Shown: one piece after another, positions 1 through 64,000 of the stretch
Layout of the letters: each line of letters opens with the position of its first letter
Position numbering within the stretch: the stretch's first letter is position 1
Assembly: GCA_021819135.1 (NCBI GenBank)
Contig: JAKASE010000001.1
Span: 75,375 to 139,374 of the forward strand
DNA from: Thermoplasmata archaeon
GTDB taxonomy: Archaea > Thermoplasmatota > Thermoplasmata > Lutacidiplasmatales > UBA184
Direction of reading: 5' to 3'
Length of the DNA stretch: 64,000 bases
Position numbers and translations under genes: made by a program
The notes under the pieces: model-generated
Database searches by the model: none
What the model was told of the DNA's origin: nothing
The model's input: the letters and a program-made list of their open reading frames with translations, nothing else

Positions 1-1395
1 ACATGGCCGGCGAAGCTCATCGCCCGTCCGTGGATCTTCGCCTTCGTCCCGATCAACGCCGCGACGGCCGGGTTCGGGGTCGTGCTCCCGCTCCTGATCC
101 TCATCCCCCTCCACGGGACCTGGGCGAACGTCGCGGTCGCTGCGACGATCTTCAACTCCGCCGTGATCCTGCTCTCCGTCCTCTGGGGACACCTGTCGGA
201 CCGGTATCCGCGGCGGCGGCTCTTCCTCGTCATCAACTATGCCGGCTACGCCGGCCTCTACCTCCTATTGAGCCAGGCCAGCTCGATCACCGAACTCTAC
301 CTCATCTACGCGGTCATCGGGGTCCTCGCCCCGGCGGGCGCGAGCGCGTCCAACCTGTTGATCCTCGAGAAGTTCTCGGAGACCGAGCGGGCGACCGCGT
401 TCGCGTCGTTCCAGGAGATGAGCATGGTCGGGTCGATCCTCGGCCTGCTCGTCGGCTACTTCTGGACGCTCGCGAACGACGCGCTCCTCGAGCTCCTGTA
501 CCTGCTCGGCGTGCTCGCGGCGGTGAGCGCGGTCGCGATCTGGTTCGGCGTACAGGACCCGACGAGGACCTTTACGACCGAGCAGGTCGCCCGGCACCCC
601 GAGAGCCTGGTCTCCCGCCTGCGCACCGTGATCACGTACCGGCTCCCGATCCCGTTCTTCCCGCGTCGGCCGACCCTGAAACGGAACTCGCTCACGCGGT
701 TCCGCGCCTGGGCGCGCGAGGAGCTCCACCACGAGCTGCCGCTGATCCTGGTCGCCTCGTTCCTGTTCAACCTCGCGGCGAACCTGTACAACATCTCCTA
801 CATCCCGTTCCTGTACTCCCTCGGGTTCACCGCCTCGGCGATCTTCCTCGTCAACCTCTCGAACAACTTCGCTCAGACGCTGCTCTTCCCGTTCACCGGC
901 GGGCTCTCGAACCGGGTCGGGGTGGACCGGCTCGTCCAGCGCGCGACCTACCTGCGGAGCATCGGATACCTCGCGACCGCCGGGTTCACCTTCGCGATGA
1001 TCGGGGACCCGGCCGCGTTCGAGGCCAACGTCGCGATCTACGCCGTCCTCGGCGGCGCGATCGCGGTGTACTCGACCGCGAGCTCGCTCATGCTCTTCCG
1101 GGGACTCGTCGGGCGGGATGCGGGCAGCATCCTGGGCGTCAACAGCGCGCTCGGCGGGGTCGCCGCGGTCCTCGGCGCGGCGCTCTCGGGGATCCTCTCG
1201 GTCTACGGGAGCTACCGTCTCGTCTTCCTGGTCGCCGGGGGCTCGCTCCTCGTGTCGCTTCCGCTGTGGACCGCCGCCTCGGTGGCGTACGCCCGACGTC
1301 GGTTCGATCGGCCGGCGGAGGCGACGCGCGTGCCCGCCGCCTCCGTCTCGTCGCGCGCGCCGGAGCCGCCGGCGACGCCCGCAAAAACTCCATAA
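1..1395 (+). CDS. MFS transporter, 5' partial (frame open to window start; first in-window start codon GTG at 82)
   Basis: 12-TM-like hydrophobic profile; MFS motif LSDRYPRRR after TM2; frame 1 has no stop from position 1. Confidence 0.75.
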   Translation, partial: TWPAKLIARPWIFAFVPINAATAGFGVVLPLLILIPLHGTWANVAVAATIFNSAVILLSVLWGHLSDRYPRRRLFLVINYAGYAGLYLLLSQASSITELYLIYAVIGVLAPAGASASNLLILEKFSETERATAFASFQEMSMVGSILGLLVGYFWTLANDALLELLYLLGVLAAVSAVAIWFGVQDPTRTFTTEQVARHPESLVSRLRTVITYRLPIPFFPRRPTLKRNSLTRFRAWAREELHHELPLILVASFLFNLAANLYNISYIPFLYSLGFTASAIFLVNLSNNFAQTLLFPFTGGLSNRVGVDRLVQRATYLRSIGYLATAGFTFAMIGDPAAFEANVAIYAVLGGAIAVYSTASSLMLFRGLVGRDAGSILGVNSALGGVAAVLGAALSGILSVYGSYRLVFLVAGGSLLVSLPLWTAASVAYARRRFDRPAEATRVPAASVSSRAPEPPATPAKTP

Positions 1396-1422
1396 CCCGG
1401 GCCCGGCTCGGGCGCACACCGG

Positions 1423-2562
1423 GTGCGCTCCATGGCAGGGTCGGGCAACGTACAGCGGGGTCTCGAGGACGTGATCGCGCTCGAGTCGCAGATCTGCTTC
1501 ATCGACGGCAAGCAGGGCCGTCTGATCTACCGCGGATACGATATTCGGGACCTCGCGGCCCGATCCACGTTCGAGGAGGTCGCCTATCTCCTCTGGTATG
1601 GCCACCTTCCGAGCCCGGCGGAGCTCACGGAGCTCCGGGCGCGCCTCGCGACCCTGCGGAGGGTGCCGGAGGCCCTTGGCGAGACGATCGACCGGATGCC
1701 GAAGACGGCCCATCCGATGGACGTCCTGCGGACCGCGGTGAGCGCCCTCGGGATCTCCGAGCCGGAGGAGGCGGGACCCGGGGCGAGCGCGATCGGGGGC
1801 GCGCAGCGGCTCACCGCCCTCATCCCCGCCATCCTAGGCCGGTTCCATCGACGCCGGACCGGAGGGAAGCCGCTCTCGCCCCGGCCGGAGCTTTCGCACG
1901 CCGCGTACCTCGTCGAGGCCCTGGTGGGCCGCGCGCCGACCGAGCTCGAGGCCCGGGCGATCGACGTCGCGCTCATCCTCCATGCCGACCACGAGCTCAA
2001 CGCCTCCGCGTTCGCCGCTCGGGTCACGGCCTCGACCCTCTCCGACCTCTATAGCGCCGTGACCAGCGCGGTGGGGACCCTCAAGGGACCTCTCCACGGC
2101 GGGGCGAACGAGCGGGTGATGGAGCTCCTCGACGAGATCCGCACCGTCGACCGGGTCGAGGAAGTGGTCCGGGCGAAGCTCGCCCGCCGTGAGCGCGTGA
2201 TGGGGTTCGGGCACCGCGTCTACAAGGTCGAGGACCCGCGGGCGACGATCCTGCGGGACTGGTCCCGGCGCGTCGGGGAGGAGAAACGCGACCTCCACTA
2301 CTTCGACCTTCTCCGACGGCTCGAGGAGGTCGTCCACCGCGAGAAGGGGCTCTACCCGAACGTCGACCTCTATTCGGGCGCGGTCTACTCCCTCCTCGGG
2401 ATCCCGCACGACCTGTTCACCCCGATCTTCGCGGCGAGCCGCATCGCGGGCTGGACCGCCCACGTGCTCGAGGAGTACCAGGACCTTCGCCTGATCCGGC
2501 CCACGGCCCGATACGTGGGACCGGTCGACCTCGTCTACGGATCGCCCGCCGTCCGCGGGTGA
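1423..2562 (+). CDS. gltA: citrate synthase
   Basis: 379 aa; conserved GFGHRVYK and HGGANE motifs; typical archaeal/short citrate synthase length. Confidence 0.9.
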   Translation: MRSMAGSGNVQRGLEDVIALESQICFIDGKQGRLIYRGYDIRDLAARSTFEEVAYLLWYGHLPSPAELTELRARLATLRRVPEALGETIDRMPKTAHPMDVLRTAVSALGISEPEEAGPGASAIGGAQRLTALIPAILGRFHRRRTGGKPLSPRPELSHAAYLVEALVGRAPTELEARAIDVALILHADHELNASAFAARVTASTLSDLYSAVTSAVGTLKGPLHGGANERVMELLDEIRTVDRVEEVVRAKLARRERVMGFGHRVYKVEDPRATILRDWSRRVGEEKRDLHYFDLLRRLEEVVHREKGLYPNVDLYSGAVYSLLGIPHDLFTPIFAASRIAGWTAHVLEEYQDLRLIRPTARYVGPVDLVYGSPAVRG

Positions 2563-2969
2563 GCCGTCCTCGGACGACGGCGGGCCCGGGCCGCCACGAC
2601 CCGGTCCACGCTCATCAGCGGATAGCGGAGGTCGGGGCGGGGCTCGAGGCGCGCCTCGACCGTGATCGGACCGTCGACGAGCCGCACGCGGACCTCGAGC
2701 ATCTCGGCCGTGAGGTAGCGGTAGGCGAAGCGCCCCTGGCCGACCGGTCCCCCCCGCCCCGGCCGGATGCGGACCCGGACCCGGCGCACGAACGGTTGCA
2801 GCCCGACGGCCCGTTCAATCGTCCGGCCGAGCCCGAGAGCGGTCGACGCCGAGACCGGCGTTCCGAGGTACTGATGGAAGACGCCTCCCAGTTTCACCCC
2901 CGCCTCGAACAGGAGCGCCTCGCGCGGCGTGAGCGGTGCGCGGTGGGTCGGTCGTGTCCGCTCGCTCAT
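2535..2969 (-). CDS. conserved hypothetical protein (144 aa), last gene of rps10-psd-pssA operon
   Basis: ATG at 2969 overlaps pssA stop (ATGA); high GC3 codon usage; sequence FEAGVKLGGVFHQYLGTPVS looks like a conserved small archaeal protein; function not recognised. Confidence 0.5.
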   Translation of the reverse strand: MSERTRPTHRAPLTPREALLFEAGVKLGGVFHQYLGTPVSASTALGLGRTIERAVGLQPFVRRVRVRIRPGRGGPVGQGRFAYRYLTAEMLEVRVRLVDGPITVEARLEPRPDLRYPLMSVDRVVAARARRRPRTAHPRTAGDP

Positions 2970-3724
2970 GGTCTCGCCGGTCCCGAAGCGCTCGGGGACC
3001 GGGGTACGGTGAACGGGCCGGCGAGATAGTAGCTCGCCACGCCGACCAGGAACGCGTAGGCGCCGACCTCGGAAAGGAGGTAGAGCGGGGAGCCGGGCGC
3101 CGGGAAGAACTGGAGCGGCACGAGCGCCACGGTGGCGAAGGCCGCGGTGAGCGCCATCGGGAGGCGGAGAACGCTCCCGCGCCGCACCTTCGGGTACGGT
3201 ACGGGGACGACCATCATCACCGACAGGACCACCACCCCGACCAGGACCCCGGCCGGCGAGACGCTTTCGAAGCCCGGGGTGGAGTGGAAGAGGAGGGCGA
3301 CGATCAGCGCGAGCGCGCTCTCGGGCGTCGGGACGCCGAGGAAGTACGGGTGCTGGAAGGCGTGCGTCGTGAAGTAGGTGAGTCGGGCGATCGCGGCCGC
3401 GAAGTAGACGCCCGCGAGGACGAGGGCCACCGTCGTCCACGGTGACCAGGCCGCCACGCCCCCGTGGAACCCGATCAGGAACGCCGGCGCGAGACCGAAC
3501 GTGAGGCCGTCCGCGACCGAATCGGCGATCCGACCGAACGCGCTCGGTCCCTTCGCGCTGCGTCGCGAGAAGATCCCGTCGAGCCCGTCGAACCCGATCG
3601 CGATCGCGATCAGGAGCATCGCCCAGCGCGGATTGCCGGCGAGCGTGTAGAGGATCGCGCCGACGCCGAGGACCGCGTTCGCGAGCGTGGCCAGGTTGGC
3701 GTAGACCCGCCAGCGGTCGGTCAC
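2966..3724 (-). CDS. pssA: CDP-alcohol phosphatidyltransferase (archaetidylserine synthase-like)
   Basis: Motif DGLDGIFSRR...GRIADSVAD matches DG-x2-AR-x8-G-x3-D-x3-D; polytopic membrane protein; GTG start overlapping psd stop (GTGA). Confidence 0.8.
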   Translation of the reverse strand: MTDRWRVYANLATLANAVLGVGAILYTLAGNPRWAMLLIAIAIGFDGLDGIFSRRSAKGPSAFGRIADSVADGLTFGLAPAFLIGFHGGVAAWSPWTTVALVLAGVYFAAAIARLTYFTTHAFQHPYFLGVPTPESALALIVALLFHSTPGFESVSPAGVLVGVVVLSVMMVVPVPYPKVRRGSVLRLPMALTAAFATVALVPLQFFPAPGSPLYLLSEVGAYAFLVGVASYYLAGPFTVPRSPSASGPARP

Positions 3725-4350
3725 GGCGACCGCTCCCGGGCGATCGGGGTGGCACCGGCGCGGACCCGGGCGCCGACCGTGACGACGGGGGTGACGCGCG
3801 CCGACGGCAGGAGCACGTCGACCCTCGAGCCGAGGACGATCATGCCGAGCCGGTCCCCCTTGCGGGCCCGGTCCCCGGCCGCCACGAACGAGACCAGGCG
3901 TCGGGCGAGGATGCCGGTCATCTGGACGACCTCCACCTCCCCGAGGGGCGAGGAGAGCCGGTAGGCGCGCCGGACGTTGTGGTGGGCGTCGGGTCGGTAC
4001 GCGGGCCGATGCCCGGTCCCGGAGGACTCGACCGATTCGACGGTCGCGTCGACGGGGAACCGGTTGACGTGGACGTTGCCGACGTTCATGAAGACGGAGA
4101 TCCGGAGCCGGTCCCCCTCGACCTCCACCGCGCGCACCCGTCCGTCCGCGGCGCTGACTATCCCGTCGGCCGGGACGCGCTCCGGGTCCCGGAAGAACAC
4201 CGCGAAGAACCCGGCGAGGGCGAGCAGGAACGCGAGGAGCGGTGCGCCGGCGACCATCGGCAGGAACGACGTGAGCCCGAGGAGGAGCGCGACCGCGATG
4301 GCGGCCGCGAGGACCGGGCCGAGGAACCGGCCGGCGCCGGGCGCGAACAC
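3721..4350 (-). CDS. psd: phosphatidylserine decarboxylase-related protein (archaeal short PSD type)
   Basis: N-terminal TM helices followed by FFRDPER motif; ~200 aa; adjacent to pssA. Confidence 0.75.
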   Translation of the reverse strand: MFAPGAGRFLGPVLAAAIAVALLLGLTSFLPMVAGAPLLAFLLALAGFFAVFFRDPERVPADGIVSAADGRVRAVEVEGDRLRISVFMNVGNVHVNRFPVDATVESVESSGTGHRPAYRPDAHHNVRRAYRLSSPLGEVEVVQMTGILARRLVSFVAAGDRARKGDRLGMIVLGSRVDVLLPSARVTPVVTVGARVRAGATPIARERSP

Positions 4351-4354
4351 GCGC

Positions 4355-4666
4355 CTACCCGGTGAGGACGATCTCGATGTTGACGCCGTCCGGGACCTGG
4401 ATGCGCATCACCTGGCGGAGGGCGCGCTCGTCGGCGTCGATGTCGATCAGTCGCTTGTGGATCCGCATCTCCCAGTGGTCGATCGTGCTCGTCCCGCCGC
4501 CGTCGGGTCCCTTGCGGACGGGGACGCGGAGCTTCTTCGTCGGGAGAGGGATCGGTCCGGCGATCGCGACCCCGGTCTTCTGCGAGATCTCGCGGATCTG
4601 CTTGCAGATCGTGTCGACCTTGCGGGAGTCGGTGCCGCTCAGGGAAATCCGGGCCTTCTGAACCAT
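4355..4666 (-). CDS. rps10: 30S ribosomal protein S10
   Basis: 103 aa, unmistakable S10 sequence (ARISLSGTD...[15 protein letters not shown]); follows tuf as in archaeal str operon. Confidence 0.95.
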
Positions 4667-4709
4667 CGATAGCCCCTCCCCGCGACCGAACCCGGACCCG
4701 GCCCCGTGC

Positions 4710-5987
4710 CTACTCGCGCTTCTTGACGTCGACGACGACGCCGGCGGCGACGGTCTGGCCCATGTCGCGCACCGCGAACCGGCCCATCTGGGGGAACTCC
4801 TTGTACTTCTCGATCGCGAGCGGCCGCTTCGGGGTGATCTTCACGACCGCGGCATCGCCGGTCTTGAGCGTCTGGGGGTTCTCCTCCGCGACCTGGCCGG
4901 TCTTCGGGTCGAGCCGCTTCTGGAGCTCGGTGAACTCGCAGGCGACCTGGGCGGTGTGGCAGTGGAAGACGGGCGTGTACCCGACGGTGATCACGCTCGG
5001 GTGGTTCAGGACCTGGATGTTCGCGATGAAGCTCTCGACGACCGTGGGCGGGTTCGACACCGGGCCCGCGACGTCGCCGCGCCGGATGTCGTTCTTGTCG
5101 ATCCCGCGGACGTTGAAGCCGATGTTGTCGCCCGGGATCGCCTCGGTGACCGCCTCGTGATGCATCTCGATCGACTTCACTTCGCCCGACTTGCCGCTGG
5201 GGAGGAAGATGATCTTGTCGCCGACCTTGACCTTGCCCGTCTCGACGCGCCCCACCGGCACCGTGCCGATACCCGTGATCGTGTAGACGTCCTGGACCGG
5301 CAGCCGGAGCGGCTTGTCGGTCGGCTTCTCGGGGACCTTCAGGTTGTCGAGCGCCTGGAGGAGGGTCGGGCCCTTGAACCAGGCCATGTTGGGGCTCGCC
5401 TTGTTGATGTTGTCGTCCTTGAACGCCGAGATCGGGACGAAGACCACCTGGGTGTCGATCTTGAAGCCCACGTTCTTGAGGAGCTTCGTGAGGTCCTCCT
5501 TGACCTCGTTGTACTTCGCCTCGGCGTAGTTGACCTCCTGCCGGTCCATCTTGTTGATCGCGCAGATCAGCTGCGTGACCCCGAGCGTCCGCGAGAGGAA
5601 GATGTGCTCGCGCGTCTGCTCCTGGACCCCTTCGGCCGCGGAACAGACGAGGACCGCGGCGTCGGCCTGGCTCGTCCCCGTGATCATGTTCTTGACGAAG
5701 TCACGGTGGCCGGGCGCGTCGATGATGGTGAAGTAGTACTTCTGGGTGTCAAAGCGCCGGTGCGCGATGTCGATCGTGACGCCGCGCTCGCGCTCCTCCT
5801 TGAGGTCGTCCATGACCCAGGCGAACTCGAACGTCGCCTTGCCCTTCGCCTCGGCCTCGGCCCGGTACTTATCGATCTCTTCCTGGCGGATGTACCCGGT
5901 GTCGAGCAACAGTCGGCCGACCGTGGTCGACTTGCCGTGGTCCACGTGCCCAATGAACACGATGTTGAGGTGGGGCTTCTGCGCCAT
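4710..5987 (-). CDS. tuf: translation elongation factor 1-alpha
   Basis: 425 aa; [10 protein letters not shown]-loop, full EF-1alpha/EF-Tu sequence. Confidence 0.97.
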
Positions 5988-6020
5988 GTATGGGGGACTC
6001 CGGGCGCGGCCAAAAGGTAC

Positions 6021-6030
6021 CCATATATAG
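6021..6030 (-). promoter_or_regulatory. candidate TATA box (CCATATATAG) for tuf operon
   Basis: AT-rich TATA-like element ~35-40 nt upstream of tuf ATG at 5987 in otherwise GC-rich DNA. Confidence 0.4.
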
Positions 6031-6244
6031 GACTATCTTCGGCGCAGGTCGGAGAATCGCGCGCATCGGCGAACGACGCGCCGTCGCCCTCGATCCGAAG
6101 GGGTTCCGAGGAGCGTGCGCCGACGCCGCACGTTGCGGCCGCTCCGGTGTGACCGGGAGCCGCCGCCGTCGGACGCGGAGGACCCTTCCGCCGGCCGCTC
6201 GACGAGCGTTCGGTCGCGCCCTCGCGCGAGGATGGGGTGCGGAC

Positions 6245-6604
6245 CTAGGCCTCGGGCATCAGGGTGTGCTCGTTGCCGTCCGGGTCCCGGACCTGGGCGT
6301 AGGTCCCCCATGACTCGGTCGTCGGCTCGACGGAGAACTCGACCCCGCGGGACTTGAGCTCCTCGCAGGCCGCCGCGAAATCCCCGCCGGGGAGATGCAA
6401 CAGGATCCCGGAGTTGCCGGGCTCCATCCCCTGATTCGGTCCGGCTTCGTCAACCTTGCACAAGTGGAGTTTCCCCGGGCGGCCCTTTCGCCCGACGGTG
6501 ATCCAGTGGCCCTCGTGGTCGATCACGTCGAGCCCCAGCTTCTCGGTGTACCACTTCAAGGACCGTTCCGGATCCGATACCACGACCGCGACACTGGTGA
6601 ACAT
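6245..6604 (-). CDS. VOC/glyoxalase-bleomycin resistance family protein
   Basis: ~119 aa from ATG 6604; glyoxalase-like core (HLCKVDEAG...GILLHLPGGDFAAACEELKSRGVEF). Confidence 0.65.
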   Translation of the reverse strand: MFTSVAVVVSDPERSLKWYTEKLGLDVIDHEGHWITVGRKGRPGKLHLCKVDEAGPNQGMEPGNSGILLHLPGGDFAAACEELKSRGVEFSVEPTTESWGTYAQVRDPDGNEHTLMPEA

Positions 6605-6761
6605 CGGTCCCTTCGGCGCGCGCGTGCTCGGCGACCTGGGCGGCGATTTCGGCATAGGACTCCCCGGGGAGGTCAAGACGGGATGGCTCTTCAACTCGGC
6701 ACGGAGGGGTCCTGAAACACCGGAAGGGCGGCACGCGAAAGATCTGGGTGACCCGTAGTCC

Positions 6762-6796
6762 TTATATCGAAAAAGCGATATCGTTATTCCGATATG
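6762..6796 (+). promoter_or_regulatory. padR promoter/operator: TATA-like TTATAT plus inverted repeat ATATCG-N6-CGATAT and a third CGATAT half-site at the ATG
   Basis: Perfect 6-bp inverted repeats at 6764-6769/6776-6781 and 6790-6795 overlapping TATA (6762-6767) and the leaderless start 6794. Confidence 0.45.
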
Positions 6797-7255
6797 TGGG
6801 CGTACGGATGGGAATCACGCAAGCACCGGGGGCTGCGGGTCTGGGTCCTCCATCTGCTCGAACGGAGCCCATTGACGGGGGCCGAGATCATGGAGCAGAT
6901 GGACCGCATGACGATGGGGTGGTGGCGCCCGTCCCCGGGTTCGATCTATCCGCTCCTCGAGCAGCTCGAGAAGGACAAGCTCGTCGAGAAGGGATCGGAC
7001 AACCGCTATCGTCTCACGGAGCAGGCGCGCAATGGTCCGGAGTGGATGCACGGCCGGCGGTTCCCCGGAAACGCCGGTCCTCGGGACCCGGCGGACGCCA
7101 CCGGCGAGCTCGAGTCGTACGTCCGGTACCTGGAGGATGTGGTCGCGAGCGATCCGGCGAAGCTCGGCCCGGTGCGGGAACGGATCGAGGGGGTCGCGCG
7201 TCGCCTCGACCGCCTCGTCTCGACCGGAGACCCTTCCGCCCGCGGAGGGCGGTAG
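6794..7255 (+). CDS. PadR family transcriptional regulator
   Basis: 153 aa; LTGAEIMEQM...SPGSIYPLLEQLEKDKLVE winged-helix typical of PadR. Confidence 0.8.
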   Translation: MWAYGWESRKHRGLRVWVLHLLERSPLTGAEIMEQMDRMTMGWWRPSPGSIYPLLEQLEKDKLVEKGSDNRYRLTEQARNGPEWMHGRRFPGNAGPRDPADATGELESYVRYLEDVVASDPAKLGPVRERIEGVARRLDRLVSTGDPSARGGR

Positions 7256-7262
7256 CCCGAGG

Positions 7263-7559
7263 ATGGGAGACCCGATGCTCGAGGACTGGAGAGCGGAGAA
7301 GTGGCTCGGGACCCGCCCGCTGTTCCGGGGATGGAGGCGGCGGCTCTTCGCGAGCCTCACGGTGCTCCTCGCGGGGTTCGCCTGGGCGGTGGTGTATGTC
7401 GCCGTTCTCGCGGACCGTCTGCCATGGTACTGGAACCTCGGGGTGGGCCTCGCCACCGTCGCGGCGGTCCCGGCGGCGCTGCTCGCGATCTGGCTCTCCT
7501 GGGTGCTCGGCGTCCGGCGGCGGGTCCGCGAGTGGGTTTACGCCCCGTTCGACCCGTGA
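7263..7559 (+). CDS. small membrane protein (98 aa) downstream of padR
   Basis: ATG 7263 8 nt after padR stop; 3 predicted TM helices; typical PadR-associated membrane partner. Confidence 0.45.
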   Translation: MGDPMLEDWRAEKWLGTRPLFRGWRRRLFASLTVLLAGFAWAVVYVAVLADRLPWYWNLGVGLATVAAVPAALLAIWLSWVLGVRRRVREWVYAPFDP

Positions 7560-8191
7560 CGGTACCGAGTCCCTCCGGCGGCGAGACCGCCGGCTCCGGC
7601 ACCGGGTCGTCCGGTCTTCCGACTCCGCCCGTCGCGGTCGCTCCCCGGCGGTGGCCGTGGACCGTCCGTCGCCGTCGCTCTCTCCTCGATGCCCTCCGGG
7701 CCGGGATCGGTCCGGCACCCGGGATCGCCCTGCTCGACCTCGGTGGCGGAACGGGCGCTGCGGGGGCGTACCTCGGAGTGGGTGCGTCGGAGGTCGTCGT
7801 GCTCGACCCCGATCCGCGCCGGGTCGCCCGGGGTCGGGCCGAACATCCCGACCTCCGTTTCGTGGAGGCCGAGGCGGAGTCGCTCCCCTTCGGACCCGAA
7901 CGATTCCAGCGGCTGGTCTCGCTCTACTCCTTCCACCACTTCCGTGACCCGATGCGGGTCTTTGCGGAGGCCCACCGCGTGCTGGTTCCCGGAGGGACGT
8001 TCACGATCTGTGACGTCATCGGGCGCTCCTGGCACGCCCGTATCTTCCAGCTCCTCCATCGGATCTCGGGTCATGCCGCGTTCCCCTTCCGGGACCCCGA
8101 GGAGCTCGCACGCGGGCTCCGGGACGCCGGGTTCGCTCGGGTGGACCGGGGGACGATCGGCGCGCATTACCGGGTCACGGCGATCCGGTGA
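7424..8191 (+). CDS. class I SAM-dependent methyltransferase (start uncertain)
   Basis: LLDLGGGTGAAGAY glycine-rich SAM motif, Methyltransf_11-like core 7700-8191; no ATG/GTG/TTG in frame between 7559 and the motif, so start must overlap the upstream ORF or is non-canonical. Confidence 0.55.
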   Translation: MVLEPRGGPRHRRGGPGGAARDLALLGARRPAAGPRVGLRPVRPVTVPSPSGGETAGSGTGSSGLPTPPVAVAPRRWPWTVRRRRSLLDALRAGIGPAPGIALLDLGGGTGAAGAYLGVGASEVVVLDPDPRRVARGRAEHPDLRFVEAEAESLPFGPERFQRLVSLYSFHHFRDPMRVFAEAHRVLVPGGTFTICDVIGRSWHARIFQLLHRISGHAAFPFRDPEELARGLRDAGFARVDRGTIGAHYRVTAIR

Positions 8192-8299
8192 CGGGCCGCT
8201 TCGACCGGACCGGGACCCGCCTCCCGGACGGCGGTGGCCGCGCCGGGCGACGGAAATCGCTTTACGGGGCGAGCGGTCGAGGGACCGAGTTCTTCTCCG

Positions 8300-8791
8300 A
8301 TGACCGTTCCTGAACCCGCCCCGGGGACCGTGCGGGAGAGCGAGGCCGCGGTCGTCCGGCTGATGCTGCCGACCGACGCGAACTTCATGGGGAACGTCTT
8401 CGGCGGCCAGATCCTGAGCGAGGTCGACAAGGTCGCCTACATCGCCGCGACGCGCCATGCGAAGTCGAACTGCGTCACCGCCTCGTTCGACCGGGTCGAC
8501 TTCCTGCGACCCGTCCACGTCGGCGAGGTCGTCAACTTCTCCGCCCAGCTCACGTACGTGGGCCGCTGCTCGATGGAGGTCTGGGTAACGGTGCGGGCGG
8601 AGGCGCTTGCCGGAGGGACGCCACGGACCGTGGGGGAGGCGTTCGTCACGATGGTCGCCGTCGATTCGGGCGGCCGTCCCATCCCGGTGCCGCGGCTCGC
8701 GATGGAGTCCGACGAGGAGCGACGCCGGTTCGAGCAGGGGCGCCTCCGGACGGAGGAACGCCGGCGTACCCGTCGCCACGAGGAGAACTAA
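8300..8791 (+). CDS. acyl-CoA thioesterase (hotdog fold, YciA-like)
   Basis: 163 aa from ATG 8300; LMLPTDANFMGNVFGG...FLRPVHVGE typical of 4HBT/YciA thioesterases. Confidence 0.75.
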   Translation: MTVPEPAPGTVRESEAAVVRLMLPTDANFMGNVFGGQILSEVDKVAYIAATRHAKSNCVTASFDRVDFLRPVHVGEVVNFSAQLTYVGRCSMEVWVTVRAEALAGGTPRTVGEAFVTMVAVDSGGRPIPVPRLAMESDEERRRFEQGRLRTEERRRTRRHEEN

Positions 8792-8804
8792 CGGAGGAGG
8801 ACCG

Positions 8805-9257
8805 ATGCTCTGCGAAATGTGCGGGAAGGAGACGGCGCTGAGCGCCCGGGTGAGGATCGAAGCGACCGTGCTCAACCTCTGCCCCGATTGCGCGAAGTTC
8901 GGCGAACGGCTCGACCCCCCGCCGGTGCCGGCGGCCGCCGCGGCCGGTGCCCGTCCTCGATCCACCGCTCCGATCGTCCGGCCTCCCTCGGGCCGGCGCA
9001 GTCTCGAGGAACGGGACCTCTACAAGGACATCGGCGAGCTCGAGCTCGTGCCGGATTGGGGCAAGAGGGTGCGGCTCGCCCGGGAGGCGCGGGTGTGGAC
9101 CCCCGAAGAGCTCGGCAAGCGTCTCAACGAGAAGAAGTCCGTCGTGCTCAAGATCGAGTCCGGGAACTTCCACCCGCCCGACGAGCTCGTCCGCAAGCTC
9201 GAGCGGCTGCTCCAGGTCCGTCTGCGCGCCCCGCCCGACCCGTCCTCCGCCCCCTAG
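8805..9257 (+). CDS. archaeal multiprotein bridging factor 1 (aMBF1): N-terminal zinc ribbon + C-terminal HTH
   Basis: MLCEMCGKE...CPDC zinc ribbon; C-terminal XRE-type HTH (ARVWTPEELGKRLNEKKSVVLKIESG); GGAGGAGG RBS 4 nt upstream of ATG. Confidence 0.8.
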   Translation: MLCEMCGKETALSARVRIEATVLNLCPDCAKFGERLDPPPVPAAAAAGARPRSTAPIVRPPSGRRSLEERDLYKDIGELELVPDWGKRVRLAREARVWTPEELGKRLNEKKSVVLKIESGNFHPPDELVRKLERLLQVRLRAPPDPSSAP

Positions 9258-9272
9258 GGAACGGCCGACCGA

Positions 9273-9665
9273 TCACTCCTTCTCGGAGCCCGGGCCGACG
9301 GCGTCCTCGGGTCCCTCGTCGGGGGCTCCCGCGCGAGGCCCGCGGGAGTGGGGGCTTCGCCGGCTCGGCCCGCCGACGGGCCGTTCGAGCCCGATCCGGC
9401 TCGCGGCCTCGAACCGCCCAAAGTCCCCGGGAGGGCCCCCCTCGCGGAAGCTTCTCAGGTCGCGCGCGTAGCCGATCAGGAGCCGCTGGCCCCACGCGAC
9501 CGCAACGAGCCCGGCGAGGACGAGGCCGAGCAGCGCCGAGAGGCCGACCCACGGTTCCGGGGCCAGGATCGCGACCAGCGAGAGCCCAAGGATTCCGCCC
9601 GCGAGGAGCCCGAGACCCCGCTCGATCTCGCGGTGGGCGCGGCGGTCCCGGTGGGAGAACGCCAT
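9273..9665 (-). CDS. hypothetical small membrane protein (130 aa)
   Basis: ATG start, two hydrophobic helices, coding-like GC3; no recognisable family. Confidence 0.35.
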   Translation of the reverse strand: MAFSHRDRRAHREIERGLGLLAGGILGLSLVAILAPEPWVGLSALLGLVLAGLVAVAWGQRLLIGYARDLRSFREGGPPGDFGRFEAASRIGLERPVGGPSRRSPHSRGPRAGAPDEGPEDAVGPGSEKE

Positions 9666-9695
9666 GCCTCCGAGACCGTTCCCCCGCGTGCCGCC

Positions 9696-10658
9696 TCAGC
9701 GACGACGAGGGCGGGGGCGCGGGCGGGCGACCGCCCACTCGAGGATCGCCTTCTGGGCGTGCAGCCGGTTCTCCGCCTGGTCCCAGACGGCCGCGCGCGG
9801 CCCGTCGAGGACCGCGTCCGTGATCTCCTGGCCCCGGTGGGCCGGGAGGTCGTGGAGAACGAACGCTGTGGGCCGGGCGAGCCCGACCAGCTCGTCGTTC
9901 ACCTGATAGCCCCGGAACGCGGCCTCCCGCGCCGCCGCCTCCGCCTCGTCGCCCATCGAGACCCAGACATCGGTGTAGATGGCATCGGCATCCCGGACCG
10001 CCTCGCGCGGGTCCCGCCCGAGCACGATCGTTGCGCGCGTTCGTTGGGCGAGCGCCCGCGCGGCCTCGAGGACCTCGGGATGGGGATCGTACCCTGCCGG
10101 GACCGCCGCGGCCAGGTCGAGACCGACCGCGGCGGCGCCGAGGAGGAGCGAGTGGAAGACGTTGTTGCCGTCCCCGACCCACGCGAGCCGGCGACCCCGG
10201 AAGCGGCCCCGCCAGCGCTCGTGCATCGTGAGCAGGTCGGCCGCGATCTGGCAGGGGTGCTCGAGGTCATCGAGCGCGTTGATCACGGGGACGGTCGACC
10301 ACTTCGCGAGCTCCGCCATGTCGACGTGACGGTAGGCCCGGTACGTGATCGCATCCACGAATCGGGAGAGGACGCGGGCGGTGTCGGCGATCGTCTCCCC
10401 GCGCCCGAGCTGGAGGTCCTTCGTGGAGAGGTAGAGCGACTGCCCGCCGAGATCGTTCATCGCGACCTCGAACGACGTGCGCGTCCGCGTCGAGGGCTTC
10501 TCGAAGATCATGGCGAGGTTCTTCCCGCGCAGGGTCGGGCGGAGGATCCCCCGGCGACGTTCCGACTTCAGGCGGGCGGCGCGCGCGAGGAGGTCCGGCA
10601 GCTCGGGGGCGATGTCCCGGATCGAGAGGACGTCCCGCTTCGGAGGGGGGCCGGTCAT
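9696..10658 (-). CDS. argF: ornithine carbamoyltransferase
   Basis: STRTRTSFE carbamoyl-phosphate motif, HPCQ and HDLPAHRGQE (HCLP-like) motifs; 320 aa. Confidence 0.9.
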   Translation of the reverse strand: MTGPPPKRDVLSIRDIAPELPDLLARAARLKSERRRGILRPTLRGKNLAMIFEKPSTRTRTSFEVAMNDLGGQSLYLSTKDLQLGRGETIADTARVLSRFVDAITYRAYRHVDMAELAKWSTVPVINALDDLEHPCQIAADLLTMHERWRGRFRGRRLAWVGDGNNVFHSLLLGAAAVGLDLAAAVPAGYDPHPEVLEAARALAQRTRATIVLGRDPREAVRDADAIYTDVWVSMGDEAEAAAREAAFRGYQVNDELVGLARPTAFVLHDLPAHRGQEITDAVLDGPRAAVWDQAENRLHAQKAILEWAVARPRPRPRRR

Positions 10659-10862
10659 GGGCTCGGAACAGAGCCGTGCGGCAAAACGGTTCCTCCGCCC
10701 GCGCCGGACCGGTCGGCTCCGCGGAGAGCGTTATGAACGGGTCCCGGTTGGGGCGCCCGAGGGATCCTTGTGCCGGCCCGTCGAACTCGTCGCAGTGCGC
10801 CTCGCAAGACCGCCCGTCCCACCCGTGCGCCGACCCCGACCTCCCGCGGACGACGCGTGTAC

Positions 10863-12197
10863 ATGGTCGCCGGTGGCGTGACCAAGTTCGCGAAGGCCCA
10901 CCCGGCGATGGACTTCCGGCTGATGGTGAAGCGCGCGTACGACTACGCGCTCAAGGACGTGCCCAACCTCACGAGCGACCGGATCGACGGGAGCCGGATC
11001 TCCTACTTCTCCGACCACTTCACGCGGCAGCTCAAGGCCGCGAGCATGGTCCAGGACTACCTCGGCCTCAACCCGAAGGGCTCGGTCCGCATCGAATGGG
11101 GGGGCGCGACCGGCGGGGAGTGCTTCCAGGCGGCCTACGAGGCCGTCGCGAGCGGGAGGATGGACGTCTGCCTCGCCGCCGGGTTCGAGACGATGAGCCG
11201 GGTGGCGACGTGGAAGGGGAACGAGTTCATCGCGCTCGCCTCCGACACGAACTTCGACTTTCCGCTCGGGGGCTTCTACACCGGCTACTACGCCCTGATG
11301 GTGGTCCGGCACATCTACGAGTACCTCCGGCTGCGGAAGTTCGCCGACGTCAAGGACGAGCGGGAGGCCCAGCGCCTCGCGATCGCCGAGGGCTCCCGCA
11401 TCATGGCGAAGGTGTCCGTCAAGAACCACCTCAACGCGCTCCACAACCCGTACGCCCAGTACCCGAAGCGGCTCACGGTCGACGACGTCCTCCATTCCGA
11501 GATGATCAGCTACCCGCTGACGCGCGAGCAGATCTGCACGATGAGCGACGGGGCGGCCGTCGCGGTCCTGTGCACCGAGGAGCGGGCCAAGGAGCTCACC
11601 GATCGGCCGGTGCGGATCACCGGCGTCGGCTGCGGGACCGACACGATGCGTCTCGCGGACCGGCCGTTCGGTTCCGTCCCGCTTCTCCCGCACGAGCGGG
11701 CGCGGGACTACGAGGACCTTCCGTACCCGGGCATCCACTCGTTCCGCGCCGGGCGTTCGGCCGGCATCGAGGCCTATCGCATGGCCGGCATCACGAAGCC
11801 GGCCGAGGAGCTCGACTTCATCGAGCTCCACGACGCCTACGCGTCGAGCGAGATCCAGACGTACGAGGACCTCGGCCTCTGCAAGTACGGCGAGGGCTAC
11901 GACTTCGTCGAGCGGGGCGACCCGTTCCTCAAGGAGATCGACTACGGCTTCCCGACGCCCAAGGCGGGAGCGATACCGGTCAACCCCTCGGGGGGGCTGA
12001 TCGCCTGCGGCCACCCGGTCGGGGCGACCGGGCTCATGCAGGGGGTCTTCGCGTTCTGGCAGCTCCAGGGGACGATCCCGAAGCACTTCCGGGACCCCGC
12101 CCTGCAGCTCGACCGCCCCCGCCGCGGGGCGATCCACAGCCACGCGGGGACCGGCTCGAGCGTGACCGTGTCGGTCCTCGAACGGGGGTTCCGATGA
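10863..12197 (+). CDS. archaeal thiolase (acetyl-CoA C-acetyltransferase, SCP-x-type)
   Basis: 444 aa from ATG 10863; MVAGGVTKF N-terminus and thiolase fold sequence with GHPVGATG near C-terminus. Confidence 0.85.
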   Translation: MVAGGVTKFAKAHPAMDFRLMVKRAYDYALKDVPNLTSDRIDGSRISYFSDHFTRQLKAASMVQDYLGLNPKGSVRIEWGGATGGECFQAAYEAVASGRMDVCLAAGFETMSRVATWKGNEFIALASDTNFDFPLGGFYTGYYALMVVRHIYEYLRLRKFADVKDEREAQRLAIAEGSRIMAKVSVKNHLNALHNPYAQYPKRLTVDDVLHSEMISYPLTREQICTMSDGAAVAVLCTEERAKELTDRPVRITGVGCGTDTMRLADRPFGSVPLLPHERARDYEDLPYPGIHSFRAGRSAGIEAYRMAGITKPAEELDFIELHDAYASSEIQTYEDLGLCKYGEGYDFVERGDPFLKEIDYGFPTPKAGAIPVNPSGGLIACGHPVGATGLMQGVFAFWQLQGTIPKHFRDPALQLDRPRRGAIHSHAGTGSSVTVSVLERGFR

Positions 12198-12730
12198 GCG
12201 TCCGTCCCCCGACCTTCGTGAAGTTCCGTGACGTCCAGGCGGAGCTCGAACGGAGCGGCGCCGCGATCTTCCGCGACGCGGACGGGGTCGAGAGCCTGGT
12301 GATCCGGAACCCGTACGCGATCTCGTACATCCACAGCTACGCGGAGGACACCCCGTTCTTCCTCGGGCTCACCGAAGGCCGGCTGCGAGGCTCGAAGTGC
12401 CGGAAGCCGAAGTGCGGGTTCGTCTACGCCACCCCCCGGAGCCACTGCATGGTCTGCGGGGCACCGACCGAGTGGATCGACCTGCCGACCCGGGGGCGCG
12501 TCCACTCCTTCACGACCTGCCATTTCGGCAGCGAGGCGTTCCTGAAGGAGACACCGTACAACCTCGCGATGGTGGAGTTCGACGGGGTGGGGAGCCTGCT
12601 CCTCGTGCGTCTCAAGGACTGCGTCGAGTCCGACCTCTACGTCGGGATGCCGGTCGAGGCCCGCTTCGATCCGAACCCGAAGTACTCGATCACCGACGTC
12701 TGGTTCGTCCCCGCCCGCCCGAGCCACTAG
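12194..12730 (+). CDS. DUF35 OB-fold/zinc-ribbon protein (thiolase-HMGCS complex scaffold)
   Basis: ATG overlaps thiolase stop (ATGA); CRKPKCGF...CMVCG zinc ribbon followed by OB-fold region; classic thiolase-DUF35 pairing. Confidence 0.8.
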   Translation: MSVRPPTFVKFRDVQAELERSGAAIFRDADGVESLVIRNPYAISYIHSYAEDTPFFLGLTEGRLRGSKCRKPKCGFVYATPRSHCMVCGAPTEWIDLPTRGRVHSFTTCHFGSEAFLKETPYNLAMVEFDGVGSLLLVRLKDCVESDLYVGMPVEARFDPNPKYSITDVWFVPARPSH

Positions 12731-13310
12731 GGGCGGCCGCGGGGGCGGCGCCGGGAGGCGTCGTTCCGACCGTCAGCCCCACCAGCCCGAGGACGTCGGC
12801 CTGCCCGCGGAGGACCTCCTCCGGACGGAGCCGGTCGAGGTCGAGGAACGAGAGCGCCGTCCAAGGGCCCCCGGTGGGAGGGTCGGAGGTGGGCCACCGG
12901 ACCTCGGTCACGAAGTGGAGGTCCCAGTGCGGGTCGCCGCTCGTCTCCCCCGACCGGCGGTACGCCTCCGAGTGGGCCGAGCTGCGCTCGGGCGCGGGAA
13001 GCTCGGCGCCGAGCTGTTCCCGCGCGATCCTCCGGGCGGCGTCCTGGGGAGACTCGAACAGGAGGAGGTGGCTCGAGGGGAGCATCCAGCCGTCCCCGAA
13101 CCGCGCGACCCGGCCCGGATCGAGAGCGCCGACGCGGGCCCAGGGGCCGGCCGGATTCGGGCGACCGAACAGCACGGTGCGCTCGCGTCCCGGAGGCCGG
13201 ACGACGAGGAACGCCGACAGGCACATCCCCTCGTCGGGAACGACCGAGACCCCCTCTCCCTCGGGAACGGAACCGCGGCGCAGGCGGGCAAACCGTCGCT
13301 CTTCGGGCAT
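12690..13310 (-). CDS. NUDIX hydrolase family protein (putative)
   Basis: 206 aa from ATG 13310; Nudix-box-like ESPQDAARRIAREQLG; convergent 41-nt overlap with DUF35 gene end. Confidence 0.5.
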   Translation of the reverse strand: MPEERRFARLRRGSVPEGEGVSVVPDEGMCLSAFLVVRPPGRERTVLFGRPNPAGPWARVGALDPGRVARFGDGWMLPSSHLLLFESPQDAARRIAREQLGAELPAPERSSAHSEAYRRSGETSGDPHWDLHFVTEVRWPTSDPPTGGPWTALSFLDLDRLRPEEVLRGQADVLGLVGLTVGTTPPGAAPAAAPSGSGGRGRTRRR

Positions 13311-13429
13311 GACCGGGGAAAGAGGATGCCCCCCCGATGAACCTTCGCCCCGGAGCCCGCCTCTCCTCGAGGGGTGGATTGGATTCCACCAAAGGAATAA
13401 CACCCCCTTTTTTTGAAGCGGAAGCCGGT

Positions 13430-13972
13430 ATGCGGGATTCGGAATGGTTCGGCGGCGTGGCGATCATCGCCGCCGTCGTGGTGGTTCTTGTGGGCGGGTT
13501 CGCGATCGCGAGCGAGACGAGCGGCGGCTCGTCAGCGCCGTCCTCGGTCGCGGTGAGCTACCTCAACCTCACGATCCAGATCAACCAGACGACCGGTTGG
13601 CCCCAGTACTCCCCCGCCAACTTCTCCGTCCCGTCGGGCGAGGTTCACGTGAAGATCGTCGACCAGGACATCCCGGCCTCTTGGCCCGGGTGCGCGTGCA
13701 ACGTCACCGGAACCCAGGGGAACGTGGAGTCGATCAACGGGAGCGCTCCGGTCTCGCAGGTGAGCTGGACCGCCGTGGCCCACACCTTCACGGTCGCGCG
13801 CCTGGGGATCAACGTGCTGAGCCCGGCGCAGTCGACGGTCACGTTCACGATCTGGCTCAACCAGACCGGCTCCTACGCCTGGCAGTGTGTCGACCCGTGC
13901 GGCGCCGACGGATTCACCGGGGCACCGATGGGCGTGCCCGGGTTCATGGCCGGCACGATGACGGTGTTCTGA
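13430..13972 (+). CDS. membrane-anchored, sequon-rich cupredoxin-domain protein (COX2/CuA-like, second His ligand replaced)
   Basis: N-terminal TM anchor; HTF..LGINV...PAQS..F.....GSYAWQCVDPCGADGF..M parallels CuA pattern H..C.E.CG..H..M; 6 N-x-S/T sequons. Confidence 0.5.
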   Translation: MRDSEWFGGVAIIAAVVVVLVGGFAIASETSGGSSAPSSVAVSYLNLTIQINQTTGWPQYSPANFSVPSGEVHVKIVDQDIPASWPGCACNVTGTQGNVESINGSAPVSQVSWTAVAHTFTVARLGINVLSPAQSTVTFTIWLNQTGSYAWQCVDPCGADGFTGAPMGVPGFMAGTMTVF

Positions 13973-14035
13973 CGGTCCGAGTCGGCCGAAGGGACCGATC
14001 GGAGGTCACCGCCCCCCGAACGGGGGTGGGAGGGA

Positions 14036-14109
14036 TGCCGCGGGCCGGGCTTGAACCGGCGGCTTCAAGATCTTCAGTCTTGCACTCTCCCAAACTGAGT
14101 TACCGCGGC
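14036..14109 (-). tRNA. tRNA-Phe (GAA)
   Basis: 74-nt cloverleaf: acceptor GCCGCGG/CCGCGGC, D-arm, anticodon loop CUGAAGA, T-arm GGTTCAAGCCC; no encoded CCA. Confidence 0.85.
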
Positions 14110-14136
14110 GTCGGGGGACCCCGACCCGAGTCGCAC

Positions 14137-14143
14137 TATAAAG
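14137..14143 (-). promoter_or_regulatory. TATA box (TTTATAG on minus strand) for tRNA-Phe
   Basis: Centred ~31 nt upstream of tRNA 5' end. Confidence 0.45.
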
Positions 14144-14279
14144 GGTGGCTGGGGAGCGGGGAACCGGCCCGAACGGGGCCCCACCGGGGCCGGGGTCGGG
14201 AACCACGGCCCCCGGTCCCTCCCATCGAACGCGCGCGCTCGCGTTCGGGGCGATCTCCCTCAGCCGGCGGGCCCCGCTC

Positions 14280-14287
14280 TTTATCTA
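14280..14287 (+). promoter_or_regulatory. TATA box TTTATCTA for leaderless topA transcript
   Basis: ~30 nt upstream of the GTG (14313) that begins the conserved topo I N-terminus. Confidence 0.45.
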
Positions 14288-14312
14288 CCGACGCCCGCCT
14301 GCTTACGGCGCT

Positions 14313-16787
14313 GTGAGCCGGACCCTCGTCATCACGGAGAAGTTCAACACCGCGCTGCGCATCGCGATCGTCCTCTCGGACGGGCGCATGAAGCGCACCC
14401 GGATCGAAGGGACCCCGGTCTTCGAGTTCGAGCGACCGGACGGTCCGTACTCGGTCGTCGGACTCCGCGGGCACATCGTCGAGCTCGACTACCCGAAGGA
14501 GCTGGCGGAGTGGGCCCTCGAGACGCTCCCGAAGCTGCTCGAGACCCCGCCGCACAAGCGCGTGACCGAGCGCGGGATCGTCGGGGCCCTCCAGCACATC
14601 GTGCGGCAGTTCGACCGGGTGATCATCGCGACCGACTTCGACCGCGAGGGGGAGCTGATCGGCCTCGAGTGCCTCGAGCTCCTCCAGAAGGTCCACCCGA
14701 CGATCGAGGTCGCCCGCGCCCGCTACAGCGCGCTCACGCGCGACGCGATCGAGGAGAGCTTCGCCCACCTCGATCGGCTCGACCGGGCGCTCGCCGAGGC
14801 GGCGGAGGCCCGGCAGGAGATCGACCTCGTCTGGGGGGCGCTCCTGACCCGATACCTCTCCCTGACCGCCGGCCAGCGCGGCCGGAGCTTCCTCTCCGCC
14901 GGTCGGGTCCAGACCCCGACGCTCGCGCTCCTGGTCGAGCGCGACCAGGCGATCAAGGAGTTCGTCCCGACCCCGTTCTACGAGATCTTCGCCACCGCGG
15001 CCCAGGGTTCGGAGGAGTTCCGCCTCTCCCACGCGCACGGGATCTGGGAGAAGAAGGAGGACGCGGAGCGCGTCTTCCACCGGGTCGACCATGCGACCGA
15101 GGGGGTGGTCCGCGAGTTCTCCGAGGAGGAGACCCGGCGGAGGCCGCCGGTCCCGTTCTCCACGACGCTCTTCGTCGCCGAGTCGACGCGGCTCGGCCTG
15201 GGCGCCGCGATGGTGATGCGGATCGCCGAGGACCTCTACACCCAGGGGCTGATCAGCTACCCGCGGACCGACAACACGGTCTACCCCCGCGGTCTCGGGA
15301 TCCGCACCCTCGTCGAGAAGTTCCGGGAAGGACCGTTCGCCGAGGCCGCCGAGTTCGTCCTCGCGCAGCCCTCGTTCCGACCGACCCGGGGCCGGACCGA
15401 GACGACCGACCACCCGCCGATCTACCCCACGGCCGCGGTCGACCCGAAGAAGCTGCGGCCTGACCATGCGAGGGTCTACGAGCTGGTCGTGCGCCGGTTC
15501 CTCGCGACCGTCGCCCCGGACGCGATCGGGTGGGCCCGACGGGCCGCGGTCGAGATCCGGGGCGAACCGTTCGAGGGTCGGGGCCACCGGGTCACCGATC
15601 CCGGCTGGTACCGGGTCTATCCGTACTCGCAGCCGGAGGACGTCCCGATGCCGGTCCTCACGGTCGGAGGGACGGTGGCGATACGGGAGGTCCGACTGGT
15701 CGAGGACCAGACGAAGCCGCCGCGGCGGTACAGCCAGGGGTCGCTCATCCAGGAGATGGAGCGCCTCGGGCTCGGCACGAAGAGCACCCGGCACGACGTC
15801 CTCCAGAAGCTGTTCGACCGGCGATACGTGAGCCAGCGCCTGCTCGAGCCGACGTCGACGGGCATCGCGGTCACGGAGGCCCTCCGGGCCCATGCCCCGG
15901 TGATCACGCGACCCGAAATGACCCACCGGCTCGAGGAGGAGATGGAGCTCGTGGCCGAGTCGAAGAAGGCGAAGGCCGAGGTCCTCGCCGAGTCCCGCGA
16001 CATGCTGCGCGAGGCCCACCAGCTCCTCTCCTCCAACGCCGCGGGGGTCAAGGAGACCCTCACTGGCGCTCTCGACCGCCAGCACTTCGTCGGGCCGTGC
16101 GTGAAATGCGGGGGCGCGCTCCGTCTTGCCCGGAGCCCGCGCGGGGCCCGGTGGGTACAGTGCGTGAACAACCCGGCGTCGTGCACGGCGACCTACGCCC
16201 TGCCGTCGGCGGGGTTCATCGAGCCCGCGCCCGAGTTCCTCTGCGCGACCTGCAAGGTGCCGCGCGTGAAGATCATTTTCCGGGGCCAGCGCCCCGATCT
16301 CTACTGCATCAATCCGGACTGTGCCGAGCACCACAAGGCGTTCCGTATCGGCGTCTGTCCGAACTGCGGCAGCCCTCTCCATATCCGCTACTCGTTCGCC
16401 GGGAAGCGGTTCGTGGGCTGCTCGGGCTACCCGAACTGCCGCGTGACCTACCCGCTCCCGCAGCGCGGGAAGCTCGACAAGGACCACCCGCCCTGCCCGA
16501 TCTGCCGGGCCCCCGTCGTGACGGCGATCGAGGCCGGTCGGCCGCCCTGGACCCTGTGCATCAACCCCGAATGTCCGTCCCGGGCCAAGGGCGAGGCCTC
16601 CGAGGCGGGCGCCGGGAAACCCAAGGCCCGCCGTAAGACGGCCCGCAAGACGCGGAAGGCTCCGGCGGCCGGAACCCGCGCCCCAGCGGGCCGACGCGGC
16701 CGCCCCCGTGCCGGCGCGGACGACGGGAAGGTCCCCTCCGAACGGGACGGCGCCCCGTCTTCGGGAACGGCCTCGAGCTCGCCGTAG
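14313..16787 (+). CDS. topA: DNA topoisomerase I (archaeal type IA) with C-terminal zinc ribbons
   Basis: Toprim N-terminus (TLVITEKFNTALRIA), catalytic Tyr region (GLISYPRTDN), four C-terminal CxxC zinc ribbons; track start 14145 (GTG) replaced by GTG 14313 next to conserved N-terminus. Confidence 0.9.
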   Translation: MSRTLVITEKFNTALRIAIVLSDGRMKRTRIEGTPVFEFERPDGPYSVVGLRGHIVELDYPKELAEWALETLPKLLETPPHKRVTERGIVGALQHIVRQFDRVIIATDFDREGELIGLECLELLQKVHPTIEVARARYSALTRDAIEESFAHLDRLDRALAEAAEARQEIDLVWGALLTRYLSLTAGQRGRSFLSAGRVQTPTLALLVERDQAIKEFVPTPFYEIFATAAQGSEEFRLSHAHGIWEKKEDAERVFHRVDHATEGVVREFSEEETRRRPPVPFSTTLFVAESTRLGLGAAMVMRIAEDLYTQGLISYPRTDNTVYPRGLGIRTLVEKFREGPFAEAAEFVLAQPSFRPTRGRTETTDHPPIYPTAAVDPKKLRPDHARVYELVVRRFLATVAPDAIGWARRAAVEIRGEPFEGRGHRVTDPGWYRVYPYSQPEDVPMPVLTVGGTVAIREVRLVEDQTKPPRRYSQGSLIQEMERLGLGTKSTRHDVLQKLFDRRYVSQRLLEPTSTGIAVTEALRAHAPVITRPEMTHRLEEEMELVAESKKAKAEVLAESRDMLREAHQLLSSNAAGVKETLTGALDRQHFVGPCVKCGGALRLARSPRGARWVQCVNNPASCTATYALPSAGFIEPAPEFLCATCKVPRVKIIFRGQRPDLYCINPDCAEHHKAFRIGVCPNCGSPLHIRYSFAGKRFVGCSGYPNCRVTYPLPQRGKLDKDHPPCPICRAPVVTAIEAGRPPWTLCINPECPSRAKGEASEAGAGKPKARRKTARKTRKAPAAGTRAPAGRRGRPRAGADDGKVPSERDGAPSSGTASSSP

Positions 16788-17140
16788 CGCCGGCGGACCG
16801 CGGAGCCGTCTGGCACGCGCCATCGTGCTAAGAGCTCGCTCCCCCGCCCGGGAACGGAGAACCGTTTCCCGGCCTCTCGCCCCGCGTTAAATACCCGCGA
16901 CCAGTCTTTCGCCCCGATGCTTCCGCGCTCCTGCCGCGCCCCCGAGCCCCACGCCCGAGCGTCCGGGCGACGGCGGGCCTTCGGTCCCGGTCACCGCCGG
17001 CTCTCCCCCCGTTCCTCGAGCCCGGGGTCCGGTCCGACCCGACGCGCGGGCCCCGCCCTCGGAGAGCCAGCCCGAGCCGATCGTGCCGGGGACCCGACCG
17101 AGACCCCGAACCCCCGCCGGCCGGCCTAGATCGGGGTCCC

Positions 17141-19983
<2,843 letters not shown>

Positions 19984-19987
<4 letters not shown>

Positions 19988-21717
19988 CGCGAGAGCCCCC
20001 GCCGCCCACCCTCCCGTCGTTCGTCCCCGCGAGCCAGCTCGCGGCGGCGACGCGCGAGGGGTTCCGACCCGGACCCGACGTCCCCGGCGTCTACCTGTTC
20101 CGCTCGGCGACGGGAGAGGTCGTCTATGTCGGCAAGGCCCGGAGCCTGCGCCGCCGGGTCCTCGACCACCTGCGGGCCCGGATCGAGAAGGACGGGACGA
20201 TCCTCGCCCAGAGCGCGAGCGTCGAGTTCGTCCCGACCCAGAGCGAGCGGGAGGCGCTCCTCCTCGAGGCGAGCCTGGTCAAGCAGTACCAGCCGCCGTA
20301 CAACGTCCTCCTGAAGGACGACAAGAGCTACCCGTACCTCGCGGTCAGCATCGGCGAGGCGGCCCCGCGGGTCTACCTCGTGCGGCGCCCCCGGCGTCGG
20401 GCGGGGGTCCTTCTGTTCGGGCCGTACACGAGCGCGCGCGAGGCCCGCGGGGTCGAGCGGCTCCTCGGCGACCTCTTCCAGCTGCGCCGGTGCGTCCGCC
20501 TCCCGAAGGAGGCGTGCCTGTACTACCACCTCAAGCTGTGCAGCGCGCCGTGCATCGGGGCGATCGGCCCGGACGACTACCGGGCCCGGATCGATCGGGC
20601 GGTCGATCTCTTGCGGGGCAAGACCGCGCTCGTCCGCCCCACGGTCGAGGAGGAGATGCGGAAGGCGGCGGGCCGGGAGGAGTTCGAGCGGGCCGCGCTC
20701 CTCCGCGACGCGCTGGGAGGGCTCGGCGCGCTCCGGGAGCGCCAGTCGGTCGTCGGGCGGGGGAGCGGCCGCGTGGACGTGCTCGCGGTCGCCTTCCCAC
20801 AGGACGCCTCGTCCCTGCGGGTCGCGGTCGGTCTCGTCCGGGTCGAGGACGGGGAGGTCCGGGGGACCGAGCCCCACCTCGTCACGATCCCGCCGGACGA
20901 CGTCCCCGAGCCGGGCGAGGTCCTCCGGCAGTTCCTCTCCCAGTACTACGGCAGCCAGTTCGACCTCCCCGAGCGCATCCTGGTCGCGGGTCCCCGGCCG
21001 GGCGGGCTCGACGCGGCCCTGGACGAGCTCTTCGGCTACCGCGGCATCGACGTCGAGTTCGCTCCGACCGGGCGGTACGCCGGGATCGCCCGGCTCGCCG
21101 AACGCCTCGCCCGGGCGACCGTCGACCAGGTCGTCCCCCGGGCCGCGCCGCGCGAGGTCCTTCTCGCCCTCCAGAGCCTCCTCACCCTCCCGACGATCCC
21201 GAACCGGATCGAGGGGATCGACATCTCGATCTTCCAGGGGGCCGAGGCGGTGGGGTCCCTCGTCGTCTTCGAGCGGGGGACCGCGAAGCGCTCGGAGTAC
21301 CGCCGGTTCCGCATCCGCACGGTGCCGGGGATGAACGACTTCGCCATGGTCGCCGAGGTCGTGCGACGGCGGTACCTCCGGCGGCTGGCCGAAGAGGAGG
21401 TCCTGCCGGACCTGTTGCTCATCGACGGCGGCGCGGGCCAGCTCTCGGCGGCGCTCTCCGCGCTGGCGGCCCTCGGACTCGCCGACCGCGTCCCCGCGAT
21501 CGGGCTCGCGAAGCGGGAGGAGGAGGTCTACGTCGCGGACCGGGCGGAGCCGATGCGTCCGAACCCGAACGCCCCGCCGATGCTCCTCCTGCGCGCGGTC
21601 CGGGACGAGGCGCACCGGTTCGCGGTCACGTACCACCGGACCCGCCGCCGGATGCGGCTGCGCGAGGAGTTCGCGCGGCCGCTCCCGGACCGCGGGGACG
21701 ACGGGGCGTCGGGCTGA
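19984..21717 (+). CDS. uvrC: excinuclease ABC subunit C
   Basis: ATG overlaps uvrA stop (ATGA); GIY-YIG N-terminal domain (GVYLFRSATGEVVYVGKA), UvrBC and RNase H-like/HhH regions. Confidence 0.9.
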
Positions 21718-21744
21718 GCGGCGCGACCGGCGCCTGGCGCGGCC

Positions 21745-22497
21745 TCAGCTCTTCCCGCCGCGGCGCTCCGGGGTCCCGATGAACGGGAGGCCCTGGACAC
21801 GGCGGGCGACCTCGGCGGGGGGCAGACGCCGTAGCTCGGTCTCGGGCTCGAGGATCGCGATGTCGAGGGACTCCGGCGAGAACGGGGTCGGGGAGCCTTC
21901 CGCGACCGCTTGGACCGCCAGCTTGAACGCCGCCTCCTCGCCGAGATGCTCGGGGACCTTCTCCTCGAGGTAATCGGCGACCGCGCGGCGGTTCCTCCCG
22001 ATCGCGTAGGCCTTCCAGCCGATCGTGGCCCCGCTCGGATCGAGCTCGATCAGCCCCGGGGCCCGTCCGGTGAACCCCCCGAGCAGGAGCGAGACCGCGA
22101 ACGGCCGGGTCCCCCCGAACTGGGTGTACTGCTGGAGCAGGGTCCCGAGGGAGTGGCCGAGGAGGGTGTACGGCGCCGCCTCGCCGAAGGTCAGGCGGTG
22201 TCGCTGGGCCTCGACCCTGAGGAACTCGACCAGGACGCGGGAGTCGGCGATCAGCCCGGCCGTCACGCACCCGAGCCCGGCGTCGATCGCGAAGCTCTTC
22301 TCGATCGAGCCGGCGTCCGCGAGCGAGCTCACGGGCAGGTTGCGGTAGGCGACGAACACGATGCCGGCGTCGTACGTCACCGCGACCGCGGTCCCGCCCA
22401 TCTGGATCGCCTGCAGCGCGTACTCCACCTGGAAGAGCCGCCCGTCCGGTGAGAAGACGGTGCTCGCCCGGTCGTAGGCCATCTGCCCCGGTTGCAT
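21745..22497 (-). CDS. psmA: proteasome subunit alpha
   Basis: Start set at MQPGQMAYDRASTVFSPDGRLFQVEYA (alternative ATG 6 nt upstream at 22503); near-identical N-terminus to Thermoplasma PsmA. Confidence 0.9.
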   Translation of the reverse strand: MQPGQMAYDRASTVFSPDGRLFQVEYALQAIQMGGTAVAVTYDAGIVFVAYRNLPVSSLADAGSIEKSFAIDAGLGCVTAGLIADSRVLVEFLRVEAQRHRLTFGEAAPYTLLGHSLGTLLQQYTQFGGTRPFAVSLLLGGFTGRAPGLIELDPSGATIGWKAYAIGRNRRAVADYLEEKVPEHLGEEAAFKLAVQAVAEGSPTPFSPESLDIAILEPETELRRLPPAEVARRVQGLPFIGTPERRGGKS

Positions 22498-22643
22498 CTC
22501 CATCGCCGTCGCTCCTCCGAAATCGGCGCCGCCGAACCGGGAGGGGGATTTGAGCCTGCTCCTCTTCCGGCCGCGAACTCCACCTAGTGGCATCCGGCCA
22601 CCACGGGAGCTGGCGGCCGCCTGCCCCGGGGGGCCCGGGAAAC

Positions 22644-22650
22644 CCTATTA
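22644..22650 (+). promoter_or_regulatory. TATA-like CCTATTA for leaderless radical-SAM gene
   Basis: 30-33 nt upstream of ATG 22680. Confidence 0.35.
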
Positions 22651-22679
22651 CCGAGCCTGGGCGCTCTGTGTTCCCACCG

Positions 22680-23819
22680 ATGGTCGCTCACGGTCTCGTC
22701 CTCCTGCCTATGGCGTCGAGCCATCGGGGCGAGCTCTCTCCCGCCTGCGTCCAGTGCCAGGAGGGCCGGAAGATGGTCCTCTTCGTCACGGGGGTCTGCC
22801 GGTTCCGGTGCTTCTACTGCCCGGTCTCGCCGAACCGGAACCAGAAGGACGTCGTCTACGCGAACGAGCGTCGGGTCCTCACCGACGCGGACATCCTCGA
22901 GGAGGCCCGGGCGATCGGGGCGGCCGGTACCGGCATCACCGGCGGCGATCCCCTCGGCGTCGTCGACCGGGTCGAACACTATGTCCGCCTGCTCAAGGGG
23001 GAGTTCGGTCCGTCGCACCACATCCACCTCTACACCCATGAGCCGAACCCCGAGAAGCTCGAGCGCCTGGCCCGCGCGGGCCTCGACGAGTTCCGCCTCC
23101 ACATCCCTCCCTACCTCTGGGGGAGCCTCTCGGGCCCGGGGAGCGCGTACCGCCGCGTGCTCGAGAGCGCCCCGGCGTGGGGGATCCGGCGGGGGGTCGA
23201 GGTCCCGGTCCTCCCGGAGAAGGAGGGCGAGCTTCGGCGCCTCCTGCGCGCCCTCGACGCGATCGGCGTCGACGTCGTGAACCTGAACGAGCTCGAGTTC
23301 TCCGAGACCAACGAGACGGCTCTTGCCGCTCGGGGCTACCGGACCGACCCCGAGAACGGCTGGGGCGTGCGCGGCAGCCGGGCCGTCGCGGAGCGCATCG
23401 TCCGTGAGATGCGCCTCGGCGTCCCCGTGCACTACTGCTCGTCCCGGTTCAAGGACAGCGTCCAGTTGCGAGAGCGCCTGCGGCGCCGGGCCGACCGGAC
23501 GGCGCCACCGTTCGCGGCCCGGACGCCGGACGGTACGATCGTGCTGGGCGTGGTCGAGGCCGGGCCCGAGAACGACCTCGCACGTTGGGCCACGCGTATC
23601 GCCCGACGGCTCGGGATCGGACCGGACGACTATCGCCTCGACATCGGCCGGCGCCGGGTCGAGCTGGCCGCCGAGCCGTTGCGGGAGGTAGCCGGGCGCC
23701 TCCCCTGGCCCGCGTTCGAGGTGGAGGTCTACCCGACGGCCGACGCGCTCGAGGTCGAGCGGGACCCTCTCAATCCGCCCGCGCGGGCCCGCTTGGGCGT
23801 CGTGGGCGGGGGCACGTAG
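22680..23819 (+). CDS. radical SAM domain protein
   Basis: CRFRCFYCP CxxxCxxC cluster after N-terminal CxxC; 379 aa from ATG 22680. Confidence 0.75.
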   Translation: MVAHGLVLLPMASSHRGELSPACVQCQEGRKMVLFVTGVCRFRCFYCPVSPNRNQKDVVYANERRVLTDADILEEARAIGAAGTGITGGDPLGVVDRVEHYVRLLKGEFGPSHHIHLYTHEPNPEKLERLARAGLDEFRLHIPPYLWGSLSGPGSAYRRVLESAPAWGIRRGVEVPVLPEKEGELRRLLRALDAIGVDVVNLNELEFSETNETALAARGYRTDPENGWGVRGSRAVAERIVREMRLGVPVHYCSSRFKDSVQLRERLRRRADRTAPPFAARTPDGTIVLGVVEAGPENDLARWATRIARRLGIGPDDYRLDIGRRRVELAAEPLREVAGRLPWPAFEVEVYPTADALEVERDPLNPPARARLGVVGGGT

Positions 23820-23989
23820 CCCTCGTCACAGGCGTGGCCTCCGTACGTGAGGTACCGCTGGTCGCCCCGGCGGTTCTTGATCGAGCAGGGCCCCCACCCC
23901 TCGTCCTCGGCGCCGTACCACATCGGACAGCGGAGGCAACGCAGCGGCTCCCCGGCTGCCGGAAGGGCGTCCTTCCGTGCCGACGTCAC
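23729..23989 (-). CDS. possible small zinc-ribbon protein translationally coupled to folD
   Basis: ATG 23989 overlaps folD stop (ATGA); four Cys (CLRC...C...C); C-terminus overlaps radical-SAM gene end, so true extent uncertain. Confidence 0.3.
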   Translation of the reverse strand: MTSARKDALPAAGEPLRCLRCPMWYGAEDEGWGPCSIKNRRGDQRYLTYGGHACDEGYVPPPTTPKRARAGGLRGSRSTSSASAVG

Positions 23990-24906
23990 CCCGAGCCCTC
24001 CGGGTGCGTCAGCCGACGCCAGGCGTCGACGCTGTTCGCCATCAGCTGGGCCACCGTGACGGGTCCGACCCCTCCCGGCACCGGGGTGAGCGACGCCGCC
24101 CAGCCCTCGAGCGACCCGGCGTCGGCGTCCCCCACGGCGATCGAGGCGCCCGGTCGCGTCGGATCCGGCACGCTCGAGATCCCGACGTCGACGATATGGA
24201 CCCCCTCGGGGACGGTGGCGCGGTTGAGGAGACCGGGCCGGCCCACGCAGGAGAAGATCGTACGGGCGCTCGCGAGGACCTTCGGGAGGTCCCGGCTCTT
24301 CGAGTGGGCCAGCGTGACGGTCGCGTGGATCCCTTCCGCCTTGCCGCCGAGCAGCAGCGCGAGCGGAAGGCCGACCGTCTCCGACCGGCCGAGGACGACG
24401 ACCGGTTCCCCCTCGAGCGGAAGGTGGTAGAACTGGGCGATCCGCACGGCCCCGCGGGCGACGGCGGGCACCTGCACGGGCCGCTGGGCGACCAGGCGGC
24501 CGAGGTTCTCCGGCCCGACCCCGTCGACATCCTTCTCGGGTCGGAGCGTTCCCACCGCCCGGTAGAAATCGAACGGCGGAGGCAGGGGATGTTCCAGGAG
24601 CACCGCGTGGACGGTGGGGTCACGGTCGAGCGCCCGCAGGCGCTCCTCGAGGTCCCCCGGTCCGGCCGAAGCGGCCAGCGCCTCGTCCCGGAACCGGACC
24701 CCGACCTCCGCGGCCGCCTTGGCCTGGCGCTTGAGGTAGAAGCGGAACGGGCTGTCGACGCCCCGGTGGACGCTGATGAGCGACGGGGGCGGAAGCCCGG
24801 GGACCGCGATGATCGCAGCCCGGCTCGCGGCGTTCAGGGCGTCGGCGATCGGCTTGCCGAGGAGACGGTCGGTCACGAGGGGATCCCGCCCGACCGAGCC
24901 GCGCAC
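23986..24906 (-). CDS. folD: bifunctional methylene-THF dehydrogenase/methenyl-THF cyclohydrolase
   Basis: 306 aa; FolD catalytic and NAD(P) Rossmann regions ([15 protein letters not shown]); GTG start. Confidence 0.85.
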
Positions 24907-25012
24907 GGTAGATAAGCGGGTCCCGCTTCGCGCGAAGAGGCGGCGGGACCTTTCCCCTGCCGTCCGCCCGGTGACGCCGGCGACGCAAGGTGAACTCCGG
25001 CCTCCCGAAGGG

Positions 25013-25020
25013 ATTTATAC
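25013..25020 (+). promoter_or_regulatory. TATA box ATTTATAC upstream of lon
   Basis: AT-rich element in GC-rich intergenic region between divergent folD and lon; in-frame GTG at 25040 is an alternative leaderless start. Confidence 0.4.
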
Positions 25021-25081
25021 CGAGGTCCGCTTCATTTACGTGGCGCAACGATCCCGGCGGCTCCGGGCGAGAAACGCCATC

Positions 25082-27103
25082 ATGACAGAAGGAGCGGTCC
25101 GACCCTCCGCGGGGTCCGAAGAGCCGGCGTCGCAGAGCGAGCTCGAACAGTGGACGAGCGCGCTTCCGTACACCTCGACCGCCCAGGTCGAGGTCCCTCC
25201 GCGCCTCCTGGACCAGGTGATCGGGCAGGACGAGGCGGTCGAGGTCGCCCGGAAGGCGGCGACGCAGAAGCGCCACATGATCCTGATCGGCGAGCCGGGC
25301 ACGGGCAAGAGCATGCTGGCCCGCGCGATGGTCGACTTCCTTCCGAAGGAGCAGCTCCAGGACATCCTCGCCTACCCGAACAACGAGGACCCGAACGAGC
25401 CCAAGATCCGCGTCGTTCCGTCGGGCAAGGGAAAGGAGATCGTCGCGGCCCAGAAGCTCGAGGCGGCCCAGAAGAAGGAGCAGCGGACGATCCTGTTCGT
25501 CGTCCTGGCGCTGGCCATCTTCGCCTTCACGCTCTACATCGTGCTCACGACGCACGACCTGACCGCGCTCCTCGTCGGCCTGCTGATCGTCTTCATCGTC
25601 TACGCGCTTGTCCGGTTCTCGGGCGGACGGAACGACTCGGGCACGGGCGTCGCGAAGCTGTTGGTCCCGCACACCCCCGACGACAAACCCCCGTTCATCG
25701 ACGCTACCGGGGCCCATGCCGGAGCGCTGCTCGGGGACGTCAAGCACGACCCGTTCCAGTCGGGCGGGCTCGAGACCCCTCCGCATGAGCGGGTGGAGGT
25801 CGGTGCGATCCACAAGGCGAACGGCGGGGTCCTGTTCATCGACGAGATCAACCTCCTCAAGATCGAGAGCCAGCACTCCCTGCTGACCGCGCTCCAGGAG
25901 CGGAAGTTCCCGATCGTCGGGCAGTCCGAGCGTTCGGCCGGCGCCATGGTGAAGACCGAACCGGTTCCCGCCGACTTCGTGCTCGTCGCCGCGGGCAACG
26001 TCGACAGCGTGCAGAACATGCACCCGGCGCTCCGCTCCCGGATCCGCGGCTACGGCTACGAGCTCTACGTGAAGACGACGATGCCCGACACCGTGGAGAA
26101 CCGGATGAAGATCGTTCGGTTCATCGCCCAGGAGGTCACGAAGGACAAGAAGATCCCCCACTTCGACACCGGGGCGATCGCGGAGGTCATCCGCGAGGCG
26201 CAGCGCCGCTCGGGCCGGTCGGGTCAGCTCACCCTGCGGCTCCGGGAGCTGGGCGGACTCGTCCGGGTCGCCGGGGACATCGCCCTTTCCGAGGGCCTCC
26301 CGATCGTCAAGGCCGACCAGGTCGTGAAGGCGAAACGCGCCAGCCGCTCGCTCGAGCAGCAGATCGCCGACCGCTACATCGAGCGCCGCAAGGAATACCG
26401 GATGTTCTCCACCGAAGGGGCGGCCGTCGGGGTCGTGAACGGTCTCGCCGCGATCAACGCCCAGACCGGCATGGCCGAGTTCTCCGGCATCGTGCTCCCG
26501 ATCGTCGCCGAGGTCACGCCGGCCCAGACACGGGACGGAGGCGTCGTGGTCGCGACGGGGAAGCTCGGGGAGATCGCTCGCGAGGCGGTCCAGAACGTGA
26601 GCGCCCTCATCAAGAAGTACACGGGGGAGGACATCTCCCGCTACGACATCCACATCCAGTTCGTGGGGACGTCGGACGGCGTCGAGGGCGACAGCGCCTC
26701 GGTGTCGATCGCCACGGCCGTCATCAGCGCCCTCGAGGGGGTCCCGGTGGACCAGTCGGTCGCAATGACCGGTTCGCTCTCCGTGCGTGGCCAGGTCCTC
26801 CCCGTCGGCGGCGTCACGGCGAAGGTCGAGGCCGCGGCCGACTCCGGCATCAAGCGGGTCCTCGTCCCCGAGGACAATCTGGACGACCTCGTCCTCGAAT
26901 CCCGGTACCGGGGCATGATCGAAGTGATCCCGGTGCGCACCCTGCGGGACGTCCTCAAGTACGCGCTCGTCGGCCAGGGTTCCCAGAAGGAGTCCCTCCT
27001 CGAGCGGCTCAGCGCGATGGTCCGCGCGACCAGTCGCACGTCCGAAGAGGTCCCGGCTACCGGCGCGGTGCCTCCGGCTCCCGCTCGGCCGGCCGGTTCG
27101 TGA
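25082..27103 (+). CDS. lon: archaeal membrane-bound Lon protease (LonB)
   Basis: AAA+ Walker A GEPGTGKS, inserted two-TM segment ([18 protein letters not shown]...), C-terminal Ser-Lys protease domain ([13 protein letters not shown]...K). Confidence 0.9.
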
Positions 27104-27336
27104 GAGGCAGTTTCCGCATCCCGGTCCATCCGCCGATCGCGACGCGCACCGGCCCGTCGCCGGATCTCGGCGAGGACGAGGACCGGTTCGTCGACCGGCC
27201 CTGCTACGAGTTCAACGCGCTGCTTCGGCCGTCGTGGGACGACCGTCACTGCTCGCACTGCCGCCATTACCTCACCGCCCGGTGCCCCCACATCGACGAG
27301 TTCCTCGACGACGTGGACGATTTGTCCCCGGAGTGA
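27100..27336 (+). CDS. hypothetical small Cys/His-rich protein (78 aa)
   Basis: GTG overlaps lon stop (GTGA); high GC3; C-x17-CSHC-x9-CPH pattern; acidic C-terminus. Confidence 0.35.
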
Positions 27337-27348
27337 GTCGGGGCGGCC

Positions 27349-27888
27349 GTGCGCGGTCTCCTGATCGGGCGGTTCCAGCCGTTCCACCGGGGTCACCTCG
27401 CGGTCGTACGGGAGATCCGCGAGCGTCGGCCGGAGGCGCCGCTCCTGATCGGCATCGGGAGCGCCGAGGAGTCGTACACCTGGAAGAACCCGTTCACCGC
27501 CGGCGAACGGTTCGAGATGATCTCTCGCGCTATCGACGAGGCGGGGCTCTCGCGGGTCGAGGTGGTCCCGATCGCCGACATCCGGCGTCACGCGCTCTGG
27601 GTCCGGTACCTCGAGGGCCTCTTGCCCGGGTTCGACCGGGTCTACACGAACAATCCGCTCACCCGGCTATTGTTCGAGCGGTCGGGCTACGAGGTCGAGC
27701 GCCCGACGCTCGTGGACCGTCGTCGGTTCGAAGGGATCGGCGTCCGGGAGCGGATCGCCTCCGGACGGGGCTGGAAAGAGCTCCTTCCCCCGTCGGTTGC
27801 TCGGTACCTCGCCGAGATCGGCGCTCCGGCGAGACTTCGCCTGCTGAAGGCGGGCGAGGGTCGGTCGTCGGGGGGTCGTCGCCGGTGA
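27349..27888 (+). CDS. nadM: nicotinamide-nucleotide adenylyltransferase (archaeal NMNAT)
   Basis: GTG-start MRGLLIGRFQPFHRGH matches archaeal NMNAT signature; 179 aa. Confidence 0.85.
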   Translation: MRGLLIGRFQPFHRGHLAVVREIRERRPEAPLLIGIGSAEESYTWKNPFTAGERFEMISRAIDEAGLSRVEVVPIADIRRHALWVRYLEGLLPGFDRVYTNNPLTRLLFERSGYEVERPTLVDRRRFEGIGVRERIASGRGWKELLPPSVARYLAEIGAPARLRLLKAGEGRSSGGRRR

Positions 27889-29126
27889 GCGATCCGCCCT
27901 CCTCCGATCCCGGTTCGGAGGGCCCGAAGCGCCGGTCGCGCTTCGAACCCTTGCCGCCCTGGGTCGGCCCGTCCACCGCGGTCGTCCATGGCGGCCGTCG
28001 GCCCGACTACAACGCGGGGTCGGTCGTCCCGCCGATCTACCAGACCTCGACGTTCCACTGGCCGGCCGACCGCTCCGAGTCGTCGGACCGGGCCGAGGCC
28101 TACCTCTACAGCCGGGTGCGGAACCCGACGGTCGAAGTGCCGACCGAGGTCATCCGGGCCCTCGAGGGCGGGGAGGACGCCCGCCTCTTCGGCTCCGGCA
28201 TGGGCGCGATCACCGCGTCCGTCCTCTCGCTCCTTCGTTCGGGCGACTCGGTGGTGGCGCTCGCGGGGCTGTACGGGGGGACGACCGACTTCCTCACCGA
28301 CCACCTCCCCCGCTTCGGCGTGACGGTCCGAGAGGTCTCGGACGACGCGGCGCGCGACCCGGTCGCGTCGGTCCCCCCGGGAACCGCGCTCGTGATCGTC
28401 GAGAGCCCGACCAATCCGCTCCTCCGGGTGCACGACCTCGCCCAGTGGGCCGAGGCGGCGCACCGCGCGGGCGCCCTCCTGCTCGTCGACAACACCTTCG
28501 CGACCCCGATCAACCAGAACCCGCTCGCGCTCGGCGCCGATCTGGTGGTGCACAGCGCGACCAAGTACCTCGGAGGGCACTCCGACCTCATCGCCGGGGC
28601 GGTGGTCGGGTCGGCGTCGTTGATCCAACGGATCGACGCGAAGAGCTACCTCGGCGCGCCGCTCGACCCGTTCGCCGCCTTCCTCTTGGCCCGCGGGCTG
28701 AAGACGCTCGCGCTCCGGGTCGCCCGTCAGAACGAGAACGGCCGACGGGTCGCGGGCGCGGTACGGGCCCATCCCGCGGTCGCGCGCGTCCACTACCCGG
28801 GTTGGGGATCGGGGGAGGAGGAGGCGGTCGCGGCGCGGCAGATGCGGGGGCGCGGCGGCATGCTCTCGATCTCCCTGAACGGGGGGGCGCCGGCCGCCGA
28901 GCGGTTGCTTTCCTCCCTGCGCCTGGTGCACCCGGCGGCGAGCCTCGGCGGGGTGGAGAGCCTCGCCAGCGTGCCCCGGAAGACCTCGCACCGGCACTTC
29001 ACCTCAGAGCAGCTCGGGGAGCGCGGGATCGACGAGGGTCTCGTCCGGTTCTCCCTCGGCATCGAGGAGCCGGAGGACCTGGTCCGGGACTTCACCGAGG
29101 CGCTCGATCGCGTGACGAGCCCGTAG
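27885..29126 (+). CDS. PLP-dependent Cys/Met metabolism enzyme (cystathionine gamma-synthase/lyase or O-acetylhomoserine sulfhydrylase family)
   Basis: GTG overlaps nadM stop (GTGA); SATKYLGGHSD lysine-PLP motif; 413 aa. Confidence 0.8.
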   Translation: MSDPPSSDPGSEGPKRRSRFEPLPPWVGPSTAVVHGGRRPDYNAGSVVPPIYQTSTFHWPADRSESSDRAEAYLYSRVRNPTVEVPTEVIRALEGGEDARLFGSGMGAITASVLSLLRSGDSVVALAGLYGGTTDFLTDHLPRFGVTVREVSDDAARDPVASVPPGTALVIVESPTNPLLRVHDLAQWAEAAHRAGALLLVDNTFATPINQNPLALGADLVVHSATKYLGGHSDLIAGAVVGSASLIQRIDAKSYLGAPLDPFAAFLLARGLKTLALRVARQNENGRRVAGAVRAHPAVARVHYPGWGSGEEEAVAARQMRGRGGMLSISLNGGAPAAERLLSSLRLVHPAASLGGVESLASVPRKTSHRHFTSEQLGERGIDEGLVRFSLGIEEPEDLVRDFTEALDRVTSP

Positions 29127-29763
29127 AGGGCTCGACGGCGCTCACCAGCAGCCGGCGCCGGGCGTGCCGGGGCGACTCGAGCTCGTCGGCGACCGCCACC
29201 GCGAGATCGGCCAGCGAGAGGGTCCGCGCGGGCGGACCTCCCCCGTGCGGGTCGATGCCCGTGTGGTAGCCGCCGGTACGCTTTCCGTCCGCCACGGGTC
29301 CCTCCGGACAGACGTAGGTCCAATCGACCTCCTGCTCCTCCCGAAGGAGATCGAACGTCGACCGGGCGGGGGCGCCCGGGGCCTCGGCGGCGCGCTCCGG
29401 GACGGCCTCGCCCCCCGTGCTCCGCTTCGCCGGGGCCCAGCCCCTCTCCTCGACCACGAGCACGCGGGGCCCGCGGGCCTCGCGCAACCCCTCGAGGAGC
29501 GTGGAGGTCGCCGCATTGAGGTCCGTACCTCGCCCCCGTCCGGGTCGGCCGATCGCCGAAACGGCCGCGTCGTGCCCCGGCAGGACCGCGGAGACGGTCG
29601 CCCGATCCCGTAGGTCGCCGCGGACGAACCGGACCGGTGAGCCCGGAGGGGCGGCGGAGACCGGGCGGCGGACGACCCCGGTCACCCGGTGACCCCGACG
29701 TACCAGCTCCTCGGTCACTCGGGCTCCGACCCGGCTCCCGGCGTCAAAGACGATGACCCTCAT
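29092..29763 (-). CDS. NAD(P)-binding NmrA/SDR-like oxidoreductase
   Basis: MRVIVFDAGSRVG Rossmann N-terminus; 223 aa from ATG 29763. Confidence 0.6.
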   Translation of the reverse strand: MRVIVFDAGSRVGARVTEELVRRGHRVTGVVRRPVSAAPPGSPVRFVRGDLRDRATVSAVLPGHDAAVSAIGRPGRGRGTDLNAATSTLLEGLREARGPRVLVVEERGWAPAKRSTGGEAVPERAAEAPGAPARSTFDLLREEQEVDWTYVCPEGPVADGKRTGGYHTGIDPHGGGPPARTLSLADLAVAVADELESPRHARRRLLVSAVEPSTGSSRDRAPR

Positions 29764-29891
29764 CGTGCCGAACTGGCCAGTTCCGGTACGCCCGCCTGGC
29801 ATATGAACCCAAAGTCGGGGCGCCGCCGCCGCGGGCGGCGAGGCGCGGCGAAACCGAACCGGGACGCGGTCGGAGGGGGAAGCGCGCTACG

Positions 29892-30563
29892 GTGCGCCCC
29901 CGAGGGGCCGCGGGTGCTCCGTGCCCGTCAATTCGCCTCGACCTTGGGTTCATCGTGCCCGTACGCGTCGGCGGAACCGGTTTCGACCGACCGAGGAGGA
30001 CCGGGTGCCAGGGGGCGTCGAGCACGACAGGCACAAGACGCCACTACCGAAGCAAGGTCGAGGTCCTGCGTGACCTCCTCGAGGCGTCCCGGGTGGACCA
30101 CGGTAAGACCCACATCATCGGTCGGGCCTTCCTCAACGAGGACCTCTTCGAGCGGTACGCTTCCTTGGCCCTCTCCGAGGGTCTCCTAGAGGCCGTCGAG
30201 GGGGGATACCGGGTCACTCCTTCCGGTATCACGTGGCTGGAGGCAGTCCGCCGCGTGCTCGAGAAGCGTACCGCGCTCGCTTCCGCGCTCAGTGAGCTGG
30301 CCCGGATCTCGGACCGTTCACCGGCCCCGAGGACGTGGGACGCCCCGCCGGTGGAGCGCAGCGCGTCAAGCCTCTCCGCCGAAGAACACCCGCCGGCGCT
30401 CGATTCGGTGATCGAGGAGCTCGGCCTCCCCGGCACCCGTTCCCCGCCCTCCCCTCGGGGCGAGGGCGCCGGCGGAGCGTCGGCATCCTCCCGGGTCCGA
30501 GTCGATCTCGCGCGAGGCGTGTCGCCCCGGCGCCGGCCGCCGAGGCGAAGGAGCCGTCCGTGA
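29892..30563 (+). CDS. HTH_45-type winged-helix protein with disordered C-terminal tail (start uncertain: ATG 29892 or GTG 29955)
   Basis: RHYRSKVEVLRDLLEASRVDHGKTHIIGRAFLNEDLFERYASLALSEGLLE matches archaeal HTH_45 (RSKIEIL.DIL...); translationally coupled (GTGA) to downstream membrane/peptidase gene. Confidence 0.55.
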   Translation: MRPRGAAGAPCPSIRLDLGFIVPVRVGGTGFDRPRRTGCQGASSTTGTRRHYRSKVEVLRDLLEASRVDHGKTHIIGRAFLNEDLFERYASLALSEGLLEAVEGGYRVTPSGITWLEAVRRVLEKRTALASALSELARISDRSPAPRTWDAPPVERSASSLSAEEHPPALDSVIEELGLPGTRSPPSPRGEGAGGASASSRVRVDLARGVSPRRRPPRRRSRP

Positions 30564-31894
30564 TCTCACCTACGGGAGTCCGCGGCGTACGTCCCTGGCT
30601 TCTCTTCGCTGCCGTGCTCGCGGTCGGGCAGTCGGTCTACTTCGCGACCCCCACGCTCACTCCCGAGGTCGCCCGAGCGGTCAGTCTCGCCGTCCCGCTC
30701 AGCGCGCTCGCGCTCTTCTTCCTGTTCGTCCGGTGGGACGGGAGTACGCCGCGCGACCACGGGCTCTTCCTGCCCCCCGACCCGGCCCGGGCCCTCGGCG
30801 TCGCCGCGCTGCTGGTCGGGGTCTACCTCATCGCCGTCCTCGAACCCGGGTTCGGCTTCGGGTTCCTGGCGGGGGCCGAGGACACCGTGGACAGCGTCCT
30901 CTACTGGATCGCGTACGCTCCGCTCACCGCCCTGGCCGGCGAGGCGGTCTTCCGAGGGTATCTGCTCGATCGCTGGCTCAAGCCGGGCACCCTACCGGCG
31001 TCGCTCGGGGTCTCCTCGGTGCTCTTCGCGGTCGCCGGGACGAACGTGGTCGTCCTCGAAGGGCTCGAGCCGGTCTCGTTGGGACGACTGCTGCTCAGCC
31101 GCGTTGCCCCGCTCGTCGTCCTCGGCGTCGTGCTCGGCTTCTACTACCTCTGCGCCGCGAGGAACCTGCTCGGGCCGTTCGTCCTCCGTACCGGGATCCT
31201 CCTCTTCGTGGGACTCTCGCCGCTCCTCGCCGGCTCGCCCGGCTGGCAGCTCTCCCTGCTCCTCGAGCTGTTCGCCTACGGTCTCGTCCTCGCGCTCCTG
31301 CTCGTCCTGTACCGACCGTCGCGCTTCCTCGCCCGCGCCTATCTCGGGGAGAGGTTCGGTCCCCGCCGGGGACGGTTCCGGGAGATCCGGGAGCGTCGGA
31401 GAGAGCGTCGGTCCCTGGTCGTCGCGAGCGTGGCCGTCGCGCTCGTGCTGTCGGGGACGTTCGTCACCCTCGTGACGACCCTCGGGACCAATCCCCCGTT
31501 CCTCGCCATCTCGAGCGATAGCATGAGCCCGACGATCCACCGGGGGGACATCGTTCTCGTCCGGCAGGCCGACGCCGCGTCGATCGGCGTCGGAACGGTG
31601 ATCGCCTACTCCTCCTCCTGCATGCCCTCCCCGGTAGTACATCGTGTCGTGGCCGAGAGCCCGGGAACCGGCGGCCCAGTGTACACGACGAGGGGGGATG
31701 CGAACGGGGTGAACGATCCGTGTCCCGTGCCGATCGGCGCCGTCATCGGGCAGATCGTTCTGGTCGTTCCCCTCCTCGGTTTCTTCGCCCTCTCGCCGGC
31801 GTTGTCGGTCGGAACGGTGGTGATCGCGGTCGTCGCCGTCGCCCTGCTCCGGCCCTCGTCGTCGTCGTTCTCCCATCGGAGGTGGCATCGATGA
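30560..31894 (+). CDS. fusion protein: polytopic membrane domain (degenerate CPBP/Abi-like EAVFRG motif) + C-terminal type I signal peptidase (SipW/Sec11, S26B type)
   Basis: ~8 TM helices then TM anchor and SDSMSPTIHRGD (Ser box), VVHRVV (His box), TRGDANGVND (GDNN box). Confidence 0.75.
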   Translation: MISPTGVRGVRPWLLFAAVLAVGQSVYFATPTLTPEVARAVSLAVPLSALALFFLFVRWDGSTPRDHGLFLPPDPARALGVAALLVGVYLIAVLEPGFGFGFLAGAEDTVDSVLYWIAYAPLTALAGEAVFRGYLLDRWLKPGTLPASLGVSSVLFAVAGTNVVVLEGLEPVSLGRLLLSRVAPLVVLGVVLGFYYLCAARNLLGPFVLRTGILLFVGLSPLLAGSPGWQLSLLLELFAYGLVLALLLVLYRPSRFLARAYLGERFGPRRGRFREIRERRRERRSLVVASVAVALVLSGTFVTLVTTLGTNPPFLAISSDSMSPTIHRGDIVLVRQADAASIGVGTVIAYSSSCMPSPVVHRVVAESPGTGGPVYTTRGDANGVNDPCPVPIGAVIGQIVLVVPLLGFFALSPALSVGTVVIAVVAVALLRPSSSSFSHRRWHR

Positions 31895-33189
31895 AAGGTC
31901 CGATCGCAGGGGTGGCGGTGCTGATCGTGCTGGCCGCGTGCGCCGGGTACTGGATCGCGTACGACGAGTCCCACGCCTCCCAGACCCCGGTCTCCACCAC
32001 GTTCCAGTACGAGGAGACGGGGGTCTACTCGTACGTGGCCGAGCTGAAGAACAACTCGCTCTACGGACCGGTCAACCTGACGAACCCCAACGCGACCCTC
32101 TTCTACGGGATCACCTCGTGGCTTCACGTCACGTACGTCTACCACATCACGCTCGACCGGGTCGTGAACACGACCGTGAACGCCGAGGTGCCGGTGGTCC
32201 TGGAGAGCTCGGTCTGGTCGAAACCGCTCGGGGCACAGAACGCGACGTTCGCGGCGACCGGCGCGAGAGGGGCGACCCTCGCGGTCACCTACGACCTCAA
32301 CGTGACGTCGGTCGTCTCCTTGGTCTCGTCGATCGTGAACGACACCGGCTACCAGCCGGATGCCTTCGCCGTCCGGTTCAGCCCGACGGTGACGACCTCC
32401 GTGGACACGGGGGGCACGGTGGCTCCGGTAGAGTTCGCCTCCACGCTCGCGTTGAACTTCACCTCCCAGCAGATCGTGCCGAGCGCGCTCCTTTCCTCCG
32501 CTCGGGGGGCCCACACGATCCTTGGAAGCCCGACCGGCGGAGTGCCGGGGATCTGGGGGAACGCCTACCTTCCGATCGGGATCCTGGTCGCGAGCCTCGG
32601 GGCCGCCGGCTATCTCGGGCTCCGTCCGTCCGGCGGATCCGATCGCCACCCCCGATCCCGTCTCGAAGCCGACCTGCGGGCCTACCGGGACGAGATCGCG
32701 GAAACCGATACTCCCCCGCCGCGCCAGCCGTCGGTCGAGGTCCGGTCGTGGGCCGACCTGGTGAAAGTGGCCGACACCCTCGGGCGGCCGATCCTACGGC
32801 TGGCCGACGCGACCGGCGGGGCACGGGAGGGATCGGTCTTCTACGTCCTCGCGGATTCCGTGGCCTACGTCTACCGGATCGAGGAAGCGGACCGGCCCGG
32901 GGAACCGACCGGACTCCGGGGCCCATCTCGCGACGCCCCCGGTCCGGCGGGATCCGTCGACATCCGGGCCGCCGTCGGCGAAGGGGACCGATCGCTCGGA
33001 CGGTTCGTTCGGGAAGTGAGCGACGTCAGCGAACGCCTGCGGACGAGCGGGGTCGGGGGCGAGCCTCGGAGAGAGGTGGACGCGCTCCTCCTTCGCGCGA
33101 TCGCTCGGGCCCGGCAAGGGCATCTGGACAGCGCGGAGCGGCTCCTTCGCGAAGCGGCCGAGCGAGCGGGTCGGACCGACCTCCGATAG
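31891..33189 (+). CDS. membrane-anchored N-glycosylated protein with SipW-cognate-like signal peptide (TapA-like accessory/fibre subunit candidate)
   Basis: ATG overlaps upstream stop (ATGA); N-terminal GVAVLIVLAACAGYWIAYDE resembles GGTWAAFND-type SipW-cognate signal; >10 sequons; second TM near residue 250 and cytoplasmic tail. Confidence 0.6.
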   Translation: MKGPIAGVAVLIVLAACAGYWIAYDESHASQTPVSTTFQYEETGVYSYVAELKNNSLYGPVNLTNPNATLFYGITSWLHVTYVYHITLDRVVNTTVNAEVPVVLESSVWSKPLGAQNATFAATGARGATLAVTYDLNVTSVVSLVSSIVNDTGYQPDAFAVRFSPTVTTSVDTGGTVAPVEFASTLALNFTSQQIVPSALLSSARGAHTILGSPTGGVPGIWGNAYLPIGILVASLGAAGYLGLRPSGGSDRHPRSRLEADLRAYRDEIAETDTPPPRQPSVEVRSWADLVKVADTLGRPILRLADATGGAREGSVFYVLADSVAYVYRIEEADRPGEPTGLRGPSRDAPGPAGSVDIRAAVGEGDRSLGRFVREVSDVSERLRTSGVGGEPRREVDALLLRAIARARQGHLDSAERLLREAAERAGRTDLR

Positions 33190-33336
33190 CTCCGGGGCGG
33201 AGCCCGGGGCCCCGACGCGGTGCCCGGATCATAGGATTCCCGGGTTTGCTCTGGAGCAGTGGGCTCGGACCTTCGCAGTCGGCTTGCCATCGCCCGCCCA
33301 TGCCCGGTACGAGGTGAAAGGCCTCAGGCTGAGAAA

Positions 33337-33876
33337 ATGTCGGGCAAGTGGGTTGTGGGACTGGTCGGAGTGTTCGTCGTGCTGGGCGTCGCGGGGGTCG
33401 GATTCGCGGCCTTCACGGACCCGTTGACCATCAATGGGAGCGCCACGGCAGGTACCTTGGACGTGCATATCGTGGACTACAGCAACAACGTCGCCTACCC
33501 GGGACACACGTACCTCACGCATCTCAGCGGTGACAAGAAGTCGATCGACCTCTATGCGTGGAACCTGGTTCCGGGCCAGTACCCGAACGAGCAGGTGAAG
33601 CTGAAGAACGTCGGCACGCTCCCGGCGCACATCGCCGTCACGCTCGTCAACAGCGACGGGAACCTCGTGGCCATGGGCGGCGCCGATGCCTTCGATGTCC
33701 AGACCACCTCGGGGCTCACCGCGGTGGGAGGTGTCTGGAGCGTCACACACTGGGTGACCCTCTACCCGGGCCACTCGATCTGGGACACGATCTACGTCGG
33801 GATCCCGGCGGGATCGACGTCCGCACCGGCGAGCACGACCTTCACGATCGTGTACACCGCGACCGCGGGCACCTGA
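33337..33876 (+). CDS. TasA/camelysin-like (peptidase M73 fold) secreted protein with SipW-cognate class signal peptide
   Basis: Signal VVGLVGVFVVLGVAGVGFAAFTD (G-x-G-F-A-A-F-T-D); GTLDVHIV...NLVPGQYPNEQVKLKNVGTLPAHIAVTLV parallels TasA GTLDL...NLKPGD...F.NNGSL. Confidence 0.7.
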   Translation: MSGKWVVGLVGVFVVLGVAGVGFAAFTDPLTINGSATAGTLDVHIVDYSNNVAYPGHTYLTHLSGDKKSIDLYAWNLVPGQYPNEQVKLKNVGTLPAHIAVTLVNSDGNLVAMGGADAFDVQTTSGLTAVGGVWSVTHWVTLYPGHSIWDTIYVGIPAGSTSAPASTTFTIVYTATAGT

Positions 33877-34208
33877 GCACCGAGAGACGCCTGCGAGTCG
33901 CAGCGCCGGTCGAAACCCTTTCCGGGCGGGCCGGTGGGGACCCCCACTCCCACCGACCCGCCTCCCGTATCCTTCGCGGTCTCTCCGAAGGGCAGGACTT
34001 TTCCCCCGAGACCCCACCGGATCGTGCGCTCCTGGAGCGCCGCCGGACCTCCGTACCGGTCGGCGGCCGAAGGGCCCGGGGGGTAGCGGCGGATCCCGAC
34101 CCGCTCCGCGGAAGATCCAGGACCGGGCTCTCGACACATGCCTCCGGAGGCCGACCCACTTCTCCGTACGCTCCGAGCCCGTTCGGGCCGTCCGGACGTC
34201 GAAGCGAC

Positions 34209-35018
34209 CTAGGCCGGCAGCCCGCCGTCGATCGGTACCCCGGTCCCGAACATCCCGATCGCCGATCCGAGGGCGACGAGCCAGGACAGCGGCGGGAGAT
34301 GGAGGCTACCGGGCCAGACCTCGGGGAACCGCTTCCGCTTGTCGCCCGAGCGTCCGACCGGTGCCCGCGCCGCCCCCGCATCATGGGACAATGGCCGGTG
34401 AGCAGAGCGCGAGAGGGACCCGGCAGCGAATGTCGGTGCCGACGCGTAGGCGGAGCCCGACGGAATGCTCGGGATCGGCGCCCGTGACGCGGTAGGAGGA
34501 AGACGGACCCTTGCGCCCTCGACCAAGGCGCCCGCGGGTTCTGGCGGGGCCTTCAAAGCGACGACCCACCGATGCCACCGCCCTTCCGCGGACCGGCCTT
34601 CGGCATCCCGGACGGAGAGCGCGGTCAGATCCTCCACGGCGGTGGCGAGCTCCGTTCGACGCTGGATCACGAGGTTCGCCGCGTTGAGCCAATCCTTGCC
34701 CCGGTCCGTAGCGCGGAACCCTATCGCGGTCCGCCGGAGCAGGCCCTGTTGCAGGGCCACTCCGGAGTAGCGAGAGAACGAGTCTTCGTTGAGGTTGGCC
34801 CGCCCGATGAGGCGGCCTTTCCGCATCTCCGACACCGCGGCGGCCACGAGGTCTCGGAGAACCTCGACCTTCGTTCGATACCGCCGACTACCGGTGCTCG
34901 TGGTCGTCCCCCCTCGGCCCGGGGCAAGCGTTCTCCCGGCGCCGGTGAAGGGCGCACGCGCTCCGATAAACGCATAGTGGCACGGAATTGACCTACCGGC
35001 CCGGTTCGCGCGCCTCAC
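34209..35018 (-). CDS. HTH_45-type winged-helix protein paralogue with C-terminal extension ending in a hydrophobic segment (start uncertain: GTG 35018 or ATG 35210)
   Basis: RRYRTKVEVLRDLVAAAVSEMRKGRLIGRANLNEDSFSRYSGVALQQGLL paralogous to 29892-30563 including the conserved TT.TG.RR.YR pre-helix segment. Confidence 0.5.
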   Translation of the reverse strand: MRRANRAGRSIPCHYAFIGARAPFTGAGRTLAPGRGGTTTSTGSRRYRTKVEVLRDLVAAAVSEMRKGRLIGRANLNEDSFSRYSGVALQQGLLRRTAIGFRATDRGKDWLNAANLVIQRRTELATAVEDLTALSVRDAEGRSAEGRWHRWVVALKAPPEPAGALVEGARVRLPPTASRAPIPSIPSGSAYASAPTFAAGSLSRSAHRPLSHDAGAARAPVGRSGDKRKRFPEVWPGSLHLPPLSWLVALGSAIGMFGTGVPIDGGLPA

Positions 35019-35382
35019 GACCGGCGGCGAAGGGTTGGGGCTCGCAAACCCCGTTCGACATGTAGGTCCCGCGCTCTTCCCACTCCCGAGCTCGAGCCGA
35101 TAAGGGCGACCGGGTCGGTCCTCTCTCGGGCGCGCAGAGGGACTTCCTCTGGCGACCGGCTCGGTGGTGTGCCCCTTGACCCGCGAGTTCCAGCAAGGGT
35201 CGGAGGCCATTCCACCGGGACCAAGGCCGGACTCGGGGCTCGGCAGGGCATTCGTCTGAGTTGGCTCGAACGAGGCGTGGGATCACCCTCTCGACCGGCG
35301 GGTCCGAAGAGGGAGCTGCGGCCGTCCTCGAGTGGGCGGGTAGCCCAAACTTATGAAGAACGGGGCATCCGCCCAGACGGTT

Positions 35383-35455
35383 GCCACTGTAGCTCAGTCG
35401 GCAGAGCGGCTGATTCGTAATCAGCAGGTCGGGGGTTCAAGTCCCTCCAGTGGCT
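35383..35455 (+). tRNA. tRNA-Thr (CGU)
   Basis: 73-nt cloverleaf: acceptor GCCACTG/CAGTGGC, D-arm GCTCAGTCGGCAGAGC, anticodon loop TTCGTAA, T-arm GGGGGTTCAAGTCCCTC; TATA-like CTTATGA ~30 nt upstream. Confidence 0.85.
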
Positions 35456-35499
35456 TTGGTCCAAGGGTTCATATCCGTTGACAGCCCTCCCTCGAAGCG

Positions 35500-36742
35500 A
35501 TGGGTCAATCCCCGGTCGAACCGGCCGCCGACAATCGCCGGTTCGACATCCACGACACGCACGCCCAGATCGCCCACGCGGAGGCCCGACTGCGCTCAGG
35601 GGACTCGGGGGTCCCACCCGAGACCGCTCAGGCGATCCTCGAGTTCGTTGAGGCTCGTAGAGAAGCCGTCTCCGCGCAGAGGACGGTGACCTACCTTCGC
35701 GAATCTCCAGGCGGCCTCGAAGAGACTCGGCCGGGACCTTCTGGAACCGAACCGGGAGACGCCCGCGAAGTTCCTGCGGGCCTACCGCGAGAAGGAGGTC
35801 TGGACCAAGCTCACTGTGCGCTCCGTCCTCTACTCATTCTGGAAGTGGCGGTTCAATCGTGATGGGAAGGACTTCCCCCGCTGGCTCAAGATACCGCTCT
35901 CTGCGCGAGGGGCGAGCCGGAAAGACCACAACGATGTGTTGACCCCGGAGGAGGTCGCACGCATCGCCGATCACACAGTCAACCTCCGCGACAAGGCTCT
36001 GATCTGGGTCCTCTACGAGAGCGGAGGACGGATCGGCGAGGTGCTGACCCTGCGAATCGGCGACGTGGAGAGAACCGAATACGGGGCGGTCCGCCTCTAC
36101 TTTCCGACGGGAAAGACCGGTCGACGAACTGTCCCCCTCTTTGAAGCCGCGGTGCCGAACCTTCTCCTCTGGCTCAAGAACCATCCCCGAGCCAGCGACA
36201 GGGACGCTCCCCTCTGGGTCCAGATCGAGCAGGCGAACCCGAGCGGAAGTGGAATCGGCTACCGCTACGTCGTCAAGTTGCTCGAGCGAGCGGCGGCCCG
36301 CGCCGGCGTGGCGAAGCCGGTGAATCCGCACAGCTTCCGGCATTCCCGAGCCACGGCTGTGGCACAGAATCCCCAAGTCTCGACCTCGGTGCTCGAGAAG
36401 TTCTTCGGTTGGCAGCCGGGTTCGTCGATGGCGAAGACGTACGTTCACCTGTCGGGCAAGGAAGTCGAGGACGCCCTTGCCCGAGCCCACGGGATCGACC
36501 TCGGCAGATCGGAAACTCCGATGTCGAAGCTCCCGCGTGTGTGCGCCCGCTGCTCTACCTCAAACGACCCTGACGGGAAGTTCTGCGTCCAGTGCGGTGG
36601 TCCGCTCAGTCTTGAAGGCGTGGAGGAGCGGGCGAAGTGGAAGGCCGAGGAAGATGCGCTTGCCAACCTTCTTGACGACCCGAAGGTCCGCTCATTCATC
36701 GCGCGCCGGCTGAGGGTACATCTCGGCCGTGCAGAGGCGTAA
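35500..36742 (+). CDS. tyrosine recombinase/integrase, apparent +1 frameshift near 35690-35700 (N-terminal domain in frame of 35500, catalytic domain in frame of 35816)
   Basis: Catalytic boxes GGRIGEV (Arg), HSFRHSRAT (His-x-x-Arg), KTYVHL (Tyr); C-terminal zinc ribbon CARC...CVQCG; frame-2 reading open from 35690 encodes genuine-looking FLRAYREKEVWTKL segment lacking any start codon. Confidence 0.75.
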
Positions 36743-36912
36743 CGGTCTGCTCCCCCGGACGGGTCGCGATCTTGGGTCCGTTCCCATTCGAGCCGCAAGG
36801 GTTGCAATCAGTCTCGGAAGGGGGCATTAGGAAACCCTGCTCTCCGCAAAGGATCCGGCAGCGCTCTAGGGTGGGGGGGTTCTACAAGGTGCCCCTTTTG
36901 TGAGCATCGCCT

Positions 36913-37515
36913 GTGGCCCTAGTTCTTGCGATGAGTCGAGGAACACAAGGTGGAGGCTCGAAGACGGCGCCTTCGAGTGTGAGACTACTCGATTGGCTCG
37001 AAGGGTTCGGACCGGAGCAGGCGCGTGTGGTCGACGTACGACGGATTCTCGGCATCCTGTCAGGGGAGGATTTCACGTCTGATTGGCGTATACTCCCTTC
37101 GCTCTACCGCACAGACCGGAAGAAGTATCTCTTTCACAAGCGCAGGATTGACAGATTGCTTCGGGGCTCGCCCTCATCGGTCAACGCGAAGCGACCCTGG
37201 ACGCCTCGAAGGGCCGTACTTGGCGGTCCAGTGAACAGACTCCCGGAGTTCACCGAGGTCAACGGCTTCTTCTGGAACGACAACGACGGAAATCACCGAG
37301 TCGTCGTGGCAAAACGGAAGTGCTACCTCAGGATGAAGGGACTAGTTACTCGCGGCCGGTTCAAGCCCGAAACTCCCCCTCCGCTTCTCCAATGGGTAGC
37401 GAGTATCGAAGCTCAGGCAGAGGCACCGAGAGCGTCGAGTCGTGCGCGGTGGCCAGCTCCGCACATCGCTCCTCTATTGCCGCGTCGGTATCGTCTGCGC
37501 AAGACGACCCCTTAA
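36913..37515 (+). CDS. hypothetical protein (island cargo)
   Basis: 200-aa ORF in lower-GC island with A/T-ending codons atypical of host; no family recognised. Confidence 0.35.
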   Translation: MALVLAMSRGTQGGGSKTAPSSVRLLDWLEGFGPEQARVVDVRRILGILSGEDFTSDWRILPSLYRTDRKKYLFHKRRIDRLLRGSPSSVNAKRPWTPRRAVLGGPVNRLPEFTEVNGFFWNDNDGNHRVVVAKRKCYLRMKGLVTRGRFKPETPPPLLQWVASIEAQAEAPRASSRARWPAPHIAPLLPRRYRLRKTTP

Positions 37516-37594
37516 TCGCGACGGCCCCCACGTCACCCCCGCGTGCACAAATCTCACTCTTCGACTGGCGACCGCCTCCGTGGGCCAAAGTATC

Positions 37595-37942
37595 ATGGCT
37601 CATTTCGGAGTCCACCAGCTGATGCGAGCGCGAGTCGTCGCGGTGGGTGTTCTGATGATGATCGTCGGGGCACTTCTCTCTCTTCTCGCATTCCTGCTCG
37701 CATCCAATCGAAGCTCCTTGGATGGACTGCTACCCGATACAATGATTGCGTATGGTGGCGTCATAGGACTGATTGGATTCGTCCTCTTGATCGTCGGTTT
37801 AGTGGCGAAACGGAAGTCGGGCCAGGCCGTCCCCTCTGCGACGCCTGCGTCCTCGCGGTCTTGCCCTTCACGCGGCGTTGGCAACGCTAGCGCCGCTCTC
37901 TTCTGTCAGAAGTGCGGAAGGCCTCTGCCGCCACCCGCGTGA
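37595..37942 (+). CDS. small membrane protein with C-terminal zinc ribbon (island cargo)
   Basis: ATG 37595; two TM helices then CPSRG...CQKCG. Confidence 0.4.
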   Translation: MAHFGVHQLMRARVVAVGVLMMIVGALLSLLAFLLASNRSSLDGLLPDTMIAYGGVIGLIGFVLLIVGLVAKRKSGQAVPSATPASSRSCPSRGVGNASAALFCQKCGRPLPPPA

Positions 37943-38120
37943 GCATCAGTAGTACAGGCGACCCAGATCGGGATTTGAAAACGGACCGTTACGCCCAACC
38001 CATAGTCGAGGTCGGGTCACTCAATCAGAAGCCTTCAGATTGGTACCTAAGTCACTCAGCCCTCGCCAGCCCGAGGAGGAGCCTATAAACGACCATTGCG
38101 AGTCCACGAACCTTCGACCG

Positions 38121-38759
38121 ATGGCATCGTATGCCCTGCCGGTACCGAGGTTTTGGGTCATCGTACTGGTTCTCCTGCTTCTGGTCATCGTGCCCTCGAT
38201 CACCGGAGGGGTGACCATCGCAGAAGGTTACACGGCCGGCGGCGCCATTCTGGTCTTATTGGCGATAGCAATGCTCATCGGTGCAGTGTGGTGGGTGGAC
38301 TCTTCACACCGCAACGAGTTGGAAGCAGAGAAGGCCGCACACGCTCGAGTCCTCGAAGTCCAAGCAGCCGAAGCTCCGCGAAGATCGGAGCAGGAACAAC
38401 GACGATTAAGGCGTGAAGAGCTGCTCCGGCTCTCTCGACAGGACTTTCAGGATGCCGTCATCGGAATGTTGGGAGGAGTATCGAATCCGATCAAGGCTCG
38501 TGACTTTGGAGTTGACGGTCACCTATCCGATGGAACTCCGATCCAAGTGACGCAGAGCCCGAATGTACCGCGAAACAAGGTCGACCTGTTTCTTGCTGCC
38601 GTTCTCCGCGAGAAGCGGACTGCGGGGACTATGGTGGCGCTCTCATATTCCCAAGGTTCCTTGGACGAGGCGGAGCGGTTAGCGAGGGAACAAGGAGTGA
38701 ACCTGACTCTCCGTACGCTCGACGAGATTCTCGGGCTCTCTTCCCGTGACGTCTGCTGA
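38121..38759 (+). CDS. membrane-anchored PD-(D/E)XK restriction-endonuclease-like (Mrr_cat) domain protein
   Basis: Two N-terminal TM helices, coiled-coil linker, C-terminal FQDAVIGML...DFGVDGH...IQVTQS...NKVD resembling Mrr catalytic domain. Confidence 0.55.
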   Translation: MASYALPVPRFWVIVLVLLLLVIVPSITGGVTIAEGYTAGGAILVLLAIAMLIGAVWWVDSSHRNELEAEKAAHARVLEVQAAEAPRRSEQEQRRLRREELLRLSRQDFQDAVIGMLGGVSNPIKARDFGVDGHLSDGTPIQVTQSPNVPRNKVDLFLAAVLREKRTAGTMVALSYSQGSLDEAERLAREQGVNLTLRTLDEILGLSSRDVC

Positions 38760-38854
38760 GGGGACGCGGATCCAACGACCCCCGTCATCCGTAACCCACC
38801 CCTTAATCACCCAACGTCCCATCCACCCATGCCGCAGAGTGATGGGCAGGCTAT

Positions 38855-39172
38855 ATGCCAACGAGAAAGGACACTGAGAGAGAACCCCCGAGCGAGAAGG
38901 AATACGTGCTCATCCCAAGACATGCAGGGGTGAGGCTCCGGATGACCCAGCTACCCGGCGAGCCCGAGCCGAGCCCTCAGGTGTTTACATGCCCGACGTG
39001 CCCTGCTGACCAACGATTGGTCATGGTGTCCCTTGAAACGGTGAACCTGCGGAACAAGCTTCGACTCCGAAAGCAGGGCAAGAAGGTCGAAGAACTCCAT
39101 CTTATCCTCTCCCTGAATCGAAGACAGGCAGAACAACTCCTCGCGGGGTTTCGTGAAACCGCGCAGCCCTAG
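38855..39172 (+). CDS. hypothetical protein (island cargo)
   Basis: 105-aa ORF, CPTCP motif; low-GC codon usage. Confidence 0.3.
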   Translation: MPTRKDTEREPPSEKEYVLIPRHAGVRLRMTQLPGEPEPSPQVFTCPTCPADQRLVMVSLETVNLRNKLRLRKQGKKVEELHLILSLNRRQAEQLLAGFRETAQP

Positions 39173-39251
39173 AACCGGTCCGAGCTGAAGCTATTCAACT
39201 TGGAGGTTCGGCTGAGGGAATACAGAGGCGCAGAGTCATGGAGGAATCAGC

Positions 39252-39695
39252 TTGCCATTCACATACGGAAGCAAGACGGAGAACAATCTGATTAGTCAAG
39301 CCTTCGACGGCCGTCGGGGGTTTAAAGCTGAGGACAGCGATTCGGATTCGATCATGGAGGACCACGGAGGAACCTGTCCCGAATGCGCGCGCCTTTTCGG
39401 AGAGGATGCCGCCTTCGTGCCCCTGTCTGTCGCCAGGTGGGTCAAACGACACTGCCTTGAGATGAACTTCGTTCACGACGACCGTGAACTCGATGTGCTG
39501 GCGCAGTTGGAGTGGGACGAGGATCTGCAGCGGCAGATGCCCGCGCGTACTCGGCGCGAATTCAGAGCGTGGCGAGAGAAACGCAGTCAAGGGACACACC
39601 CACCTATCGAGCTCGGAAAGGGGATTTTGACGGCTCCCCACCGGACACCTCCGTGCCGTTTCCACGGACGTTCTTTCCGGGTTGGCGGCGTCTAG
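39252..39695 (+). CDS. hypothetical protein (island cargo)
   Basis: 147-aa ORF with CPEC...HC motif; no family recognised. Confidence 0.3.
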   Translation: MPFTYGSKTENNLISQAFDGRRGFKAEDSDSDSIMEDHGGTCPECARLFGEDAAFVPLSVARWVKRHCLEMNFVHDDRELDVLAQLEWDEDLQRQMPARTRREFRAWREKRSQGTHPPIELGKGILTAPHRTPPCRFHGRSFRVGGV

Positions 39696-39705
39696 TTAGC
39701 TCCCC

Positions 39706-40440
39706 ATGCTGAAGGAGAATATGTTCACACCCATGCCGAATCGACGGTGGGGAGATGTCCTGAGGGACAAGTGGTTGGAGGCTATGCGGAACGAAGCGAA
39801 CAGTCGCGGTTGGGCTTTCACGGAAGAGGGGCCGGTAAACAACCGTAAGGACAACACGGCGTTCACCTTGAACACCGCCCCCGCCGCTGACTCAGACCCG
39901 TCCTCGGTAGAAACACCGAACGGTGTCTCTCACATCGTGTGCGGGGTTCTCCACGCCACTTACTCATTGGACCGTTGGGCGGTCTCCCGGAAGATTCTGG
40001 CAGACTTGGACAGCCACTCCAAACTAACCGGGGACAGGTACGTCGCCGTCCTTCTCTATAAGGCTCACGACGTTGGCTGTGTCCTATACCCCAAGGACAT
40101 CCAATCTCGGACTCAAGGGACGCCGATCGAGGGGACGATGGATATTGTGAGAGATGACCTCGATGGTCTGACTTGGTTTGATACGATGCCGTACTGCGCG
40201 GACTGCCTTGTACTCTCAACACCACCACCGGGTTCGTTGACCCTTTCGGGTCTGGATATAGAAGTTCCTCCCTCCCGCCCAATAGACCGTCGTCTCGCCA
40301 AGGAACAGGTGAGGCACGACCAGTTCTGTCCTCATGGCCAAGTGCTCCTTCTCAAGTCACGGGAGAAGGGGGTGAAGGCTGCAGGTGATGGTTGCTGGGT
40401 CGGCGGAGAGCACCCGGACGCTGGAGGTAATACACAGTGA
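39706..40440 (+). CDS. hypothetical protein (island cargo)
   Basis: 244-aa ORF; no family recognised. Confidence 0.35.
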   Translation: MLKENMFTPMPNRRWGDVLRDKWLEAMRNEANSRGWAFTEEGPVNNRKDNTAFTLNTAPAADSDPSSVETPNGVSHIVCGVLHATYSLDRWAVSRKILADLDSHSKLTGDRYVAVLLYKAHDVGCVLYPKDIQSRTQGTPIEGTMDIVRDDLDGLTWFDTMPYCADCLVLSTPPPGSLTLSGLDIEVPPSRPIDRRLAKEQVRHDQFCPHGQVLLLKSREKGVKAAGDGCWVGGEHPDAGGNTQ

Positions 40441-40865
40441 CAGGCTCGGACTCGTTACGAGAGTCCACGGCGGGATTCTATGGACGCGTTGGGAGCGAAG
40501 TCCCCCTATCGGAAGCGTCGCGTGACCGCCGTCTTCAACCCTGGAGTCGTGAACGAAAGGCTGAGACCCGGCTCGGCATGAATCCGAAGCTCCGGCTCGC
40601 TTCTGGCGATTTCTGGTTCTCCGCAGCTAAGTTTAAGATGCACCCGTTGACTGCGCGTTTGGATGACAGGGTCGCGTCGATTTCTCGCCATCGAGCGCGC
40701 GTTCCTGTCGTGTGTGACCGATTGGGCGACCCCGGGTTCGCCATCGGCCGCGGTCCACCGGAGCAGGCATGGACCCAAACGAGAACCCGGAGCCTTCGGA
40801 CAGCCGAGGTAGCGACCGTCCACGTGTGTGCTTCCGCCCACCGGGCGGCCCCGTGGGTAGATTGA
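40437..40865 (+). CDS. hypothetical protein (island cargo)
   Basis: ATGA overlap with upstream ORF; 142 aa. Confidence 0.25.
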   Translation: MTGSDSLRESTAGFYGRVGSEVPLSEASRDRRLQPWSRERKAETRLGMNPKLRLASGDFWFSAAKFKMHPLTARLDDRVASISRHRARVPVVCDRLGDPGFAIGRGPPEQAWTQTRTRSLRTAEVATVHVCASAHRAAPWVD

Positions 40866-41005
40866 ATGACGACCGGAGACTGGGAGGGGCAGATCGTTCT
40901 TGCCCTTCCAGTACGTCGAGCTCCTCCGTCCAGATCCGGGCTACGAGGCCGTCGGTAGGCGGTGTGGGGCTCCGACGGTCTCCCTCGATCGGGCGCCGCC
41001 GGCGC

Positions 41006-41251
41006 ATGCGGTGGTTTACGGTTTCGGTGTCCGTAGTTGCCGTTCTCATCCTCCTATCCTCATCGATCGGATTGATTCGCGCCGCTGGGAGCGGGGGCGC
41101 CTTCCCCGCCGGGATCGTGGGTTCCGCCACTCCGTACTATCCGTTGCTGGTCCCTCCGTCGATGTGGCCGTCACCGGACACTGCCGTGCCGTCCACGTCC
41201 GGGGTCAACCTGTCACTTCCGCAACTAGTGGGCGTTTCCAGAAGTTCCTAG
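41006..41251 (+). CDS. possible small secreted/membrane peptide (81 aa)
   Basis: MRWFTVSVSVVAVLILLSSSIGLIRA signal-like N-terminus. Confidence 0.25.
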   Translation: MRWFTVSVSVVAVLILLSSSIGLIRAAGSGGAFPAGIVGSATPYYPLLVPPSMWPSPDTAVPSTSGVNLSLPQLVGVSRSS

Positions 41252-41268
41252 CCTAGCACGCGGGCCTG

Positions 41269-42032
41269 CTACCACCCGTCTACTTCGGGATCGTAGTCAT
41301 CGAGGCGCTCGAACCCTTTCACTCCGAGGATCGACAGCGCCGAGGGGGAGTCGAGGACCATTTGCCGTATGGTTCCGAGCAGATCCTTCTTCTCCCGTTT
41401 CTCGAGATCCTTCAGCACCTTGTCCAGATCCACGAACGACCGTGGCTTACGCTTGTACGTCTCGAGGAGCGCCGCCACATGCTTGCAGGGGTAGTATTCG
41501 GACGGACACGTGCACTGGGCCTCCTTCTTCCGTCCGGCCGAGGCTTGGGTCCGGTACACGCCGGAGTTCCCTTGGATTCGGCAGACCAAGGTCGACCCGA
41601 CCTTCATCCGTTCCCGCATCCGTGGGGAGTCCACATACTCGTCCACCCGGTCCTCCCACGAACGCCCCATTGCCGGGCTCACTGGAGGTAGGCGAGGCCC
41701 GCGCAATCGAAGCACTCCTCCGGAGTGCCTCCCATCGACCCGCTCGGAAGATACGAGCGCTCGTAGCGCTCCGTGCTGTACTTGTAGAACGCGAAACCCC
41801 ACACGTCCGGCCGCCCGGCATACTCGAGCCGACAGAGGTGGGTCGGAACACTCTCCACCTTCCCCGGCGAATCCTCGTCATAGCAGTAGGCATCCACCTG
41901 GGCGTACCGCCCTCGGAAGCGAACCTCCACCCGAGCGCATCGCTCCCTCCATCGCTGCTGGGCGCGAGCCCGAAGCCGCCCGGTCAACTCCCGCCGCAGC
42001 TTCGGAGGGATTCCCTCCGTCGACCTCTTCAT
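41269..42032 (-). pseudogene. SWIM zinc-finger protein, apparently frameshifted (frames 42032->41679 and 41802->41269)
   Basis: CTCPSEYYPCKHVAALL SWIM signature (CxCx(n)CxH) in downstream frame; upstream frame starts ATG 42032 overlapping IS630 transposase stop (ATGA). Confidence 0.5.
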
Positions 42033-43171
42033 CCCTTCTCCTCGCGATGCAGGGGTTCCGGGTTCTTGGACTCTTCCTCGGACCATCGCTTCAGGTCCGC
42101 TCGAAGGTCCTCCCGCGTGTACGTCCATCGGAAGGGCCGTGGATGTCGATTCCATCGAGCGAGGAACCCACGGATCCTCGCCTCCGCTTCCTCCCGATTC
42201 CGGAAATCTCTCGGTGTCAGTGCCTTCTTCGTCAGGATCGCCAAGAACAGCTCCTCCTGGTCGACCCAGCTCGCGTGCACCGGGGTGTGCACGGCCTGCG
42301 CTTGGGGGAACGCCCCTTTCAGCCATGGCCCGAAGCTCTTCGGATGATGGGCGCTCCCGTTGTCGATCACCCAGAACACCCGAGAGGCCGTGGCGTAGGG
42401 TTCCTTCTCCATCACCTCAGTGACGAAGGCACGAAACGACTCCGCGGTGTTTCGAGGGGGGAGCCCCCCGAACACATCCCCGTGTCGAACGTCGAGCGCT
42501 CCCTGGAAGCAGAGGGTTCCCTTGCGCGTGTATTCGAACTCCACCTTGCCGCGTTCCTTCGGCCGAGGGGCGCGGGTGGCCACCTTCCGCTGAAGGATCT
42601 GGACCCCGGTCTTCTCATCGGCACAGATCACTTGGTCCTGGGGCCCCAACGGCCGACCGTTCCACTGGCCTTCGTAGAGATCGAGGATCGGACCGGCTCT
42701 TTCGAGGAAGTCCGGAGCCCTCTTGTGGATCCACGTGCGATAGAACCACGGTCGAATCCCATCCTGGTGAAGGACCCGCCACAGGGTGGTCCGGCTGGGA
42801 AGCGGCCGGAGCCGTTCCTTCCGAAGGACGGAATGGATCTCGGAGAGGGAGAAGCGGCTGAGCGGTAGGCCCCGCTCGGCGGGCAACTCGCAGGCGATCG
42901 CCTTGAGGGTCGCCAAGGTGCGGGCCGGGAACTGACGAGGTCGGCCGGAGCGAGGTCGGTCCGCCAAGGCCGCCAGTCGGTCACGGACGAAGCGCTTCCG
43001 CCAAGTCTTGACGGTCTGGAGAGCGCAGCCCAGAGTTCGGGCGATCTCGTGGTTCGAAGTGCCCTCCGCGGCCAGAAGGGCGATCCGCGCACGCAAGACC
43101 TCGCGAAACGGAGCAGAGGTCCGACGAAGGCTGGCCTCGAGCCTTGAGCGCTCGCTTTCCGAGAGCACCAC
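42029..43171 (-). CDS. IS630 family (Tc1/mariner-like) DDE transposase
   Basis: 380 aa; N-terminal HTH, DDE region (ICADEKTG..., VIDNGSAHH...) typical of IS630; GTG start. Confidence 0.85.
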   Translation of the reverse strand: MVLSESERSRLEASLRRTSAPFREVLRARIALLAAEGTSNHEIARTLGCALQTVKTWRKRFVRDRLAALADRPRSGRPRQFPARTLATLKAIACELPAERGLPLSRFSLSEIHSVLRKERLRPLPSRTTLWRVLHQDGIRPWFYRTWIHKRAPDFLERAGPILDLYEGQWNGRPLGPQDQVICADEKTGVQILQRKVATRAPRPKERGKVEFEYTRKGTLCFQGALDVRHGDVFGGLPPRNTAESFRAFVTEVMEKEPYATASRVFWVIDNGSAHHPKSFGPWLKGAFPQAQAVHTPVHASWVDQEELFLAILTKKALTPRDFRNREEAEARIRGFLARWNRHPRPFRWTYTREDLRADLKRWSEEESKNPEPLHREEKG

Positions 43172-43440
43172 GGCGTAGCTGGGTGCGAGCAGTAGCCCAC
43201 CTCGATAGAGGTAGGCAACACTAGGCTAAGGACTTATGGAATGTTCCACTAGCGGCGACCGGGATCGGAACCGATCCGACCTTCTTCCTCGTCTACGCGG
43301 CGACCTACCTCGTCCAGGGGTCGAACGGCACCCGGTCGCTCCAGACGGACTTTGACATCCGGGTCGGGGTCTACGCGTCTTGGCTGGCCACCGACATTGC
43401 CACCAATACGACCTCGCGGACACTGCCGCTCAATTGGTCC

Positions 43441-45171
43441 GTGGCTCATACCATCTACACGGCATCCGGGAACTGTTCTTCGACGGCCATCGCCGCCGCT
43501 CCGGACGGTTCGTCGGTTGTGGCCGGGATCACGTGCGGCTCCACGTCCCGGGTGTTTCGTTCCACCCCGACGAATGCACTGACGTCATGGACTGCCCTTG
43601 GGACCCTTTCAGGAACCGGGCTCGAGCTCACCATCGACCCGGCGGGTTACGCTGCGGCCACGACGATCTCGGGTGGAGACGCCGTGCAGAGCGTGTTGCC
43701 GTTCCCGACCGGGCCCGTGACGTCGACCACCCTGGGACCGGCGAGCGCGGCCCGCCCGGTGATCCTTCGTACCGCCGAAGGAGCGGTTCAGGGAGCGGTC
43801 ACCGTTGACCCCGGAAGCTGGACCACGTTCTGGGCCACAACGGAGACCGGGCTCTCACCTATCGCCTACGGGATCTTCCGATTGCCTCAGAGCAACGCGT
43901 CCCCGGTGTTCAACGCGATCGGGTCGACCCAGCTCAGTGAACCCGGGGGGTATGCCAACCAGCTGTCGGTGGCGGTCGTGGGCGACACTCTCGTCGTCCT
44001 GACCACGGTCCAGGAGAACGGGACCATGGAAGCCGCGATCTCGGCCTCGGGAACCCAGGGGGAGACGTGGAACAGCCCGATCATCCTCCCGCTGACGATG
44101 GGCTCGATCATCGACCCCGAGATCTACGGCGGTCAAGATGGGAACATCTATGCCACCTGGTTGGCGAGCGACGGCGGCAATCTCTCCGCGATCGAGCAAG
44201 CCGTCCTCGCGCCGGACGGTCGGCTGCTCTCCGACCCGACCGTCATCCCCGGAGGGATTGGCCCGTGGCCGGTGAGTAACGTCGAAGTTGTGGGTTCAGC
44301 CCTCGATTCGTTCGAGCGTCCCCTGCTGGTGTGGGCAACGCCGGTCGGATCGAACGGGAACGCCCTGATCGAGACGGGCGCGTTCCCGTCTCCATCGAAC
44401 ATCGTCGGTCTCGAGCGAGACGCCCTGTGGAATCTCACCAGCGCGGACCTCGTCGGCTCGGGGAACGTGGCGACCTATGTGAGCGGCATGTCCGGGATCC
44501 TCACGAGCATCGCGAGCGATGCCGGGCGAGCAGGTTCGGGAGGATACTTCAACCTGGCCCGGAATCTCACCGCAGACCTATACCAGAACGACAGTCTCTC
44601 TTCCCTGGGCTACTTCGGCGAGCAGTCCTCGGGCAGCGGGAGTGGCAAGAAGTACACTCTCGCCGGAGGGGCGGACCTGACTCCCGCGGTAGAGACGGGT
44701 CCGGGATACTCCCCACCCGAGACGTATGGTGCCCTCGTTCCTTCGGTCGGCTTCGGTTCCGCCGCCACGTACTTGAGTGTCGAGACGGATTGGTTGCTGG
44801 CCTCCGAAGGTGTGGTCCCGGTGGCGGCTTCGAATCCGCTGAACAACGTCAGTCTGCCCCAAAGCCTGTCTTCATTGCCCGGATACGGGACGCCCGCCTA
44901 TCCGCACAACACGGTGGATGGGAAGCTCAGCTCCGCCACGGTCACCCCGAGTGTCATCAATCCGACCACGGCCGAGCTCGGGATCACCGGGTCCTTCCCC
45001 ACCTATCAGTACCAAACGACCACCGGCACGACGACCTGCGGGAGCACCCACTACCCCCTCCGAACCGATTCCTACACCGACACGCCATCGACCTTCTCGG
45101 ACACGGCCTTCGTCAACAACATGGTCACCGCGCTGGGAACCATTAGCAACCTGAACGGCGCAGCCTCATAG
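43441..45171 (+). CDS. Ser/Thr/Gly-rich sequon-dense surface protein (576 aa) with Asp-box-like motif, no signal peptide in-frame
   Basis: SGTQGETWNS Asp-box-like; many N-x-S/T; GTG start right after IS630; upstream in-frame sequence contains hydrophobic FFLVYAATYLV but no start codon. Confidence 0.5.
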   Translation: MAHTIYTASGNCSSTAIAAAPDGSSVVAGITCGSTSRVFRSTPTNALTSWTALGTLSGTGLELTIDPAGYAAATTISGGDAVQSVLPFPTGPVTSTTLGPASAARPVILRTAEGAVQGAVTVDPGSWTTFWATTETGLSPIAYGIFRLPQSNASPVFNAIGSTQLSEPGGYANQLSVAVVGDTLVVLTTVQENGTMEAAISASGTQGETWNSPIILPLTMGSIIDPEIYGGQDGNIYATWLASDGGNLSAIEQAVLAPDGRLLSDPTVIPGGIGPWPVSNVEVVGSALDSFERPLLVWATPVGSNGNALIETGAFPSPSNIVGLERDALWNLTSADLVGSGNVATYVSGMSGILTSIASDAGRAGSGGYFNLARNLTADLYQNDSLSSLGYFGEQSSGSGSGKKYTLAGGADLTPAVETGPGYSPPETYGALVPSVGFGSAATYLSVETDWLLASEGVVPVAASNPLNNVSLPQSLSSLPGYGTPAYPHNTVDGKLSSATVTPSVINPTTAELGITGSFPTYQYQTTTGTTTCGSTHYPLRTDSYTDTPSTFSDTAFVNNMVTALGTISNLNGAAS

Positions 45172-45174
45172 TAC

Positions 45175-46997
45175 CTACATCTGGCTGACCGCCGCCTTGC
45201 TCGCGCTCTCCAACCGGCTTACCGGCGAGGGAAACCTCGCCGGTAGCCTCCCCTGGACCGATCCGGCTAAATAGGTGTGGGTCTTACGTATGACCCACAT
45301 GGCGGTCAAGCACAACCGCGGCTCGGGCCGCTGTTACCTCTCCCAGTGGCGCACCTACCGCCGAGACGGCAAAGTCGTCAGCGAGTACGTCCGCTACCTC
45401 GGCCTCTGCCCCGAGCACAATGCCGGTCCCTCCACCTCCGTCCTCGACCGCACGGTCCACGGCTCTTCCTATCGGGCGGGAGCGGTCCGACTGCTCTGGA
45501 GCCTCGCCGACGATTTGCAGTTCCGGGCCTCCATCGACCGGATCTGCGGCCGAGATTCCGACCCTTCCGAGCCCTCTCCGGGCCAAACCCTGACGGCCTG
45601 GGCCATCAACCGGGTCCTCGATCCCGCCAGCGCCACCCGCCTCGAACTGTGGACGCCCACCACCGACCTACCTCTCCTCGCTGGGGTCTCGGCGGACGCC
45701 TGGGCGAAGGACACCTTCTTGCGCGCCCTCGACCGGATCTGCTACGACGACCCGGCGCTCGCCCAGGTGGTCGACCACACCGCCGAACTCGAGGAGACGC
45801 TGAGCGCCGGGTGGCGGGAGCGCCACCCGCTCCTGAAGGGGACGAAGGAGGTGATGGCCTACGACCTGACGAACGTGCTGTTCTTCGGCGTCACCTGCCC
45901 GATCGCCACTCCGGGTAGGAACCCCGATCACCAGAATCGGCTCCAAGTGAACGTCGGCGCCGTGGTGAGCCGTCACGACCGGATGCTCTGGCGGCACTTC
46001 GTCTACCGGGGGAACCGGCACGGCGTGGGAACGATGCGGAACCTCTTGGTGGAGCTCCAGCGGGCCCAAGTGGCCCCCGGATTGCTCATCGTGGACCGAG
46101 GCCTCGTGGGCCGGGAGATCGTCGAGGAGGTTCGGGCGGTCGGCTGGCAGCTGCTTGGGGGGCTCTCGCGGAGTTCGAAGGAGGTTCGGGAGATCCTCGA
46201 CACGGCGAAGCTGCGAGAGAACCCCTCGACGTTCGTTCAGAAGACCCGAACGGGGGCGATCTACGCCGCGAAGGTCCGGGCGAGGCTCTGGAAGTCGGAG
46301 CAGGAGGTGGTGCTCTACACGAACGCGGAGCACGCGATGGACGATCGGGTGGAACGGGACCGTGCGCTCTCGATGATCGGGAAGGTGCTCGACACGCTCT
46401 CGGAGAAGGGGAAGGACTGGTCGGAAGGGAAGCTCCACGAGGCGATCGAGGGCGTGCTCGGGGAATCGGCGGAGTTCGTGAACGTCCGGGTGCGTCGGGG
46501 CGGGGCCACGCCGAGAGTGGCGTGGTCCTTTCGGGATCGGGCGGTGAAGGCGGCGGCCCGGCGGGACGGGAAGTACGTGCTGCTCTGCACGGACCCGGGG
46601 CTGTCGGCGGCGGAGGTGGTGGAGCAGTATCTGGGGAAGGACTTCGTGGAGAAGGCGTTCCGGACGTTCAAGTCGGGGATCGAGGTGGAGCCGGTGCGGC
46701 ACCGTCGGGAGCGGCGGGTACGGGCCTACCTGTTCGTGTGTGGGCTCGCGTATCGACTGGAGATGGCGCTTCGGTGGAAGCTCCTGGAGGGCGGTGTGAA
46801 GCCGGAGGACGTAGCGGAGTACCAGGAGCGGCTGCTGGAGGAGCTCGGACGCGTGGAACGAACCGAGGTCCGGCTGGGAGCTCAGGCCCGAACGTGGTAT
46901 CTGAATGTCACGGACCGCGTCCGGGAGGGGTTGAGGCGCCTCAAGCAGACCGGGTTGCTCCAAGAAGGGCCCGTCGCGACCGCGGTACCGGCGTAGG
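45175..46997 (+). mobile_element. IS1634-family insertion sequence with 9-bp target-site duplication TCATAGTAC
   Basis: Direct repeats at 45166-45174 and 46998-47006 flank a 1.8-kb segment carrying a single transposase gene. Confidence 0.65.
45290..46996 (+). CDS. IS1634 family (IS4 superfamily) DDE transposase
   Basis: MAVKHNRGSGRCYLSQWRTYRRDGKVVSEYVRYLG N-terminus and C-terminal YLGKDFVEKAFRTFKSGIEV (Y-x2-R-x3-E-x6-K) signature. Confidence 0.85.
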   Translation: MTHMAVKHNRGSGRCYLSQWRTYRRDGKVVSEYVRYLGLCPEHNAGPSTSVLDRTVHGSSYRAGAVRLLWSLADDLQFRASIDRICGRDSDPSEPSPGQTLTAWAINRVLDPASATRLELWTPTTDLPLLAGVSADAWAKDTFLRALDRICYDDPALAQVVDHTAELEETLSAGWRERHPLLKGTKEVMAYDLTNVLFFGVTCPIATPGRNPDHQNRLQVNVGAVVSRHDRMLWRHFVYRGNRHGVGTMRNLLVELQRAQVAPGLLIVDRGLVGREIVEEVRAVGWQLLGGLSRSSKEVREILDTAKLRENPSTFVQKTRTGAIYAAKVRARLWKSEQEVVLYTNAEHAMDDRVERDRALSMIGKVLDTLSEKGKDWSEGKLHEAIEGVLGESAEFVNVRVRRGGATPRVAWSFRDRAVKAAARRDGKYVLLCTDPGLSAAEVVEQYLGKDFVEKAFRTFKSGIEVEPVRHRRERRVRAYLFVCGLAYRLEMALRWKLLEGGVKPEDVAEYQERLLEELGRVERTEVRLGAQARTWYLNVTDRVREGLRRLKQTGLLQEGPVATAVPA

Positions 46998-47008
46998 TCA
47001 TAGTACGA

Positions 47009-50000
47009 GTGCGCTGTTCAGGTAGCAAGTCGTCTTTCATTCCCAACCTCTATCTCCAGAACCTCTCCGCCGACCGGCTGTTCACCTGGTACGTTACCCT
47101 GAAGGCGACCTACGACGAGACCGATTACTGGATCATCCACAACGCGTGCACGACCCGGGAGGGTGTGACAAACCTGGGGAACAACGTCGTCCAGGGTCCC
47201 GCGTCGGTCTCGATGAGCGGGGGATCCGAGGACTCGACGACCTTGACCACTTCGGCCCAGGTGATCGAGAAGGGTACCAGCGATGTCGAGCTTCAGTGGA
47301 ATAACTCCATGATGGCGGATGGCCAAGGGGTCATCAGCCCGTCCATGGGCGGTAGTGGCCTCTCCGGGTTCGTCTACCAGGCGTCCTGGAACGACACTCA
47401 CACGTTCAGCAGTGGTGTGGCCTACGAAGCCGCCGTGAACACTTCGAGCTATCCGGGAGGTTGGAACAGCTCCTGGAAGCCGTCGATGTCCGCCGCCGAG
47501 CAGACCTCGTCACCGGTGCAGGCCACGAACTCCGTGTGTCAGTTCGTGTATCAGACCAACACGCTCAGCCTCCATGGACTCGTGGGGGTCGGAGGACCGA
47601 ACGACACCGCGACGGTGACTTGGTGGGCGAACGGCTTCGGGGTGGGCGTGCTCGAATACTCGGAGGTCGGCACGTCGTGGAGCCAGACCGTGACGTCGGT
47701 CGTAACGACCGATTCCAATGGGACTGACAAGTACACGGCGACCGTCCACGGCCTGCCCGGTACCGCGTTCTACTCCCTAACGGCCACGACGACGGTGGCC
47801 GCCGGGGGATGCCTCAGTCTCTCGAACGCGATCTCGTCCACGGCGTTCTTCGGACAAGGGTTCACGCTGACGCCGTTCGCGTACGCCTACGATTCGATCA
47901 CGCAGCAAGGTGGCGGTGAGGGGATCTACGCATACCTGTCGCCCCAGTTGTATACCCTCTACACGCAAAGCACGGTAAGTTCGACCGGAGGCTACCTGGA
48001 CTACGGACCGGCCAACGACGCGGGGCCGAACATCACCATCCCCATCTCGTCGCTATCTTCCATCACCTGTGGAGGGAACTGCTTCCTGGTGAACATCACG
48101 CCTACGAGTCCGAACCTGAACTATGTGGTCCAGGAGACGCTCAACTTCTCATGGGACGGCGGATCGTACTCCATGCACAGTGCTCCGACGACCTTCAACT
48201 ACCTCTGGGACACATCGGGGGATGGCCTGACGGATGCGGAGAAGGTCCGCGGCTGGAACGTGACCTACCAGGACCTTGCGGGCACCTACCACACCCGCCA
48301 CGTCACGGCCGAACCCAGCGCCTTTGCGACCAATGGACTCGTGGGAGACTACGTGGAGAAGGAGTTCGGGCTCGACCCGGGCACGGTCGACACGGCAGGC
48401 AGCCACATGCTCGATACATGGAACCTAACGTTCAATCTCCAGCCGGCAGGCGGGAGTCTACCTACCGGCTCGGACCTCCGAGTCTGGTACGAGAACTCGA
48501 CCTACGAGCCGTTCGCGGCAGGTCTTCAGTATTCCCACGGGCTCTATGAGACGGGCAATCCACCGGCCAGCGAGCGGAACGCGACCAACATCTCCGCCAC
48601 GGGAGGCGTCAACATCGGGGACGGGAGCCCATGGGCATCGACTGCGCTCTTCAGCTACCCCGCGCTCGAGACATTCGTCGGTCTGTCCGGTGTCCAGAAC
48701 GCGGGCTGGCTGCGGGCCGTCGAGGGGAGCTGGCAGGGGATCCCGACCCTCACGGTCGAAGGGAAGCTCTCTTGGGGGGCGGATCCCCTGGCCGCATCCA
48801 CCCCGAACGACGGGGTTTCGGACGGGGCGCGGGTCAACCCGCTCTACGATGTCGGTCTCGAGTTCCATTCCGTCTATGCGAACCTGACCGGGCTCGGGTC
48901 GGGCAACGATGGCAATGGCTACGCGGTCGAGATGGTCGAGGGCTACACCGATGATGGCGGGAACTGGCGATACATCAACAACTACTCCACGCCAGCGGTA
49001 TACGGCAACAGCAGCTCCCACCATGGAGACGTCACCGACTACACCACCACGTTGCCGGTGGGTCAAACCCAGCCGACCCAGACGATCTCGCTCGAGGTGG
49101 CGGAGAACATCACTCCGGGCCAGGGGCCCCAGCCGGCCTATATCAACGGGAGCGGTACCGGAATCTCCGAAACGTACGACCTCGTCCGAGGAGGCAATTT
49201 AGTCGTGAATGTCGTCGGCTGGTCCGGGCACGGCGGCTACTCCACGCTCTACGGGGTGTTCACGGAGGTGCCGATGGGAACCAAGGCGCCGACGTGGCTC
49301 TGGGTCCCCACGGACAACTCGACCGTCAACGGTCTCCCGATCGGCCTCCAGCGATACACCGGCGAGCAGTCGTTCGACCTCGTGGTCGTGAACGTCTCCT
49401 CCTCGGCCCTCTCCTCCGACCCGATCCCGCTCCCGTGGGGCGGGACGACACCGACCGGGATCCCGCTCTCGGCCGGCCTGAACGACTTCCTGGTCCCGCG
49501 GGAGCAGTTCCTCTACTCTCCCTTCGGCCAGGCGATCTTCCTCGGGAAGAGCACGAGCTTCAATGCCTCCCAAGCCCTGCCGTTCAACGGCTCGATCGAG
49601 TGGGGCGACATATCGGGGTTCGGCAGTCCGAACCCGATGGTCGACCTCGGCGCCTACTGGCAGAACCGGGCCATCGCCTCCGGACCGGGGAACATCACCG
49701 GGTATAACGAGACCGGTACCGCCGCGGGCACCACGGATGCCATCTCGGTGATGGTCGGTCCGTCCGCCACCACTGCCAACACCGGCGGCCTCCCCTCGAA
49801 CCCGAGCCTCTACTCGACCGTCGGCGATCCCTCGGCCCTGCAGTCCATCGTCACCCTCAACATCACCAGCCCGGACACGCTGGACCTCCTCCTCGCCGCC
49901 CTGCTCGATAACACCACGGGCGGATCCAACGCGGTGAACGGTACCCTCGAGTCCGTCACCTACCAGATCGGGTTCCTCGGACTGAACCCGACCGTACTCA

Positions 50001-51064
50001 ACGCGATCCCGAACGGGACAGAGCCGAACGACGGGCTCTACGGACAACCGAGCAGCACCTGGCCGCCGAACCCGCCGAGCAGCCTCTGGGGCTCCTTCTG
50101 GAACGCGGTCACGAGCTTTGTGGTCAACCCGCTCGGCACGGTCCTGTCGCTCGTCAACACCGTGTGGGACGCCGCTACGGCCGCGTTCACGTACCTGAAC
50201 CACCTCGCGCACGAAGCGGTCGCGATCGGGGCGGAGGTCGTGGCGCGGACCGCAGCCGCGATCGTGCAGGCGGGGAGGGAGATCGCGAACGCGTTCGAGG
50301 TGTTCTTGAACTGGCTCTACACGCTCGTCAAGGACGCACTTGCGGTGGTTATCGACCCGATACTTAACGCGGCCCAGAGTTTCGACAGCACTCTAGCGAC
50401 TCGGGCCAACGTGACTGTGAGCGACCAAGGCTCACTCGGTTACGTGACCCCCGCTGATGGGCTAACTTGGGCACGGGCATTCGACCCAGTAGCCTACCTT
50501 GGGTTTGCATTCGCAGTCGGTATCACCATCGTAATCGGGATTGTTACAGCCGTCACTCTAGGAGCAGGGTTCGTTGTCGGGGTGATCTTGTCCCTCATTC
50601 CCACGCTCGCGCAAGAGCTAATCCATGGACTGGCGACAGTGACGTCACTCACTTCGAGCGCGGTGACAACTCTCGAAGATAGCTTCTCCAACTCGGTCTC
50701 GCAGACTGACTGGGAAGCTTTGGCAGGTGCCGTATCGATCGGGGCGTCGAGCTTCGACTTCTTCTTTGCGTTGGCGACAGCGGCGATGAAGGGACTCACC
50801 AACACCATCGCAGGTACCCTCGCCCTCTCCATCATCGTTGACCTCGTCGTCTTTGTGGTGAGCATCGTGAACTGGGCGAGTCATCTCGCAGACATCGCCA
50901 TCGCCGCCCTCTTGCTGGCGGGCGCCGGAACGTATGTCGCGTTCAGAGCACTGGGTGCGAGCGCGAGCATTCCGGAATTGAAGACTTACGCCACCGTCTC
51001 CGTCATCTTGGCTGGAGTGGGACTTGCTGCTGCCGGGGCCGATGTCCATCTGGCGGAGTCGTGA
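47009..51064 (+). CDS. giant (1351 aa) N-glycosylation-sequon-rich surface protein with C-terminal multi-TM domain; no recognisable signal peptide
   Basis: >70 N-x-S/T sequons, S/T/G-rich beta-like sequence, 6-8 hydrophobic helices in last 300 aa; GTG start 12 nt after IS1634 end. Confidence 0.6.
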   Translation: MRCSGSKSSFIPNLYLQNLSADRLFTWYVTLKATYDETDYWIIHNACTTREGVTNLGNNVVQGPASVSMSGGSEDSTTLTTSAQVIEKGTSDVELQWNNSMMADGQGVISPSMGGSGLSGFVYQASWNDTHTFSSGVAYEAAVNTSSYPGGWNSSWKPSMSAAEQTSSPVQATNSVCQFVYQTNTLSLHGLVGVGGPNDTATVTWWANGFGVGVLEYSEVGTSWSQTVTSVVTTDSNGTDKYTATVHGLPGTAFYSLTATTTVAAGGCLSLSNAISSTAFFGQGFTLTPFAYAYDSITQQGGGEGIYAYLSPQLYTLYTQSTVSSTGGYLDYGPANDAGPNITIPISSLSSITCGGNCFLVNITPTSPNLNYVVQETLNFSWDGGSYSMHSAPTTFNYLWDTSGDGLTDAEKVRGWNVTYQDLAGTYHTRHVTAEPSAFATNGLVGDYVEKEFGLDPGTVDTAGSHMLDTWNLTFNLQPAGGSLPTGSDLRVWYENSTYEPFAAGLQYSHGLYETGNPPASERNATNISATGGVNIGDGSPWASTALFSYPALETFVGLSGVQNAGWLRAVEGSWQGIPTLTVEGKLSWGADPLAASTPNDGVSDGARVNPLYDVGLEFHSVYANLTGLGSGNDGNGYAVEMVEGYTDDGGNWRYINNYSTPAVYGNSSSHHGDVTDYTTTLPVGQTQPTQTISLEVAENITPGQGPQPAYINGSGTGISETYDLVRGGNLVVNVVGWSGHGGYSTLYGVFTEVPMGTKAPTWLWVPTDNSTVNGLPIGLQRYTGEQSFDLVVVNVSSSALSSDPIPLPWGGTTPTGIPLSAGLNDFLVPREQFLYSPFGQAIFLGKSTSFNASQALPFNGSIEWGDISGFGSPNPMVDLGAYWQNRAIASGPGNITGYNETGTAAGTTDAISVMVGPSATTANTGGLPSNPSLYSTVGDPSALQSIVTLNITSPDTLDLLLAALLDNTTGGSNAVNGTLESVTYQIGFLGLNPTVLNAIPNGTEPNDGLYGQPSSTWPPNPPSSLWGSFWNAVTSFVVNPLGTVLSLVNTVWDAATAAFTYLNHLAHEAVAIGAEVVARTAAAIVQAGREIANAFEVFLNWLYTLVKDALAVVIDPILNAAQSFDSTLATRANVTVSDQGSLGYVTPADGLTWARAFDPVAYLGFAFAVGITIVIGIVTAVTLGAGFVVGVILSLIPTLAQELIHGLATVTSLTSSAVTTLEDSFSNSVSQTDWEALAGAVSIGASSFDFFFALATAAMKGLTNTIAGTLALSIIVDLVVFVVSIVNWASHLADIAIAALLLAGAGTYVAFRALGASASIPELKTYATVSVILAGVGLAAAGADVHLAES

Positions 51065-51067
51065 CAG

Positions 51068-51697
51068 ATGGGGCCGACGGAGGATTCGGATGCTCGGGAG
51101 TTTGATGTCGGCACTTTGAATGAGCAATCAAACAGGGCAAAGAAGGCCAAGCTCAAGGTGCTCGTGGGAGGAGCGGTGTTCATTGTCGCGTTCGGGCTAT
51201 TCTTCCTAGCAACTGATTGGACTTCTGCGATTGGTGGTACTCTTTCAACCGTGAGGCTCGCCACGCTTCTCATAGTCTTCATAATCGTTGGATTAGTCCT
51301 TTCGGCGATCATCCCGGGGATCGCGTTGACCCGGGGTGGTGCAAACCATGTTCGGATCGACGATGCCGGGGTGGAGTTCAACACCCTTTCTGGTAGAGAC
51401 ATGCAGATTACTTGGTCCGACCCGCGCTTATCAATGAAACTACTCGACTTCAGCCAAATTCCCCATAGGAGTGAGCTGACCGGCATTCGGCATGTGATTC
51501 GTATCGGCCGAGTCGAGACTCCTCTTTCGCCCGAGGCTTTCGACGAATTGCTTAAGCGCGCAAAACGCCACGGACTCGCGATAAGGAGTTCTCGTGCGAG
51601 CCGCTGGATATACCCTTCGGCGGTTGCCCCCATCGTGTACCGAGTGAGCGGCCGCTCAGGCTTTACCGTCCATTGGCACCAAGGAGGTGGGACCTGA
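51068..51697 (+). CDS. hypothetical membrane protein (lower-GC cargo)
   Basis: ATG 4 nt after giant ORF stop; two TM helices; GC ~52%. Confidence 0.4.
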   Translation: MGPTEDSDAREFDVGTLNEQSNRAKKAKLKVLVGGAVFIVAFGLFFLATDWTSAIGGTLSTVRLATLLIVFIIVGLVLSAIIPGIALTRGGANHVRIDDAGVEFNTLSGRDMQITWSDPRLSMKLLDFSQIPHRSELTGIRHVIRIGRVETPLSPEAFDELLKRAKRHGLAIRSSRASRWIYPSAVAPIVYRVSGRSGFTVHWHQGGGT

Positions 51698-51807
51698 TTC
51701 AGCCTTTCGAGCGCACCCCGACGGGCTTTGCCGTCGCGCGATTTGTGGAACGTGAGGGCCCGGTTTGGTCACGGGGCTCACGCGTAATGGTACGCGCGCT
51801 CACGTTC

Positions 51808-52802
51808 CTATGGAAGACTATCGAGCGTTGTACCGATAAGTCTGAGTCCTGCCTCTCCCTCGAAATCCCGAAACTTGGGTCGCGGCCGTATTCCGGTCGT
51901 CGAGGGGTTGGCCAGTCGAATCGATCGCTTCCCGACGTTTTTTCCCGACTTGTTTCGATGCGCCCACTCGTCGAGCTTGAGTGAGGGGAGCGCCCACCAG
52001 GTTCCCGCGGCTTCCGAGTAGAACATGAAGAGGTAGTTGGGACGAGGATTGCGCAACTCGAAAGCACTGAAGAAGGCTGCATCGCGCGGGGCCACGTCCT
52101 TTGAGCGCGCCTTGACCTGCACGTCCAGATACTTTGGGTGACCGCTGGGGTCCTCCCGTCTTATCACGCAATCAATCCCCTGGTCGTCCACCAATGTCAG
52201 ATAGACGTCGAAGCCGCGCCTTAGAAGCTCGGAAATCGCGACGAACTCCTGGCGCTTGCCGAACGAACCGGAACTTCGGAAAGTCCCTCTCACTTTCGAG
52301 CTATCGTCACGGTCGTCATAAGGAGCCCTCTGGCAACACCCCACATACCACCGAATCGCTGCGTCTGGGACTGGTGCGGCGGCCCTGGAGCACGCATCGC
52401 GAAACGGGTTCGCATGGGAATGTGAGCTCTCCCTTAGCCCGTCGTCTTCTTGGTGGGGTTCCCGAGTATGTTCAACATGTAGAGCCACCACTCCGATTGT
52501 GTGTTCTCCTCGAGTCGCTTGGCGGCCCAGACTGTATCGGTCGAGTGAATCGAGTAGAAGATGTTGAATCCGTTGTCCCTCAGATTCTCGAGAGCTTTCC
52601 AGGTGTTCGCTTCCCCTCGTCCATGGGAGTAGAGCCGGTACCGCACGTCTCCGGTGTGACCCACGTAGAGGGTGTGTTTATCACCTCGTCCCCTCGAGGC
52701 CGCGATGACGTAAGCGGCGGGTCCCTCGAACGGAATCTGACTTGGCTTTAGAGGCGAGCCGTCCGAATTGTACAGGGGTGCCCAATCTGACCAACGCCCC
52801 AT
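51808..52802 (-). pseudogene. GIY-YIG nuclease domain (52802->52434) followed, with a frame change, by Hjc-like PD-(D/E)XK nuclease domain (52491->51808)
   Basis: GIY-YIG: AAYVIAA...LYVGHTGDVRYRLYSH; PD-(D/E)XK: GKRQEFVAISELLRRGFDV...DDQGIDCVIR...YLDVQVKA; 58-nt out-of-frame overlap. Confidence 0.5.
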
Positions 52803-52920
52803 GATGCCCGGGACTGCCCCTCAGTATGAAAGTCTGACTCGGACCCAAGTTCGACAAGGGTACGCGCGCCGCCACCGCCGACCGGTCGGGGTGAGGGCAC
52901 CCCCTGATTGTTATCCTATA

Positions 52921-54654
52921 CTCCGTCAGTCCAGCCCTCGAGGACCCGCGTCGAACAGTAACCCCGCCACGCCGATGGCTCCGAGGAGGGACCGCTGTTC
53001 CTTCGTCATCTCCGTCACGAGCCGGCGACGCCAGCCCGTCTTGGCGAGCTCGACCTCGTTCAGCATGATGGTGCGGAACTGGTCCAGGGCCTTCGCTCCC
53101 GTGAGCTCGTAATCGCGCATTCGGACGTGCAGTTCGACCACCCGCTCGAGGAGATAGGCGAGCACGCAGAGGAAGAGGTGGGCTTCGATCCGTCGCTCGA
53201 GGCGGTGGCGGATTGGGCGGACCTCCAGTCCGCTCTTCAGCTCCCGCCATCCCTGTTCGATGATCGAGAGCCCCATGTAGAGACGGGCGACCTCCTCGGG
53301 GGGAAGATCGGTGTCGGTGGTCAGTACCCACCAACCGGCCAGCCTCCGATCGCGTCGACGGCCTTCCTTGAGCTTCGCCGTCAATCCACGGACCGTCGCC
53401 TCGTCCCACTCGATCTCGAACAGGTCGGAGAGACCCTTTGCCGCCAGAGCGGCGTGGGCCTGTCGAAGGATCGTGTGATGGTGCCGAGGCCGCTTCGCCC
53501 AGGCACGGCGAAGCTGGTAGAGGATCGCCTCGCCCTGGGCGATCCTACGCCCGAGGTTCTCGAGCTCGGTCTTCCGTCGCTCCTCGTTCAAGAGGACGAT
53601 GAACCGTCGTCCCTCTCGGTCGATGACCTCACGGACCTGGTTCTGCTCGCTGACGGCCACTGGCGGGAGTTTCTGGGCCTGGAGGATGATCTCCTCCACG
53701 TTCCGATTGACCTCGGCGAGCACGTAGTGGAATCCGTGGGCGTGGAGGTCCGCGAGGACCTCCTCGCTCTTCATTCCCCGGTCGCCGACATAGGTCCCTT
53801 CCTTCAGTCCGAAGAGCCGGGTCAACCGGTCGACCATCCCGATGACCGTCGTGTTGTCGGTGGTGTTACCCGGATAGACCTGGAGGGTGATGGGGAGGCC
53901 CTCGGGCGTGACGACCATGCCCCAGCTGACCTGAGGCCGATCCGCTCGACGGTCTCTCGAGTAGCCGAACTGGGCGAGGGGACCTCCCTCGCCCTCGAAG
54001 TAGCTGGACGTGAGGTCGTGATAGAGCACTCCCGAGGATTGGCTCATTGGGCGCACGACCCGTTCGAACAGCTTCGGTTCGAACCGGTCCTTCGCTCGCC
54101 AGAAGGCATCCATCGCTCGGTAGAACAGGTTGTCGTGCAACCGCTCGGGGTCGAGGTGGAGGAAGAATGGAACGGCGGTGGTGGGCAACCACTCGAGGAG
54201 ACCATACTTCGAGGTCGGATCGTCGAGGCGGTTCAGCACGATCGCCTCGAGGAGCGCCGCGACCCGTCCCTTGTGCGGCACTCCATTAAGCGTTTCGAGG
54301 GCGAGTTGGTGGAGTCCAAGCTTCCGCCAGAGGAAGTGACCGATGGCCACTTTGCCGTAGCTCCACGACTGACGGACACTGAGCTCCGAGAGATCGGCGA
54401 TGTCCCGCGGTCGAGGAGCCAGGGGGAACCGCGGGTCGGTGGCCAGCCATCGACGGAGGTTCTCGATCTGCTCTGGAGTAACCCGACCGAAGTTGACCAG
54501 GACCTCGGTCCGGACCTTGGTTCCTTCCCGGATCCCTCGGGCCAACTGAGCGTAGGTCTGCCCCCGAGGACGAACGACCTTGATGTAGAGGCCTCGGGGC
54601 ACGCAGGGTAGAGAACTGACGAATAGATAGAAGTATCCAACGTATTCGATATGC
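52921..54654 (-). mobile_element. second IS1634-family element (different from the first); possible 11-bp imperfect direct repeat GTTATCCTA(T/C)A
   Basis: Repeat copies at 52910-52920 and 54655-54665; AT-rich 54620-54680 terminus; no clear terminal IRs found. Confidence 0.4.
52926..54602 (-). CDS. IS1634 family DDE transposase (558 aa)
   Basis: C-terminal LYMGLSIIEQGWRELKSGLEVRPIRH signature; family-typical length; GTG start. Confidence 0.85.
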   Translation of the reverse strand: MPRGLYIKVVRPRGQTYAQLARGIREGTKVRTEVLVNFGRVTPEQIENLRRWLATDPRFPLAPRPRDIADLSELSVRQSWSYGKVAIGHFLWRKLGLHQLALETLNGVPHKGRVAALLEAIVLNRLDDPTSKYGLLEWLPTTAVPFFLHLDPERLHDNLFYRAMDAFWRAKDRFEPKLFERVVRPMSQSSGVLYHDLTSSYFEGEGGPLAQFGYSRDRRADRPQVSWGMVVTPEGLPITLQVYPGNTTDNTTVIGMVDRLTRLFGLKEGTYVGDRGMKSEEVLADLHAHGFHYVLAEVNRNVEEIILQAQKLPPVAVSEQNQVREVIDREGRRFIVLLNEERRKTELENLGRRIAQGEAILYQLRRAWAKRPRHHHTILRQAHAALAAKGLSDLFEIEWDEATVRGLTAKLKEGRRRDRRLAGWWVLTTDTDLPPEEVARLYMGLSIIEQGWRELKSGLEVRPIRHRLERRIEAHLFLCVLAYLLERVVELHVRMRDYELTGAKALDQFRTIMLNEVELAKTGWRRRLVTEMTKEQRSLLGAIGVAGLLFDAGPRGLD

Positions 54655-54768
54655 GTTATCCTACAAAATCCAAGTCCTCAGTCGAGAACCCGATCAGTTT
54701 GTCGAAGGTGGGCTCGGAGCGATCGCCCTCGACTTGACCCTGCCTTTCGCGGATACTGTGGGTTGCTC

Positions 54769-56049
54769 TCAAGCAGGTATCGGCCGAAGGGCGCGCATGG
54801 CCGCCCGCACCCAGTCTGCAGGCGTGAACCGGATTCCGGTGGTCCGTCCGAGAAACCCTCTCTCGCGCTGGTAGGTGAGACGGGCGACGCACTCATACGG
54901 GTTGCCGTCGACATCGGAGACGAGGGCGGTCACGGTGAACTGCTCCTGATCCTCGAAACCCCCCACGTCGCCCAGATCAAACGACCGGGGAGTGTTGGCC
55001 CGGATCCCCGGTTCGGCGAACTCCGACATGGTGCCTCGCCCCGTCGTGACCCGCACACGTAGGCCCACGGCGTCCATTCCAGCGTTGAACACGTCGACGT
55101 AGAGATGGTGGAACAGGACGCCCTGCCCCCTCATCTGAATCCGGATGTCGGGCCGCACTCGTTCGATGCGGTCGAGGGCCGCTCGCCGCTCCGCTGCGAC
55201 CCGGGCGGTTTCCCGATCAGCTGCCTGCTGGAGGGCTTGCCTCTGCAGCTCGGCAGCCTGCTCCGCAGCAGCCCGGGCTTCGCTCGCGATTCGGGCTTGG
55301 GTCTGGATAGCGTCGGCGACGTTCTGCAGCTTGACCGCGATCCCGGCCAGGCCCTCCGACATTGCGAGGCTCTGCGCCTCGATCTTCGCCACGAGCCTGT
55401 CGGTCTGGGATGCGAAGGTCCCGACGAGTCTCTCCGTCTCAGCGAGTCTCGCGGCGGTCCCGATTCTCGAGGTCTCCTCGAGACGGTCGATGAGCCGATC
55501 GCCGTCGGTGCGGAAAGTCATTGAGTTGTACCGCGCGAATACGGCGAGCAGAGCGAGCGTGAGCACGAGGACCGCCAGTTCGACGAAGGGCACGTCGGCC
55601 TGTGGGACGACGGAGGCGAGCCCGGCCCAGAGGAAGCCCAACAGACCCGTCGCGGCGATTCCAATCGCTAAGAGCCCCCACGCAATCGTTCGGGCCCTCC
55701 AGAACTCGTGTCTAGCCACGTGGTCGAAAGTGCGGCCATCCGGCCGCAAGGCGTCCTTCTCGGACTGGCTCCGCAGAACCGCAACGGCCCAGAGGACCAG
55801 GGCAATCGAGCCGCCAAGGAGCGACGCGACTACCTCGTTGGTTCCGAAGCCCTCTGGATCGAACTCCCGGCCTAGGGCCAGCGCGACAGCGAGTCCGGAC
55901 CACCATACCACAGGAGGTAGGACGAACCACAGGTCGGTTGATCGCCCGATCGAGCCCGGCCTGAGCAGGTAGGTCCGCTTGGTCGCCACCGGCGGTGACC
56001 GGGGCGGCCCAACGGGCTCGGCGCCCTGGGATGAGTCGCTCGGAGTCAC
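54769..56049 (-). CDS. hypothetical membrane protein: 4 TM helices + long coiled coil + C-terminal beta-rich domain
   Basis: 426 aa, GTG start; Q/A/E-rich heptad region (AQSLAMSEGLAGIAVKLQNVADAIQTQARIASEARAAAEQAAELQRQALQQAAD). Confidence 0.5.
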   Translation of the reverse strand: MTPSDSSQGAEPVGPPRSPPVATKRTYLLRPGSIGRSTDLWFVLPPVVWWSGLAVALALGREFDPEGFGTNEVVASLLGGSIALVLWAVAVLRSQSEKDALRPDGRTFDHVARHEFWRARTIAWGLLAIGIAATGLLGFLWAGLASVVPQADVPFVELAVLVLTLALLAVFARYNSMTFRTDGDRLIDRLEETSRIGTAARLAETERLVGTFASQTDRLVAKIEAQSLAMSEGLAGIAVKLQNVADAIQTQARIASEARAAAEQAAELQRQALQQAADRETARVAAERRAALDRIERVRPDIRIQMRGQGVLFHHLYVDVFNAGMDAVGLRVRVTTGRGTMSEFAEPGIRANTPRSFDLGDVGGFEDQEQFTVTALVSDVDGNPYECVARLTYQRERGFLGRTTGIRFTPADWVRAAMRALRPIPA

Positions 56050-56245
56050 CGGCCCCCCGGCCCTGTCACGACCGGGTGAGGCCTCCGGCGATTAAACTTG
56101 GCCGCCACGTGCGAGCATAGCGAGACCCAGAACGCGTCACCCTGACGACGGACGCACCTCTTGTACGGCAGTCCTTGCCCATTCCGGAGCAGCTGGCGGC
56201 TTTCTGGCTCGTTTCGAGGAACGGGTTCGCATGTGTTCCAGCCGG

Positions 56246-56632
56246 TTACCTTCGCTGCGGGTTCTTGGCAAGGTGGGCGTGGACCAGCGTCCCGTCGTCC
56301 TTGCGATAGGTCTCGACCCGATGCTCGGTCCCACGGTCTCGGCGCACGTCCTCTTCCCCGCGGTCCTCGACCTCCCATCGGCGGAGCCAGTCCAGATCGT
56401 CACCAGCGGTCCGGTGCAGGCCGGGGTTGTGCTCGCGCCCCGCTACGTTCTGCATGAACAGAAGGCGGTCGACCGTCGTCTTCCAACCGTCCTCCCGCAC
56501 GGACCGCTCGAGCGCACGGTGCCGCGCCTCGGCGCTCTCGTGTTCCTTCCAACCCAGTCGCTCCAAGGCACCGCGATGGAGCTCGACGTCCCTCGCCCAC
56601 TTCCTTTCGCTGCTTTCAGCCATACTGTTCAC
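56246..56632 (-). CDS. hypothetical cytoplasmic protein coupled to PrsW-like protease (first ATG at 56623)
   Basis: GTG 56632 abuts PrsW stop; charged 125-aa protein, no family recognised. Confidence 0.4.
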   Translation of the reverse strand: MNSMAESSERKWARDVELHRGALERLGWKEHESAEARHRALERSVREDGWKTTVDRLLFMQNVAGREHNPGLHRTAGDDLDWLRRWEVEDRGEEDVRRDRGTEHRVETYRKDDGTLVHAHLAKNPQRR

Positions 56633-57295
56633 CTATCCCAGGCTTACTCTCCCCGTCCAGGCGTGCAGCCAGGTCGCGTTGTCCAGATCGTCTCGCACGA
56701 CCGGACTGCGCCGGAGCAGGAGCATGATCCCGAGGACAGCCAGGCCCGCGGCGGCCAGCAACAGCAGCCCGGCCAGCGGGTCCACGAGGACATAAACCAG
56801 GGTCGCGAAGTTCCACGACATGTGGAGGGCCAGCCCGGCCGGGAAGCCCCACGGCCTGCCCCGCCAGGTCAGCGTGGTCAGGGTCGTGGCCGTCGAGTGC
56901 AGCAGGGGGTCGGTGGCCGCCCGGATCGCGATGAGCAACGCCAGCTCCCCAAGTGGGCCGCCCCAGGCCGACCAGAAGTAGAGGGCATTCTCGGTCGCAG
57001 CGAAGCCGATCCCGACGCCGGCGGCGGACGCGAAGTTCGCCCCCAGGGAGCCGCTGGCGAGGAACTTCAGGACCTCCTCGGTCAGTGGCCCGATGAGCAC
57101 CAGGGTCACGGTGGCCGCGATCAACGGGGAGACCGCGTCCTCGGCCAGCAGTTCGATGAAGAGGGCGGCGATCGCGACGGCCGTCGCCCCGAGAGCGATC
57201 CCCCAGTAGTTCGGCCGCAGCCACGCGACGAACGGCGCGACCAGGACGTACGCCGTCAAGAAGGCGTAAACCCAAGGCGTCAACTCCGAGAGCAT
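56633..57295 (-). CDS. PrsW-family intramembrane metalloprotease
   Basis: EExxK (LTEEVLKF), FxxxEN (FAATENALY), HxxxN (LHMSWN) motifs in polytopic membrane protein; ATG 57295. Confidence 0.7.
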   Translation of the reverse strand: MLSELTPWVYAFLTAYVLVAPFVAWLRPNYWGIALGATAVAIAALFIELLAEDAVSPLIAATVTLVLIGPLTEEVLKFLASGSLGANFASAAGVGIGFAATENALYFWSAWGGPLGELALLIAIRAATDPLLHSTATTLTTLTWRGRPWGFPAGLALHMSWNFATLVYVLVDPLAGLLLLAAAGLAVLGIMLLLRRSPVVRDDLDNATWLHAWTGRVSLG

Positions 57296-57449
57296 CACGG
57301 ACTCCCCACCAGGGGGCGTGGGCCCACCCGGATTCCGTGCGAGAACGGCCCCAGACCGTGCGTCGGGGCCGCTTTCGGGGCAGTGGATGGGCACCTACTA
57401 CCGCGATACAGTCCCACTTGGGTGGGGAATGGGTCAGGCGATGGTCCGG

Positions 57450-57809
57450 TCATGCCGTCGACCCGGGGTCGACCCCGGCCCCTTCCCCCTCGCGCGCATG
57501 TAGTGCTCGCGCGCCGGAAGCGTCAAGCGTCAAGCGCTCGGCGGTTTGGAGCCTCTTTCGGATGGATGCGATCAGGTTGGTCGTCACCCCGCGCTTGGCC
57601 TGGATCTGCCTGTAGGTCAGGCCTGCGAGCACGTCGGATTCGACCGCCTCTTGAACGGCGAGCTCCGCGGCGTCCGTCTCGGTCCGAAGCTCTCGAAGCC
57701 GCTCCCGGGCCGGTTTCCCGCGGGCCAAATACGCGAGCGTAGCCTTTGCCACGGCCTCGACGTCCCCCGCAAACTCCGGTCCCGTGAATTGCGCTTCCAT
57801 GTCCTGCAC
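57450..57809 (-). CDS. small HTH protein (sigma-70 region-4-like / LuxR-type helix-turn-helix)
   Basis: LAGLTYRQIQAKRGVTTNLIASIRKRLQ resembles LT.REIA..LG.S..TV; GTG start 57809 or ATG 57800. Confidence 0.5.
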   Translation of the reverse strand: MQDMEAQFTGPEFAGDVEAVAKATLAYLARGKPARERLRELRTETDAAELAVQEAVESDVLAGLTYRQIQAKRGVTTNLIASIRKRLQTAERLTLDASGARALHAREGEGAGVDPGSTA

Positions 57810-57917
57810 GTCGACCTCGATCTTGGACCCCGAAGTCCGAGCGTGAGGTACGGTAGGTCGGTCTCGGGAAGGGGGCCCAGGGCCCCGCGGCGATTGCCTT
57901 TTGGAGCCATCAGGTCT

Positions 57918-59600
57918 GAGTCTCCGACGGGGGAGTGATCCGCGTCTCCTCAGGCGCGCGGGAGGGTACCGCCCGGAGTTGCTCGTTGCTGGTAGCGACG
58001 AGCGAGGAGCCTCCCCTCGGATCGCAATCTGCTTCTTCTCCGACGGGGGAGGTACCGCCCTGAGGAACGAACAGCCGGCAGCGCCGGTTCACGCGACTCT
58101 GGACGTAAGATGATGTGCCGTTACGAAGCCAGACACGTTCCCGTGCGCGCGGAGCTCGCGTCCCAATGGCGGTGGCGTGAGCGTGTACGCCGATTCCTTC
58201 GCGCTCATGCTCGCGCCGTTCACGGACCCCGAACCCTAGCTGTGTCGCGCACGTGACGACTGGGGGAACCACGGTTACCGGACACCCGGACACTGGGTCT
58301 CTTCCGGTCGAGCGACCTCTCCTTGGGTGCGCCTTCGGGGCCGGGATCTCACCCTGCACCATGCACCCTTACACCGGGTCCCTTTCCCCCGAGCGAGCTC
58401 TCCGCGCTTGCGCGTTCGAGCCGGCACATCTTTCGGGATGCTGTCGGATCGATAGACGCTACCCGTTACTTGCTGCTGGCGCGCGCGTACCACACACACG
58501 CGAGGGAGGAACGGGTAGCTCGTCCGGACGAGCGGGACGAGAAGGGCGAGACGAGTCATTCCCTCGCGAGCACTTGCTCACACCGAGCACCGCTTGAGGT
58601 GTCGGCTCAGGTGGTCGAGGGGGAGAACGCTCCCTCGACCGTGGGGCACGGACACGGTCTGAACCCGACGGGGACCCTTGTCAGTTGACGGTTGAGGGTT
58701 CCGGCGCGCACGAACCACGCGCGGGTGAGGGGTACACGGTGGGCACTCGTCCGGGCGAGCCGGTGGGGACGCATGAGCGTCCCTTTGGAGGGGAGCGGGC
58801 CGATCGCGAATCTTGCCCCTTGCCCTGGGTCGGCTTCCTCCGAGCGAGCTCTCCACGCGACGCGCGTTCCGAGTTGACGTCCGCCGGACGCCAGGAGGAG
58901 GCGCGACGTTCGCAGTCACCGCAAGCGCGGGGAGGAGGGAGCGAACCATGCCCCCGCAAGCCCCTCGGAGCCCATGGATCGATGGTCAAAGTTCAACGTC
59001 GAGCGCGCGAGCACTACGCGCACGGGAGAAGAAGACCCGGGCGAGCCGGACGAGGACGAGTCACTCGGCCGGACGGGCAGCGAGTCTGATGCTGGCGTCC
59101 ACAAGGTCACAAGGGGGTCTCCATCCCCCGAGCGAGCTCTCCGCGCGACGCGAGTCCGGAGCGCCCTCGTCGGCCTCTTGGTTCGATGGGTGCCGCACGT
59201 CGGGAGGCGGCCCAATACGAGCGAGTACCCCGACTACGCGAGGAAGGCTCCTCCGAAAGACGTGAGAACATCCCTTGAGGACGAGTGGTTCCCAATTCCC
59301 ACATCCCGAGCCCCGGCGCGCGAGCACCACGCGCGGGGAAGGAGAAGGCGGATGGCACCGGGTCGGACGGGTTACTCGTCCGGACGAGTCGGCCGCTCGG
59401 ACGGGCTCACCGATCCCGCGCATCGTTTGACGTGGCGGGAGAGGTTGTCCCGGCGGACCAGGGTCCTGCATCCCCGGGGGCAGAGGATGCGATCCGAGCC
59501 GGACCAGTTCCCCAAGTGCTTGACGTTTGACGCTTCCGGAGCGTGCGAACTACGCGCGGGTGAGGGAGTAGGGGGGTTGACCGTTGACGGTTCCGGTATT
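57918..59600. repeat. GC-rich non-coding repeat cluster: 3 copies of CCGAGCGAGCTCTCC(G/A)CGCG..CGCG.GTTCGAG, 2 copies of ~50-nt TTGACG(G/T)TTGA(G/C)G(G/C)TTCCGG..GCG(C/T)GCGAAC(C/T)ACGCGCGGGTGAGG, several ACGCGCGGG/ACGCGCACGGG variants, and perfect 14-16-nt palindromes CTCGTCCGGACGAG
   Basis: Motif A at 58386-58420, 58837-58873, 59125-59160 (+ inverted partial 58143-58160); motif B at 58685-58733 and 59520-59570; palindromes 58518-58533 and 59384-59399; direct repeats TCTCCGACGGGGGAG at 57921-57935 and 58037-58051. Confidence 0.6.
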
Positions 59601-60091
59601 CGTTGCGACTTAGAGACCGACGTGCCGGAACCATCCTCGAAGTGGTGGCCGGTTCCCGGTTCCCCGGGCGGTACCTCCCCGCGCGCGGGGGACGAGACCG
59701 GGGTGGTATCGCTCCCGGACGAGCCGGACGAGTGGGACGAGCGGGACGAGCGCGGTTCGACGGGTGGCACGTTCGGCTCCTCGTGCGGATAGAGTTCGAG
59801 TGGGCCGGACCTTGGACTTGGACCCTCCGGCTCCGTGAACGCCTCCCCGCCCGGGACTTCGAGATAGACCGGACCGACGGACGACACGTGCCCCGGACTC
59901 TCTCGGTGGGTCAGGATGACCTCGGACCACAGAGGACCCCCGGTTTCCCAACCGGGATCGCGACGATGATCCTGGCCACAAAGGGCACATCGGGAGGCGG
60001 GAGCTCGGCCGATCACCTGGTCTCGGCAGTTGGAACAGACGAGTGGATCGCTGCCGCGGACACGCGGTCCGTCGTGGGTACAGGCCGTCAC
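59372..60091 (-). CDS. possible zinc-finger protein: N-terminal zinc ribbon (CSNC...CALCG), S/P-rich low-complexity middle, C-terminal C2HC finger (CPRGC...H...C)
   Basis: 239-aa ORF with ATG; mixed codon usage; 3' half overlaps repeat region so may be partly spurious. Confidence 0.3.
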   Translation of the reverse strand: MTACTHDGPRVRGSDPLVCSNCRDQVIGRAPASRCALCGQDHRRDPGWETGGPLWSEVILTHRESPGHVSSVGPVYLEVPGGEAFTEPEGPSPRSGPLELYPHEEPNVPPVEPRSSRSSHSSGSSGSDTTPVSSPARGEVPPGEPGTGHHFEDGSGTSVSKSQRIPEPSTVNPPTPSPARSSHAPEASNVKHLGNWSGSDRILCPRGCRTLVRRDNLSRHVKRCAGSVSPSERPTRPDE

Positions 60092-60275
60092 GGCTCAACT
60101 CGAACGGCGCAATCCCGGTGTTCGGACGATTGGGGCTCTCCACTCGGGGGGAATGGTGGTACCACTTTGCCGAAGCGCCGACGGGCGGCCTCTACCGGGT
60201 TGCTCCGGATAGGCCGTTTGTTCCGACTGCGGATCCTGCGGTAATCCACAGCCCGAACGAAGCCCGGCGACCCGT

Positions 60276-60737
60276 TCATGCGGTCTCACCCCCGAATGAA
60301 CGCGTTACCGGCCCTCGGGCGGTCCCGGACGGGTCGGAAGGGGTCTCGGGGGCGGTACGTGTCCGGACGCTGGAGTCCGGGCCGCTTCTCGCGTGATTTC
60401 GGCGCCGACGCAGGAGCCGCGCCTTCGCCTCCTCGCTCATGGGCCGCCCGGGGCGGTACTGCGGGTTCTCGAAGGCGAAGTAGGTGTCGAACTCGGGCTC
60501 GGCATGGCGGACCAGGTACGCCTCGTCCCAGGACTTGGTCCGACAGGAGAAGAACCACCCGGTACCGCCATCGGAGCAACCCGCCCCGCGGTGATCGATG
60601 AACTCGTACCGACGGACCCCGTGCCGGCCGGTCTCATGTGCCAGGGTCGCCGCCGGGATGTCCTCGGTCCGGCGGCTCTCCTTTCGGTCGGCTTTTCCGC
60701 TCTCGCCCGGGCGCGGGTGGTAGGCGAGGGCGGTCAT
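60276..60737 (-). CDS. hypothetical protein (153 aa), coupled to upstream ORF
   Basis: ATG 60737 overlaps upstream stop (ATGA); conserved-looking core WFFSCRTKSWDEAYLVRHAEPEFDTYFAFE. Confidence 0.4.
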   Translation of the reverse strand: MTALAYHPRPGESGKADRKESRRTEDIPAATLAHETGRHGVRRYEFIDHRGAGCSDGGTGWFFSCRTKSWDEAYLVRHAEPEFDTYFAFENPQYRPGRPMSEEAKARLLRRRRNHARSGPDSSVRTRTAPETPSDPSGTARGPVTRSFGGETA

Positions 60738-61075
60738 GGTTCCGCCTCCTTGAGCCGGACCCAATCGCTCCCCCGGACGACCGAGCCCTCGCCGTAGAGC
60801 CGACCGAGGACGCTGTCGATCTCGGCGGGCGAATACGCCATCGATACCAGCCGGTCCCGGAGGGTCTGTTCTCCGTAGCCCGCTGAGTTGCCGGCGAGTT
60901 CGCGTTGGAGAGCTGAGACCCCCTCCGCAATCCGTCGGTCGTGTTCGGAGTCTCCCGCTCTCGGCTCGGGCGGATCCGGGCCGTGGCCTGGGGTCGGTCC
61001 GGAGATGTGCCGCCACCTACCGCGCTCGTCAGAGGATGGGGTGTCGGCGGCATGTGGGTCTGACAACTGGCCCAT
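60734..61075 (-). CDS. hypothetical protein (113 aa)
   Basis: ATG 61075; lies between intron 5' end and downstream coupled ORF. Confidence 0.4.
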   Translation of the reverse strand: MGQLSDPHAADTPSSDERGRWRHISGPTPGHGPDPPEPRAGDSEHDRRIAEGVSALQRELAGNSAGYGEQTLRDRLVSMAYSPAEIDSVLGRLYGEGSVVRGSDWVRLKEAEP

Positions 61076-61171
61076 CGCGCGTACACCCGCCTGCGCGGAC
61101 GCGGTAGGCGGTACACCGTTCGTGGGAGGTTGTGAGAGCGACGTGTCCACGTCCCCCTTTTTCCCGTCAGA

Positions 61172-63036
61172 GTGCGCCGAGCAACCATGGAGACCAGCAA
61201 CGACCCAAGCTACACGGTAAGTCGTAGCGGAAGGCAGGGTGTCGGGGGAAACCCCGAATCTGAAGGGCCTGACCCGCAAGCTCGTGGGCCGAAGGAAGAC
61301 GAACCGACAACCAGCCTCCTCGCGGAAGGACGACCCTGTTCTGACGGGGGGAAGTCGTGTGTGGCGTACGGCGAGGAGGTGTGTGAGGTCGGCACGCGGG
61401 TATCGGGCCTCCATGGTGACCTCGGGATGCCCTCGGTCCTCCCGGCCGTGGCAAGGAAGGAAGCCTCGGGGTTGGGACCCCGATGGCGAATGGCCCGAGC
61501 TACGGGAAGGGTAGACCTCGTGGCAACACGAGGACGAAGGGACCAGGGTGGCAGAGGGAGCCGTAGTAGTCGTGACGGCCGGGGAAACCCGGAACGAGCG
61601 AAGGGCTCCCGGTCGGCCAAGGGTGGCGCGGAAAAGACCGGCGGAGTGACTTCCCGAGGGCGGGCACGGAATGGTGGGACGACCCATCCCATCCTCTACG
61701 GAGAGCCGCCAAGGGAGGGGAAGGGCGCGGAGCGCCCTCCGAGTCGGTCGAGTGCCATCGGGGAGAACCACCCATGAAGCCGCTTCCGAAGTGGACGGGG
61801 CAGAAGCATTCCTCGCTGATGCCCCTGCTGTTTCGGAAGAAGACCCTCCAGGCGGCATGGGAGCAGGTGAGGAGGAATGGAGGAGCCCCGGGGATAGACG
61901 GCGAGACGGTGGAGGAGTTCGGAGAACATGCGAAGGAACGGCTGTGGGAACTGTCGGAGGAACTCCGACTGCACACGTGGCAGCCGAAGCCGTTGCGTCG
62001 AGTCTGGATACCGAAGCCGGACGGCCGGAAGCGAGGACTGGCCATCCCGAGCGTGGAGGACCGGGTGGTGCACGCCGCCATCGCCATCGTGCTCTATCCG
62101 ATGTTCGAGGACGTGTTCGGGGAGGCGTGCTTCGCGTATGTCCCGGGGAAGAACGCCCAGCAAGCAGTAGCGCGAGTAGCGGAGAAGGGACGAGCGGGGA
62201 AGGAATGGGTCGTGGAGACCGATGTGGCCTCGTTCTTCGACACGGTGGATCGGCGGCGACTGGTGGGGAAGCTCGCGGCGAGGATCGCGGACGGGAGCTT
62301 CCTTCGACTGGTGGGCCAAGTCGTTCGGTCCGGCGTGCTGGGAGAGCGGACCACAGAGGAGAGTGCCGAGGGAATCCCGCAAGGGAGTCCCCTGTCGCCC
62401 CTCCTGGCGAACATCTATCTCGCGGAGTTTGACCGAGAGGTAGGGAAGCGCTGGGAGTTGACGCGGTATGCCGACGACCTCGTGGTGCAGTGCGCCACGA
62501 GGGAGGAAGCGGAAGCGGCCCAGGAGGAGGTGGAGTCCGCCCTCGGGAACGAAGGGCTGACCATGAAGCCGGAAAAGACGCGTGTGGTGTCGTTGCGAGA
62601 GGGGGTGGACTTTCTGGGGTATCGCATCACCCTCGGGGGCGTCTGGCCCTCGGAGAAGTCGGTGAAGCGGCTTCAGGAGAAGGTACGCTCCCTGACGCTG
62701 CGGCACGAGACGCGTCCGCTGAAGGAAGTGGTGCAACGGGTGATGCCCGTGATTCGCGGGTGGACGAACTACTTCTCGATGACCGAGCCATCTCGGCTCT
62801 GGAACCTGGGGATGTGGATTCTGGACCGAATTCGCCTGTGCGCCGTGAAGCACTGGTGGCGAGTGAAGTGGCAGAAAGAAGCGTCCTCCGCACGGCTGTA
62901 CGGGCTGGGATTGAGGCTACCGTATGTCCTCCTCAAGTGGGGCGCCCGATGAGGCCGAGAAAGCCGTGTGCGCTAAACGCGCCCGCACGGTTTGGGGTGG
63001 CGGACGGCGGGGAGTAACCTCCGCCTCCGACCCTAT
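61172..63036 (+). mobile_element. group II intron (~1.86 kb): 5' GUGCG, domain I-IV with IEP ORF, domain V (62961-62993), domain VI with bulged A, 3' end ~63036
   Basis: GTGCG at 61172-61176; RT/maturase ORF in domain IV; DV AAGCCGUGUGCGC-UAAA-CGCGCCCGCACGGUUU with AGC triad and 2-nt bulge; DVI GGCGGGGAG-UA-A-CCUCCGCC. Confidence 0.75.
61774..62952 (+). CDS. group II intron-encoded reverse transcriptase/maturase (RT + X domains, no endonuclease domain)
   Basis: RT blocks: RVWIPKPDGRKRGLAIP (RT1-2), FAYVPGKNAQQAV, SFFDTVDRRRL, IPQGSPLSPLLANIYL (RT5), YADDLVVQC (RT5 YADD); maturase X tail. Confidence 0.9.
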   Translation: MKPLPKWTGQKHSSLMPLLFRKKTLQAAWEQVRRNGGAPGIDGETVEEFGEHAKERLWELSEELRLHTWQPKPLRRVWIPKPDGRKRGLAIPSVEDRVVHAAIAIVLYPMFEDVFGEACFAYVPGKNAQQAVARVAEKGRAGKEWVVETDVASFFDTVDRRRLVGKLAARIADGSFLRLVGQVVRSGVLGERTTEESAEGIPQGSPLSPLLANIYLAEFDREVGKRWELTRYADDLVVQCATREEAEAAQEEVESALGNEGLTMKPEKTRVVSLREGVDFLGYRITLGGVWPSEKSVKRLQEKVRSLTLRHETRPLKEVVQRVMPVIRGWTNYFSMTEPSRLWNLGMWILDRIRLCAVKHWWRVKWQKEASSARLYGLGLRLPYVLLKWGAR

Positions 63037-64000
63037 AGAAGGGGGTGGCGGCACATCTCCGGGAGGTTTCGGCGGATCCCCCTTCCTTCCCGCGCCTTCG
63101 TGGGTCGGCTCGGGCGGTGGGGTGACCCGAGCCTTGACCCCTCGAAGGAACGTTCTCTTCTCCTTCCCGCGGCGCTCGGAGCTGACGCGGGGGTGAGCCC
63201 GGCGGATCGCGGCCGCGACCTCCCGGGGGCTGGGCGGCTCCTCGACGTTTTCCTCCTCCGCCACCTCGTCCACTCGCTTCACCACGTCGTCCAGGGCGAC
63301 TTCCCCCTCGGGATCGTCTACGAGTTCGTGCTCAGCGACCCACAGAGCCGGGTCGGACGACCGCACCCACTTGTCCGCGATGTCGACCGGGAGCGCGGTG
63401 AAGCGCCCCTGTTTCAGCAACCGACGCGAGGCGTCGAAGAACGTGCGGAAGATCCCCGCCCTCTCCTCGAGGAGCTCGGCGGCGAAATCGGGGCGCTCGT
63501 CCTTCGGTTCCACCTTGACTTCCCAGGCGACGAGAAGGATCCGGACCCAGAACGCCGGGGTGGCCCCGGGGACCCTCGGAAGGCGGTTGCAGGAGAAGAC
63601 GAGCTTCGCCGACGGGCGGAACTTGAACGGGTGCTGATACTTCCGCTGAGCCGAGATCTCGTCCCGACCGCCCGTGAGCTCCTGGACCAGACCGACGTTG
63701 CGGATCAACTTCCACGGAATGTCGCTGCGGACGTTCGCGATTTTGTCGGCGATCTCCGCGGCGAGGAACTTGTCGTCCGCGAGACCCGAGAGGTCGATCG
63801 CGGCGATGTTGTCGGTTCCGTAGACCCCGTTGAGGACGGCCGTGAAGGTCGACTTGCCCGTGGTCGATGGCCCCCACAGGACCAGCATCTTCCGCAGCGA
63901 GTTCCAGGGCCAGAGCAGATAGCCGGAGAACTCGAGGATCGCATCTCTCGTCTCGTGGTTCGGGAGGGCCTGCTCGAGGAACTTCTCGAATCGGGGGCAC
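62917..64000 (-). CDS. phage/plasmid P4-family primase C-terminal / D5-like SF3 helicase, 5' partial (continues beyond window end); C-terminal tail read through antisense intron
   Basis: Frame open to position 64000: ...FSGYLLWPWNSLRKMLVLWGPSTTGKSTF (Walker A) ...ELTGGRDEISAQRKYQHPFKFRPSAKLVFSCNRLP; residues after ~aa 284 map inside intron DV/DVI and RT ORF. Confidence 0.7.
   Translation of the reverse strand, partial: CPRFEKFLEQALPNHETRDAILEFSGYLLWPWNSLRKMLVLWGPSTTGKSTFTAVLNGVYGTDNIAAIDLSGLADDKFLAAEIADKIANVRSDIPWKLIRNVGLVQELTGGRDEISAQRKYQHPFKFRPSAKLVFSCNRLPRVPGATPAFWVRILLVAWEVKVEPKDERPDFAAELLEERAGIFRTFFDASRRLLKQGRFTALPVDIADKWVRSSDPALWVAEHELVDDPEGEVALDDVVKRVDEVAEEENVEEPPSPREVAAAIRRAHPRVSSERRGKEKRTFLRGVKARVTPPPEPTHEGAGRKGDPPKPPGDVPPPPSIGSEAEVTPRRPPPQTVRARLAHTAFSASSGAPLEEDIR

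Follow-up and report, generated by a model that had tools for sequence, protein, structure and literature searches.

What the gene cluster at positions 29892–35018 of the window encodes (the window being the whole 64,000-nucleotide stretch of Thermoplasmata archaeon DNA analyzed here), and whether it represents a new kind of extracellular fiber system, is the question that this locus raises. The initial annotation likened the cluster to the bacterial tapA-sipW-tasA biofilm-fiber operon and proposed that it may be an undescribed filament or matrix system. As an explanation of the whole cluster, we consider it likely that this is the Thermoplasmata version of an archaeal TasA-superfamily fiber locus, closest to the AbpX clade. 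This reading draws on the domains identified, the conservation of catalytic residues, similarity of fold, synteny, and conserved non-coding elements.

All five open reading frames attributed to the cluster, four co-directional genes and a convergent paralogue, are present. The forward strand encodes an HTH_45 winged-helix regulator (29892–30563; Pfam), a 444-aa fusion of a CPBP/Rce1-like domain with an S26 signal peptidase (30560–31894; Pfam and NCBIfam), a DUF5305 (TafG-like) membrane protein (31891–33189; Pfam), and the 179-aa precursor of a predicted fiber subunit, a small secreted beta-sandwich protein (33337–33876; profiles and fold); the reverse strand carries an HTH_45 paralogue (34209–35018), recognized by its similarity to the upstream regulator. 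Translational coupling had been ascribed to all four co-directional genes, but 4-base overlaps link only the first three, with the regulator stop overlapping the peptidase start (GTGA, 30560–30563) and the DUF5305 ATG overlapping the peptidase stop (ATGA, 31891–31894); the fiber gene stands 147 bases apart from the DUF5305 gene. The cluster's GC content of 68–70% is the same as that of the upstream flank, and homologous loci, whose gene neighborhoods were compared at species level (n = 32), all lie in Thermoplasmata MAGs, so that both the native composition and the Thermoplasmatota-like host first suggested for the cluster are borne out.

In the small secreted protein, the predicted signal peptide (aa 1–24, 33337–33408) is of Sec type, begins MSGKWVVGLVG without an RR motif, and is predicted to be cleaved between GFA and AFTD, leaving a mature protein of 155 aa with the N-terminus Ala-Phe-Thr-Asp. 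A predicted donor strand (approximately aa 25–42), in which the sequence AFTDPLTING lies, precedes a beta-sandwich core. In the monomer model the 18 N-terminal residues show no order, as a donor strand is expected to, and this segment aligns with the donor strand of AbpX. Phe occupies mature position 2 in 41 of 43 relatives; position 4 is acidic in just seven of the 43, and in the window's own sub-clade it is Asp. Among solved structures, AbpX is the best sequence match, the subunit profile reaching E 1.5e-4 when built from 11 sequences and E 1.3e-8 when built from 52, and the alignment begins at AbpX W2, opposite the conserved Phe. The 52-sequence profile also matches TasA (5of1, 8aur) at E 0.004, and the protein has the jelly-roll/beta-sandwich core by which the TasA superfamily is recognized. 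The resemblance to fiber subunits proposed at the outset is thus upheld by both sequence profile and fold.

A non-polymerizing secreted or surface beta-sandwich protein (an adhesin, for instance, a part of the envelope, or an enzyme of camelysin type) might also need a dedicated peptidase, and of the alternatives this one survives best, although we regard it as improbable. At the level of fold, the matches are those that any Ig-like sandwich would give, and a Foldseek search of the subunit against the PDB returned nothing below E 1e-3. The window locus encodes just one subunit and lacks an anchor, and the nearest Pfam family, Peptidase_M73, bears the name "camelysin metallo-endopeptidase"; the match to it is weak (E 0.016), as are those of the seven of 52 relatives that match at all, and the score against TIGR04088 is 17.5 bits against a cut-off of 19. 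However, the best sequence match of known structure is a proven fiber subunit, the donor-strand signature is conserved, and relatives carry two to six tandem fiber paralogues per locus, as would be expected for major and minor filament subunits. A camelysin-type metalloprotease was itself considered and rejected, because the subunit alignment holds no invariant His, Glu, or Cys from which an active site could be built. The fiber-subunit reading is therefore preferred, with the window locus, which unlike most of its relatives has no minor, tip, or anchor subunit, constituting a minimal, one-subunit version.

The peptidase that would process this subunit scores 86.6 bits against NCBIfam TIGR02228 (archaeal signal peptidase I; curated cut-off 51.85) and 32.8 bits against the Pfam Rce1-like family (PF02517; cut-off 22.4), the latter match spanning approximately 30893–31189. 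Its domains run from an N-terminal polytopic CPBP/Rce1-like domain through a linker helix to an S26 domain of the archaeal/ER type (S26B; approximately 31424–31837) and a C-terminal helix. S321, H361, D380, N382, and D386 are conserved in 100% of 33 fusion proteins. An AF2 model (pLDDT 74.9) gives about ten helices for the whole protein and matches human SEC11A (7p2p_A), with 25% identity in the catalytic domain. Of the SipW-type peptidase fusion claimed initially, the fusion and the S26 type stand; the Bacillus SipW equivalog model (NF046067) fails, at 34.1 bits against a cut-off of 190.

The neighboring membrane protein matches Pfam DUF5305 at 35.4 bits (cut-off 29). Hydropathy indicates a signal-anchor helix, followed by an ectodomain (about 200 aa), another helix, and about 190 aa that form a cytoplasmic domain. 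The 200-aa stretch between the two hydrophobic segments contains eight N-X-S/T sequons, against 2.7 ± 1.4 in shuffled sequences (P ~0.001), and relatives likewise have 5–11 sequons in the ectodomain and 0–1 in the cytoplasmic part. The description of a large N-glycosylated membrane protein is consistent with these sequons, but the protein belongs to DUF5305 and is not a counterpart of TapA. We propose that it is an accessory subunit of the peptidase, similar to TafG. In eukaryotes, SPCS3 is a glycosylated accessory subunit of the signal peptidase complex with a luminal beta-sandwich. Of the subunits of that complex (SEC11A, SPCS1–3; 7p2p), SEC11A aligns with the catalytic domain here, and SPCS3 is the one that DUF5305 may resemble; the membrane scaffold of the window complex, by contrast, would be the CPBP-like domain.

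Because TIGR02228 is a general archaeal signal peptidase I model, and a general accessory role to the peptidase has been proposed for DUF5305, in an arrangement resembling the eukaryotic complex, the two proteins could form a housekeeping complex whose linkage to the small secreted protein gene is incidental. The genomic evidence makes this unlikely. In nearly all 32 Thermoplasmata MAG loci, the peptidase gene has the DUF5305 gene as its neighbor, and fiber paralogues adjoin the pair in essentially every locus, in two different gene orders; the CPBP-like/peptidase fusion is confined to these loci; and published precedent is for a dedicated peptidase. We therefore retain the reading of a peptidase dedicated to the fiber subunit.

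The N-terminal domain of the fusion adopts an eight-helix CPBP fold in the AF2 model, a fold shared with MmRce1 (4cad) and the Staphylococcus aureus protein SpdC/LyrA (6u0o), both of which Foldseek recovers with probability 1.0 and target TM-scores of 0.62–0.64 (for SpdC, chain 6u0o_A). CPBP/Rce1 proteases carry the catalytic motifs EExxxR, FxxxH, and HxxxN. Motif 1 reads G/Q-E-x-x-F-R-G in the fusion proteins and is lost in some members; no column of the N-domain holds a conserved His among the 33 fusion proteins. Judged from this alignment, the domain has lost its catalytic residues. An active intramembrane protease, which would process the subunit, or the signal peptide once cleaved off, a second time, is accordingly improbable: the above-threshold Pfam match, the superposition on MmRce1, and the retention of one Glu and the motif-1 Arg in many members speak for it, but no column contains more than 30% His, several members have another residue in place of the motif-1 Glu, the motif 2 and 3 positions are occupied by Gly/Ser/Leu and Arg, and SpdC, a CPBP scaffold without catalytic residues, equals the best structural match. 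SpdC positions its partner enzyme, the glucosaminidase SagB, at the membrane; the partner here is a signal peptidase fused in the same polypeptide, and a comparable scaffold role for the N-domain is suggested by the shared fold. A phmmer search of the N-domain against PDB sequences gave no match. A protein search with the fusion-protein profile recovered only the same Thermoplasmata proteins and did not extend the CPBP-like domain to the ten-helix peptidases of other lineages; likewise, bacterial many-helix peptidases adjoining DUF5305 (loci L043 and L055) matched neither Pfam Rce1 nor the N-domain profile.

For the cluster as a fiber locus, we infer cleavage by the cluster's peptidase, polymerization, and regulator binding as steps of the following pathway. 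The 179-aa precursor would be exported via the Sec pathway, and its signal peptide would be removed after Gly-Phe-Ala24 by the Ser/His peptidase encoded two genes upstream; with Phe at P2′, TasA is reported to be a poor substrate for a signal peptidase of the bacterial type, LepB (PMC10269814). The peptidase would act jointly with the glycosylated DUF5305 accessory protein while held on the eight-helix CPBP-like domain, which, its protease residues lost, is probably a membrane scaffold. The mature subunit would then polymerize extracellularly, each N-terminal strand inserting into the next subunit by donor-strand complementation, to form fibers or a matrix. Expression of the subunit from a separate fiber promoter is probably controlled by the HTH_45 protein at the head of the cluster, through an upstream palindrome.

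This regulator scores 34.5 bits against Pfam HTH_45 (cut-off 25.5) and 40.5 bits against Sso10a_fam, under that model's cut-off; the match to Sso10a itself (1r7j) is weak (E 0.003). Its start is uncertain, with GTG codons at 29892 and 29955 both candidates and the conserved domain beginning at about 30042. The convergent gene (34209–35210 in its longest open reading frame, reverse strand) reaches 23.9 bits, just under the HTH_45 cut-off; its start is likewise uncertain, GTG 35018 being the in-frame GTG closest upstream of the domain. The two proteins are 48% identical over 91 aa (E 2e-24), and by this similarity the downstream gene is clearly a paralogue of the upstream regulator. Both HTH_45 assignments made at the outset thus hold, but the pairing does not generalize: among the loci compared, the downstream convergent copy occurs only in this organism's contigs, while about 23 of the 32 Thermoplasmata loci have an HTH_45 homologue immediately before the peptidase gene.

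Sequence conservation among relatives indicates that the fiber gene has its own promoter region. In relatives, the motif TACGATT-N6-AATGGTA is found 95–108 nt ahead of the first fiber gene, with a TATA box about 45 nt downstream of it, and the palindrome keeps a fixed distance from the fiber gene in at least 20 loci. The window holds a degenerate 7-6-7 version (TAGGATT-CCCGGG-TTTGCTC, 33232–33251, forward strand), which lies 105 nt ahead of the fiber start codon and may be where a regulator binds. It keeps the spacing seen in relatives but scores weakly, at least one other match in the window scores higher, and the accompanying TATA box is degenerate too; an imperfect palindrome was also detected at this site. 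Sites in relatives are stronger, for example that at 8481–8500 of locus L026. Downstream of it, a predicted 5′-UTR hairpin (GAGGT-GAAAG-GCCTC, 33311–33325, forward strand) ends 11 nt before the fiber start. Hairpins of at least five Watson–Crick pairs ending 8–17 nt before the start were found in 14 of 27 loci, compared with 1.1 ± 1.1 loci in shuffled sequences and 0–2 at other offsets, and all five pairs covary in 14 relatives. We also considered whether the HTH_45 gene regulates itself via this palindrome; no consistent site was found upstream of the gene.

A more specific proposal, which we advance only tentatively, is that the CPBP-like pseudo-protease, the peptidase, and DUF5305 form a multi-part prokaryotic signal peptidase machine for fiber subunits with an aromatic P2′ residue, governed by an HTH_45/20-bp palindrome/hairpin circuit. 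The pseudo-protease would then serve as a membrane platform, by analogy with SpdC for SagB, and perhaps as the site where fiber assembly is initiated. Such a circuit, in which the HTH_45 regulator would act with a palindrome lying ahead of the TATA box and with the covarying 5′-UTR hairpin, is not described in the literature consulted.

Comparison with characterized systems places the cluster more precisely. It shares with the B. subtilis tapA-sipW-tasA operon a secreted beta-sandwich subunit with an A-F-x-D mature N-terminus, a dedicated Ser/His signal peptidase of the ER/archaeal type in the same operon, and, as proposed for the window subunit, donor-strand assembly. However, no cluster protein gave a TapA-like match in Pfam or NCBIfam, the TasA equivalog model (NF046066) did not match the subunit, and the SipW model failed as noted. 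Beyond what the Bacillus operon contains, the window locus has a DUF5305 partner for the peptidase, the fusion to a CPBP-like domain, and a regulator of archaeal type; the statement that it mirrors that operon holds only in part. The cluster shares its logic with the haloarchaeal tat-fimbriae (Tafi, tafA–G; PMC11821415, PMC12337348), which combine a regulator (TafB), a dedicated signal peptidase (TafD), a DUF5305 protein (TafG), and donor-strand pilins; deletion of tafD abolishes both Tafi and subunit processing (PMC11821415). Tafi subunits carry Tat signal peptides, unlike the Sec-type peptide here, in which the twin arginine is missing; TafD is built from four helices with an outer domain at the C-terminus, in place of a CPBP-like domain at the N-terminus; and TafB is a membrane Lrp/AsnC-like protein rather than an HTH_45 regulator.

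The closest likeness is to the loci of Pyrodictium abyssi AbpX (PDB 9sj2, 9rhp; bioRxiv 10.64898/2026.01.04.697558), for which a ten-helix peptidase and occasional transcription factors are reported. [quoted passage not shown] AbpX is far more acidic, with about 15% Asp/Glu and a pI of about 4, compared with 6.5% (family median 5.6%) and 5.17 for the mature window subunit; with so few acidic residues, calcium-triggered assembly is doubtful here. The AbpX survey does not contain this Thermoplasmata lineage, the window locus encodes a lone subunit with neither tip nor minor subunits beside it, and the extra peptidase helices are not described in that paper as CPBP-like. TasA homologues in Thermoplasmatota had been noted earlier (PMC9245690).

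Loci combining a peptidase, DUF5305, a regulator, and a TasA-superfamily subunit are thus already described. Since comparable archaeal clusters, the Tafi and AbpX loci, were published in 2025–2026, the window cluster is an added member rather than a separate, undescribed system, and it leaves the current picture of the field unchanged. It does extend TasA/AbpX/Tafi-type fibers to uncultured, mostly soil and sediment Thermoplasmata, with a locus design (regulator, dedicated peptidase, DUF5305, subunits) that is stable across about 30 species. What is new here is the catalytic loss in the CPBP-like domain, the fiber gene's own promoter region with its weakly matching palindrome and 5′-UTR hairpin, the one-subunit locus, and a subunit far less acidic than AbpX. 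Three details may guide experiments on the processing and regulation of archaeal matrix fibers: a CPBP fold lacking catalytic residues in the extra helices, a palindrome at fixed distance upstream of the fiber promoter, and a covarying leader hairpin. With one subunit gene, whose product has no Cys, the window locus is a simple candidate for reconstitution.

An Rfam scan of 29500–35600 found no known RNA family besides tRNA, and no further copy of the tRNA-Thr 3′ end, which might delimit a neighboring element, was found. Scans for sigma-70 promoters and intrinsic terminators were uninformative, the models being bacterial and the host archaeal. An inverted repeat rich in GC (arms of 14 nt, loop of 10 nt; 33925–33962, forward strand), located 50 nt past the fiber stop codon, may, judging by its sequence, mark the 3′ end of the transcript or form a stabilizing hairpin.

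All five open reading frames reported in the initial annotation were found and match its description, and together they probably make up a fibre locus. On the plus strand, a gene for an HTH_45 winged-helix protein (29892-30563; HTH_45, 34.5 bits) is followed by one for a fusion of a Pfam Rce1-like/CPBP domain to an archaeal signal peptidase I (30560-31894), one for a DUF5305 protein (31891-33189; 35.4 bits), and one for a 179-aa protein with a hydrophobic signal peptide (33337-33876), weakly matching Peptidase_M73 and TIGR04088, the SipW-cognate signal peptide. A second HTH_45 protein is encoded on the minus strand (34209-35018), with 48% identity to the first over 91 residues. The native composition that had been claimed is borne out, as the cluster shares the window's GC content of ~70%. 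The four plus-strand genes had also been described as translationally coupled; this holds for the first three, which are joined by four-base overlaps (GTGA between genes 1 and 2, ATGA between genes 2 and 3), but 147 bases separate the DUF5305 gene from the fibre gene, which therefore lacks such coupling. Between the convergent genes, 50 nt past the fibre stop, is a GC-rich inverted repeat (33925-33962) whose 14-nt arms are 93% complementary.

The cluster belongs to an already described kind of fibre locus. Wang et al. (2022, PMC9245690) identified AbpA as a TasA homologue and recorded TasA-like proteins across several lineages of archaea, Methanomassiliicoccales among them. Tafi loci comprise the tafB regulator, the tafD signal peptidase (needed for subunit processing and fimbriae), the DUF5305 gene tafG and donor-strand pilins, and similar clusters are found in Thermococcus, Pyrococcus and Archaeoglobus (PMC11821415; PMC12337348). 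The abpX loci, reported in January 2026, encode a ten-helix signal peptidase, DUF5305, minor and tip subunits and, occasionally, transcription factors; the strings CPBP, Rce1 and Thermoplasm are absent from that preprint (bioRxiv 10.64898/2026.01.04.697558). With Tafi and abpX loci published, the window cluster is therefore another member of a described kind rather than the undescribed system first proposed, and the gene content likened to tapA-sipW-tasA includes DUF5305, not TapA. The functional interpretation was otherwise mostly right, once DUF5305, the three-gene coupling and the regulator pair are corrected. Differences from the published loci include the regulator family and a minimal subunit set. 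[quoted passage not shown] The main interest of the locus lies in its putative pseudo-protease scaffold and its conserved regulatory elements.

For the TasA-like identity proposed for the subunit (33337-33876), the sequence profile is a stronger argument than the fold. Close relatives number only 11 in a search of 5.8 billion proteins; searched with a profile, 1.84 billion cluster representatives gave 1082 matches at E ≤ 0.001. Against PDB sequences, the 11-sequence profile matched AbpX of Pyrodictium abyssi at E 1.5e-4, and a 52-sequence profile matched AbpX at E 1.3e-8 and TasA at E 0.004; nanobodies in the latter list are short framework matches and not meaningful. The AbpX alignment starts at W2, facing a conserved Phe of the subunit family. 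The AlphaFold2 model is an all-beta sandwich (pLDDT 79.8) in which the stretch linking the signal-peptide helix to the core, residues 20-33, is disordered. Fold comparison gave scores of 6.0 for the Sulfolobus thread, 5.6 for both CanX and the DUF1102 tube protein, and 5.5 for the TasA fibre; unrelated Ig-like sandwiches score comparably and Foldseek returned no significant match for the model, so the fold evidence is consistent with the TasA-like reading, not discriminating. Predicted cleavage after GFA24 would leave a mature N-terminus of A-F-T-D, in agreement with TasA, whose mature N-terminus is AFND. [quoted passage not shown] In the alignment of subunit relatives, most members have four Cys, which suggests two disulfides, and the window's sub-clade lacks Cys. 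No His, Glu or Cys that might serve in an enzyme site is invariant. An N-G-S/T sequon is conserved within the predicted donor strand. The 64-kb window holds a single fibre gene copy, as does its nearest relative, locus L004.

The S26 peptidase and CPBP assignments of the fusion held up against profiles (TIGR02228, 86.6 bits against a cut-off of 51.85; Rce1-like, 32.8 bits). Across 33 distinct fusion proteins, the S26 domain shows no variation at S321, H361, D380, N382 and D386, and by its sequence the domain is of the Ser/His type, as in archaeal, ER and SipW peptidases. In the N-terminal domain of the same proteins, His reaches at most 30% in every column, and the motif-1 glutamate pair of CPBP proteins reads G/Q-E and is missing from some members. 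The model of the fusion (pLDDT 74.9) has about ten helices; its four top Foldseek matches (E ~2e-3 to 5e-3, probabilities 1.0) are Methanococcus Rce1 (4cad, two chains), S. aureus SpdC (6u0o) and human SEC11A (7p2p, 25% identity). SpdC, itself a CPBP protein, is catalytically dead and serves to position the enzyme SagB; on this precedent the N-terminal domain may likewise be non-catalytic and act as a membrane scaffold for the peptidase fused to it. In the neighboring DUF5305 protein, two hydrophobic segments flank a 200-aa stretch containing all 12 Asn and all 8 sequons (shuffles, 2.7 ± 1.4 sequons), and the 188-aa C-terminal part has none; in relatives, the flanked stretch has 5-11 sequons and the C-terminal part 0-1. 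This sequon and hydropathy pattern agrees with the published layout of a beta-sandwich outside the cell, two helices and a domain in the cytoplasm (bioRxiv 10.64898/2026.01.04.697558).

Full-length fusion peptidases were recovered at 33 loci in a scan of one genome per species, all from MAGs titled Thermoplasmata or Thermoplasmatales archaeon. The window's subunit and peptidase recur at 100% identity in NCBI assembly GCA_027377435.1. Gene order, read with profiles on all six-frame ORFs, runs HTH_45, peptidase, DUF5305 and one to four fibre paralogues at about 23 loci, and fibre genes, peptidase and DUF5305, without HTH_45, at 8 (L022, L028, L029, L033-L036, L038); L013 (482-5094) has four to six fibre-gene matches upstream of the regulator. 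Both regulators of the proposed pair are present, but among the loci compared the convergent second HTH_45 gene occurs in this organism only; L039 has two co-directional copies.

Aligning relatives' upstream regions at the start codon of the fibre gene brought out a palindrome of 7-6-7 layout (consensus TACGATT-N6-AATGGTA). At least 20 Thermoplasmata species have it, 95-108 nt ahead of the first fibre gene (L006-L040; e.g., L026:8481-8500), and four loci that did not contribute to the matrix (L016, L019, L021, L039) have it similarly placed upstream of a fibre gene. Downstream follow GGACGAA, CCTTC and a TATA box, the last ~45 nt from the palindrome and ~50 nt before the fibre start. Archaeal activators usually bind ahead of the TATA box, where this palindrome lies, and the HTH_45 protein, being co-inherited, is the obvious candidate to act at this putative operator. 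The predicted 5' untranslated region also contains a hairpin (L006-L039): its stem has 5-7 pairs, its loop is often of the GNRA type, and it stops 8-17 nt short of the fibre start. At least five Watson-Crick pairs form in 14 of 27 loci, against 1.1 ± 1.1 hairpins in dinucleotide shuffles (maximum 6 in 1000) and 0-2 at other offsets; all five pairs covary across 14 sequences, in an alignment anchored on the hairpin and therefore 100% paired by construction. An Rfam search matched no family, hairpin included. The window retains, with the spacing of its relatives, a hairpin (33311-33325) and a degenerate palindrome remnant (33232-33251, 105 nt before the fibre ATG), whose right half-site, like the TATA box (GGCTTGCC), is degenerate; its score is weak and two unrelated window positions score slightly higher, so the assignment rests on spacing and alignment to relatives such as L006.

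The regulator genes have leaders of their own. In relatives (L006-L062), a clear GTTATAC TATA box stands about 100 nt before the conserved YR(S/T)K codon, with a GC-rich leader containing hairpins, in which compensatory or G-U changes affect some of the pairs; a GGGACCGGGTCCC palindrome is present in one clade. The window's HTH_45 genes (29925-30040; 34900-35030) have only degenerate versions, GTTCATCG and GTTTATCG. Neither has a start codon near the domain, so their true starts are uncertain, and the L004 gene has no canonical in-frame start.

Beyond the cluster, a tRNA-Thr (CGT; 35383-35455) and a zinc-ribbon tyrosine recombinase (35816-36742) precede ~20 kb of lower GC (58-65%), which encodes two DDE transposases and otherwise mostly proteins without Pfam matches, among them a 1351-aa ORF (47009-51064). 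The region (35383-56000) is probably an integrated mobile element; a search for a second copy of the tRNA-Thr 3' end found none. In other loci, a many-helix signal peptidase adjoins a DUF5305 gene in a Bacilli MAG (L043:5314-7871) and a Bacteroidaceae-labelled MAG (L055:5308-7549), the extra helices giving no CPBP match, and in a Dehalococcoidaceae MAG (L049:2-6068) a DUF5305 gene is found with a short peptidase and four fibre-like genes. An S26 signal peptidase domain shares a stop-to-stop ORF with a sortase domain in a Lachnospiraceae MAG (L066:6016-7311) and with an LPXTG anchor motif in Microbacterium (L085:5716-7056); each could be either a fusion or two neighboring genes that share an open frame.

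Follow-up and report, generated by a model that had tools for sequence, protein, structure and literature searches.

Gene content of the locus

We analysed a 64,000-nucleotide stretch of a Thermoplasmata archaeon contig (JAKASE010000001.1, positions 75,375 to 139,374; hereafter the window), in which an operon runs in the order HTH_45 regulator, fusion gene, DUF5305 gene and AbpX-like pilin gene. Its features, in window coordinates, are:

29892..30563, + strand: winged-helix regulator (HTH_45 / Sso10a-like), the operon's first gene; Pfam HTH_45, NCBIfam Sso10a_fam
30560..31894, + strand: fusion gene, 444 aa, 10 predicted TM helices; degenerate CPBP domain, basic cytoplasmic linker and predicted Sec11/SipW-type signal peptidase I
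30560..31309, + strand: N-terminal Rce1/CPBP-fold domain of the fusion, aa 1-250, 8 TM, catalytically degenerate
31310..31414, + strand: cytoplasmic linker of the fusion, aa 251-285, YRPSRFLARAYLGERFGPRRGRFREIRERRRERRS; 14 K/R, no in-frame start codon
31415..31849, + strand: signal peptidase I module of the fusion; TM anchor aa 286-310, ectodomain with Ser321, His361 and Asp386, C-terminal TM aa ~407-430
31891..33189, + strand: DUF5305 membrane protein, 432 aa; Pfam DUF5305 35.4 bits against a cut-off of 29
33337..33876, + strand: AbpX-like (TasA-superfamily) fibre subunit, 179 aa, with a SipW-cognate-type signal peptide
34209..34847, − strand: second, paralogous HTH_45 regulator, which closes the locus; 212-aa gene call, longest ORF reaching 35210

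The upstream regulator ends 4 nt into the fusion gene, its stop codon and the fusion start overlapping as GTGA, and the ATG of the DUF5305 gene overlaps the fusion TGA (ATGA). The upstream regulator matched Pfam HTH_45 at 34.5 bits (cut-off 25.5); the NCBI call of this gene is shorter (156 aa). The second regulator fell short of the gathering score for the same family (23.9 against 25.5 bits; E 4e-5) and matched the first HTH gene at E 6e-25. HTH_45 genes were present in 21 of 34 loci encoding the fusion, mostly just upstream of it, and also in many loci where its two halves are separate genes (split loci). DUF5305 genes were found in 33 of the 34 fused loci; of 50 split loci, 43 had one directly preceding the N-domain gene. 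DUF5305 has been proposed as a signal-peptidase accessory subunit, TafG-like (PMC11821415; 10.64898/2026.01.04.697558).

Cleavage of the pilin is predicted between ...VGFA and AFTDPL..., which places a Phe at P2', the situation also seen in TasA. Its score against TIGR04088 (cognate_SipW) was 17.1 bits, below the cut-off of 19. Searched against the PDB, the pilin sequence by itself gave no meaningful match; AbpX was reached by the family profile (A5) only (9sj2, E 3.4e-10; 9rhp, E 1e-7), which also matched TasA weakly. Peptidase_M73/camelysin was matched in 5 of 18 pilin homologues, and pilin homologues adjoined the peptidase in 33/34 fused loci. The same gene module also occurs in Picrophilus. 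By its gene content, the locus is a predicted AbpX-type TasA-superfamily fibre operon.

One gene rather than two

The fusion gene was originally predicted to be a continuous ORF joining a true signal peptidase I to a CPBP-like domain of about eight TM helices. The ORF is indeed unbroken (longest form 30335..31894, 519 aa), and the 444-aa form starting at GTG 30560 is identical to a database protein (P0001). An AlphaFold2 model and a hydropathy scan both gave eight helices, the peptidase anchor and one C-terminal TM, ten in all. The polytopic part that the prediction placed before the peptidase is real, at ~285 residues with eight TM helices. HMM scores, the predicted fold, and the recurrence of the architecture in ~34 Thermoplasmata loci and in Picrophilus and Ferroplasma all bear out the fusion.

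We considered whether this is not one protein, either because an assembly or sequencing error has merged two genes or because the peptidase is made separately from an internal start, as the original prediction had itself allowed. Bathyarchaeota relatives are two genes divided exactly at the fusion point, and the orthologue of Picrophilus oshimae DSM 9789 is recorded as pieces of 270 aa and 147 aa. Against an error, the frame is kept open in the ~34 loci, and several independent contigs (NCBI, ENA and Logan) encode exactly the same 444-aa protein. Against an internal start, the window has no in-frame ATG, GTG or TTG between 31208 and 31430; the next in-frame start falls within the peptidase TM anchor. 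Nor is any start codon conserved in the orthologue linkers, most of which have none at all, while the linker is conserved as protein sequence. Fused and split families alike retain its EP...YLGE part, directly after which the split N-domain genes terminate. Because no start is available here or conserved among orthologues, and because the linker is conserved as protein, the two-gene reading fails in this lineage and we regard it as extremely improbable. The fusion is a genuine conserved archaeal gene, not an artefact.

The signal peptidase module

All three S26B boxes named in the original prediction are present: SSDSMSPT, with Ser321 at nt 31520-31522; VHRVV, with His361 at nt 31640-31642, where bacterial P-type enzymes have Lys instead; and RGDANGVNDP, with Asp386 at nt 31715-31717. 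The three residues were invariant in 20 homologues. The module scored 86.6 bits against NCBIfam TIGR02228 (sigpep_I_arch; curated cut-off 51.85). The family profile matched human SEC11A/C at E 2e-19, aligning the peptidase boxes with SEC11A SGSMEP, VHRV and GDNNxxDD; we take the human counterparts of Ser321, His361 and Asp386 to be Ser56, His96 and Asp122. On these grounds the module is a Sec11/SipW-type signal peptidase I (MEROPS S26B) and is predicted to be active. The predicted topology places a basic loop with 14 K/R before TM9, the ectodomain between TM9 and TM10, and a basic tail at the C-terminus. With this arrangement the catalytic domain would lie outside the membrane, consistent with an extracytoplasmic active site.

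A CPBP-fold domain without its catalytic residues

The N-terminal domain matched Pfam PF02517 (Rce1-like) at 32.8 bits (gathering score 22.4), and PF02517 matches were precomputed for most homologues. It is predicted to adopt the eight-TM Rce1 fold. Within the match lies a remnant of motif 1, G127-E128-A-V-F131-R132-G133, at nt 30938-30958 (EAVFRG, 30941-30958). Searched against PDB sequences, a profile of the N-domain only gave no match even at E 10, so that kinship with Rce1 and SpdC is supported by the Pfam HMM and the fold and not by pairwise similarity.

The original prediction described this domain as carrying a degenerate EAVFRG motif with neither FxxxH nor HxxxN, and as probably inactive. 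Alignment with canonical CPBP proteins (P0211-P0215) agrees on both points. FxxxH and HxxxN/D motifs were absent from the domain, which has Gly160 at the FxxxH His position and Arg210 and Leu214 at the HxxxN positions. Across the family, the first Glu of EExxxR is replaced by G/Q/V/T/S/Y, the motif-2 His by G/A/T/Q/D/K, the motif-3 His by R/Q and the Asn/Asp by L/M/F. Since all four catalytic positions are substituted, we interpret the domain as a CPBP homologue that is not predicted to be a protease. Fused and split families nevertheless retain E128, F131, R132, G133, S152 and F156; E128 and R132 are invariant in both, and E95 is conserved in the fused clade.

This conserved E128/R132 pair, with E95 in the fused clade, could reflect a residual or different activity. 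The protein might then be a bifunctional protease, its CPBP domain cutting within the membrane through non-canonical residues, either to introduce a further cut into the pilin or the DUF5305 protein (for example, myxosortase-like removal of a C-terminal anchor) or to degrade the released signal peptide. A signal-peptide-peptidase role beside a signal peptidase makes sense, and CPBP proteases can serve as sorting enzymes, as in the case of myxosortase (PMC11980579). However, the residues found in every member at the four substituted positions are chemically incapable of the catalysis, the pilins have no C-terminal TM anchor, and SpdC, SpbR and LnsB of S. aureus, whose motifs are similarly degenerate, have no protease activity. 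We consider a bifunctional protease very unlikely.

Fused and split forms across archaea

The ~34 fused loci in Thermoplasmata correspond to about 32 species-level genomes and about 30 clusters at 50% identity, and the fused form was seen in 20 homologues down to 26% identity. Fused proteins also occur in the cultured Picrophilus torridus, as the 399-aa Q6L0J3, and Ferroplasma, and in Asgard archaea. The Asgard relatives were the only gain from a word-index homology search with diverged fused proteins, which did not reach Pyrodictium; cluster look-ups for other peptidases with N-terminal extensions yielded nothing informative.

In Bathyarchaeota, each half has its own gene, and the two genes lie next to each other in the order found in the fusion. 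The N-domain gene encodes 270-290 aa ending in ...RYGLEG, and we counted as genuine split genes those with this ending and a stop codon inside the contig. A signal peptidase gene of 170-200 aa followed 1-26 nt later in 57 of the 67 informative loci. Two other kinds of candidate were rejected: an N-domain-only sequence of 275 aa (P0046) was truncated at a contig end, and multi-segment matches in Clostridia that looked like large fusions (e.g. L043) were several separate small genes of SipW-like type with TasA-like genes between them.

The original prediction took homologues split at the fusion point as an argument against a fusion. Such homologues do exist, in another phylum, yet they do not refute the fusion: because the Bathyarchaeota halves are adjacent, they strengthen the functional link. 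The occurrence of both fused and adjacent-gene forms is Rosetta-stone evidence that the two halves are functionally linked.

A proposed role in fibre subunit processing

We propose, with a probability of about 0.6, that the fusion is a single ten-TM protein acting as the dedicated signal peptidase of an AbpX-type fibre operon, with a dead CPBP domain as its membrane partner. A Sec11/SipW-type peptidase using Ser321, His361 and Asp386 would work outside the cell, covalently joined to an inactive eight-TM domain of the CPBP/Rce1 fold. Its most likely substrate would be the neighbouring pilin, whose SipW-type signal peptide it would cut between ...GFA and AFTD. The CPBP domain would most likely be a non-catalytic membrane partner that fixes the orientation of the peptidase TM anchor and ectodomain, and the pilin signal peptide may be bound in its former substrate cavity. 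The two modules and the DUF5305 protein may make up a small dedicated signal-peptidase complex. The data show which domains are present, that the CPBP catalytic residues are lost, that the fusion is conserved and has split-gene relatives, and which genes make up the operon; we infer physical cooperation of the two modules, the substrate, and the kind of effect, which may be activating, specifying or restraining. In the AlphaFold2 model, the packing of the two halves is undefined, since pLDDT is only 53-64 in the linker and TM9 region and pTM is 0.60.

The fusion might instead be built as we describe but with its CPBP-like domain serving as a brake or gate, an SpbR-like inhibitor, and not as a positioning or activating scaffold. 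The peptidase would then be prevented from acting on general secretory proteins, or would stay inactive until engaged by the pilin or the DUF5305 protein. The only case characterised by experiment in which a degenerate CAAX-like protein pairs with a signal peptidase I is one of inhibition (PMC12260438), and the domain is conserved alongside the peptidase in fused and split forms alike. We rate a built-in brake as unlikely, though it deserves serious consideration.

It is doubtful, but conceivable, that the dead CPBP domain, the Sec11-type peptidase and DUF5305 form a three-part complex that is both a cutting and a fibre-assembly platform. In that case, the pilin signal peptide or N-terminal donor strand would be retained within the membrane by the CPBP cavity and, once cut, the subunit would pass straight into donor-strand polymerisation. 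Such a complex, if it exists, would supply the assembly platform so far missing for TasA/AbpX/Tafi fibres, which use neither chaperone nor usher, and its presence in Asgard archaea would bear on the origin of multi-subunit signal peptidase complexes.

Returning to the dedicated peptidase with a dead membrane partner, the locus reveals no new kind of system. To our knowledge, thousands of prokaryotic proteins annotated as 'CAAX protease / Abi / CPBP' are without a known role, and the few known non-catalytic CPBP partners of membrane-anchored enzymes all come from Staphylococcus aureus. Our data add independent, purely genomic evidence that the partnership of CPBP proteins with type I signal peptidases is ancient and widespread in archaea, in fused form in Thermoplasmatota and in Asgard archaea, and as adjacent genes in Bathyarchaeota. 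Picrophilus torridus offers a tractable cultured host, and the fused and split forms a natural pair, for studying subunit processing and hand-over.

Comparison with known systems

The closest counterparts of the fusion are the peptidases of AbpX loci, where a ten-TM signal peptidase I with DUF5305 was already noted in a 2026 preprint (10.64898/2026.01.04.697558), one such peptidase being P. abyssi WP_338249487.1. Compared by description, those peptidases and the fusion share the TIGR02228 type, ten predicted TM helices, and adjoining DUF5305 and AbpX-like genes; the fibre class is characterised by calcium-dependent donor-strand complementation. The text of that preprint does not mention CPBP, CAAX or Rce1, and leaves the eight extra helices unexplained. 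Here, the extra helices are a degenerate Rce1/CPBP fold that is a separate gene in Bathyarchaeota, which, on that same comparison by description, would account for those of the AbpX-locus peptidases.

Dedicated Sec11-like peptidases encoded with TasA-superfamily subunits, as here, are also known in SipW of the Bacillus tapA-sipW-tasA operon and TafD of the haloarchaeal Tafi system. An aromatic P2' residue in the cleavage context is common to these systems and the window pilin, and DUF5305 (TafG) is a conserved neighbour of TafD at Tafi loci (PMC11821415). Unlike the fusion, SipW has about 190 aa and two TM helices, and TafD has 4 TM and a C-terminal extra domain; no CPBP-like domain has been reported for either. 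Rce1/CPBP proteases (PF02517; MmRce1, PDB 4cad) share with the N-domain a homologous eight-TM fold and the FRG signature of motif 1. They differ from it at the four catalytic positions, and the N-domain has an extra insertion of ~13 residues between motifs 2 and 3.

Degenerate motifs on a conserved CPBP fold, as found here, also mark the SpdC, SpbR and LnsB type described in PMC12260438. The original prediction suggested that the fusion tethers substrate processing to a membrane platform; this idea stays conditional, and SpbR-SpsB and SpdC-SagB now provide experimental precedents for it. SpdC (LyrA) scaffolds the single-pass hydrolase SagB in S. aureus (10.1101/2020.05.21.109470; PDB 6u0o), whereas that partner is a glucosaminidase and not a peptidase, the two are unfused, and sequence identity is 12%. 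SpbR, a degenerate CAAX-like protein, binds SpsB via the TM helix and ectodomain of the peptidase and controls its activity (PMC12260438). Like the N-domain, it is a polytopic CAAX-protease-like protein with degenerate EExxxR, FxxxH and HxxxN motifs, and its partner is a type I signal peptidase. By analogy with SpbR-SpsB and SpdC-SagB, the N-domain is likely to be a non-catalytic CPBP partner of the peptidase. The S. aureus pair, however, consists of two unlinked genes and a bacterial P-type housekeeping peptidase, with an inhibitory effect, whereas the archaeal system pairs a predicted dedicated Sec11/SipW-type peptidase with a CPBP-like protein, fused or adjacent to it, within a fibre operon.

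Results

Gene arrangement

The signal peptidase fusion gene is contained in an uninterrupted ORF (30335..31894, +) and lies in a part of the window with a G+C content of ~70%. Translated from the GTG at 30560, its 444-aa product is identical to database protein P0001 (NCBI, ENA and Logan; read on six contigs). A 4-nt overlap (GTGA) joins the start codon of the gene to the stop codon of the preceding one, and its own stop overlaps the downstream ATG (ATGA, 31891-31894), so the three genes are arranged as a translationally coupled operon. Ordinary metabolic genes lie upstream of the operon.

27234-29126, +, Cys/Met-metabolism PLP enzyme (Cys_Met_Meta_PP, E 3e-118; real gene ~413 aa)
29092-29802, -, NAD(P)H-binding NmrA-like protein
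29892-30563, +, HTH_45/Sso10a-like regulator
30560-31894, +, fusion gene
31891-33189, DUF5305 protein
33337-33876, pilin-like secreted protein
34209-34847, -, second HTH_45/Sso10a-like gene

The two HTH_45/Sso10a-like winged-helix genes are paralogous (mutual E 6e-25) and bracket the fibre operon convergently, which suggests dual or antagonistic regulation.

An intact peptidase and a degenerate CPBP domain

The C-terminal third of the fusion protein belongs to the Sec11/SipW type of signal peptidase I, scoring 86.6 bits with NCBIfam TIGR02228 (cut-off 51.85). In the alignment of the family profile to human SEC11A/C (E 2e-19) the SM, HR and GDxN..D boxes line up, and Ser321, His361 and Asp386 were invariant in 20 homologues. 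Judged by its sequence, the signal peptidase module is intact.

Over its first 250 residues the protein matches Pfam PF02517 (Rce1-like) at 32.8 bits against a gathering score of 22.4. An AlphaFold2 model, built from a 20-sequence alignment, had a pLDDT of ~90 over this domain and 77 overall (pTM 0.60); Foldseek gave structural matches to it at probability 1.00, with S. aureus SpdC as the best structural match. Ten TM segments were predicted from helices and charge distribution, eight of them within the CPBP fold, followed in order by a loop with 14 Lys/Arg (predicted cytoplasmic), the peptidase anchor, the ectodomain, the last TM helix and a basic tail. With this predicted topology the active site of the peptidase would lie outside the cell, as required.

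For comparison, the CPBP domain was aligned with five canonical members of its family, found as distant matches, which carry EExxFRG, FGLxH and HxxxN/D.

Table. Residues at CPBP motif positions in canonical proteins and in the fusion family.
Motif 1, first residue: canonical Glu; fusion family G/Q/V/T/S/Y
Motif 2: canonical His; fusion family G/A/Q/D/K
Motif 3, first residue: canonical His; fusion family Arg (or Gln)
Motif 3, last residue: canonical Asn/Asp; fusion family L/M/F

Motif 1 keeps its second Glu (E128), Phe (F131), Arg (R132) and Gly (G133), and S152 and F156 are kept too. With all four catalytic positions substituted, the alignment bears out the original prediction that this part is probably inactive, and shows, at the level of sequence, a catalytically dead pseudo-enzyme; that it keeps residual protease activity is quite unlikely. 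The pattern of degeneracy matches that reported for SpdC, SpbR and LnsB of S. aureus, which are non-proteolytic (PMC12260438).

One gene in Thermoplasmata

By word-index search, 21 homologues with the fused architecture were identified; they are 429-474 aa long, reach down to 26-36% identity and are annotated as 'signal peptidase I [Thermoplasmata archaeon]'. The full-length protein was found in ~32 species-level Thermoplasmata MAGs by genome scan, and ~30 clusters at 50% identity matched end to end in an exhaustive profile search. Picrophilus torridus (Q6L0J3, 399 aa), Ferroplasma and Asgard archaea have fused forms that are more diverged and 350-420 aa long. This conservation across homologues, MAGs and end-to-end clusters establishes the fusion as real. 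The original prediction had allowed for two genes with a hidden internal start. The window sequence has no in-frame ATG, GTG or TTG between 31208 and 31430, the linker is conserved as protein (..EPxxxARRYLGExFGPRRxRF..RRR..), and that alternative was therefore rejected for this lineage. The GTG at 31430 falls within the TM anchor, and a linker start codon was absent from most orthologues. Two proteins, or an artefact, in place of a fusion is extremely unlikely.

In P. oshimae DSM 9789 the orthologue is entered as two pieces, of 270 aa and 147 aa, and may be a frameshift or pseudogene. At one Thermoplasmata locus (L034, 5671-8358), an 895-aa maximal ORF runs across the fusion gene and DUF5305 region, which may reflect a triple fusion, a frameshift or an error of assembly. 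Bacterial DUF5305-peptidase fusions have been reported (10.64898/2026.01.04.697558).

Two genes in Bathyarchaeota

The same exhaustive profile search also gave a group of 271-291-aa proteins matched over the N-domain only, all ending ...RY(G/R)LE(G/S)*. A metagenome scan with these proteins yielded 80 loci, which were annotated with iterated HMMs. By NCBI names the family belongs to Candidatus Bathyarchaeota, and its members are annotated 'CPBP family ... intramembrane protease'. The usual order is HTH_45, 3-4 pilin genes, DUF5305, the N-domain gene and a signal peptidase gene of 170-200 aa. In 57 of the 67 loci with enough downstream sequence the last of these begins 1-26 nt past the N-domain stop, and DUF5305 is directly upstream of the N-domain gene in 43 of 50 split loci. 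Thus, one phylum encodes the two halves as neighbouring genes that are translated separately and another encodes them as a single gene, with the order unchanged, a classic signature of functionally interacting proteins. Homologues split at this position had been named in advance as evidence against a fusion; they exist, but only outside the window's lineage, and so support a functional link and do not refute the fusion.

A variant Bathyarchaeota arrangement (loci L092, L093, L096, L097, L100 and L165) has the N-domain gene, a ~1.4-kb gene, DUF5305 and signal peptidase, with one pilin gene upstream on the opposite strand.

A fibre operon of the AbpX/TasA type, a putative mobile element and a group II intron

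The HTH_45/Sso10a-like regulator lies upstream of the fusion gene and the DUF5305 protein downstream; beyond the latter is a secreted protein of 179 aa, with a signal peptide similar to the SipW-cognate class. This pilin scored 17.1 bits against TIGR04088, under the cut-off of 19; its family profile matches two solved structures of AbpX, 9sj2 (E 3.4e-10) and 9rhp, and TasA weakly. The AbpX mature N-terminus aligns with it at ...VGFA|AFTD, a predicted cleavage site in which positions -1 and -3 are small and P2' is Phe. In TasA, for which SipW is the dedicated peptidase, P2' is again Phe, and aromatic-P2' substrates are cleaved poorly by E. coli LepB (PMC10269814). DUF5305 and pilin genes accompany the fused peptidase in 33/34 loci. 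The Picrophilus torridus locus (L170; AE017261.1, 932335-947534) contains pilin-like, HTH_45 and DUF5305-like genes and the 399-aa fused peptidase; this cultured acidophile carries the same module as the window.

Mobile-element features lie elsewhere in the window.

35383-35455, tRNA-Thr(CGT)
35816-36742, tyrosine recombinase (Phage_integrase) ORF, directly after the tRNA
45275-46996, +, DDE_Tnp_1 transposase ORF
52926-54602, -, DDE_Tnp_1 transposase ORF
61774-62952, group II intron reverse transcriptase/maturase ORF (RVT_1, GIIM)
62959-63036, Intron_gpII (Rfam; 41.4 bits against a gathering score of 40), just after the maturase ORF

The ~20 kb beyond the integrase ORF have a lower G+C content (58-65% vs ~70%), and large ORFs within them, e.g. 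47009-51064 (1351 aa), had no Pfam match. The stretch 35383-56000 looks like a mobile element integrated at a tRNA gene, adjoining the fibre operon; 61774-63036 is a group II intron.

Discussion

Tafi loci of haloarchaea and Thermococcales combine a dedicated signal peptidase, TafD, with DUF5305 (TafG) and DUF1102/TasA-like pilins, and tafD deletion blocks pilin processing (PMC11821415; PMC12337348). A preprint on AbpX fibres notes signal peptidases with ten TM helices at AbpX loci and puts forward DUF5305 as a peptidase accessory subunit (10.64898/2026.01.04.697558). The fusion gene belongs to an architecture already noticed, being one of these fibre-dedicated ten-TM peptidases from a Thermoplasmata archaeon, and nothing in its locus is a new kind of system. 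CPBP, CAAX and Rce1 are not mentioned in the AbpX preprint text or one supplement, nor in the main text of the other fibre papers searched; the nature of the extra helices and the split form are not described in the fibre literature searched. What may be new is that the eight additional helices form a degenerate Rce1/CPBP fold and that this module is a separate gene in Bathyarchaeota.

Peptidase and dead CPBP domain are linked by fusion or adjacency, along with DUF5305 and AbpX-like pilins, and the CPBP domain would act as a membrane partner of the peptidase. As such it may position or activate the peptidase, confine it to its cognate pilins, or hold it in check. Such a role has two experimental precedents in S. 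aureus. SpdC attaches to both the TM helix and the ectodomain of SagB, a single-pass hydrolase, and orients the SagB active site (10.1101/2020.05.21.109470). The activity of the signal peptidase SpsB is controlled by SpbR, a CAAX-like protein with degenerate motifs, which likewise binds its partner at the TM helix and the ectodomain (PMC12260438). We favour this overall model, with a positioning or specificity role for the CPBP domain (probability about 0.6), over a pure brake on the peptidase, which is doubtful. The degenerate-CPBP identity and the Bathyarchaeota split gene make the S. aureus-type partnership of CPBP protein and signal peptidase look ancient and general.

Follow-up and report, generated by a model that had tools for sequence, protein, structure and literature searches.

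Two genes in the window, by which we mean the whole 64-kb stretch of Thermoplasmata DNA analysed, appear to be real, intact regulators of the Sso10a/HTH_45 type whose translation would start at an ACG codon, at position 30024 in the gene that we call A and at position 34901 in its paralogue, gene B. On comparative sequence evidence, we put the probability of this reading at roughly 80%. The same comparison indicates that about a third of this regulator family starts at a conserved ACG located behind a ribosome-binding site.

Gene A and gene B encode paralogous winged-helix proteins

Open reading frame A (29892-30563, + strand) is 223 aa long and open reading frame B (34209-35210, - strand) 333 aa. 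Re-annotated from the ACG, gene A (30024-30563, +) would encode a winged-helix regulator of the Sso10a/HTH_45 type, 179 aa long and ending in a disordered P/R-rich tail, and gene B (34209-34901, -) a 230-aa paralogue of the same type that has a long linker as well as a membrane anchor at its C-terminus. The two proteins share 48% identity over 91 aa (E=2e-24), and their similarity sets in at Y52 of A and Y111 of B, which are also the residues aligned to position 1 of the Pfam HTH_45 profile. Gene A scores 34.5 bits against this profile (PF14947; E=2.1e-8), above the cut-off of 25.5, and gene B, at 23.9 bits, falls slightly below it and is 48% identical to A across the domain. The Pfam matches together with this identity bear out the HTH_45 paralogy that had been noticed from the sequence. 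Neither protein reached the 60-bit cut-off of the NCBIfam Sso10a_fam model (NF053610; A 41.1 bits, B 30.9 bits). By their profile scores, A and B are thus Sso10a relatives that lie outside the narrowly defined chromatin-protein subfamily.

In an AF2 model of gene A (monomer, pLDDT 92.5), helices span residues 11-24, 28-35 and 39-51, strands 55-58 and 61-64, and a long helix residues 66-97, with helix 1 beginning at residue 11 when numbering starts from the ACG. The best PDB match of the model was Sso10a 1R7J (TM-scores 0.75/0.86, 1.7 A over 88 columns), 4HW0 and 1XSX being the other top matches, and the family profile itself matched 1R7J with E=1.8e-6. The conserved core therefore carries both a coding signature, as seen in its codon periodicity, and, in the AF2 model, the Sso10a fold. 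As in Sso10a and Sso10a-2 of Sulfolobus solfataricus (1R7J, 1XSX, 4HW0), there is a winged helix of three helices whose wing is a beta-hairpin, followed by a long C-terminal helix, and a short basic N-terminal arm ahead of helix 1 is likewise common to Sso10a and the window proteins. Unlike Sso10a, however, the window proteins extend 80-130 residues further at the C-terminus (as a disordered P/R-rich tail in A, as a linker and anchor in B), and ACG replaces the canonical start in one third of their family. Whereas Sso10a is an abundant chromatin protein, the window proteins are operon-linked putative regulators.

A conserved ACG occupies the same position in nearly all loci without a canonical start codon

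We numbered codons from the conserved Tyr, which is codon 0. The conserved pre-helix segment, SSTTGTRRHYRSKVEVLRDL in A and TTTSTGSRRYRTKVEVLRDL in B, is indeed present in both genes, but the pattern by which the sequence-only reading had described it requires a one-residue gap. A better, gap-free codon alignment places an ACG seven codons ahead of the Tyr in both A (30024-30026, +) and B (34899-34901, -), in the same conserved column, and these are the codons that we infer to be used for initiation. No in-frame ATG, GTG or TTG was found between -30 and +16 in A or between -46 and +11 in B, in agreement with the earlier remark that no obvious start codon stands close to the domain. The closest in-frame start upstream of A is a GTG at -30 (29955), with the open reading frame beginning at -51, and that upstream of B is a GTG at -46, with the ATG of the open reading frame at -110, so the distance of 40-100 codons first given was roughly right. 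In the family alignment, most of the 150 best representatives begin 4-11 residues ahead of the Tyr, and the N-terminus of Sso10a lies 2 residues ahead of the equivalent position.

To compare these genes with their relatives we used 65 distinct related loci, counting as canonical any ATG, GTG or TTG in codons -12 to -1. A canonical start was absent from 24 of the 65 loci, 23 of which had ACG at exactly -7, compared to just 4 of the other 41, in which such a start is present (Fisher p=1.7e-12, a value that overstates independence since the sequences are mostly related). The missing start recurs in 24 of these 65 loci, which come from independent assemblies, and is therefore neither chance nor an assembly error. 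Eight of the 14 loci first examined had been selected for Thr at -7, although by protein and not by codon. A metagenome sample picked blind to the N-terminus removes this selection bias, and it gave ACG at -7 in 9 of 10 start-less loci versus 4 of 39 canonical ones (p=3e-6, kinship again overstating independence). One start-less locus type (L060/L064) is the exception; it has no ACG at -7 and carries ACG at -10 and CTG at -9.

Conservation acts on the ACG codon, beyond the Thr residue alone. Only 53 of the 145 downstream Thr codons in these genes are ACG (37%), and synonymous sites are saturated, since 4-5 synonymous codons occur in the invariant Arg and Leu columns. Upstream of the core, ACG is the sole invariant triplet, and the conserved 'T' of the pre-helix segment is this invariant codon. 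Canonical starts occupy the very same column in other members of the family, namely GTG in L001 and L021, ATG in P0019, P0057, P0093 and P0072, and TTG in L046. For example, P0072 begins MYRGDRQYR where P0039 has TYRGDRQYR, and the stretch gag gaa GTG tcg tcg of L021 corresponds to gag aca ACG tcg tcg in L020. Among B-type orthologues, P0016/L011 has ACG at the position of gene B's ACG, and P0019 has Met exactly there. Five of the loci (L008, L010, L027, L033 and L050) are closed upstream by an in-frame stop, after which there is no canonical start ahead of the Tyr; canonical initiation is impossible in them. L008, which has an intact operon on a 308-kb contig, contains no canonical start from -12 to +120. 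The comparative evidence thus points exactly to non-canonical initiation just before the RRYR motif, the outcome that the sequence-only reading had named as contrary to its own view.

Shine-Dalgarno-like and promoter-like elements precede the ACG

A Shine-Dalgarno (SD)-like AGGGGG (30010-30015, +) lies 8 nt before gene A's ACG, and an AGGGGGG (34908-34914, -) 6 nt before that of gene B. SD-like complementarity of at least 5 nt at a spacing of 5-10 nt was found at all 14 first-examined ACG sites, taking an assumed anti-SD sequence, compared to a background of 14.8% of 9,687 ACG sites (16S 3' tail assumed). The spacing between element and ACG is as tight as for the canonical starts of the family, and in L009 and L023 the SD-like element moves together with the start. 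Other genes of the window have GGAGG- or GGGGG-type elements at 4-9 nt.

Further upstream, a GTCAATTC motif (29927-29934, +) stands 111 nt before the Tyr codon of gene A as a candidate operator/promoter element, and a second copy (34985-34992, -) stands 108 nt before the Tyr codon of gene B. These are the only two copies of the 8-mer in the 64-kb window, both in sense orientation, and related TC[AG]ATTC motifs occur at the matching place in L001, L005, L006, L008 and L011. Such copies at matching offsets in both putative promoters fit a common regulation of A and B, which bears on the earlier suggestion that the pair may act as a dual regulator or anti-regulator. Gene A also has a TATA-like box, GGTTCATC (29947-29954, +), which aligns with GGTTAATC in L001, L005 and L006; clear TATA boxes of the TATTATAG type align in L009 and L016-L019, and the aligned boxes are found 63-87 nt upstream of the ACG. 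The GTG at 29955 abuts GGTTCATC and would therefore lie upstream of the expected transcription start. In gene B, a TATA-like GTTTATC (34965-34971, -) is located 64-70 nt upstream of the ACG. The 140 nt examined contain only one other AT-rich patch, the TCAATT within the GTCAATTC motif, and the in-frame canonical starts of gene B (GTG at -46, ATG at -110) are all upstream of GTTTATC.

We therefore propose a leadered mRNA, in which a TATA-like box would lie ~65-75 nt upstream of the ACG and a G-rich SD-like element 6-8 nt before it. The initiator tRNA would pair with ACG via a central mismatch, and a low initiation rate is expected. What had been taken for a pre-helix extension would then consist of two parts, the ribosome-binding site read in frame and a 7-residue basic N-terminal arm (x6-Y-R) ahead of helix 1; indeed, the 'G-G / Q-G-A' conserved residues are the SD-like G-run translated in this way.

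Alternative explanations for the missing start codon

All public models of these genes are wrong, having either helix 1 cut or 50-110 spurious codons added, and the two kinds of error correspond to two other places where translation might begin. The long N-terminal extensions could be real, with a start at an upstream GTG or ATG (29892 or 29955 in A; 35210 or codon -46 in B), as in the Logan and JGI gene calls of this type (P0158, P0002, P0004). The frames are open for 51 (A) and 110 (B) codons upstream, and an in-frame S-I-x-x-x-L-x-x-I is seemingly conserved in A, B and P0002. However, long open frames are expected by chance in a genome of 70% G+C, and the apparent conservation of residues reflects the GTCAATTC and TATA-like DNA motifs, also present in L001, where an in-frame TAG follows them. 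Moreover, neither the lengths nor the sequences of the extensions are conserved. The upstream 40 codons, pooled from 16 loci, showed no codon periodicity in any phase (GC1/2/3 = 0.65/0.69/0.69; 0.70/0.48/0.83 in the conserved core), and together with the TATA-like boxes and with the in-frame stops in five homologous loci that have no canonical start, this argues against the conserved protein extension from a far-upstream start that had been suggested, which we regard as very unlikely. The deposited NCBI/ENA calls instead begin at the first downstream GTG (P0001 'MDHGKTH', P0018 'MAAAVSEM'), in frame at +16 in A and +11 in B, and give proteins without helix 1. The segment skipped in this way, Y-R-x-K-V-E-V-L-R-D-L, is nevertheless the most conserved part of the family, with variation that is synonymous, and it forms helix 1 of the winged helix in the AF2 model; the position of such a start also varies from +4 to +70, and none exists in L008. 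We thus consider it highly improbable that the proteins begin there. That A and B are decaying pseudogenes which have lost their start codons is scarcely credible: a canonical start is absent and L067 has a stop at the Tyr codon, but the frames are intact, the core amino acids are strongly conserved with synonymous change, and operon synteny and stop/start overlaps are kept in at least 23 distinct loci in many assemblies.

It may also be asked whether the ACG at -7 is itself the initiator. Another nearby non-canonical codon (ACG or AGG at -9, AGG at -11, CTG at -9) could start translation, with the ACG at -7 kept for some other function, e.g. as a binding site. Extra near-cognates do occur in -11 to -1 at some loci, and one subgroup has an in-frame CTG at -9 together with the ACG. 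This CTG, however, adjoins the G-run directly, without a spacer, and is out of frame in L034/L040; no alternative codon is common to the whole family, and in gene A codons -11 to -1 contain no near-cognate of AUG apart from the ACG at -7, as is also the case in L008, L010, L013 and L015, so that use of a different codon seems most unlikely. A very low probability also attaches to the ACG not being read as a start at all, owing to C-to-U editing of the mRNA or to frameshifting or slippage at the G-run. The alignment of ACG with ATG in relatives resembles that at the edited starts of plant organelles, where ACG start codons are edited to AUG, and runs of 5-7 G lie directly upstream. We know of no mRNA editing in archaea, though, and no coding periodicity was present in any upstream phase. 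Out-of-frame starts would require opposite shifts in A (-1) and L008 (+1), and the elements of L016, L017 and L020 (GGGAGG, AGGAGG or GGGTGA) are SD-like and are not homopolymers. It is also unlikely that a dedicated Thermoplasmata mechanism handles the conserved ACG, either through C-to-U editing to AUG or through a specialised initiation pathway. If the specialised pathway existed, ACG would be a regulated fourth start codon, tying the fibre/biofilm operon to the state of initiation fidelity, and with either mechanism further ACG starts may hide in mis-annotated genes of the lineage.

A putative fibre operon and a paralogue with a predicted membrane anchor

As the sequence-only reading had observed, A (+) and B (-) form a convergent pair around a fibre cluster, enclosing three genes. 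This arrangement is not conserved, as the B-type orthologue at L011 has no fibre genes nearby. The gene following A (30560-31894, +) encodes a fusion of a CPBP (Rce1-like) intramembrane protease domain (Pfam Rce1-like, 32.8 bits) with an archaeal signal peptidase I (NCBIfam TIGR02228 sigpep_I_arch, 87 bits against a cut-off of 51.85). Its GTG overlaps the TGA of gene A (GTGA), and in ~40 loci the fusion gene is directly downstream of the regulator gene. A DUF5305 (TafG-like) protein is encoded next (31891-33189, +; Pfam PF17231, 35.4 bits against a cut-off of 29), with an ATG that overlaps the preceding stop (ATGA) and GGAGGTGG 5 nt upstream; the pairing of peptidase and DUF5305 is kept in ~35 loci. 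The third gene (33337-33876, +) encodes a small secreted protein, a putative fibre subunit whose signal peptide is of the SipW-dependent type. It scored 17.5 bits against NCBIfam TIGR04088, slightly below the cut-off of 19, and matched Peptidase_M73/camelysin weakly (E=0.024). A PDB sequence search with the subunit returned no match, and homologues of it occupy the matching operon position in L005, L008 and L015. Gene A would thus be the first, translationally coupled gene of a conserved operon that continues through the CPBP and signal peptidase I fusion and DUF5305 to a TasA/taf-like fibre subunit, and most likely A controls this operon from the shared GTCAATTC/TATA promoter region.

A dedicated signal peptidase I, a DUF5305 (TafG-like) protein and small secreted subunits are likewise encoded together in the taf (Tat-fimbriae) cluster of Haloarcula hispanica, and the pairing of peptidase and DUF5305, together with the TafG parallel, has been described for taf clusters (PMC11821415). 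Thermococcales and Archaeoglobales have signal peptidase and DUF5305 clusters related to taf, and tapA-sipW-tasA of Bacillus subtilis and the archaeal bundling pili are other systems for comparison (PMC11821415, PMC9245690). A regulator encoded inside the cluster is common to taf-type clusters and the window. Unlike in taf, the window peptidase is fused to a CPBP/Rce1-like domain and the subunit has a signal peptide of the Sec/SipW type, not the Tat type; its relation to TasA or TafA is tentative.

The C-terminal tails of the two regulators differ, as had been noticed. That of A is disordered, is rich in P, R, S and G, and lacks any hydrophobic stretch (its highest 19-aa Kyte-Doolittle score is 0.52), whereas B has a hydrophobic, potentially tail-anchoring segment, SWLVALGSAIGMFGTGVPI (34230-34286, -; 19-aa Kyte-Doolittle score 1.42), with KRKR just before it. 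In a full-length alignment, this segment is kept in the orthologues P0016 and P0019 and is weaker in P0015. Gene B would therefore be a paralogue tethered to the membrane through its conserved C-terminal anchor, and its predicted layout, a DNA-binding domain plus a single conserved predicted transmembrane segment, is that of a membrane-tethered transcription factor. The neighbouring CPBP and peptidase fusion is a candidate protease for its release at the membrane. TafB is a predicted membrane-anchored regulator with a cytoplasmic domain (PMC11821415, PMC9245690) and parallels gene B in layout.

Precedents and significance

To our knowledge, ACG is absent from the initiators of table 11, nor is it accepted as a start codon in archaea or bacteria, and our literature search turned up no natural ACG start reported from archaea. 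Known starts other than AUG, GUG and UUG include the AUU of bacterial infC and ACG in eukaryotic and viral mRNAs (AAV VP2), and the initiation factors of archaea (aIF1, aIF1A, aIF2) are eukaryote-like. As in the known near-cognate starts, the ACG described here stands at the start position and shows nucleotide-level conservation, and it probably initiates weakly. Unlike infC and the other precedents, it occurs in an archaeal, Shine-Dalgarno-led context and is kept within one regulator family at 23 or more diverged loci, and we know of no autoregulatory loop that would link these genes to an initiation factor. In E. coli reporters, ACG initiates at ~0.1-1% of the AUG level, mostly with an N-terminal Met (10.1101/063800), and ribosome profiling in Haloferax observed near-cognate sites, which were set aside (PMC7261190).

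Should it be confirmed, archaea would have a natural ACG initiation codon that evolution has maintained and that those diverged loci share. A single transition would turn ACG into ATG, and relatives use ATG, GTG or TTG at the same site; that ACG nevertheless persists suggests selection for weak or conditional initiation, here of a regulator at the head of a surface-fibre operon, probably one for biofilm. Confirmation would also provide a natural near-cognate substrate with which the stringency of archaeal start-codon selection becomes directly testable. The organisms carrying ACG-type genes are uncultured MAGs. Gene callers limited to ATG, GTG and TTG systematically damage such genes in high-G+C archaeal MAGs.

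A canonical start codon is missing from two paralogous regulators

The sequence-only reading had singled out two paralogous HTH_45 open reading frames with no start codon near the conserved fold, and this was borne out. ORF A (29892-30563, + strand) and ORF B (34209-35210, - strand) share 48% identity across 91 residues (E=2e-24), and the Tyr of Y-R-[ST]-K-V-E-V-L-R-D-L (residue 52 in ORF A, 111 in ORF B) is where the Pfam HTH_45 match begins in each. With this Tyr taken as codon 0 (tac at 30045 in A, tat at 34880 in B), no in-frame ATG, GTG or TTG occurs between -30 and +16 in A, nor between -46 and +11 in B; the missing start is thus a real feature of both genes. No further paralogue was found in the window. 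G+C is ~70% left of 36 kb, and related contigs, which come from peat and soil samples, carry the label Thermoplasmata archaeon MAGs. Public gene models of A conflict among themselves: the NCBI/ENA model starts at an internal GTG (P0001, 'MDHGKTH', 156 aa), whereas the Logan model starts at 29892 (P0158, 223 aa). The NCBI/ENA model of B likewise starts internally (P0018, 'MAAAVSEM'), and helix 1 is lost from both NCBI/ENA models.

Alignment with HTH_45 relatives, the check proposed alongside that reading, proved informative. In an HMM search with the core alignment against 1.84 billion representative proteins, most relatives start 4-11 residues ahead of the Tyr, and the Tyr corresponds to residue 3 of the Sso10a structure 1R7J. 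AlphaFold modelling of A (21-row alignment, residues counted from codon -7) gave a pLDDT of 92.5 and placed helix 1 at residues 11-24; in the PDB, the model is closest to Sso10a and Sso10a-2 (TM-scores 0.75/0.86, rmsd 1.7 A). The relatives' starts, the 1R7J alignment and helix 1 of the model therefore place the true N-terminus only a few codons before the Tyr.

An ACG codon occupies the expected start position

To examine this segment at the codon level, we aligned A and B without gaps to homologous loci, which had been gathered by exact-protein look-ups and a single scan of GTDB genomes. ACG stood at -7 in 14/14 loci without a nearby canonical start, while L001 has GTG at -7 and L009 GTG at -10. 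As 8 of these 14 loci had been picked for Thr at -7 in the protein, which is a selection bias, a second sample free of it was chosen on core motifs only (64 metagenome loci; an earlier metagenome scan with narrow peptide patterns had found no loci). Once near-duplicates were dropped, 65 distinct loci remained: ACG is at -7 in 23/24 of those lacking a canonical start in -12 to -1, compared to only 4/41 of those having one (Fisher p=1.7e-12). The unbiased sample alone gives 9/10 start-less against 4/39 canonical-start loci (p=3e-6).

Several observations show that at -7 it is the codon, rather than the amino acid, that is conserved. Thr residues further downstream are encoded by ACG 53 times, ACC 75, ACT 9 and ACA 8, an ACG share of 37%, at which the chance of 23/23 ACG is ~1e-10 by our own arithmetic with relatedness ignored. 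The S/T column at +2 uses ACC, ACG and ACT, and synonymous sites are saturated, since each invariant Arg or Leu column contains 4-5 synonymous codons. Codons -10 to -3 are otherwise very variable, and ACG is the sole invariant triplet of the leader alignment. Furthermore, ACG-type genes are scattered over a neighbour-joining tree, with sisters bearing a canonical codon at exactly -7. Met is found there in the sisters of the B-type L011 (P0019), of L018 (P0057) and of L016 (P0093); L020 (...gag aca ACG tcg tcg) pairs with L021 (...gag gaa GTG tcg tcg), and P0039 (TYRGDRQYR, Thr at -7 at the protein level) with P0072 (MYRGDRQYR). With TTG in the same column of L046, this mix of ACG, ATG, GTG and TTG is the pattern that would be expected of a start-codon column.

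Two departures within the family were also seen. L060 and L064 (P0082 type) are alone among the family types in lacking both a canonical start and ACG at -7; their codons -13 to -9 carry a seven-G run followed by acc, ACG (-10) and CTG (-9), and the start may be CTG or ACG at another position. L067 has a stop codon at the Tyr position where its near-identical twin L063 has TAC, which may reflect a pseudogene or a sequencing error.

The ACG is preceded by a Shine-Dalgarno-like element

Because the window holds no rRNA, the canonical archaeal 16S tail, GAUCACCUCCU-3', was assumed as anti-SD. All of the first 14 ACG sites (14/14) have at least 5 nt complementary to it, ending 5-10 nt upstream, compared to 14.8% of 9,687 other ACG trinucleotides in the same loci. 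These elements are mostly AGGGGG, with some GGGAGG, AGGAGG or GGGTGA. When the best SD-like element was located blind to the start, it lay 4-9 nt ahead of ACG in 16/23 loci, a spacing as tight as that of SD to canonical start in the rest of the family; in L009 and L023, which start at -10, the G-run has moved upstream along with the start. Other genes in the window use the same kinds of SD at 4-9 nt, for example GGGGG-8-ATG (ORF opening at 6752), GGGGGGT-8-GTG (within the ORF opening at 26928), AGGAG-6-GTG (30560) and GGAGGTGG-5-ATG (31891). Given this complementarity and spacing, the conserved pre-helix protein extension previously proposed does not stand as such; it resolves instead into three pieces: an SD element that reads as G-G or Q-G-A in frame, then the ACG as T, and finally a short basic arm with R-R-x-Y-R at its end.

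A second conserved leader element, cGGGAcc, lies ~18-27 nt upstream of ACG in many loci, above the SD-like G-run (for example window 30002-30008, L005, L010, L013, L016, L018, L019), and has no predicted pairing partner. Nor was a riboswitch-like structure seen in the leader, RNAalifold predicting 0 pairs across 14 leaders, and Rfam returned two tRNAs and one group II intron in the window and nothing else.

Further upstream, TATA-like boxes of the GGTTAATC, GTTTATC or TATTATAG type stand 63-87 nt ahead of ACG. The octamer GTCAATTC has only two copies in the window, 111 and 108 nt ahead of the Tyr codons of A and B, each ~13-14 nt upstream of the TATA-like box, and fits shared regulation of the two promoters or cross-regulation between them. 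Among ACG-type loci, the more distant L016-L019 have a conserved CCGTCCG motif 10-20 nt past their TATA box that may serve as initiator or operator.

Other routes into the reading frame

Against an upstream start producing a long extension, the nearest in-frame GTG of A (29955) abuts the TATA-like box, and every in-frame upstream canonical codon of B lies beyond it. L008, whose operon is intact and lies on a 308-kb contig, has an in-frame TGA at -12 and then no ATG, GTG or TTG as far as +120; L010, L027, L033 and L050 also have an in-frame stop upstream and no canonical start between it and the Tyr. The 40 codons upstream of -7, pooled over 16 loci, have GC1/2/3 of 0.65/0.69/0.69 against 0.70/0.48/0.83 in the core, and no phase is coding-like. 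We therefore rejected the upstream start on the lack of coding periodicity, the in-frame stops in five loci and the TATA-like boxes within the region. The downstream starts of the NCBI calls were rejected too, as they skip the best-conserved part of the protein. An out-of-frame start followed by frameshifting or slippage at the G-run was also rejected: opposite shifts would be required in A and L008, coding periodicity is absent from every upstream phase, and some loci have GGGAGG, AGGAGG or GGGTGA in place of the run.

Another near-cognate start codon and pseudogenisation were likewise weighed and rejected, and GC pressure as the sole cause was set aside, G+C not differing significantly between ACG-type (0.691) and canonical (0.665) loci (p=0.14). 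C-to-U editing could turn ACG into AUG in the mRNA, an unlikely route for which no archaeal precedent is known. A tRNA-Thr (anticodon CGU), the decoder of ACG, lies at 35383-35455, immediately upstream of gene B. With G1:C72 and an A/U-rich anticodon stem, it has the features of an ordinary elongator rather than of a special initiator-like tRNA, and its position is thus probably a coincidence.

Initiation at the conserved, SD-led ACG is the most likely explanation, to which we give a probability of roughly 0.8 from the comparative sequence data; genes A and B would then span 30024-30563 (+) and 34209-34901 (-). In E. coli, ACG initiates with Met at ~0.1-1% of the AUG level (10.1101/063800), and in Haloferax ribosome profiling ~30% of putative alternative initiation sites fell at near-cognate codons and were set aside (PMC7261190). 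Beyond this reporter work and this remark, we found nothing relevant in the literature on ACG starts in archaea or prokaryotes, and no report of a natural archaeal ACG start. If true, the ACG start would constitute a new form of non-canonical initiation for archaea. A crude, insensitive scan for other ACG-initiated genes among the 29 confident ORFs of the window gave none beyond one weak case, the ORF beginning at 61576, where a coding-like region with an SD and ACG precedes the first canonical start.

The regulators and the fibre operon

Both the protein family and the gene cluster belong to known kinds. The TGA of A overlaps the GTG of a 444-aa CPBP/Rce1-like and archaeal signal peptidase I protein (TIGR02228, 87 bits). 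The stop codon of this gene overlaps in turn the ATG of the next, which encodes a DUF5305 protein, and after it comes a small protein with a putative SipW-type signal peptide. The order regulator, CPBP-peptidase, DUF5305 is kept in ~40 fetched loci irrespective of start codon. The operon resembles the haloarchaeal taf (Tat-fimbriae) cluster of signal peptidase, DUF5305 and small subunits, related clusters of which occur in Thermococcales and Archaeoglobales; taf also encodes TafB, a membrane-anchored putative regulator (PMC11821415), and archaeal TasA-like pili operons include a winged-helix regulator (PMC9245690). Judging by its position and fold, A most likely regulates its own operon. B carries a conserved C-terminal hydrophobic segment behind basic residues, an anchor-like feature suggesting a membrane-tethered paralogue. 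In B-type orthologues, the convergent layout flanking the fibre genes is not kept.

The joining of a CPBP/Rce1-like domain and an archaeal signal peptidase I in one ~450-aa polypeptide (30560-31894 and ~40 related loci), kept beside DUF5305, is unlike TafD, the peptidase reported from taf clusters, and no description of such a fusion was found in the literature.

Immediately right of tRNA-Thr(CGU) lies a mobile-element-rich island (35383-64000; G+C 0.58-0.65 compared to 0.70), where a search for an attachment-site direct repeat of the tRNA 3' end gave none. Encoded there are a XerA-like tyrosine integrase whose C-terminal tail is zinc-ribbon-like (35816-36742), two DDE transposases at 45275-46996 (+) and 52929-54605 (-), and several ORFs without a Pfam match. 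A group II intron at 61774-63036 contains a reverse transcriptase/maturase ORF (RVT_1 126 bits, GIIM 52 bits), directly followed by the Rfam Intron_gpII match at 62959-63036 (41.4 bits against a gathering score of 40).

Follow-up and report, generated by a model that had tools for sequence, protein, structure and literature searches.

A single mobile element of about 31.3 kb, now decayed, has probably been integrated at a tRNA-Thr(CGU) gene in the 64,000-nucleotide stretch of archaeal DNA analysed here (the window). It extends from position 35443 to position 66746, the latter lying past the window end and given in window-equivalent coordinates. Of the integrative element at tRNA-Thr proposed in the first-pass annotation, the core idea and the foreign composition of the cargo were retained, whereas its extent (35383–41260) and its truncation by insertion sequences were not; that region most probably represents the left ~6 kb of the element. 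The left end was composed of the following features.

35383–35455, + strand: intact tRNA-Thr(CGU) gene, the integration target (ARAGORN; Rfam tRNA, 71 bits)
35443–35456, + strand: attL core CCCTCCAGTGGCTT, the last 13 nt of tRNA-Thr plus one
35463–35476, + strand: motif AAGGGTTCATATCC, between tRNA-Thr and the integrase ATG, invariant in four loci
35500–36742, + strand: tyrosine integrase with a C-terminal CxxC..CxxC zinc ribbon (Pfam Phage_integrase, 1.1e-21)

The host was an uncultured soil Thermoplasmata archaeon, and an identical copy of the 73-nt tRNA gene was found in 18 Thermoplasmata MAG species. When these related genomes were compared, as had been suggested earlier, this integrase was present at none of the 18 loci, and the genes downstream of the tRNA had no homologue in the window. 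The integrase ATG at 35500 was the 45th base past the tRNA 3′ end, exactly as first annotated. The intervening motif AAGGGTTCATATCC was unchanged in the window and in loci L019, L025, and L027, and the spacer around it varied. It may be an integrase arm site, or a TATA-like promoter from which a leaderless integrase mRNA is made.

The integrase region contained two ORFs in different frames (35500–35862 and 35816–36742), and the Phage_integrase match and the zinc ribbon belonged to the C-terminal one. The split was caused by a single extra C at 35694, identified by alignment with three intact homologous loci. The family and position of the integrase had been assigned correctly, although this frameshift was overlooked and a single ORF described. 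The alignment suggests that this copy is either a pseudogene or affected by a sequencing error. The reconstructed 413-aa integrase was 93% identical to an intact 413-aa homologue (P0001) over 100% of its length and kept the catalytic residues Arg177, Lys205, His277, Arg280, Trp304, and Tyr314 in addition to the four Cys residues. Integrases with 69–93% identity were located directly 3′ of tRNA-Thr(CGU) in other Thermoplasmata, and homologues at ~35% identity were present in Nitrososphaeria. Two integrase-bearing relatives shared the same upstream host synteny and carried a D5_N/DUF5906 helicase, a resolvase, and a methylase as cargo.

A compositional scan bore out the lower G+C first noticed over ~4.5 kb downstream of the integrase. 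The G+C content of 36743–41260 was 0.596, compared with 0.709 ± 0.012 (minimum 0.684) in 4.5-kb windows of the host, and the tetranucleotide distance to the host increased about three-fold, so that the composition was not uniform. Position 41260, taken earlier as the end of the element, was no boundary. Low G+C (0.58–0.68) continued to the window end and beyond, as did orphan genes, mobile DNA, and non-syntenic sequence; across 36–72 kb, the G+C content was 0.596–0.68.

The right end was marked by a candidate attachment site past the window end.

66733–66746 (window-equivalent), + strand, the same as attL: candidate attR, a 14-bp copy of CCCTCCAGTGGCTT, ~2.7 kb past the window end

The failure of the first-pass annotation to find an attR held within the window, where no second copy of the tRNA-Thr 3′ half was detected with up to 3 mismatches allowed and none of the 11-mers of 35383–35520 was repeated on the + strand. 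In the 73 kb examined, CCCTCCAGTGGCTT occurred only at attL and at 66733–66746, the two copies matching at 14 of 14 positions, or 19 of 22 when extended. The candidate core was short, at 14 bp. The site was intergenic and unique within 37 kb. A match of at least 14 nt appeared in 5 of 300 simulated Markov sequences, which corresponds to a stand-alone chance probability of ~0.02. In addition, the 50 nt following the candidate attR aligned with the first 50 nt downstream of tRNA-Thr in locus L011 with a score of 17, which none of 10,401 real 50-mers reached (maximum 16). The L011 flank compared comprised 131 nt downstream of tRNA-Thr and contained no integrase. A search of metagenomes yielded no true empty site.

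Inside the candidate attR lay a replication module.

57810–60748: repeat-rich stretch with no convincing gene, adjoining the 3′ end of the primase gene
60749–61171, − strand: displaced C-terminal ~140 codons of the primase-helicase (blastx)
61172–63036, + strand: group II intron, antisense in the primase-helicase gene (Pfam, Rfam)
61774–62952: RT-maturase ORF of the intron (Pfam RVT_1, 2e-36; GIIM, 7e-14)
62959–63036: intron domain V/VI (Rfam Intron_gpII, 41.4 bits; cut-off 40)
63037–64000, continuing to window-equivalent 65460, − strand: Prim-Pol/D5_N/DUF5906 primase-helicase (Pfam DUF5906, 1.3e-13)

The 847-aa gene call matched a PHROG DNA primase (3.6e-62); its domains were arranged as Prim-Pol, D5_N, DUF5906, and a Walker A motif was present. 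P4-family phage/plasmid primase-helicases, which are carried by mobile elements of archaea and bacteria (Kazlauskas et al. 2018, PMC5862659), share this arrangement; the gene analysed here differed in being cut after codon 808 by the antisense group II intron (5′ end GTGCG, 3′ end ...AT). At the level of sequence comparison, the intron insertion was proven by an uninterrupted homologue. The C-terminal stretch was contiguous in L035, whose positions 4026/4027 bracketed the insertion exactly, and 60749–61171 was 59.6% identical (blastx) to residues 736–874 of the uninterrupted homologue P0272. The intron, lying antisense, cannot be spliced from the sense mRNA. The repeat-rich stretch contained 16 direct-repeat families and 13 inverted pairs, had no Rfam match at E ≤ 1, and may be a replication origin. 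Past the primase-helicase, three small ORFs preceded the candidate attR.

The cargo beside the integrase and the middle of the element contained the following features.

36913–37515, + strand: ORF of 200 aa (gene call in an independent Logan assembly)
37622–37942, + strand: 106-aa protein with two hydrophobic segments and a C-terminal C...CxxC (translation, gene call)
38121–38759, + strand: 212-aa protein with hydrophobic helices at the N terminus, one long helix, and a PD-(D/E)xK (Mrr_cat-like) domain at the C terminus
38855–39695, strand uncertain: small competing ORFs, 38942–39172 (+) and either 39195–39641 (−) or 39252–39695 (+)
39721–40440, + strand: 239-aa ORF (homologue P0316)
40437–41251, + strand: two overlapping ORFs of 142 and 132 aa (gene calls)
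41269–41670, − strand: SWIM zinc-finger protein (Pfam SWIM, 5.8e-9)
42029–43171, − strand: IS630-family transposase, HTH and DDE_3 (Pfam HTH_32, HTH_29, DDE_3)
43441–45171, + strand: 576-aa Ser/Thr/Gly-rich putative surface protein (translation)
45174–46997, + strand: IS with a 573-aa DDE_Tnp_1 transposase and termini CCTAC/GTAGG (Pfam DDE_Tnp_1, weak)
47009–51064, + strand: 1351-aa putative glycoprotein whose C-terminal region is hydrophobic as judged by eye (translation)
52926–54602, − strand: second DDE_Tnp_1 (IS1634/IS4-like) transposase (Pfam, 4.6e-19)

Searches of Pfam, PHROG, and PADLOC gave no match for the 200-aa ORF, the 239-aa ORF, or the 1351-aa putative glycoprotein, which also had no viral relative. 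No family was matched by the small ORFs of 38855–39695, the 142- and 132-aa ORFs, or the 576-aa protein. The 239-aa ORF is a real gene, with one non-identical homologue, P0316 (50% identity, E = 3e-68). The 106-aa protein had been described as a membrane zinc-ribbon protein; its hydrophobic segments were recognised by eye from the translation, and it had only three Cys residues (C...CxxC) and matched no family. Hallmark genes of viruses or of conjugation were not detected in the element, and the rest of the cargo consisted of orphan ORFs together with membrane or surface proteins specific to the lineage.

The 212-aa protein had been called a membrane-anchored Mrr-cat-like nuclease, a reading supported by its homologues and predicted fold. 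Among 268 homologues at E ≤ 1e-3, Mrr_cat was matched at E ≤ 0.01 in 8 of the 10 scanned, 7 of which exceeded the Pfam 21-bit cut-off. When the AF2 model (pLDDT 86.6) was compared by Foldseek, nuclease-type folds, EcoT38I and FokI among them, were matched weakly, and the C-terminal domain aligned with the DxGxDG...PxQVK motif of Mrr_cat (PF04471). However, the protein itself fell below the Pfam threshold, with no match at E ≤ 0.01, and the near-invariant, catalytic Lys of the QVK motif was replaced by Thr. Mrr_cat domains are often fused to N6/N4 methyltransferases; this protein has hydrophobic N-terminal helices instead (assigned without a TM predictor), and no partner methyltransferase was located near its gene.

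The main alternative, an unlikely one, is a composite island, in which at least two unrelated elements or remnants accreted at a tRNA-Thr hotspot. The integrase remnant with the 36.9–41.3 kb cargo would then be one and the primase-helicase element another, and the 14-bp repeat would delimit the whole array as its outer att or belong to one member only. The site is indeed a hotspot, with 3–4 kb insertions in several relatives, and G+C within the island ranged from 0.596 to 0.68. In the nearest integrase relatives (L019–L024, 90.7% nucleotide identity), similarity ended 3 nt past the integrase stop codon and different cargo followed; thus the integrase and its present cargo may lack a long shared history. 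The DNA past the candidate attR was also atypical (66747–71888, G+C still 0.627), so that the compositional boundary and attR do not coincide. The integrase and primase were 27 kb apart on opposite strands, while in related elements the two genes share a strand and the helicase is 2 kb away from the integrase; in a circle, however, integrase and primase would be neighbours across attP. Furthermore, a homologue of the 67-aa ORF upstream of the primase was encoded next to the L025 helicase (helicases 35% identical), and the L025 element has a 70%-identical integrase, which ties both ends to one element family. Allowing up to 2 mismatches, the 14-mer was absent from the + strand between the ends, and its single − strand match (46778) fell within an IS.

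A short element of ~5.9 kb (35383–41260) that lost its right end and attR to later IS630 or IS1634 insertions is already disfavoured and very improbable. It would fit the sharpest G+C trough (36.7–41.3 kb), the insertion sequences at 42.0–43.2, 45.2–47.0, and 52.9–54.6 kb, and the lack of an attR in the window. However, the DNA beyond these insertion sequences was still non-syntenic, low in G+C, and orphan-rich. The one IS with resolved ends (45174–46997) was a clean insertion between two intact genes, placed at the stop codon that ends the 576-aa gene and flanked by an 8–9 bp target duplication, TCATAGTA(C), at 45166–45173 and 46998–47005; the transposase at 52926–54602 was 27% identical to this copy. 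The insertion sequences, including the IS630-family one, were secondary insertions, not truncations as first proposed. A replication module of a kind that accompanies this integrase family was found at 60.7–65.5 kb, and the tRNA-end repeat with its native-like flank at 66.7 kb; the island ran on for ~31 kb.

In two further assemblies of this DNA, the sequence broke inside the integrase, at 36151 (start of DAIFDS010000079.1) and 36395 (start of a Logan contig); it is the window's own assembly that joins the tRNA with the integrase 5′ part to the cargo. A Logan contig with a related primase-helicase (53% identical) came from the same run as the Logan cargo contig, SRR13205814, and related elements thus occur in one community. 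An assembly chimera, the host tRNA and integrase 5′ part being joined in silico, via an integrase segment common to both, to an unrelated contig of integrase 3′ part and cargo, is nevertheless highly doubtful, because identity to L019 was even along the integrase with no switch at the break points, the contig with the integrase 3′ part had the tRNA-Thr 3′-end repeat 30.6 kb in, as a true insertion predicts, and every integrase relative with examined context adjoined tRNA-Thr(CGU).

For a single element, a circular form whose attP contained a tRNA-like core would have recombined with the 3′ end of the tRNA-Thr(CGU) gene. Among archaeal integrases, the pNOB8 type (non-partitioning) is distinguished from the SSV type (partitioning), and the gene arrangement resembled the former, with the integrase gene whole beside attL and the att core in the tRNA, outside the integrase ORF. 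The element's own non-partitioning tyrosine integrase would catalyse the reaction. At attL, the tRNA would be made whole again, with the integrase gene right next to it, and the 14-bp partial tRNA copy would be left behind as attR. The Prim-Pol/D5-type primase-helicase would replicate the free form, in which it would diverge from the integrase across attP, beside the repeat-rich candidate origin. No excised or circular form was observed. The present copy is decaying, as indicated by the +1 frameshift in the integrase, the intron in the primase-helicase, at least three insertion sequences, and an Mrr-like protein that lost its catalytic Lys.

Cryptic integrated elements (CIE) have been catalogued in Thaumarchaeota, mesophilic archaea, with short att repeats of 8–25 bp, median 17 (Krupovic et al. 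2019, PMC6563490). Judged from its genes and att sites, the element appears to belong with the cryptic integrated elements of other mesophilic archaea. It resembles them in a tyrosine recombinase that targets the 3′ ends of tRNA genes for integration, an att core within their size range, a replication module in which PrimPol is fused to a superfamily-3 helicase, and a mostly orphan cargo that lacks capsid and conjugation genes (PMC6563490). It differs in its Thermoplasmata host, in an integrase clade with a conserved C-terminal zinc ribbon that sits at tRNA-Thr(CGU) wherever examined, and in its inactivation by frameshift, intron, and insertion sequences. The island is of an ordinary kind for genomic islands and larger than was first supposed.

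The element was bounded on the left by an intact tRNA-Thr(CGU) gene, on which ARAGORN and Rfam agreed, and carried an integrase at this end and a primase-helicase at the other. Positions beyond 64000 continue the numbering of the window on an overlapping contig.

Features of the element and its right flank
35383–35455, + strand: intact tRNA-Thr(CGU)
35500–35862, + strand: integrase 5' ORF, 120 aa, opening with ATG at 35500
35816–36742, other frame: integrase 3' ORF, Phage_integrase domain and C-terminal zinc ribbon
42029–43171: IS630-family transposase
43441–45171: 576-aa ORF, rich in Ser/Thr/Asn, many N-x-S/T sequons
45174–46997: insertion sequence with DDE_Tnp_1 transposase, termini CCTAC/GTAGG, 8–9 bp target duplication TCATAGTA(C), span 45166–47005
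47009–51064: 1351-aa ORF, rich in Ser/Thr/Asn, many N-x-S/T sequons, long hydrophobic C-terminal region
52926–54602: second DDE_Tnp_1 transposase
62917–65460, – strand: Prim-Pol/D5_N/DUF5906 gene, 847 aa, including the DUF5906 ORF at the window end
Within 66747–71888: 151-aa secreted protein and 833-aa BNR-repeat surface protein

The C-terminal integrase ORF matched Phage_integrase in Pfam (PF00589; 77.8 bits against a cut-off of 27.1, E = 1.1e-21). Three-frame translation revealed a single gene with a frame change near 35700, and the reconstructed 413-aa protein aligned over its full length with intact 413-aa proteins, at 93% identity to P0001 and 83% to P0002 and P0003. When the DNA was aligned with three intact loci, one extra C at 35694, which splits the gene in two, was its sole defect. 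Residues R177, K205, H277, R280, W304, and Y314, invariant or nearly so in 12 homologues, were all kept in the reconstructed protein, as was the CxxC..CxxC ribbon. Because of the full-length match, the single indel, and the retained catalytic residues and ribbon, the integrase would either have been inactivated recently or contain a sequencing error. The first-pass annotation had placed a tyrosine integrase beside the tRNA, correctly as to family and place, but as a single ORF with the frameshift missed. In SSV-type partitioning integrases, the ORF itself contains the att site and the gene is halved between the two ends on integration, whereas here the coding sequence was contiguous beside attL and the repeat lay within the tRNA and preceded the ATG by 44 nt.

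Pattern searches with up to 3 mismatches, 11-mers, and a repeat finder detected no attR inside the window, as had been noted earlier. An exact look-up of a group II intron reverse transcriptase ORF led to NCBI contig DAIFDS010000079.1 (GCA_027377435.1), which had 2 mismatches to the window in 12,227 overlapping bases and extended the sequence to 72952. A copy of the tRNA 3' end, CCCTCCAGTGGCTT, was located there at 66733–66746, on the same strand, in an intergenic region, and as the only other copy within 37 kb. It was identical to 35443–35456 at 14 of 14 positions, and at 19 of 22 when extended; a match of at least 14 nt arose by chance in 5 of 300 sequences simulated with a first-order Markov model. 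The flanking direct repeat gives moderate support for a tRNA-integrated element, because it is short. The att cores of integrated elements of Thaumarchaeota measure 8–25 bp (median 17), a range that includes 14 bp (PMC6563490). With 35443–35456 taken as the putative attL and 66733–66746 as the putative attR, the element measures about 31.3 kb. That attR seemed to be lacking was an artefact of the window's right limit, and the integrative element described by the first-pass annotation (35383–41260) was real but recognised only in its left fifth.

The right flank was compared with L011 (JAKACD010000002.1), a relative at ~80% nucleotide identity in host genes, in which the available 131 nt of downstream flank shows no integrase. 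The 50 nt after attR aligned with the 50 nt directly after the tRNA-Thr of L011 with a score of 17, which none of 10,401 real 50-mers of the same sequence reached (maximum 16); with 80-nt flanks, a fraction of 0.0006 of the controls attained the observed score. The candidate attB junction was the tRNA joined to ...TCTCTTCTCGTCG, and a junction-pattern search of JGI metagenomes gave no match to the exact empty site. No convincing second, degenerate att site was detected at 66.8–72.9 kb or inside the element, and the related loci L025–L027 showed no att repeat either over the 10 kb around the integrase. An 11-mer in L025 (12888) that matched the tRNA was dismissed as chance upon inspection.

The host DNA (1–29110) had a G+C content of 0.708, and host 4.5-kb windows averaged 0.709 ± 0.012 and never fell below 0.684. 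The cargo at 36743–41260 had a G+C content of 0.596 and a tetranucleotide distance to the host of about three times background. The lower G+C reported earlier for this cargo thus stood in the composition scan, but the shift continued past 41260: each 4-kb block over 36–72 kb was atypical, at 0.60–0.68. The DNA right of the candidate attR (66747–71888; 14974–20115 of contig L028) was also low, at 0.627, and an ortholog search found no relative of its 833-aa protein. Genes to the right of attR also include a Peptidase_S58 and a P-type ATPase gene. This stretch could be an older island remnant or just compositionally odd surface-protein genes.

Eighteen species-representative MAGs, each recorded as Thermoplasmata archaeon, contained the exact 73-nt tRNA, and their upstream housekeeping genes shared 71–84% nucleotide identity with window positions 20–29 kb. 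As the first-pass annotation had proposed, these related genomes were compared with the window; all 18 loci lacked its integrase, and none of their downstream ORFs had a homologue anywhere in the window, cargo included. Downstream genes common among the relatives were not at a fixed distance from the tRNA (roughly +0.2 to +4.3 kb), and the tRNA-Thr(CGU) site is therefore a hotspot of recurrent insertion.

Six short contigs (L019–L024) had the tRNA and integrase in common with the window at 90.7% nucleotide identity, and the similarity was gone 3 nt past the integrase stop codon. L025 and L027 shared the host synteny of the window (UvrA, UvrC, proteasome, FolD, LonB, and Cys/Met-metabolism enzyme, then tRNA-Thr). 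Their tRNA was followed by an integrase 69–70% identical to that of the window and by D5_N/DUF5906 helicase, resolvase, methylase, and MazE-like genes. L026 was a second copy of the L025 element on a contig that stops just upstream of the tRNA, so that it displays the element and not the host context.

Upstream of the tRNA, about 6.2 kb of host-like G+C content (0.70) at 29111–35340 separated it from the Cys/Met-metabolism gene and contained a CAAX protease/S24 peptidase, DUF5305, and a wHTH gene. In eight related loci the Cys/Met-metabolism gene ended ~60 nt from the tRNA, and locus L010 (JAKAVQ010000005.1) had a shorter version of the intervening stretch. The tRNA promoter context also differed (AAACTTATG vs CATTATAG). 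This stretch is a lineage-specific insertion or rearrangement.

In two other public assemblies of this DNA, made independently, contig DAIFDS010000079.1 started at window position 36151 and Logan contig SRR13205814_2066 at 36395; both were otherwise identical to the window. Because both begin inside the integrase, the join of the tRNA and the 5' part of the integrase to the cargo rests on the window's own assembly. These breaks suggest that co-occurring integrase variants interrupt assemblies at this gene. Identity to L019 was even along the integrase gene, the tRNA-end repeat was located on the cargo contig, and the zinc-ribbon integrase family was constantly linked to tRNA-Thr(CGU), all of which argue that the join is real.

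The primase-helicase gene at the right end, including a displaced part, spanned 60749–65460 (– strand). Its uninterrupted homologue P0272, on locus L035, aligned with 64443–63037 and then directly with 61171–60774. Because P0272 is contiguous across the site, the 1,865 bases at 61172–63036 are an insertion into the primase gene, placed after codon 808, with the last ~140 codons moved to 60749–61171. The insertion was a group II intron on the + strand, antisense to the primase gene. It had an RT-maturase ORF with RVT_1 and GIIM domains, a domain V/VI match to Rfam RF00029 (41.4 bits against a cut-off of 40), 5' GTGCG and 3' AT ends that fit GUGYG...AY, and an uninterrupted target in L035, which together are the features required of a group II intron. 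Because it is antisense, the intron cannot be spliced from the primase mRNA. The primase had one distant match in IMG/VR, at 30% identity.

A 67-aa ORF lay directly upstream of the primase, and its homologue adjoins the helicase of L025, with the helicase parts 35% identical. Because relatives of both occur in L025, the two ends, primase and integrase, belong to one kind of element. Circularisation would place the integrase and primase side by side, in divergent orientation, across attP. A composite origin, in which several elements share one island, is improbable: it would account for the heterogeneous internal G+C of the island, the different cargo of the nearest integrase relatives, and the similarly low G+C right of attR, but it is opposed by this tie between the two ends and by the + strand between them, where the 14-mer did not recur even when 2 mismatches were allowed.

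Beside the 3' end of the primase gene, ~2.9 kb at 57810–60748 held no convincing gene and contained dense imperfect direct and inverted repeats, such as GCGCGCGAGCACYACGCGC and TTGACGGTTGACGGTT. An E-value search gave no Rfam match for this region, which may be a replication origin; the 272-aa ORF annotated in it by NCBI looks spurious. A related primase-helicase (53% identical) was present at 64–5775 of L032/L033, in an element adjoining tRNA-Ile(GAU). There, a 464-aa ORF with no Pfam match lay between the primase-helicase and the tRNA, where an integrase would be expected, and further genes were of the Type ISP restriction, PLD-SNF2, and OLD families. The replication module is therefore common to elements with different tRNA targets and defence cargo.

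Lying between the 576-aa and 1351-aa genes, the insertion sequence at 45174–46997 coincided precisely with the stop codon of the former and with a palindrome that resembles a terminator. A single gene split by the insertion was ruled out, because the stop codon lies within the target duplication; the insertion sequence thus parts two adjacent genes and truncates nothing. The earlier proposal that the element was truncated by IS630 or IS1634 insertions was not upheld, since the resolved insertion sequence merely separates two genes and a candidate attR exists. The ends of the IS630-family element were sought, and none was definable. The 576-aa and 1351-aa ORFs matched nothing in any library or in IMG/VR, and may serve the element as surface or envelope proteins. 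At 51808–52802 (– strand), two overlapping ORFs in different frames gave weak matches, to GIY-YIG (52434–52802) and to a DUF4365/PDC-type domain (51808–52491), and may represent a frameshifted nuclease gene.

An exhaustive HMMER search with the 239-aa version of the Mrr-like cargo ORF ending at 38759 returned an identical 212-aa protein and 268 relatives of its C-terminal domain; because the identical protein exists, the true start was assigned to 38121. Mrr_cat (PF04471) was detected at E ≤ 0.01 in 8 of 10 homologues scanned, with 7 above the 21-bit cut-off, and most of the matching homologues were fused to N6/N4 methyltransferases. The window protein itself gave no Pfam match, with no Mrr_cat at E ≤ 0.01 and none at the gathering score. 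In the family motif DxGxDG...PxQVK, D128 and D132 were present, and the Lys, conserved in at least 90% of homologues, was replaced by Thr, so that the PD-(D/E)xK catalytic motif was incomplete. The AlphaFold model (pLDDT 86.6) comprised two N-terminal helices, a long helix, and an alpha/beta domain. Its best PDB matches were weak (E ≥ 1.6e-3): the Rpb5 N-domain, EcoT38I, FokI, N.BspD6I, and Can2, which we take to be PD-(D/E)xK folds. A PDB sequence search with the alignment found nothing relevant. The label "Mrr-like" is reasonable for the fold, and nuclease activity is doubtful. The Mrr-cat-like nuclease named by the first-pass annotation is thus retained as a fold, through its homologues and model, but not through a Pfam match of its own or its catalytic Lys. 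A separate 239-aa ORF at 39721–40440 had one non-identical homologue (50% identity), and the remaining cargo ORFs had no meaningful Pfam, PHROG, or PADLOC match.

Neither PHROG nor Pfam gave a structural match (capsid, portal, terminase, or other hallmarks of virions) for any island ORF, although virion proteins of a novel kind may be present, and Pfam gave none to VirB4/TraG-type ATPases, relaxase, or mating-pore genes. IMG/VR held no close relatives of the integrase, a 244-aa protein, or the 1351-aa protein. Cryptic integrated elements of this type are already known from other archaea, and the locus is a decayed one. A more speculative reading, which we consider a long shot, is that the zinc-ribbon integrase beside tRNA-Thr(CGU) forms a long-lived "anchor" module in soil Thermoplasmata that co-diverges with its host while whole cargo sets are swapped behind it. 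This reading draws on the divergence of the integrase (~72% nucleotide identity), which tracks that of host genes (74–79%), and on the nearest relative, whose similarity stops 3 nt past the stop codon. The orphan cargo could then encode a pleomorphic virus not yet described, or else an archaeal mobile element of another new class, and not a plasmid remnant.

As a decayed cryptic element, the locus leaves current understanding unchallenged. To our knowledge, the mobile elements of uncultured soil Thermoplasmata have barely been described, and this locus offers a detailed case in which the ends are defined, shows that tRNA-Thr(CGU) is a recurrent integration hotspot, and marks ~31 kb of the contig as decaying mobile DNA for genome annotation. 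The integrase clade with its conserved zinc ribbon is a possible handle for finding more such elements. If the "anchor" module were true, the cargo, including the 576-aa and 1351-aa glycoprotein pair with its hydrophobic tail, may be viral or represent a new class of element rather than a plasmid remnant.
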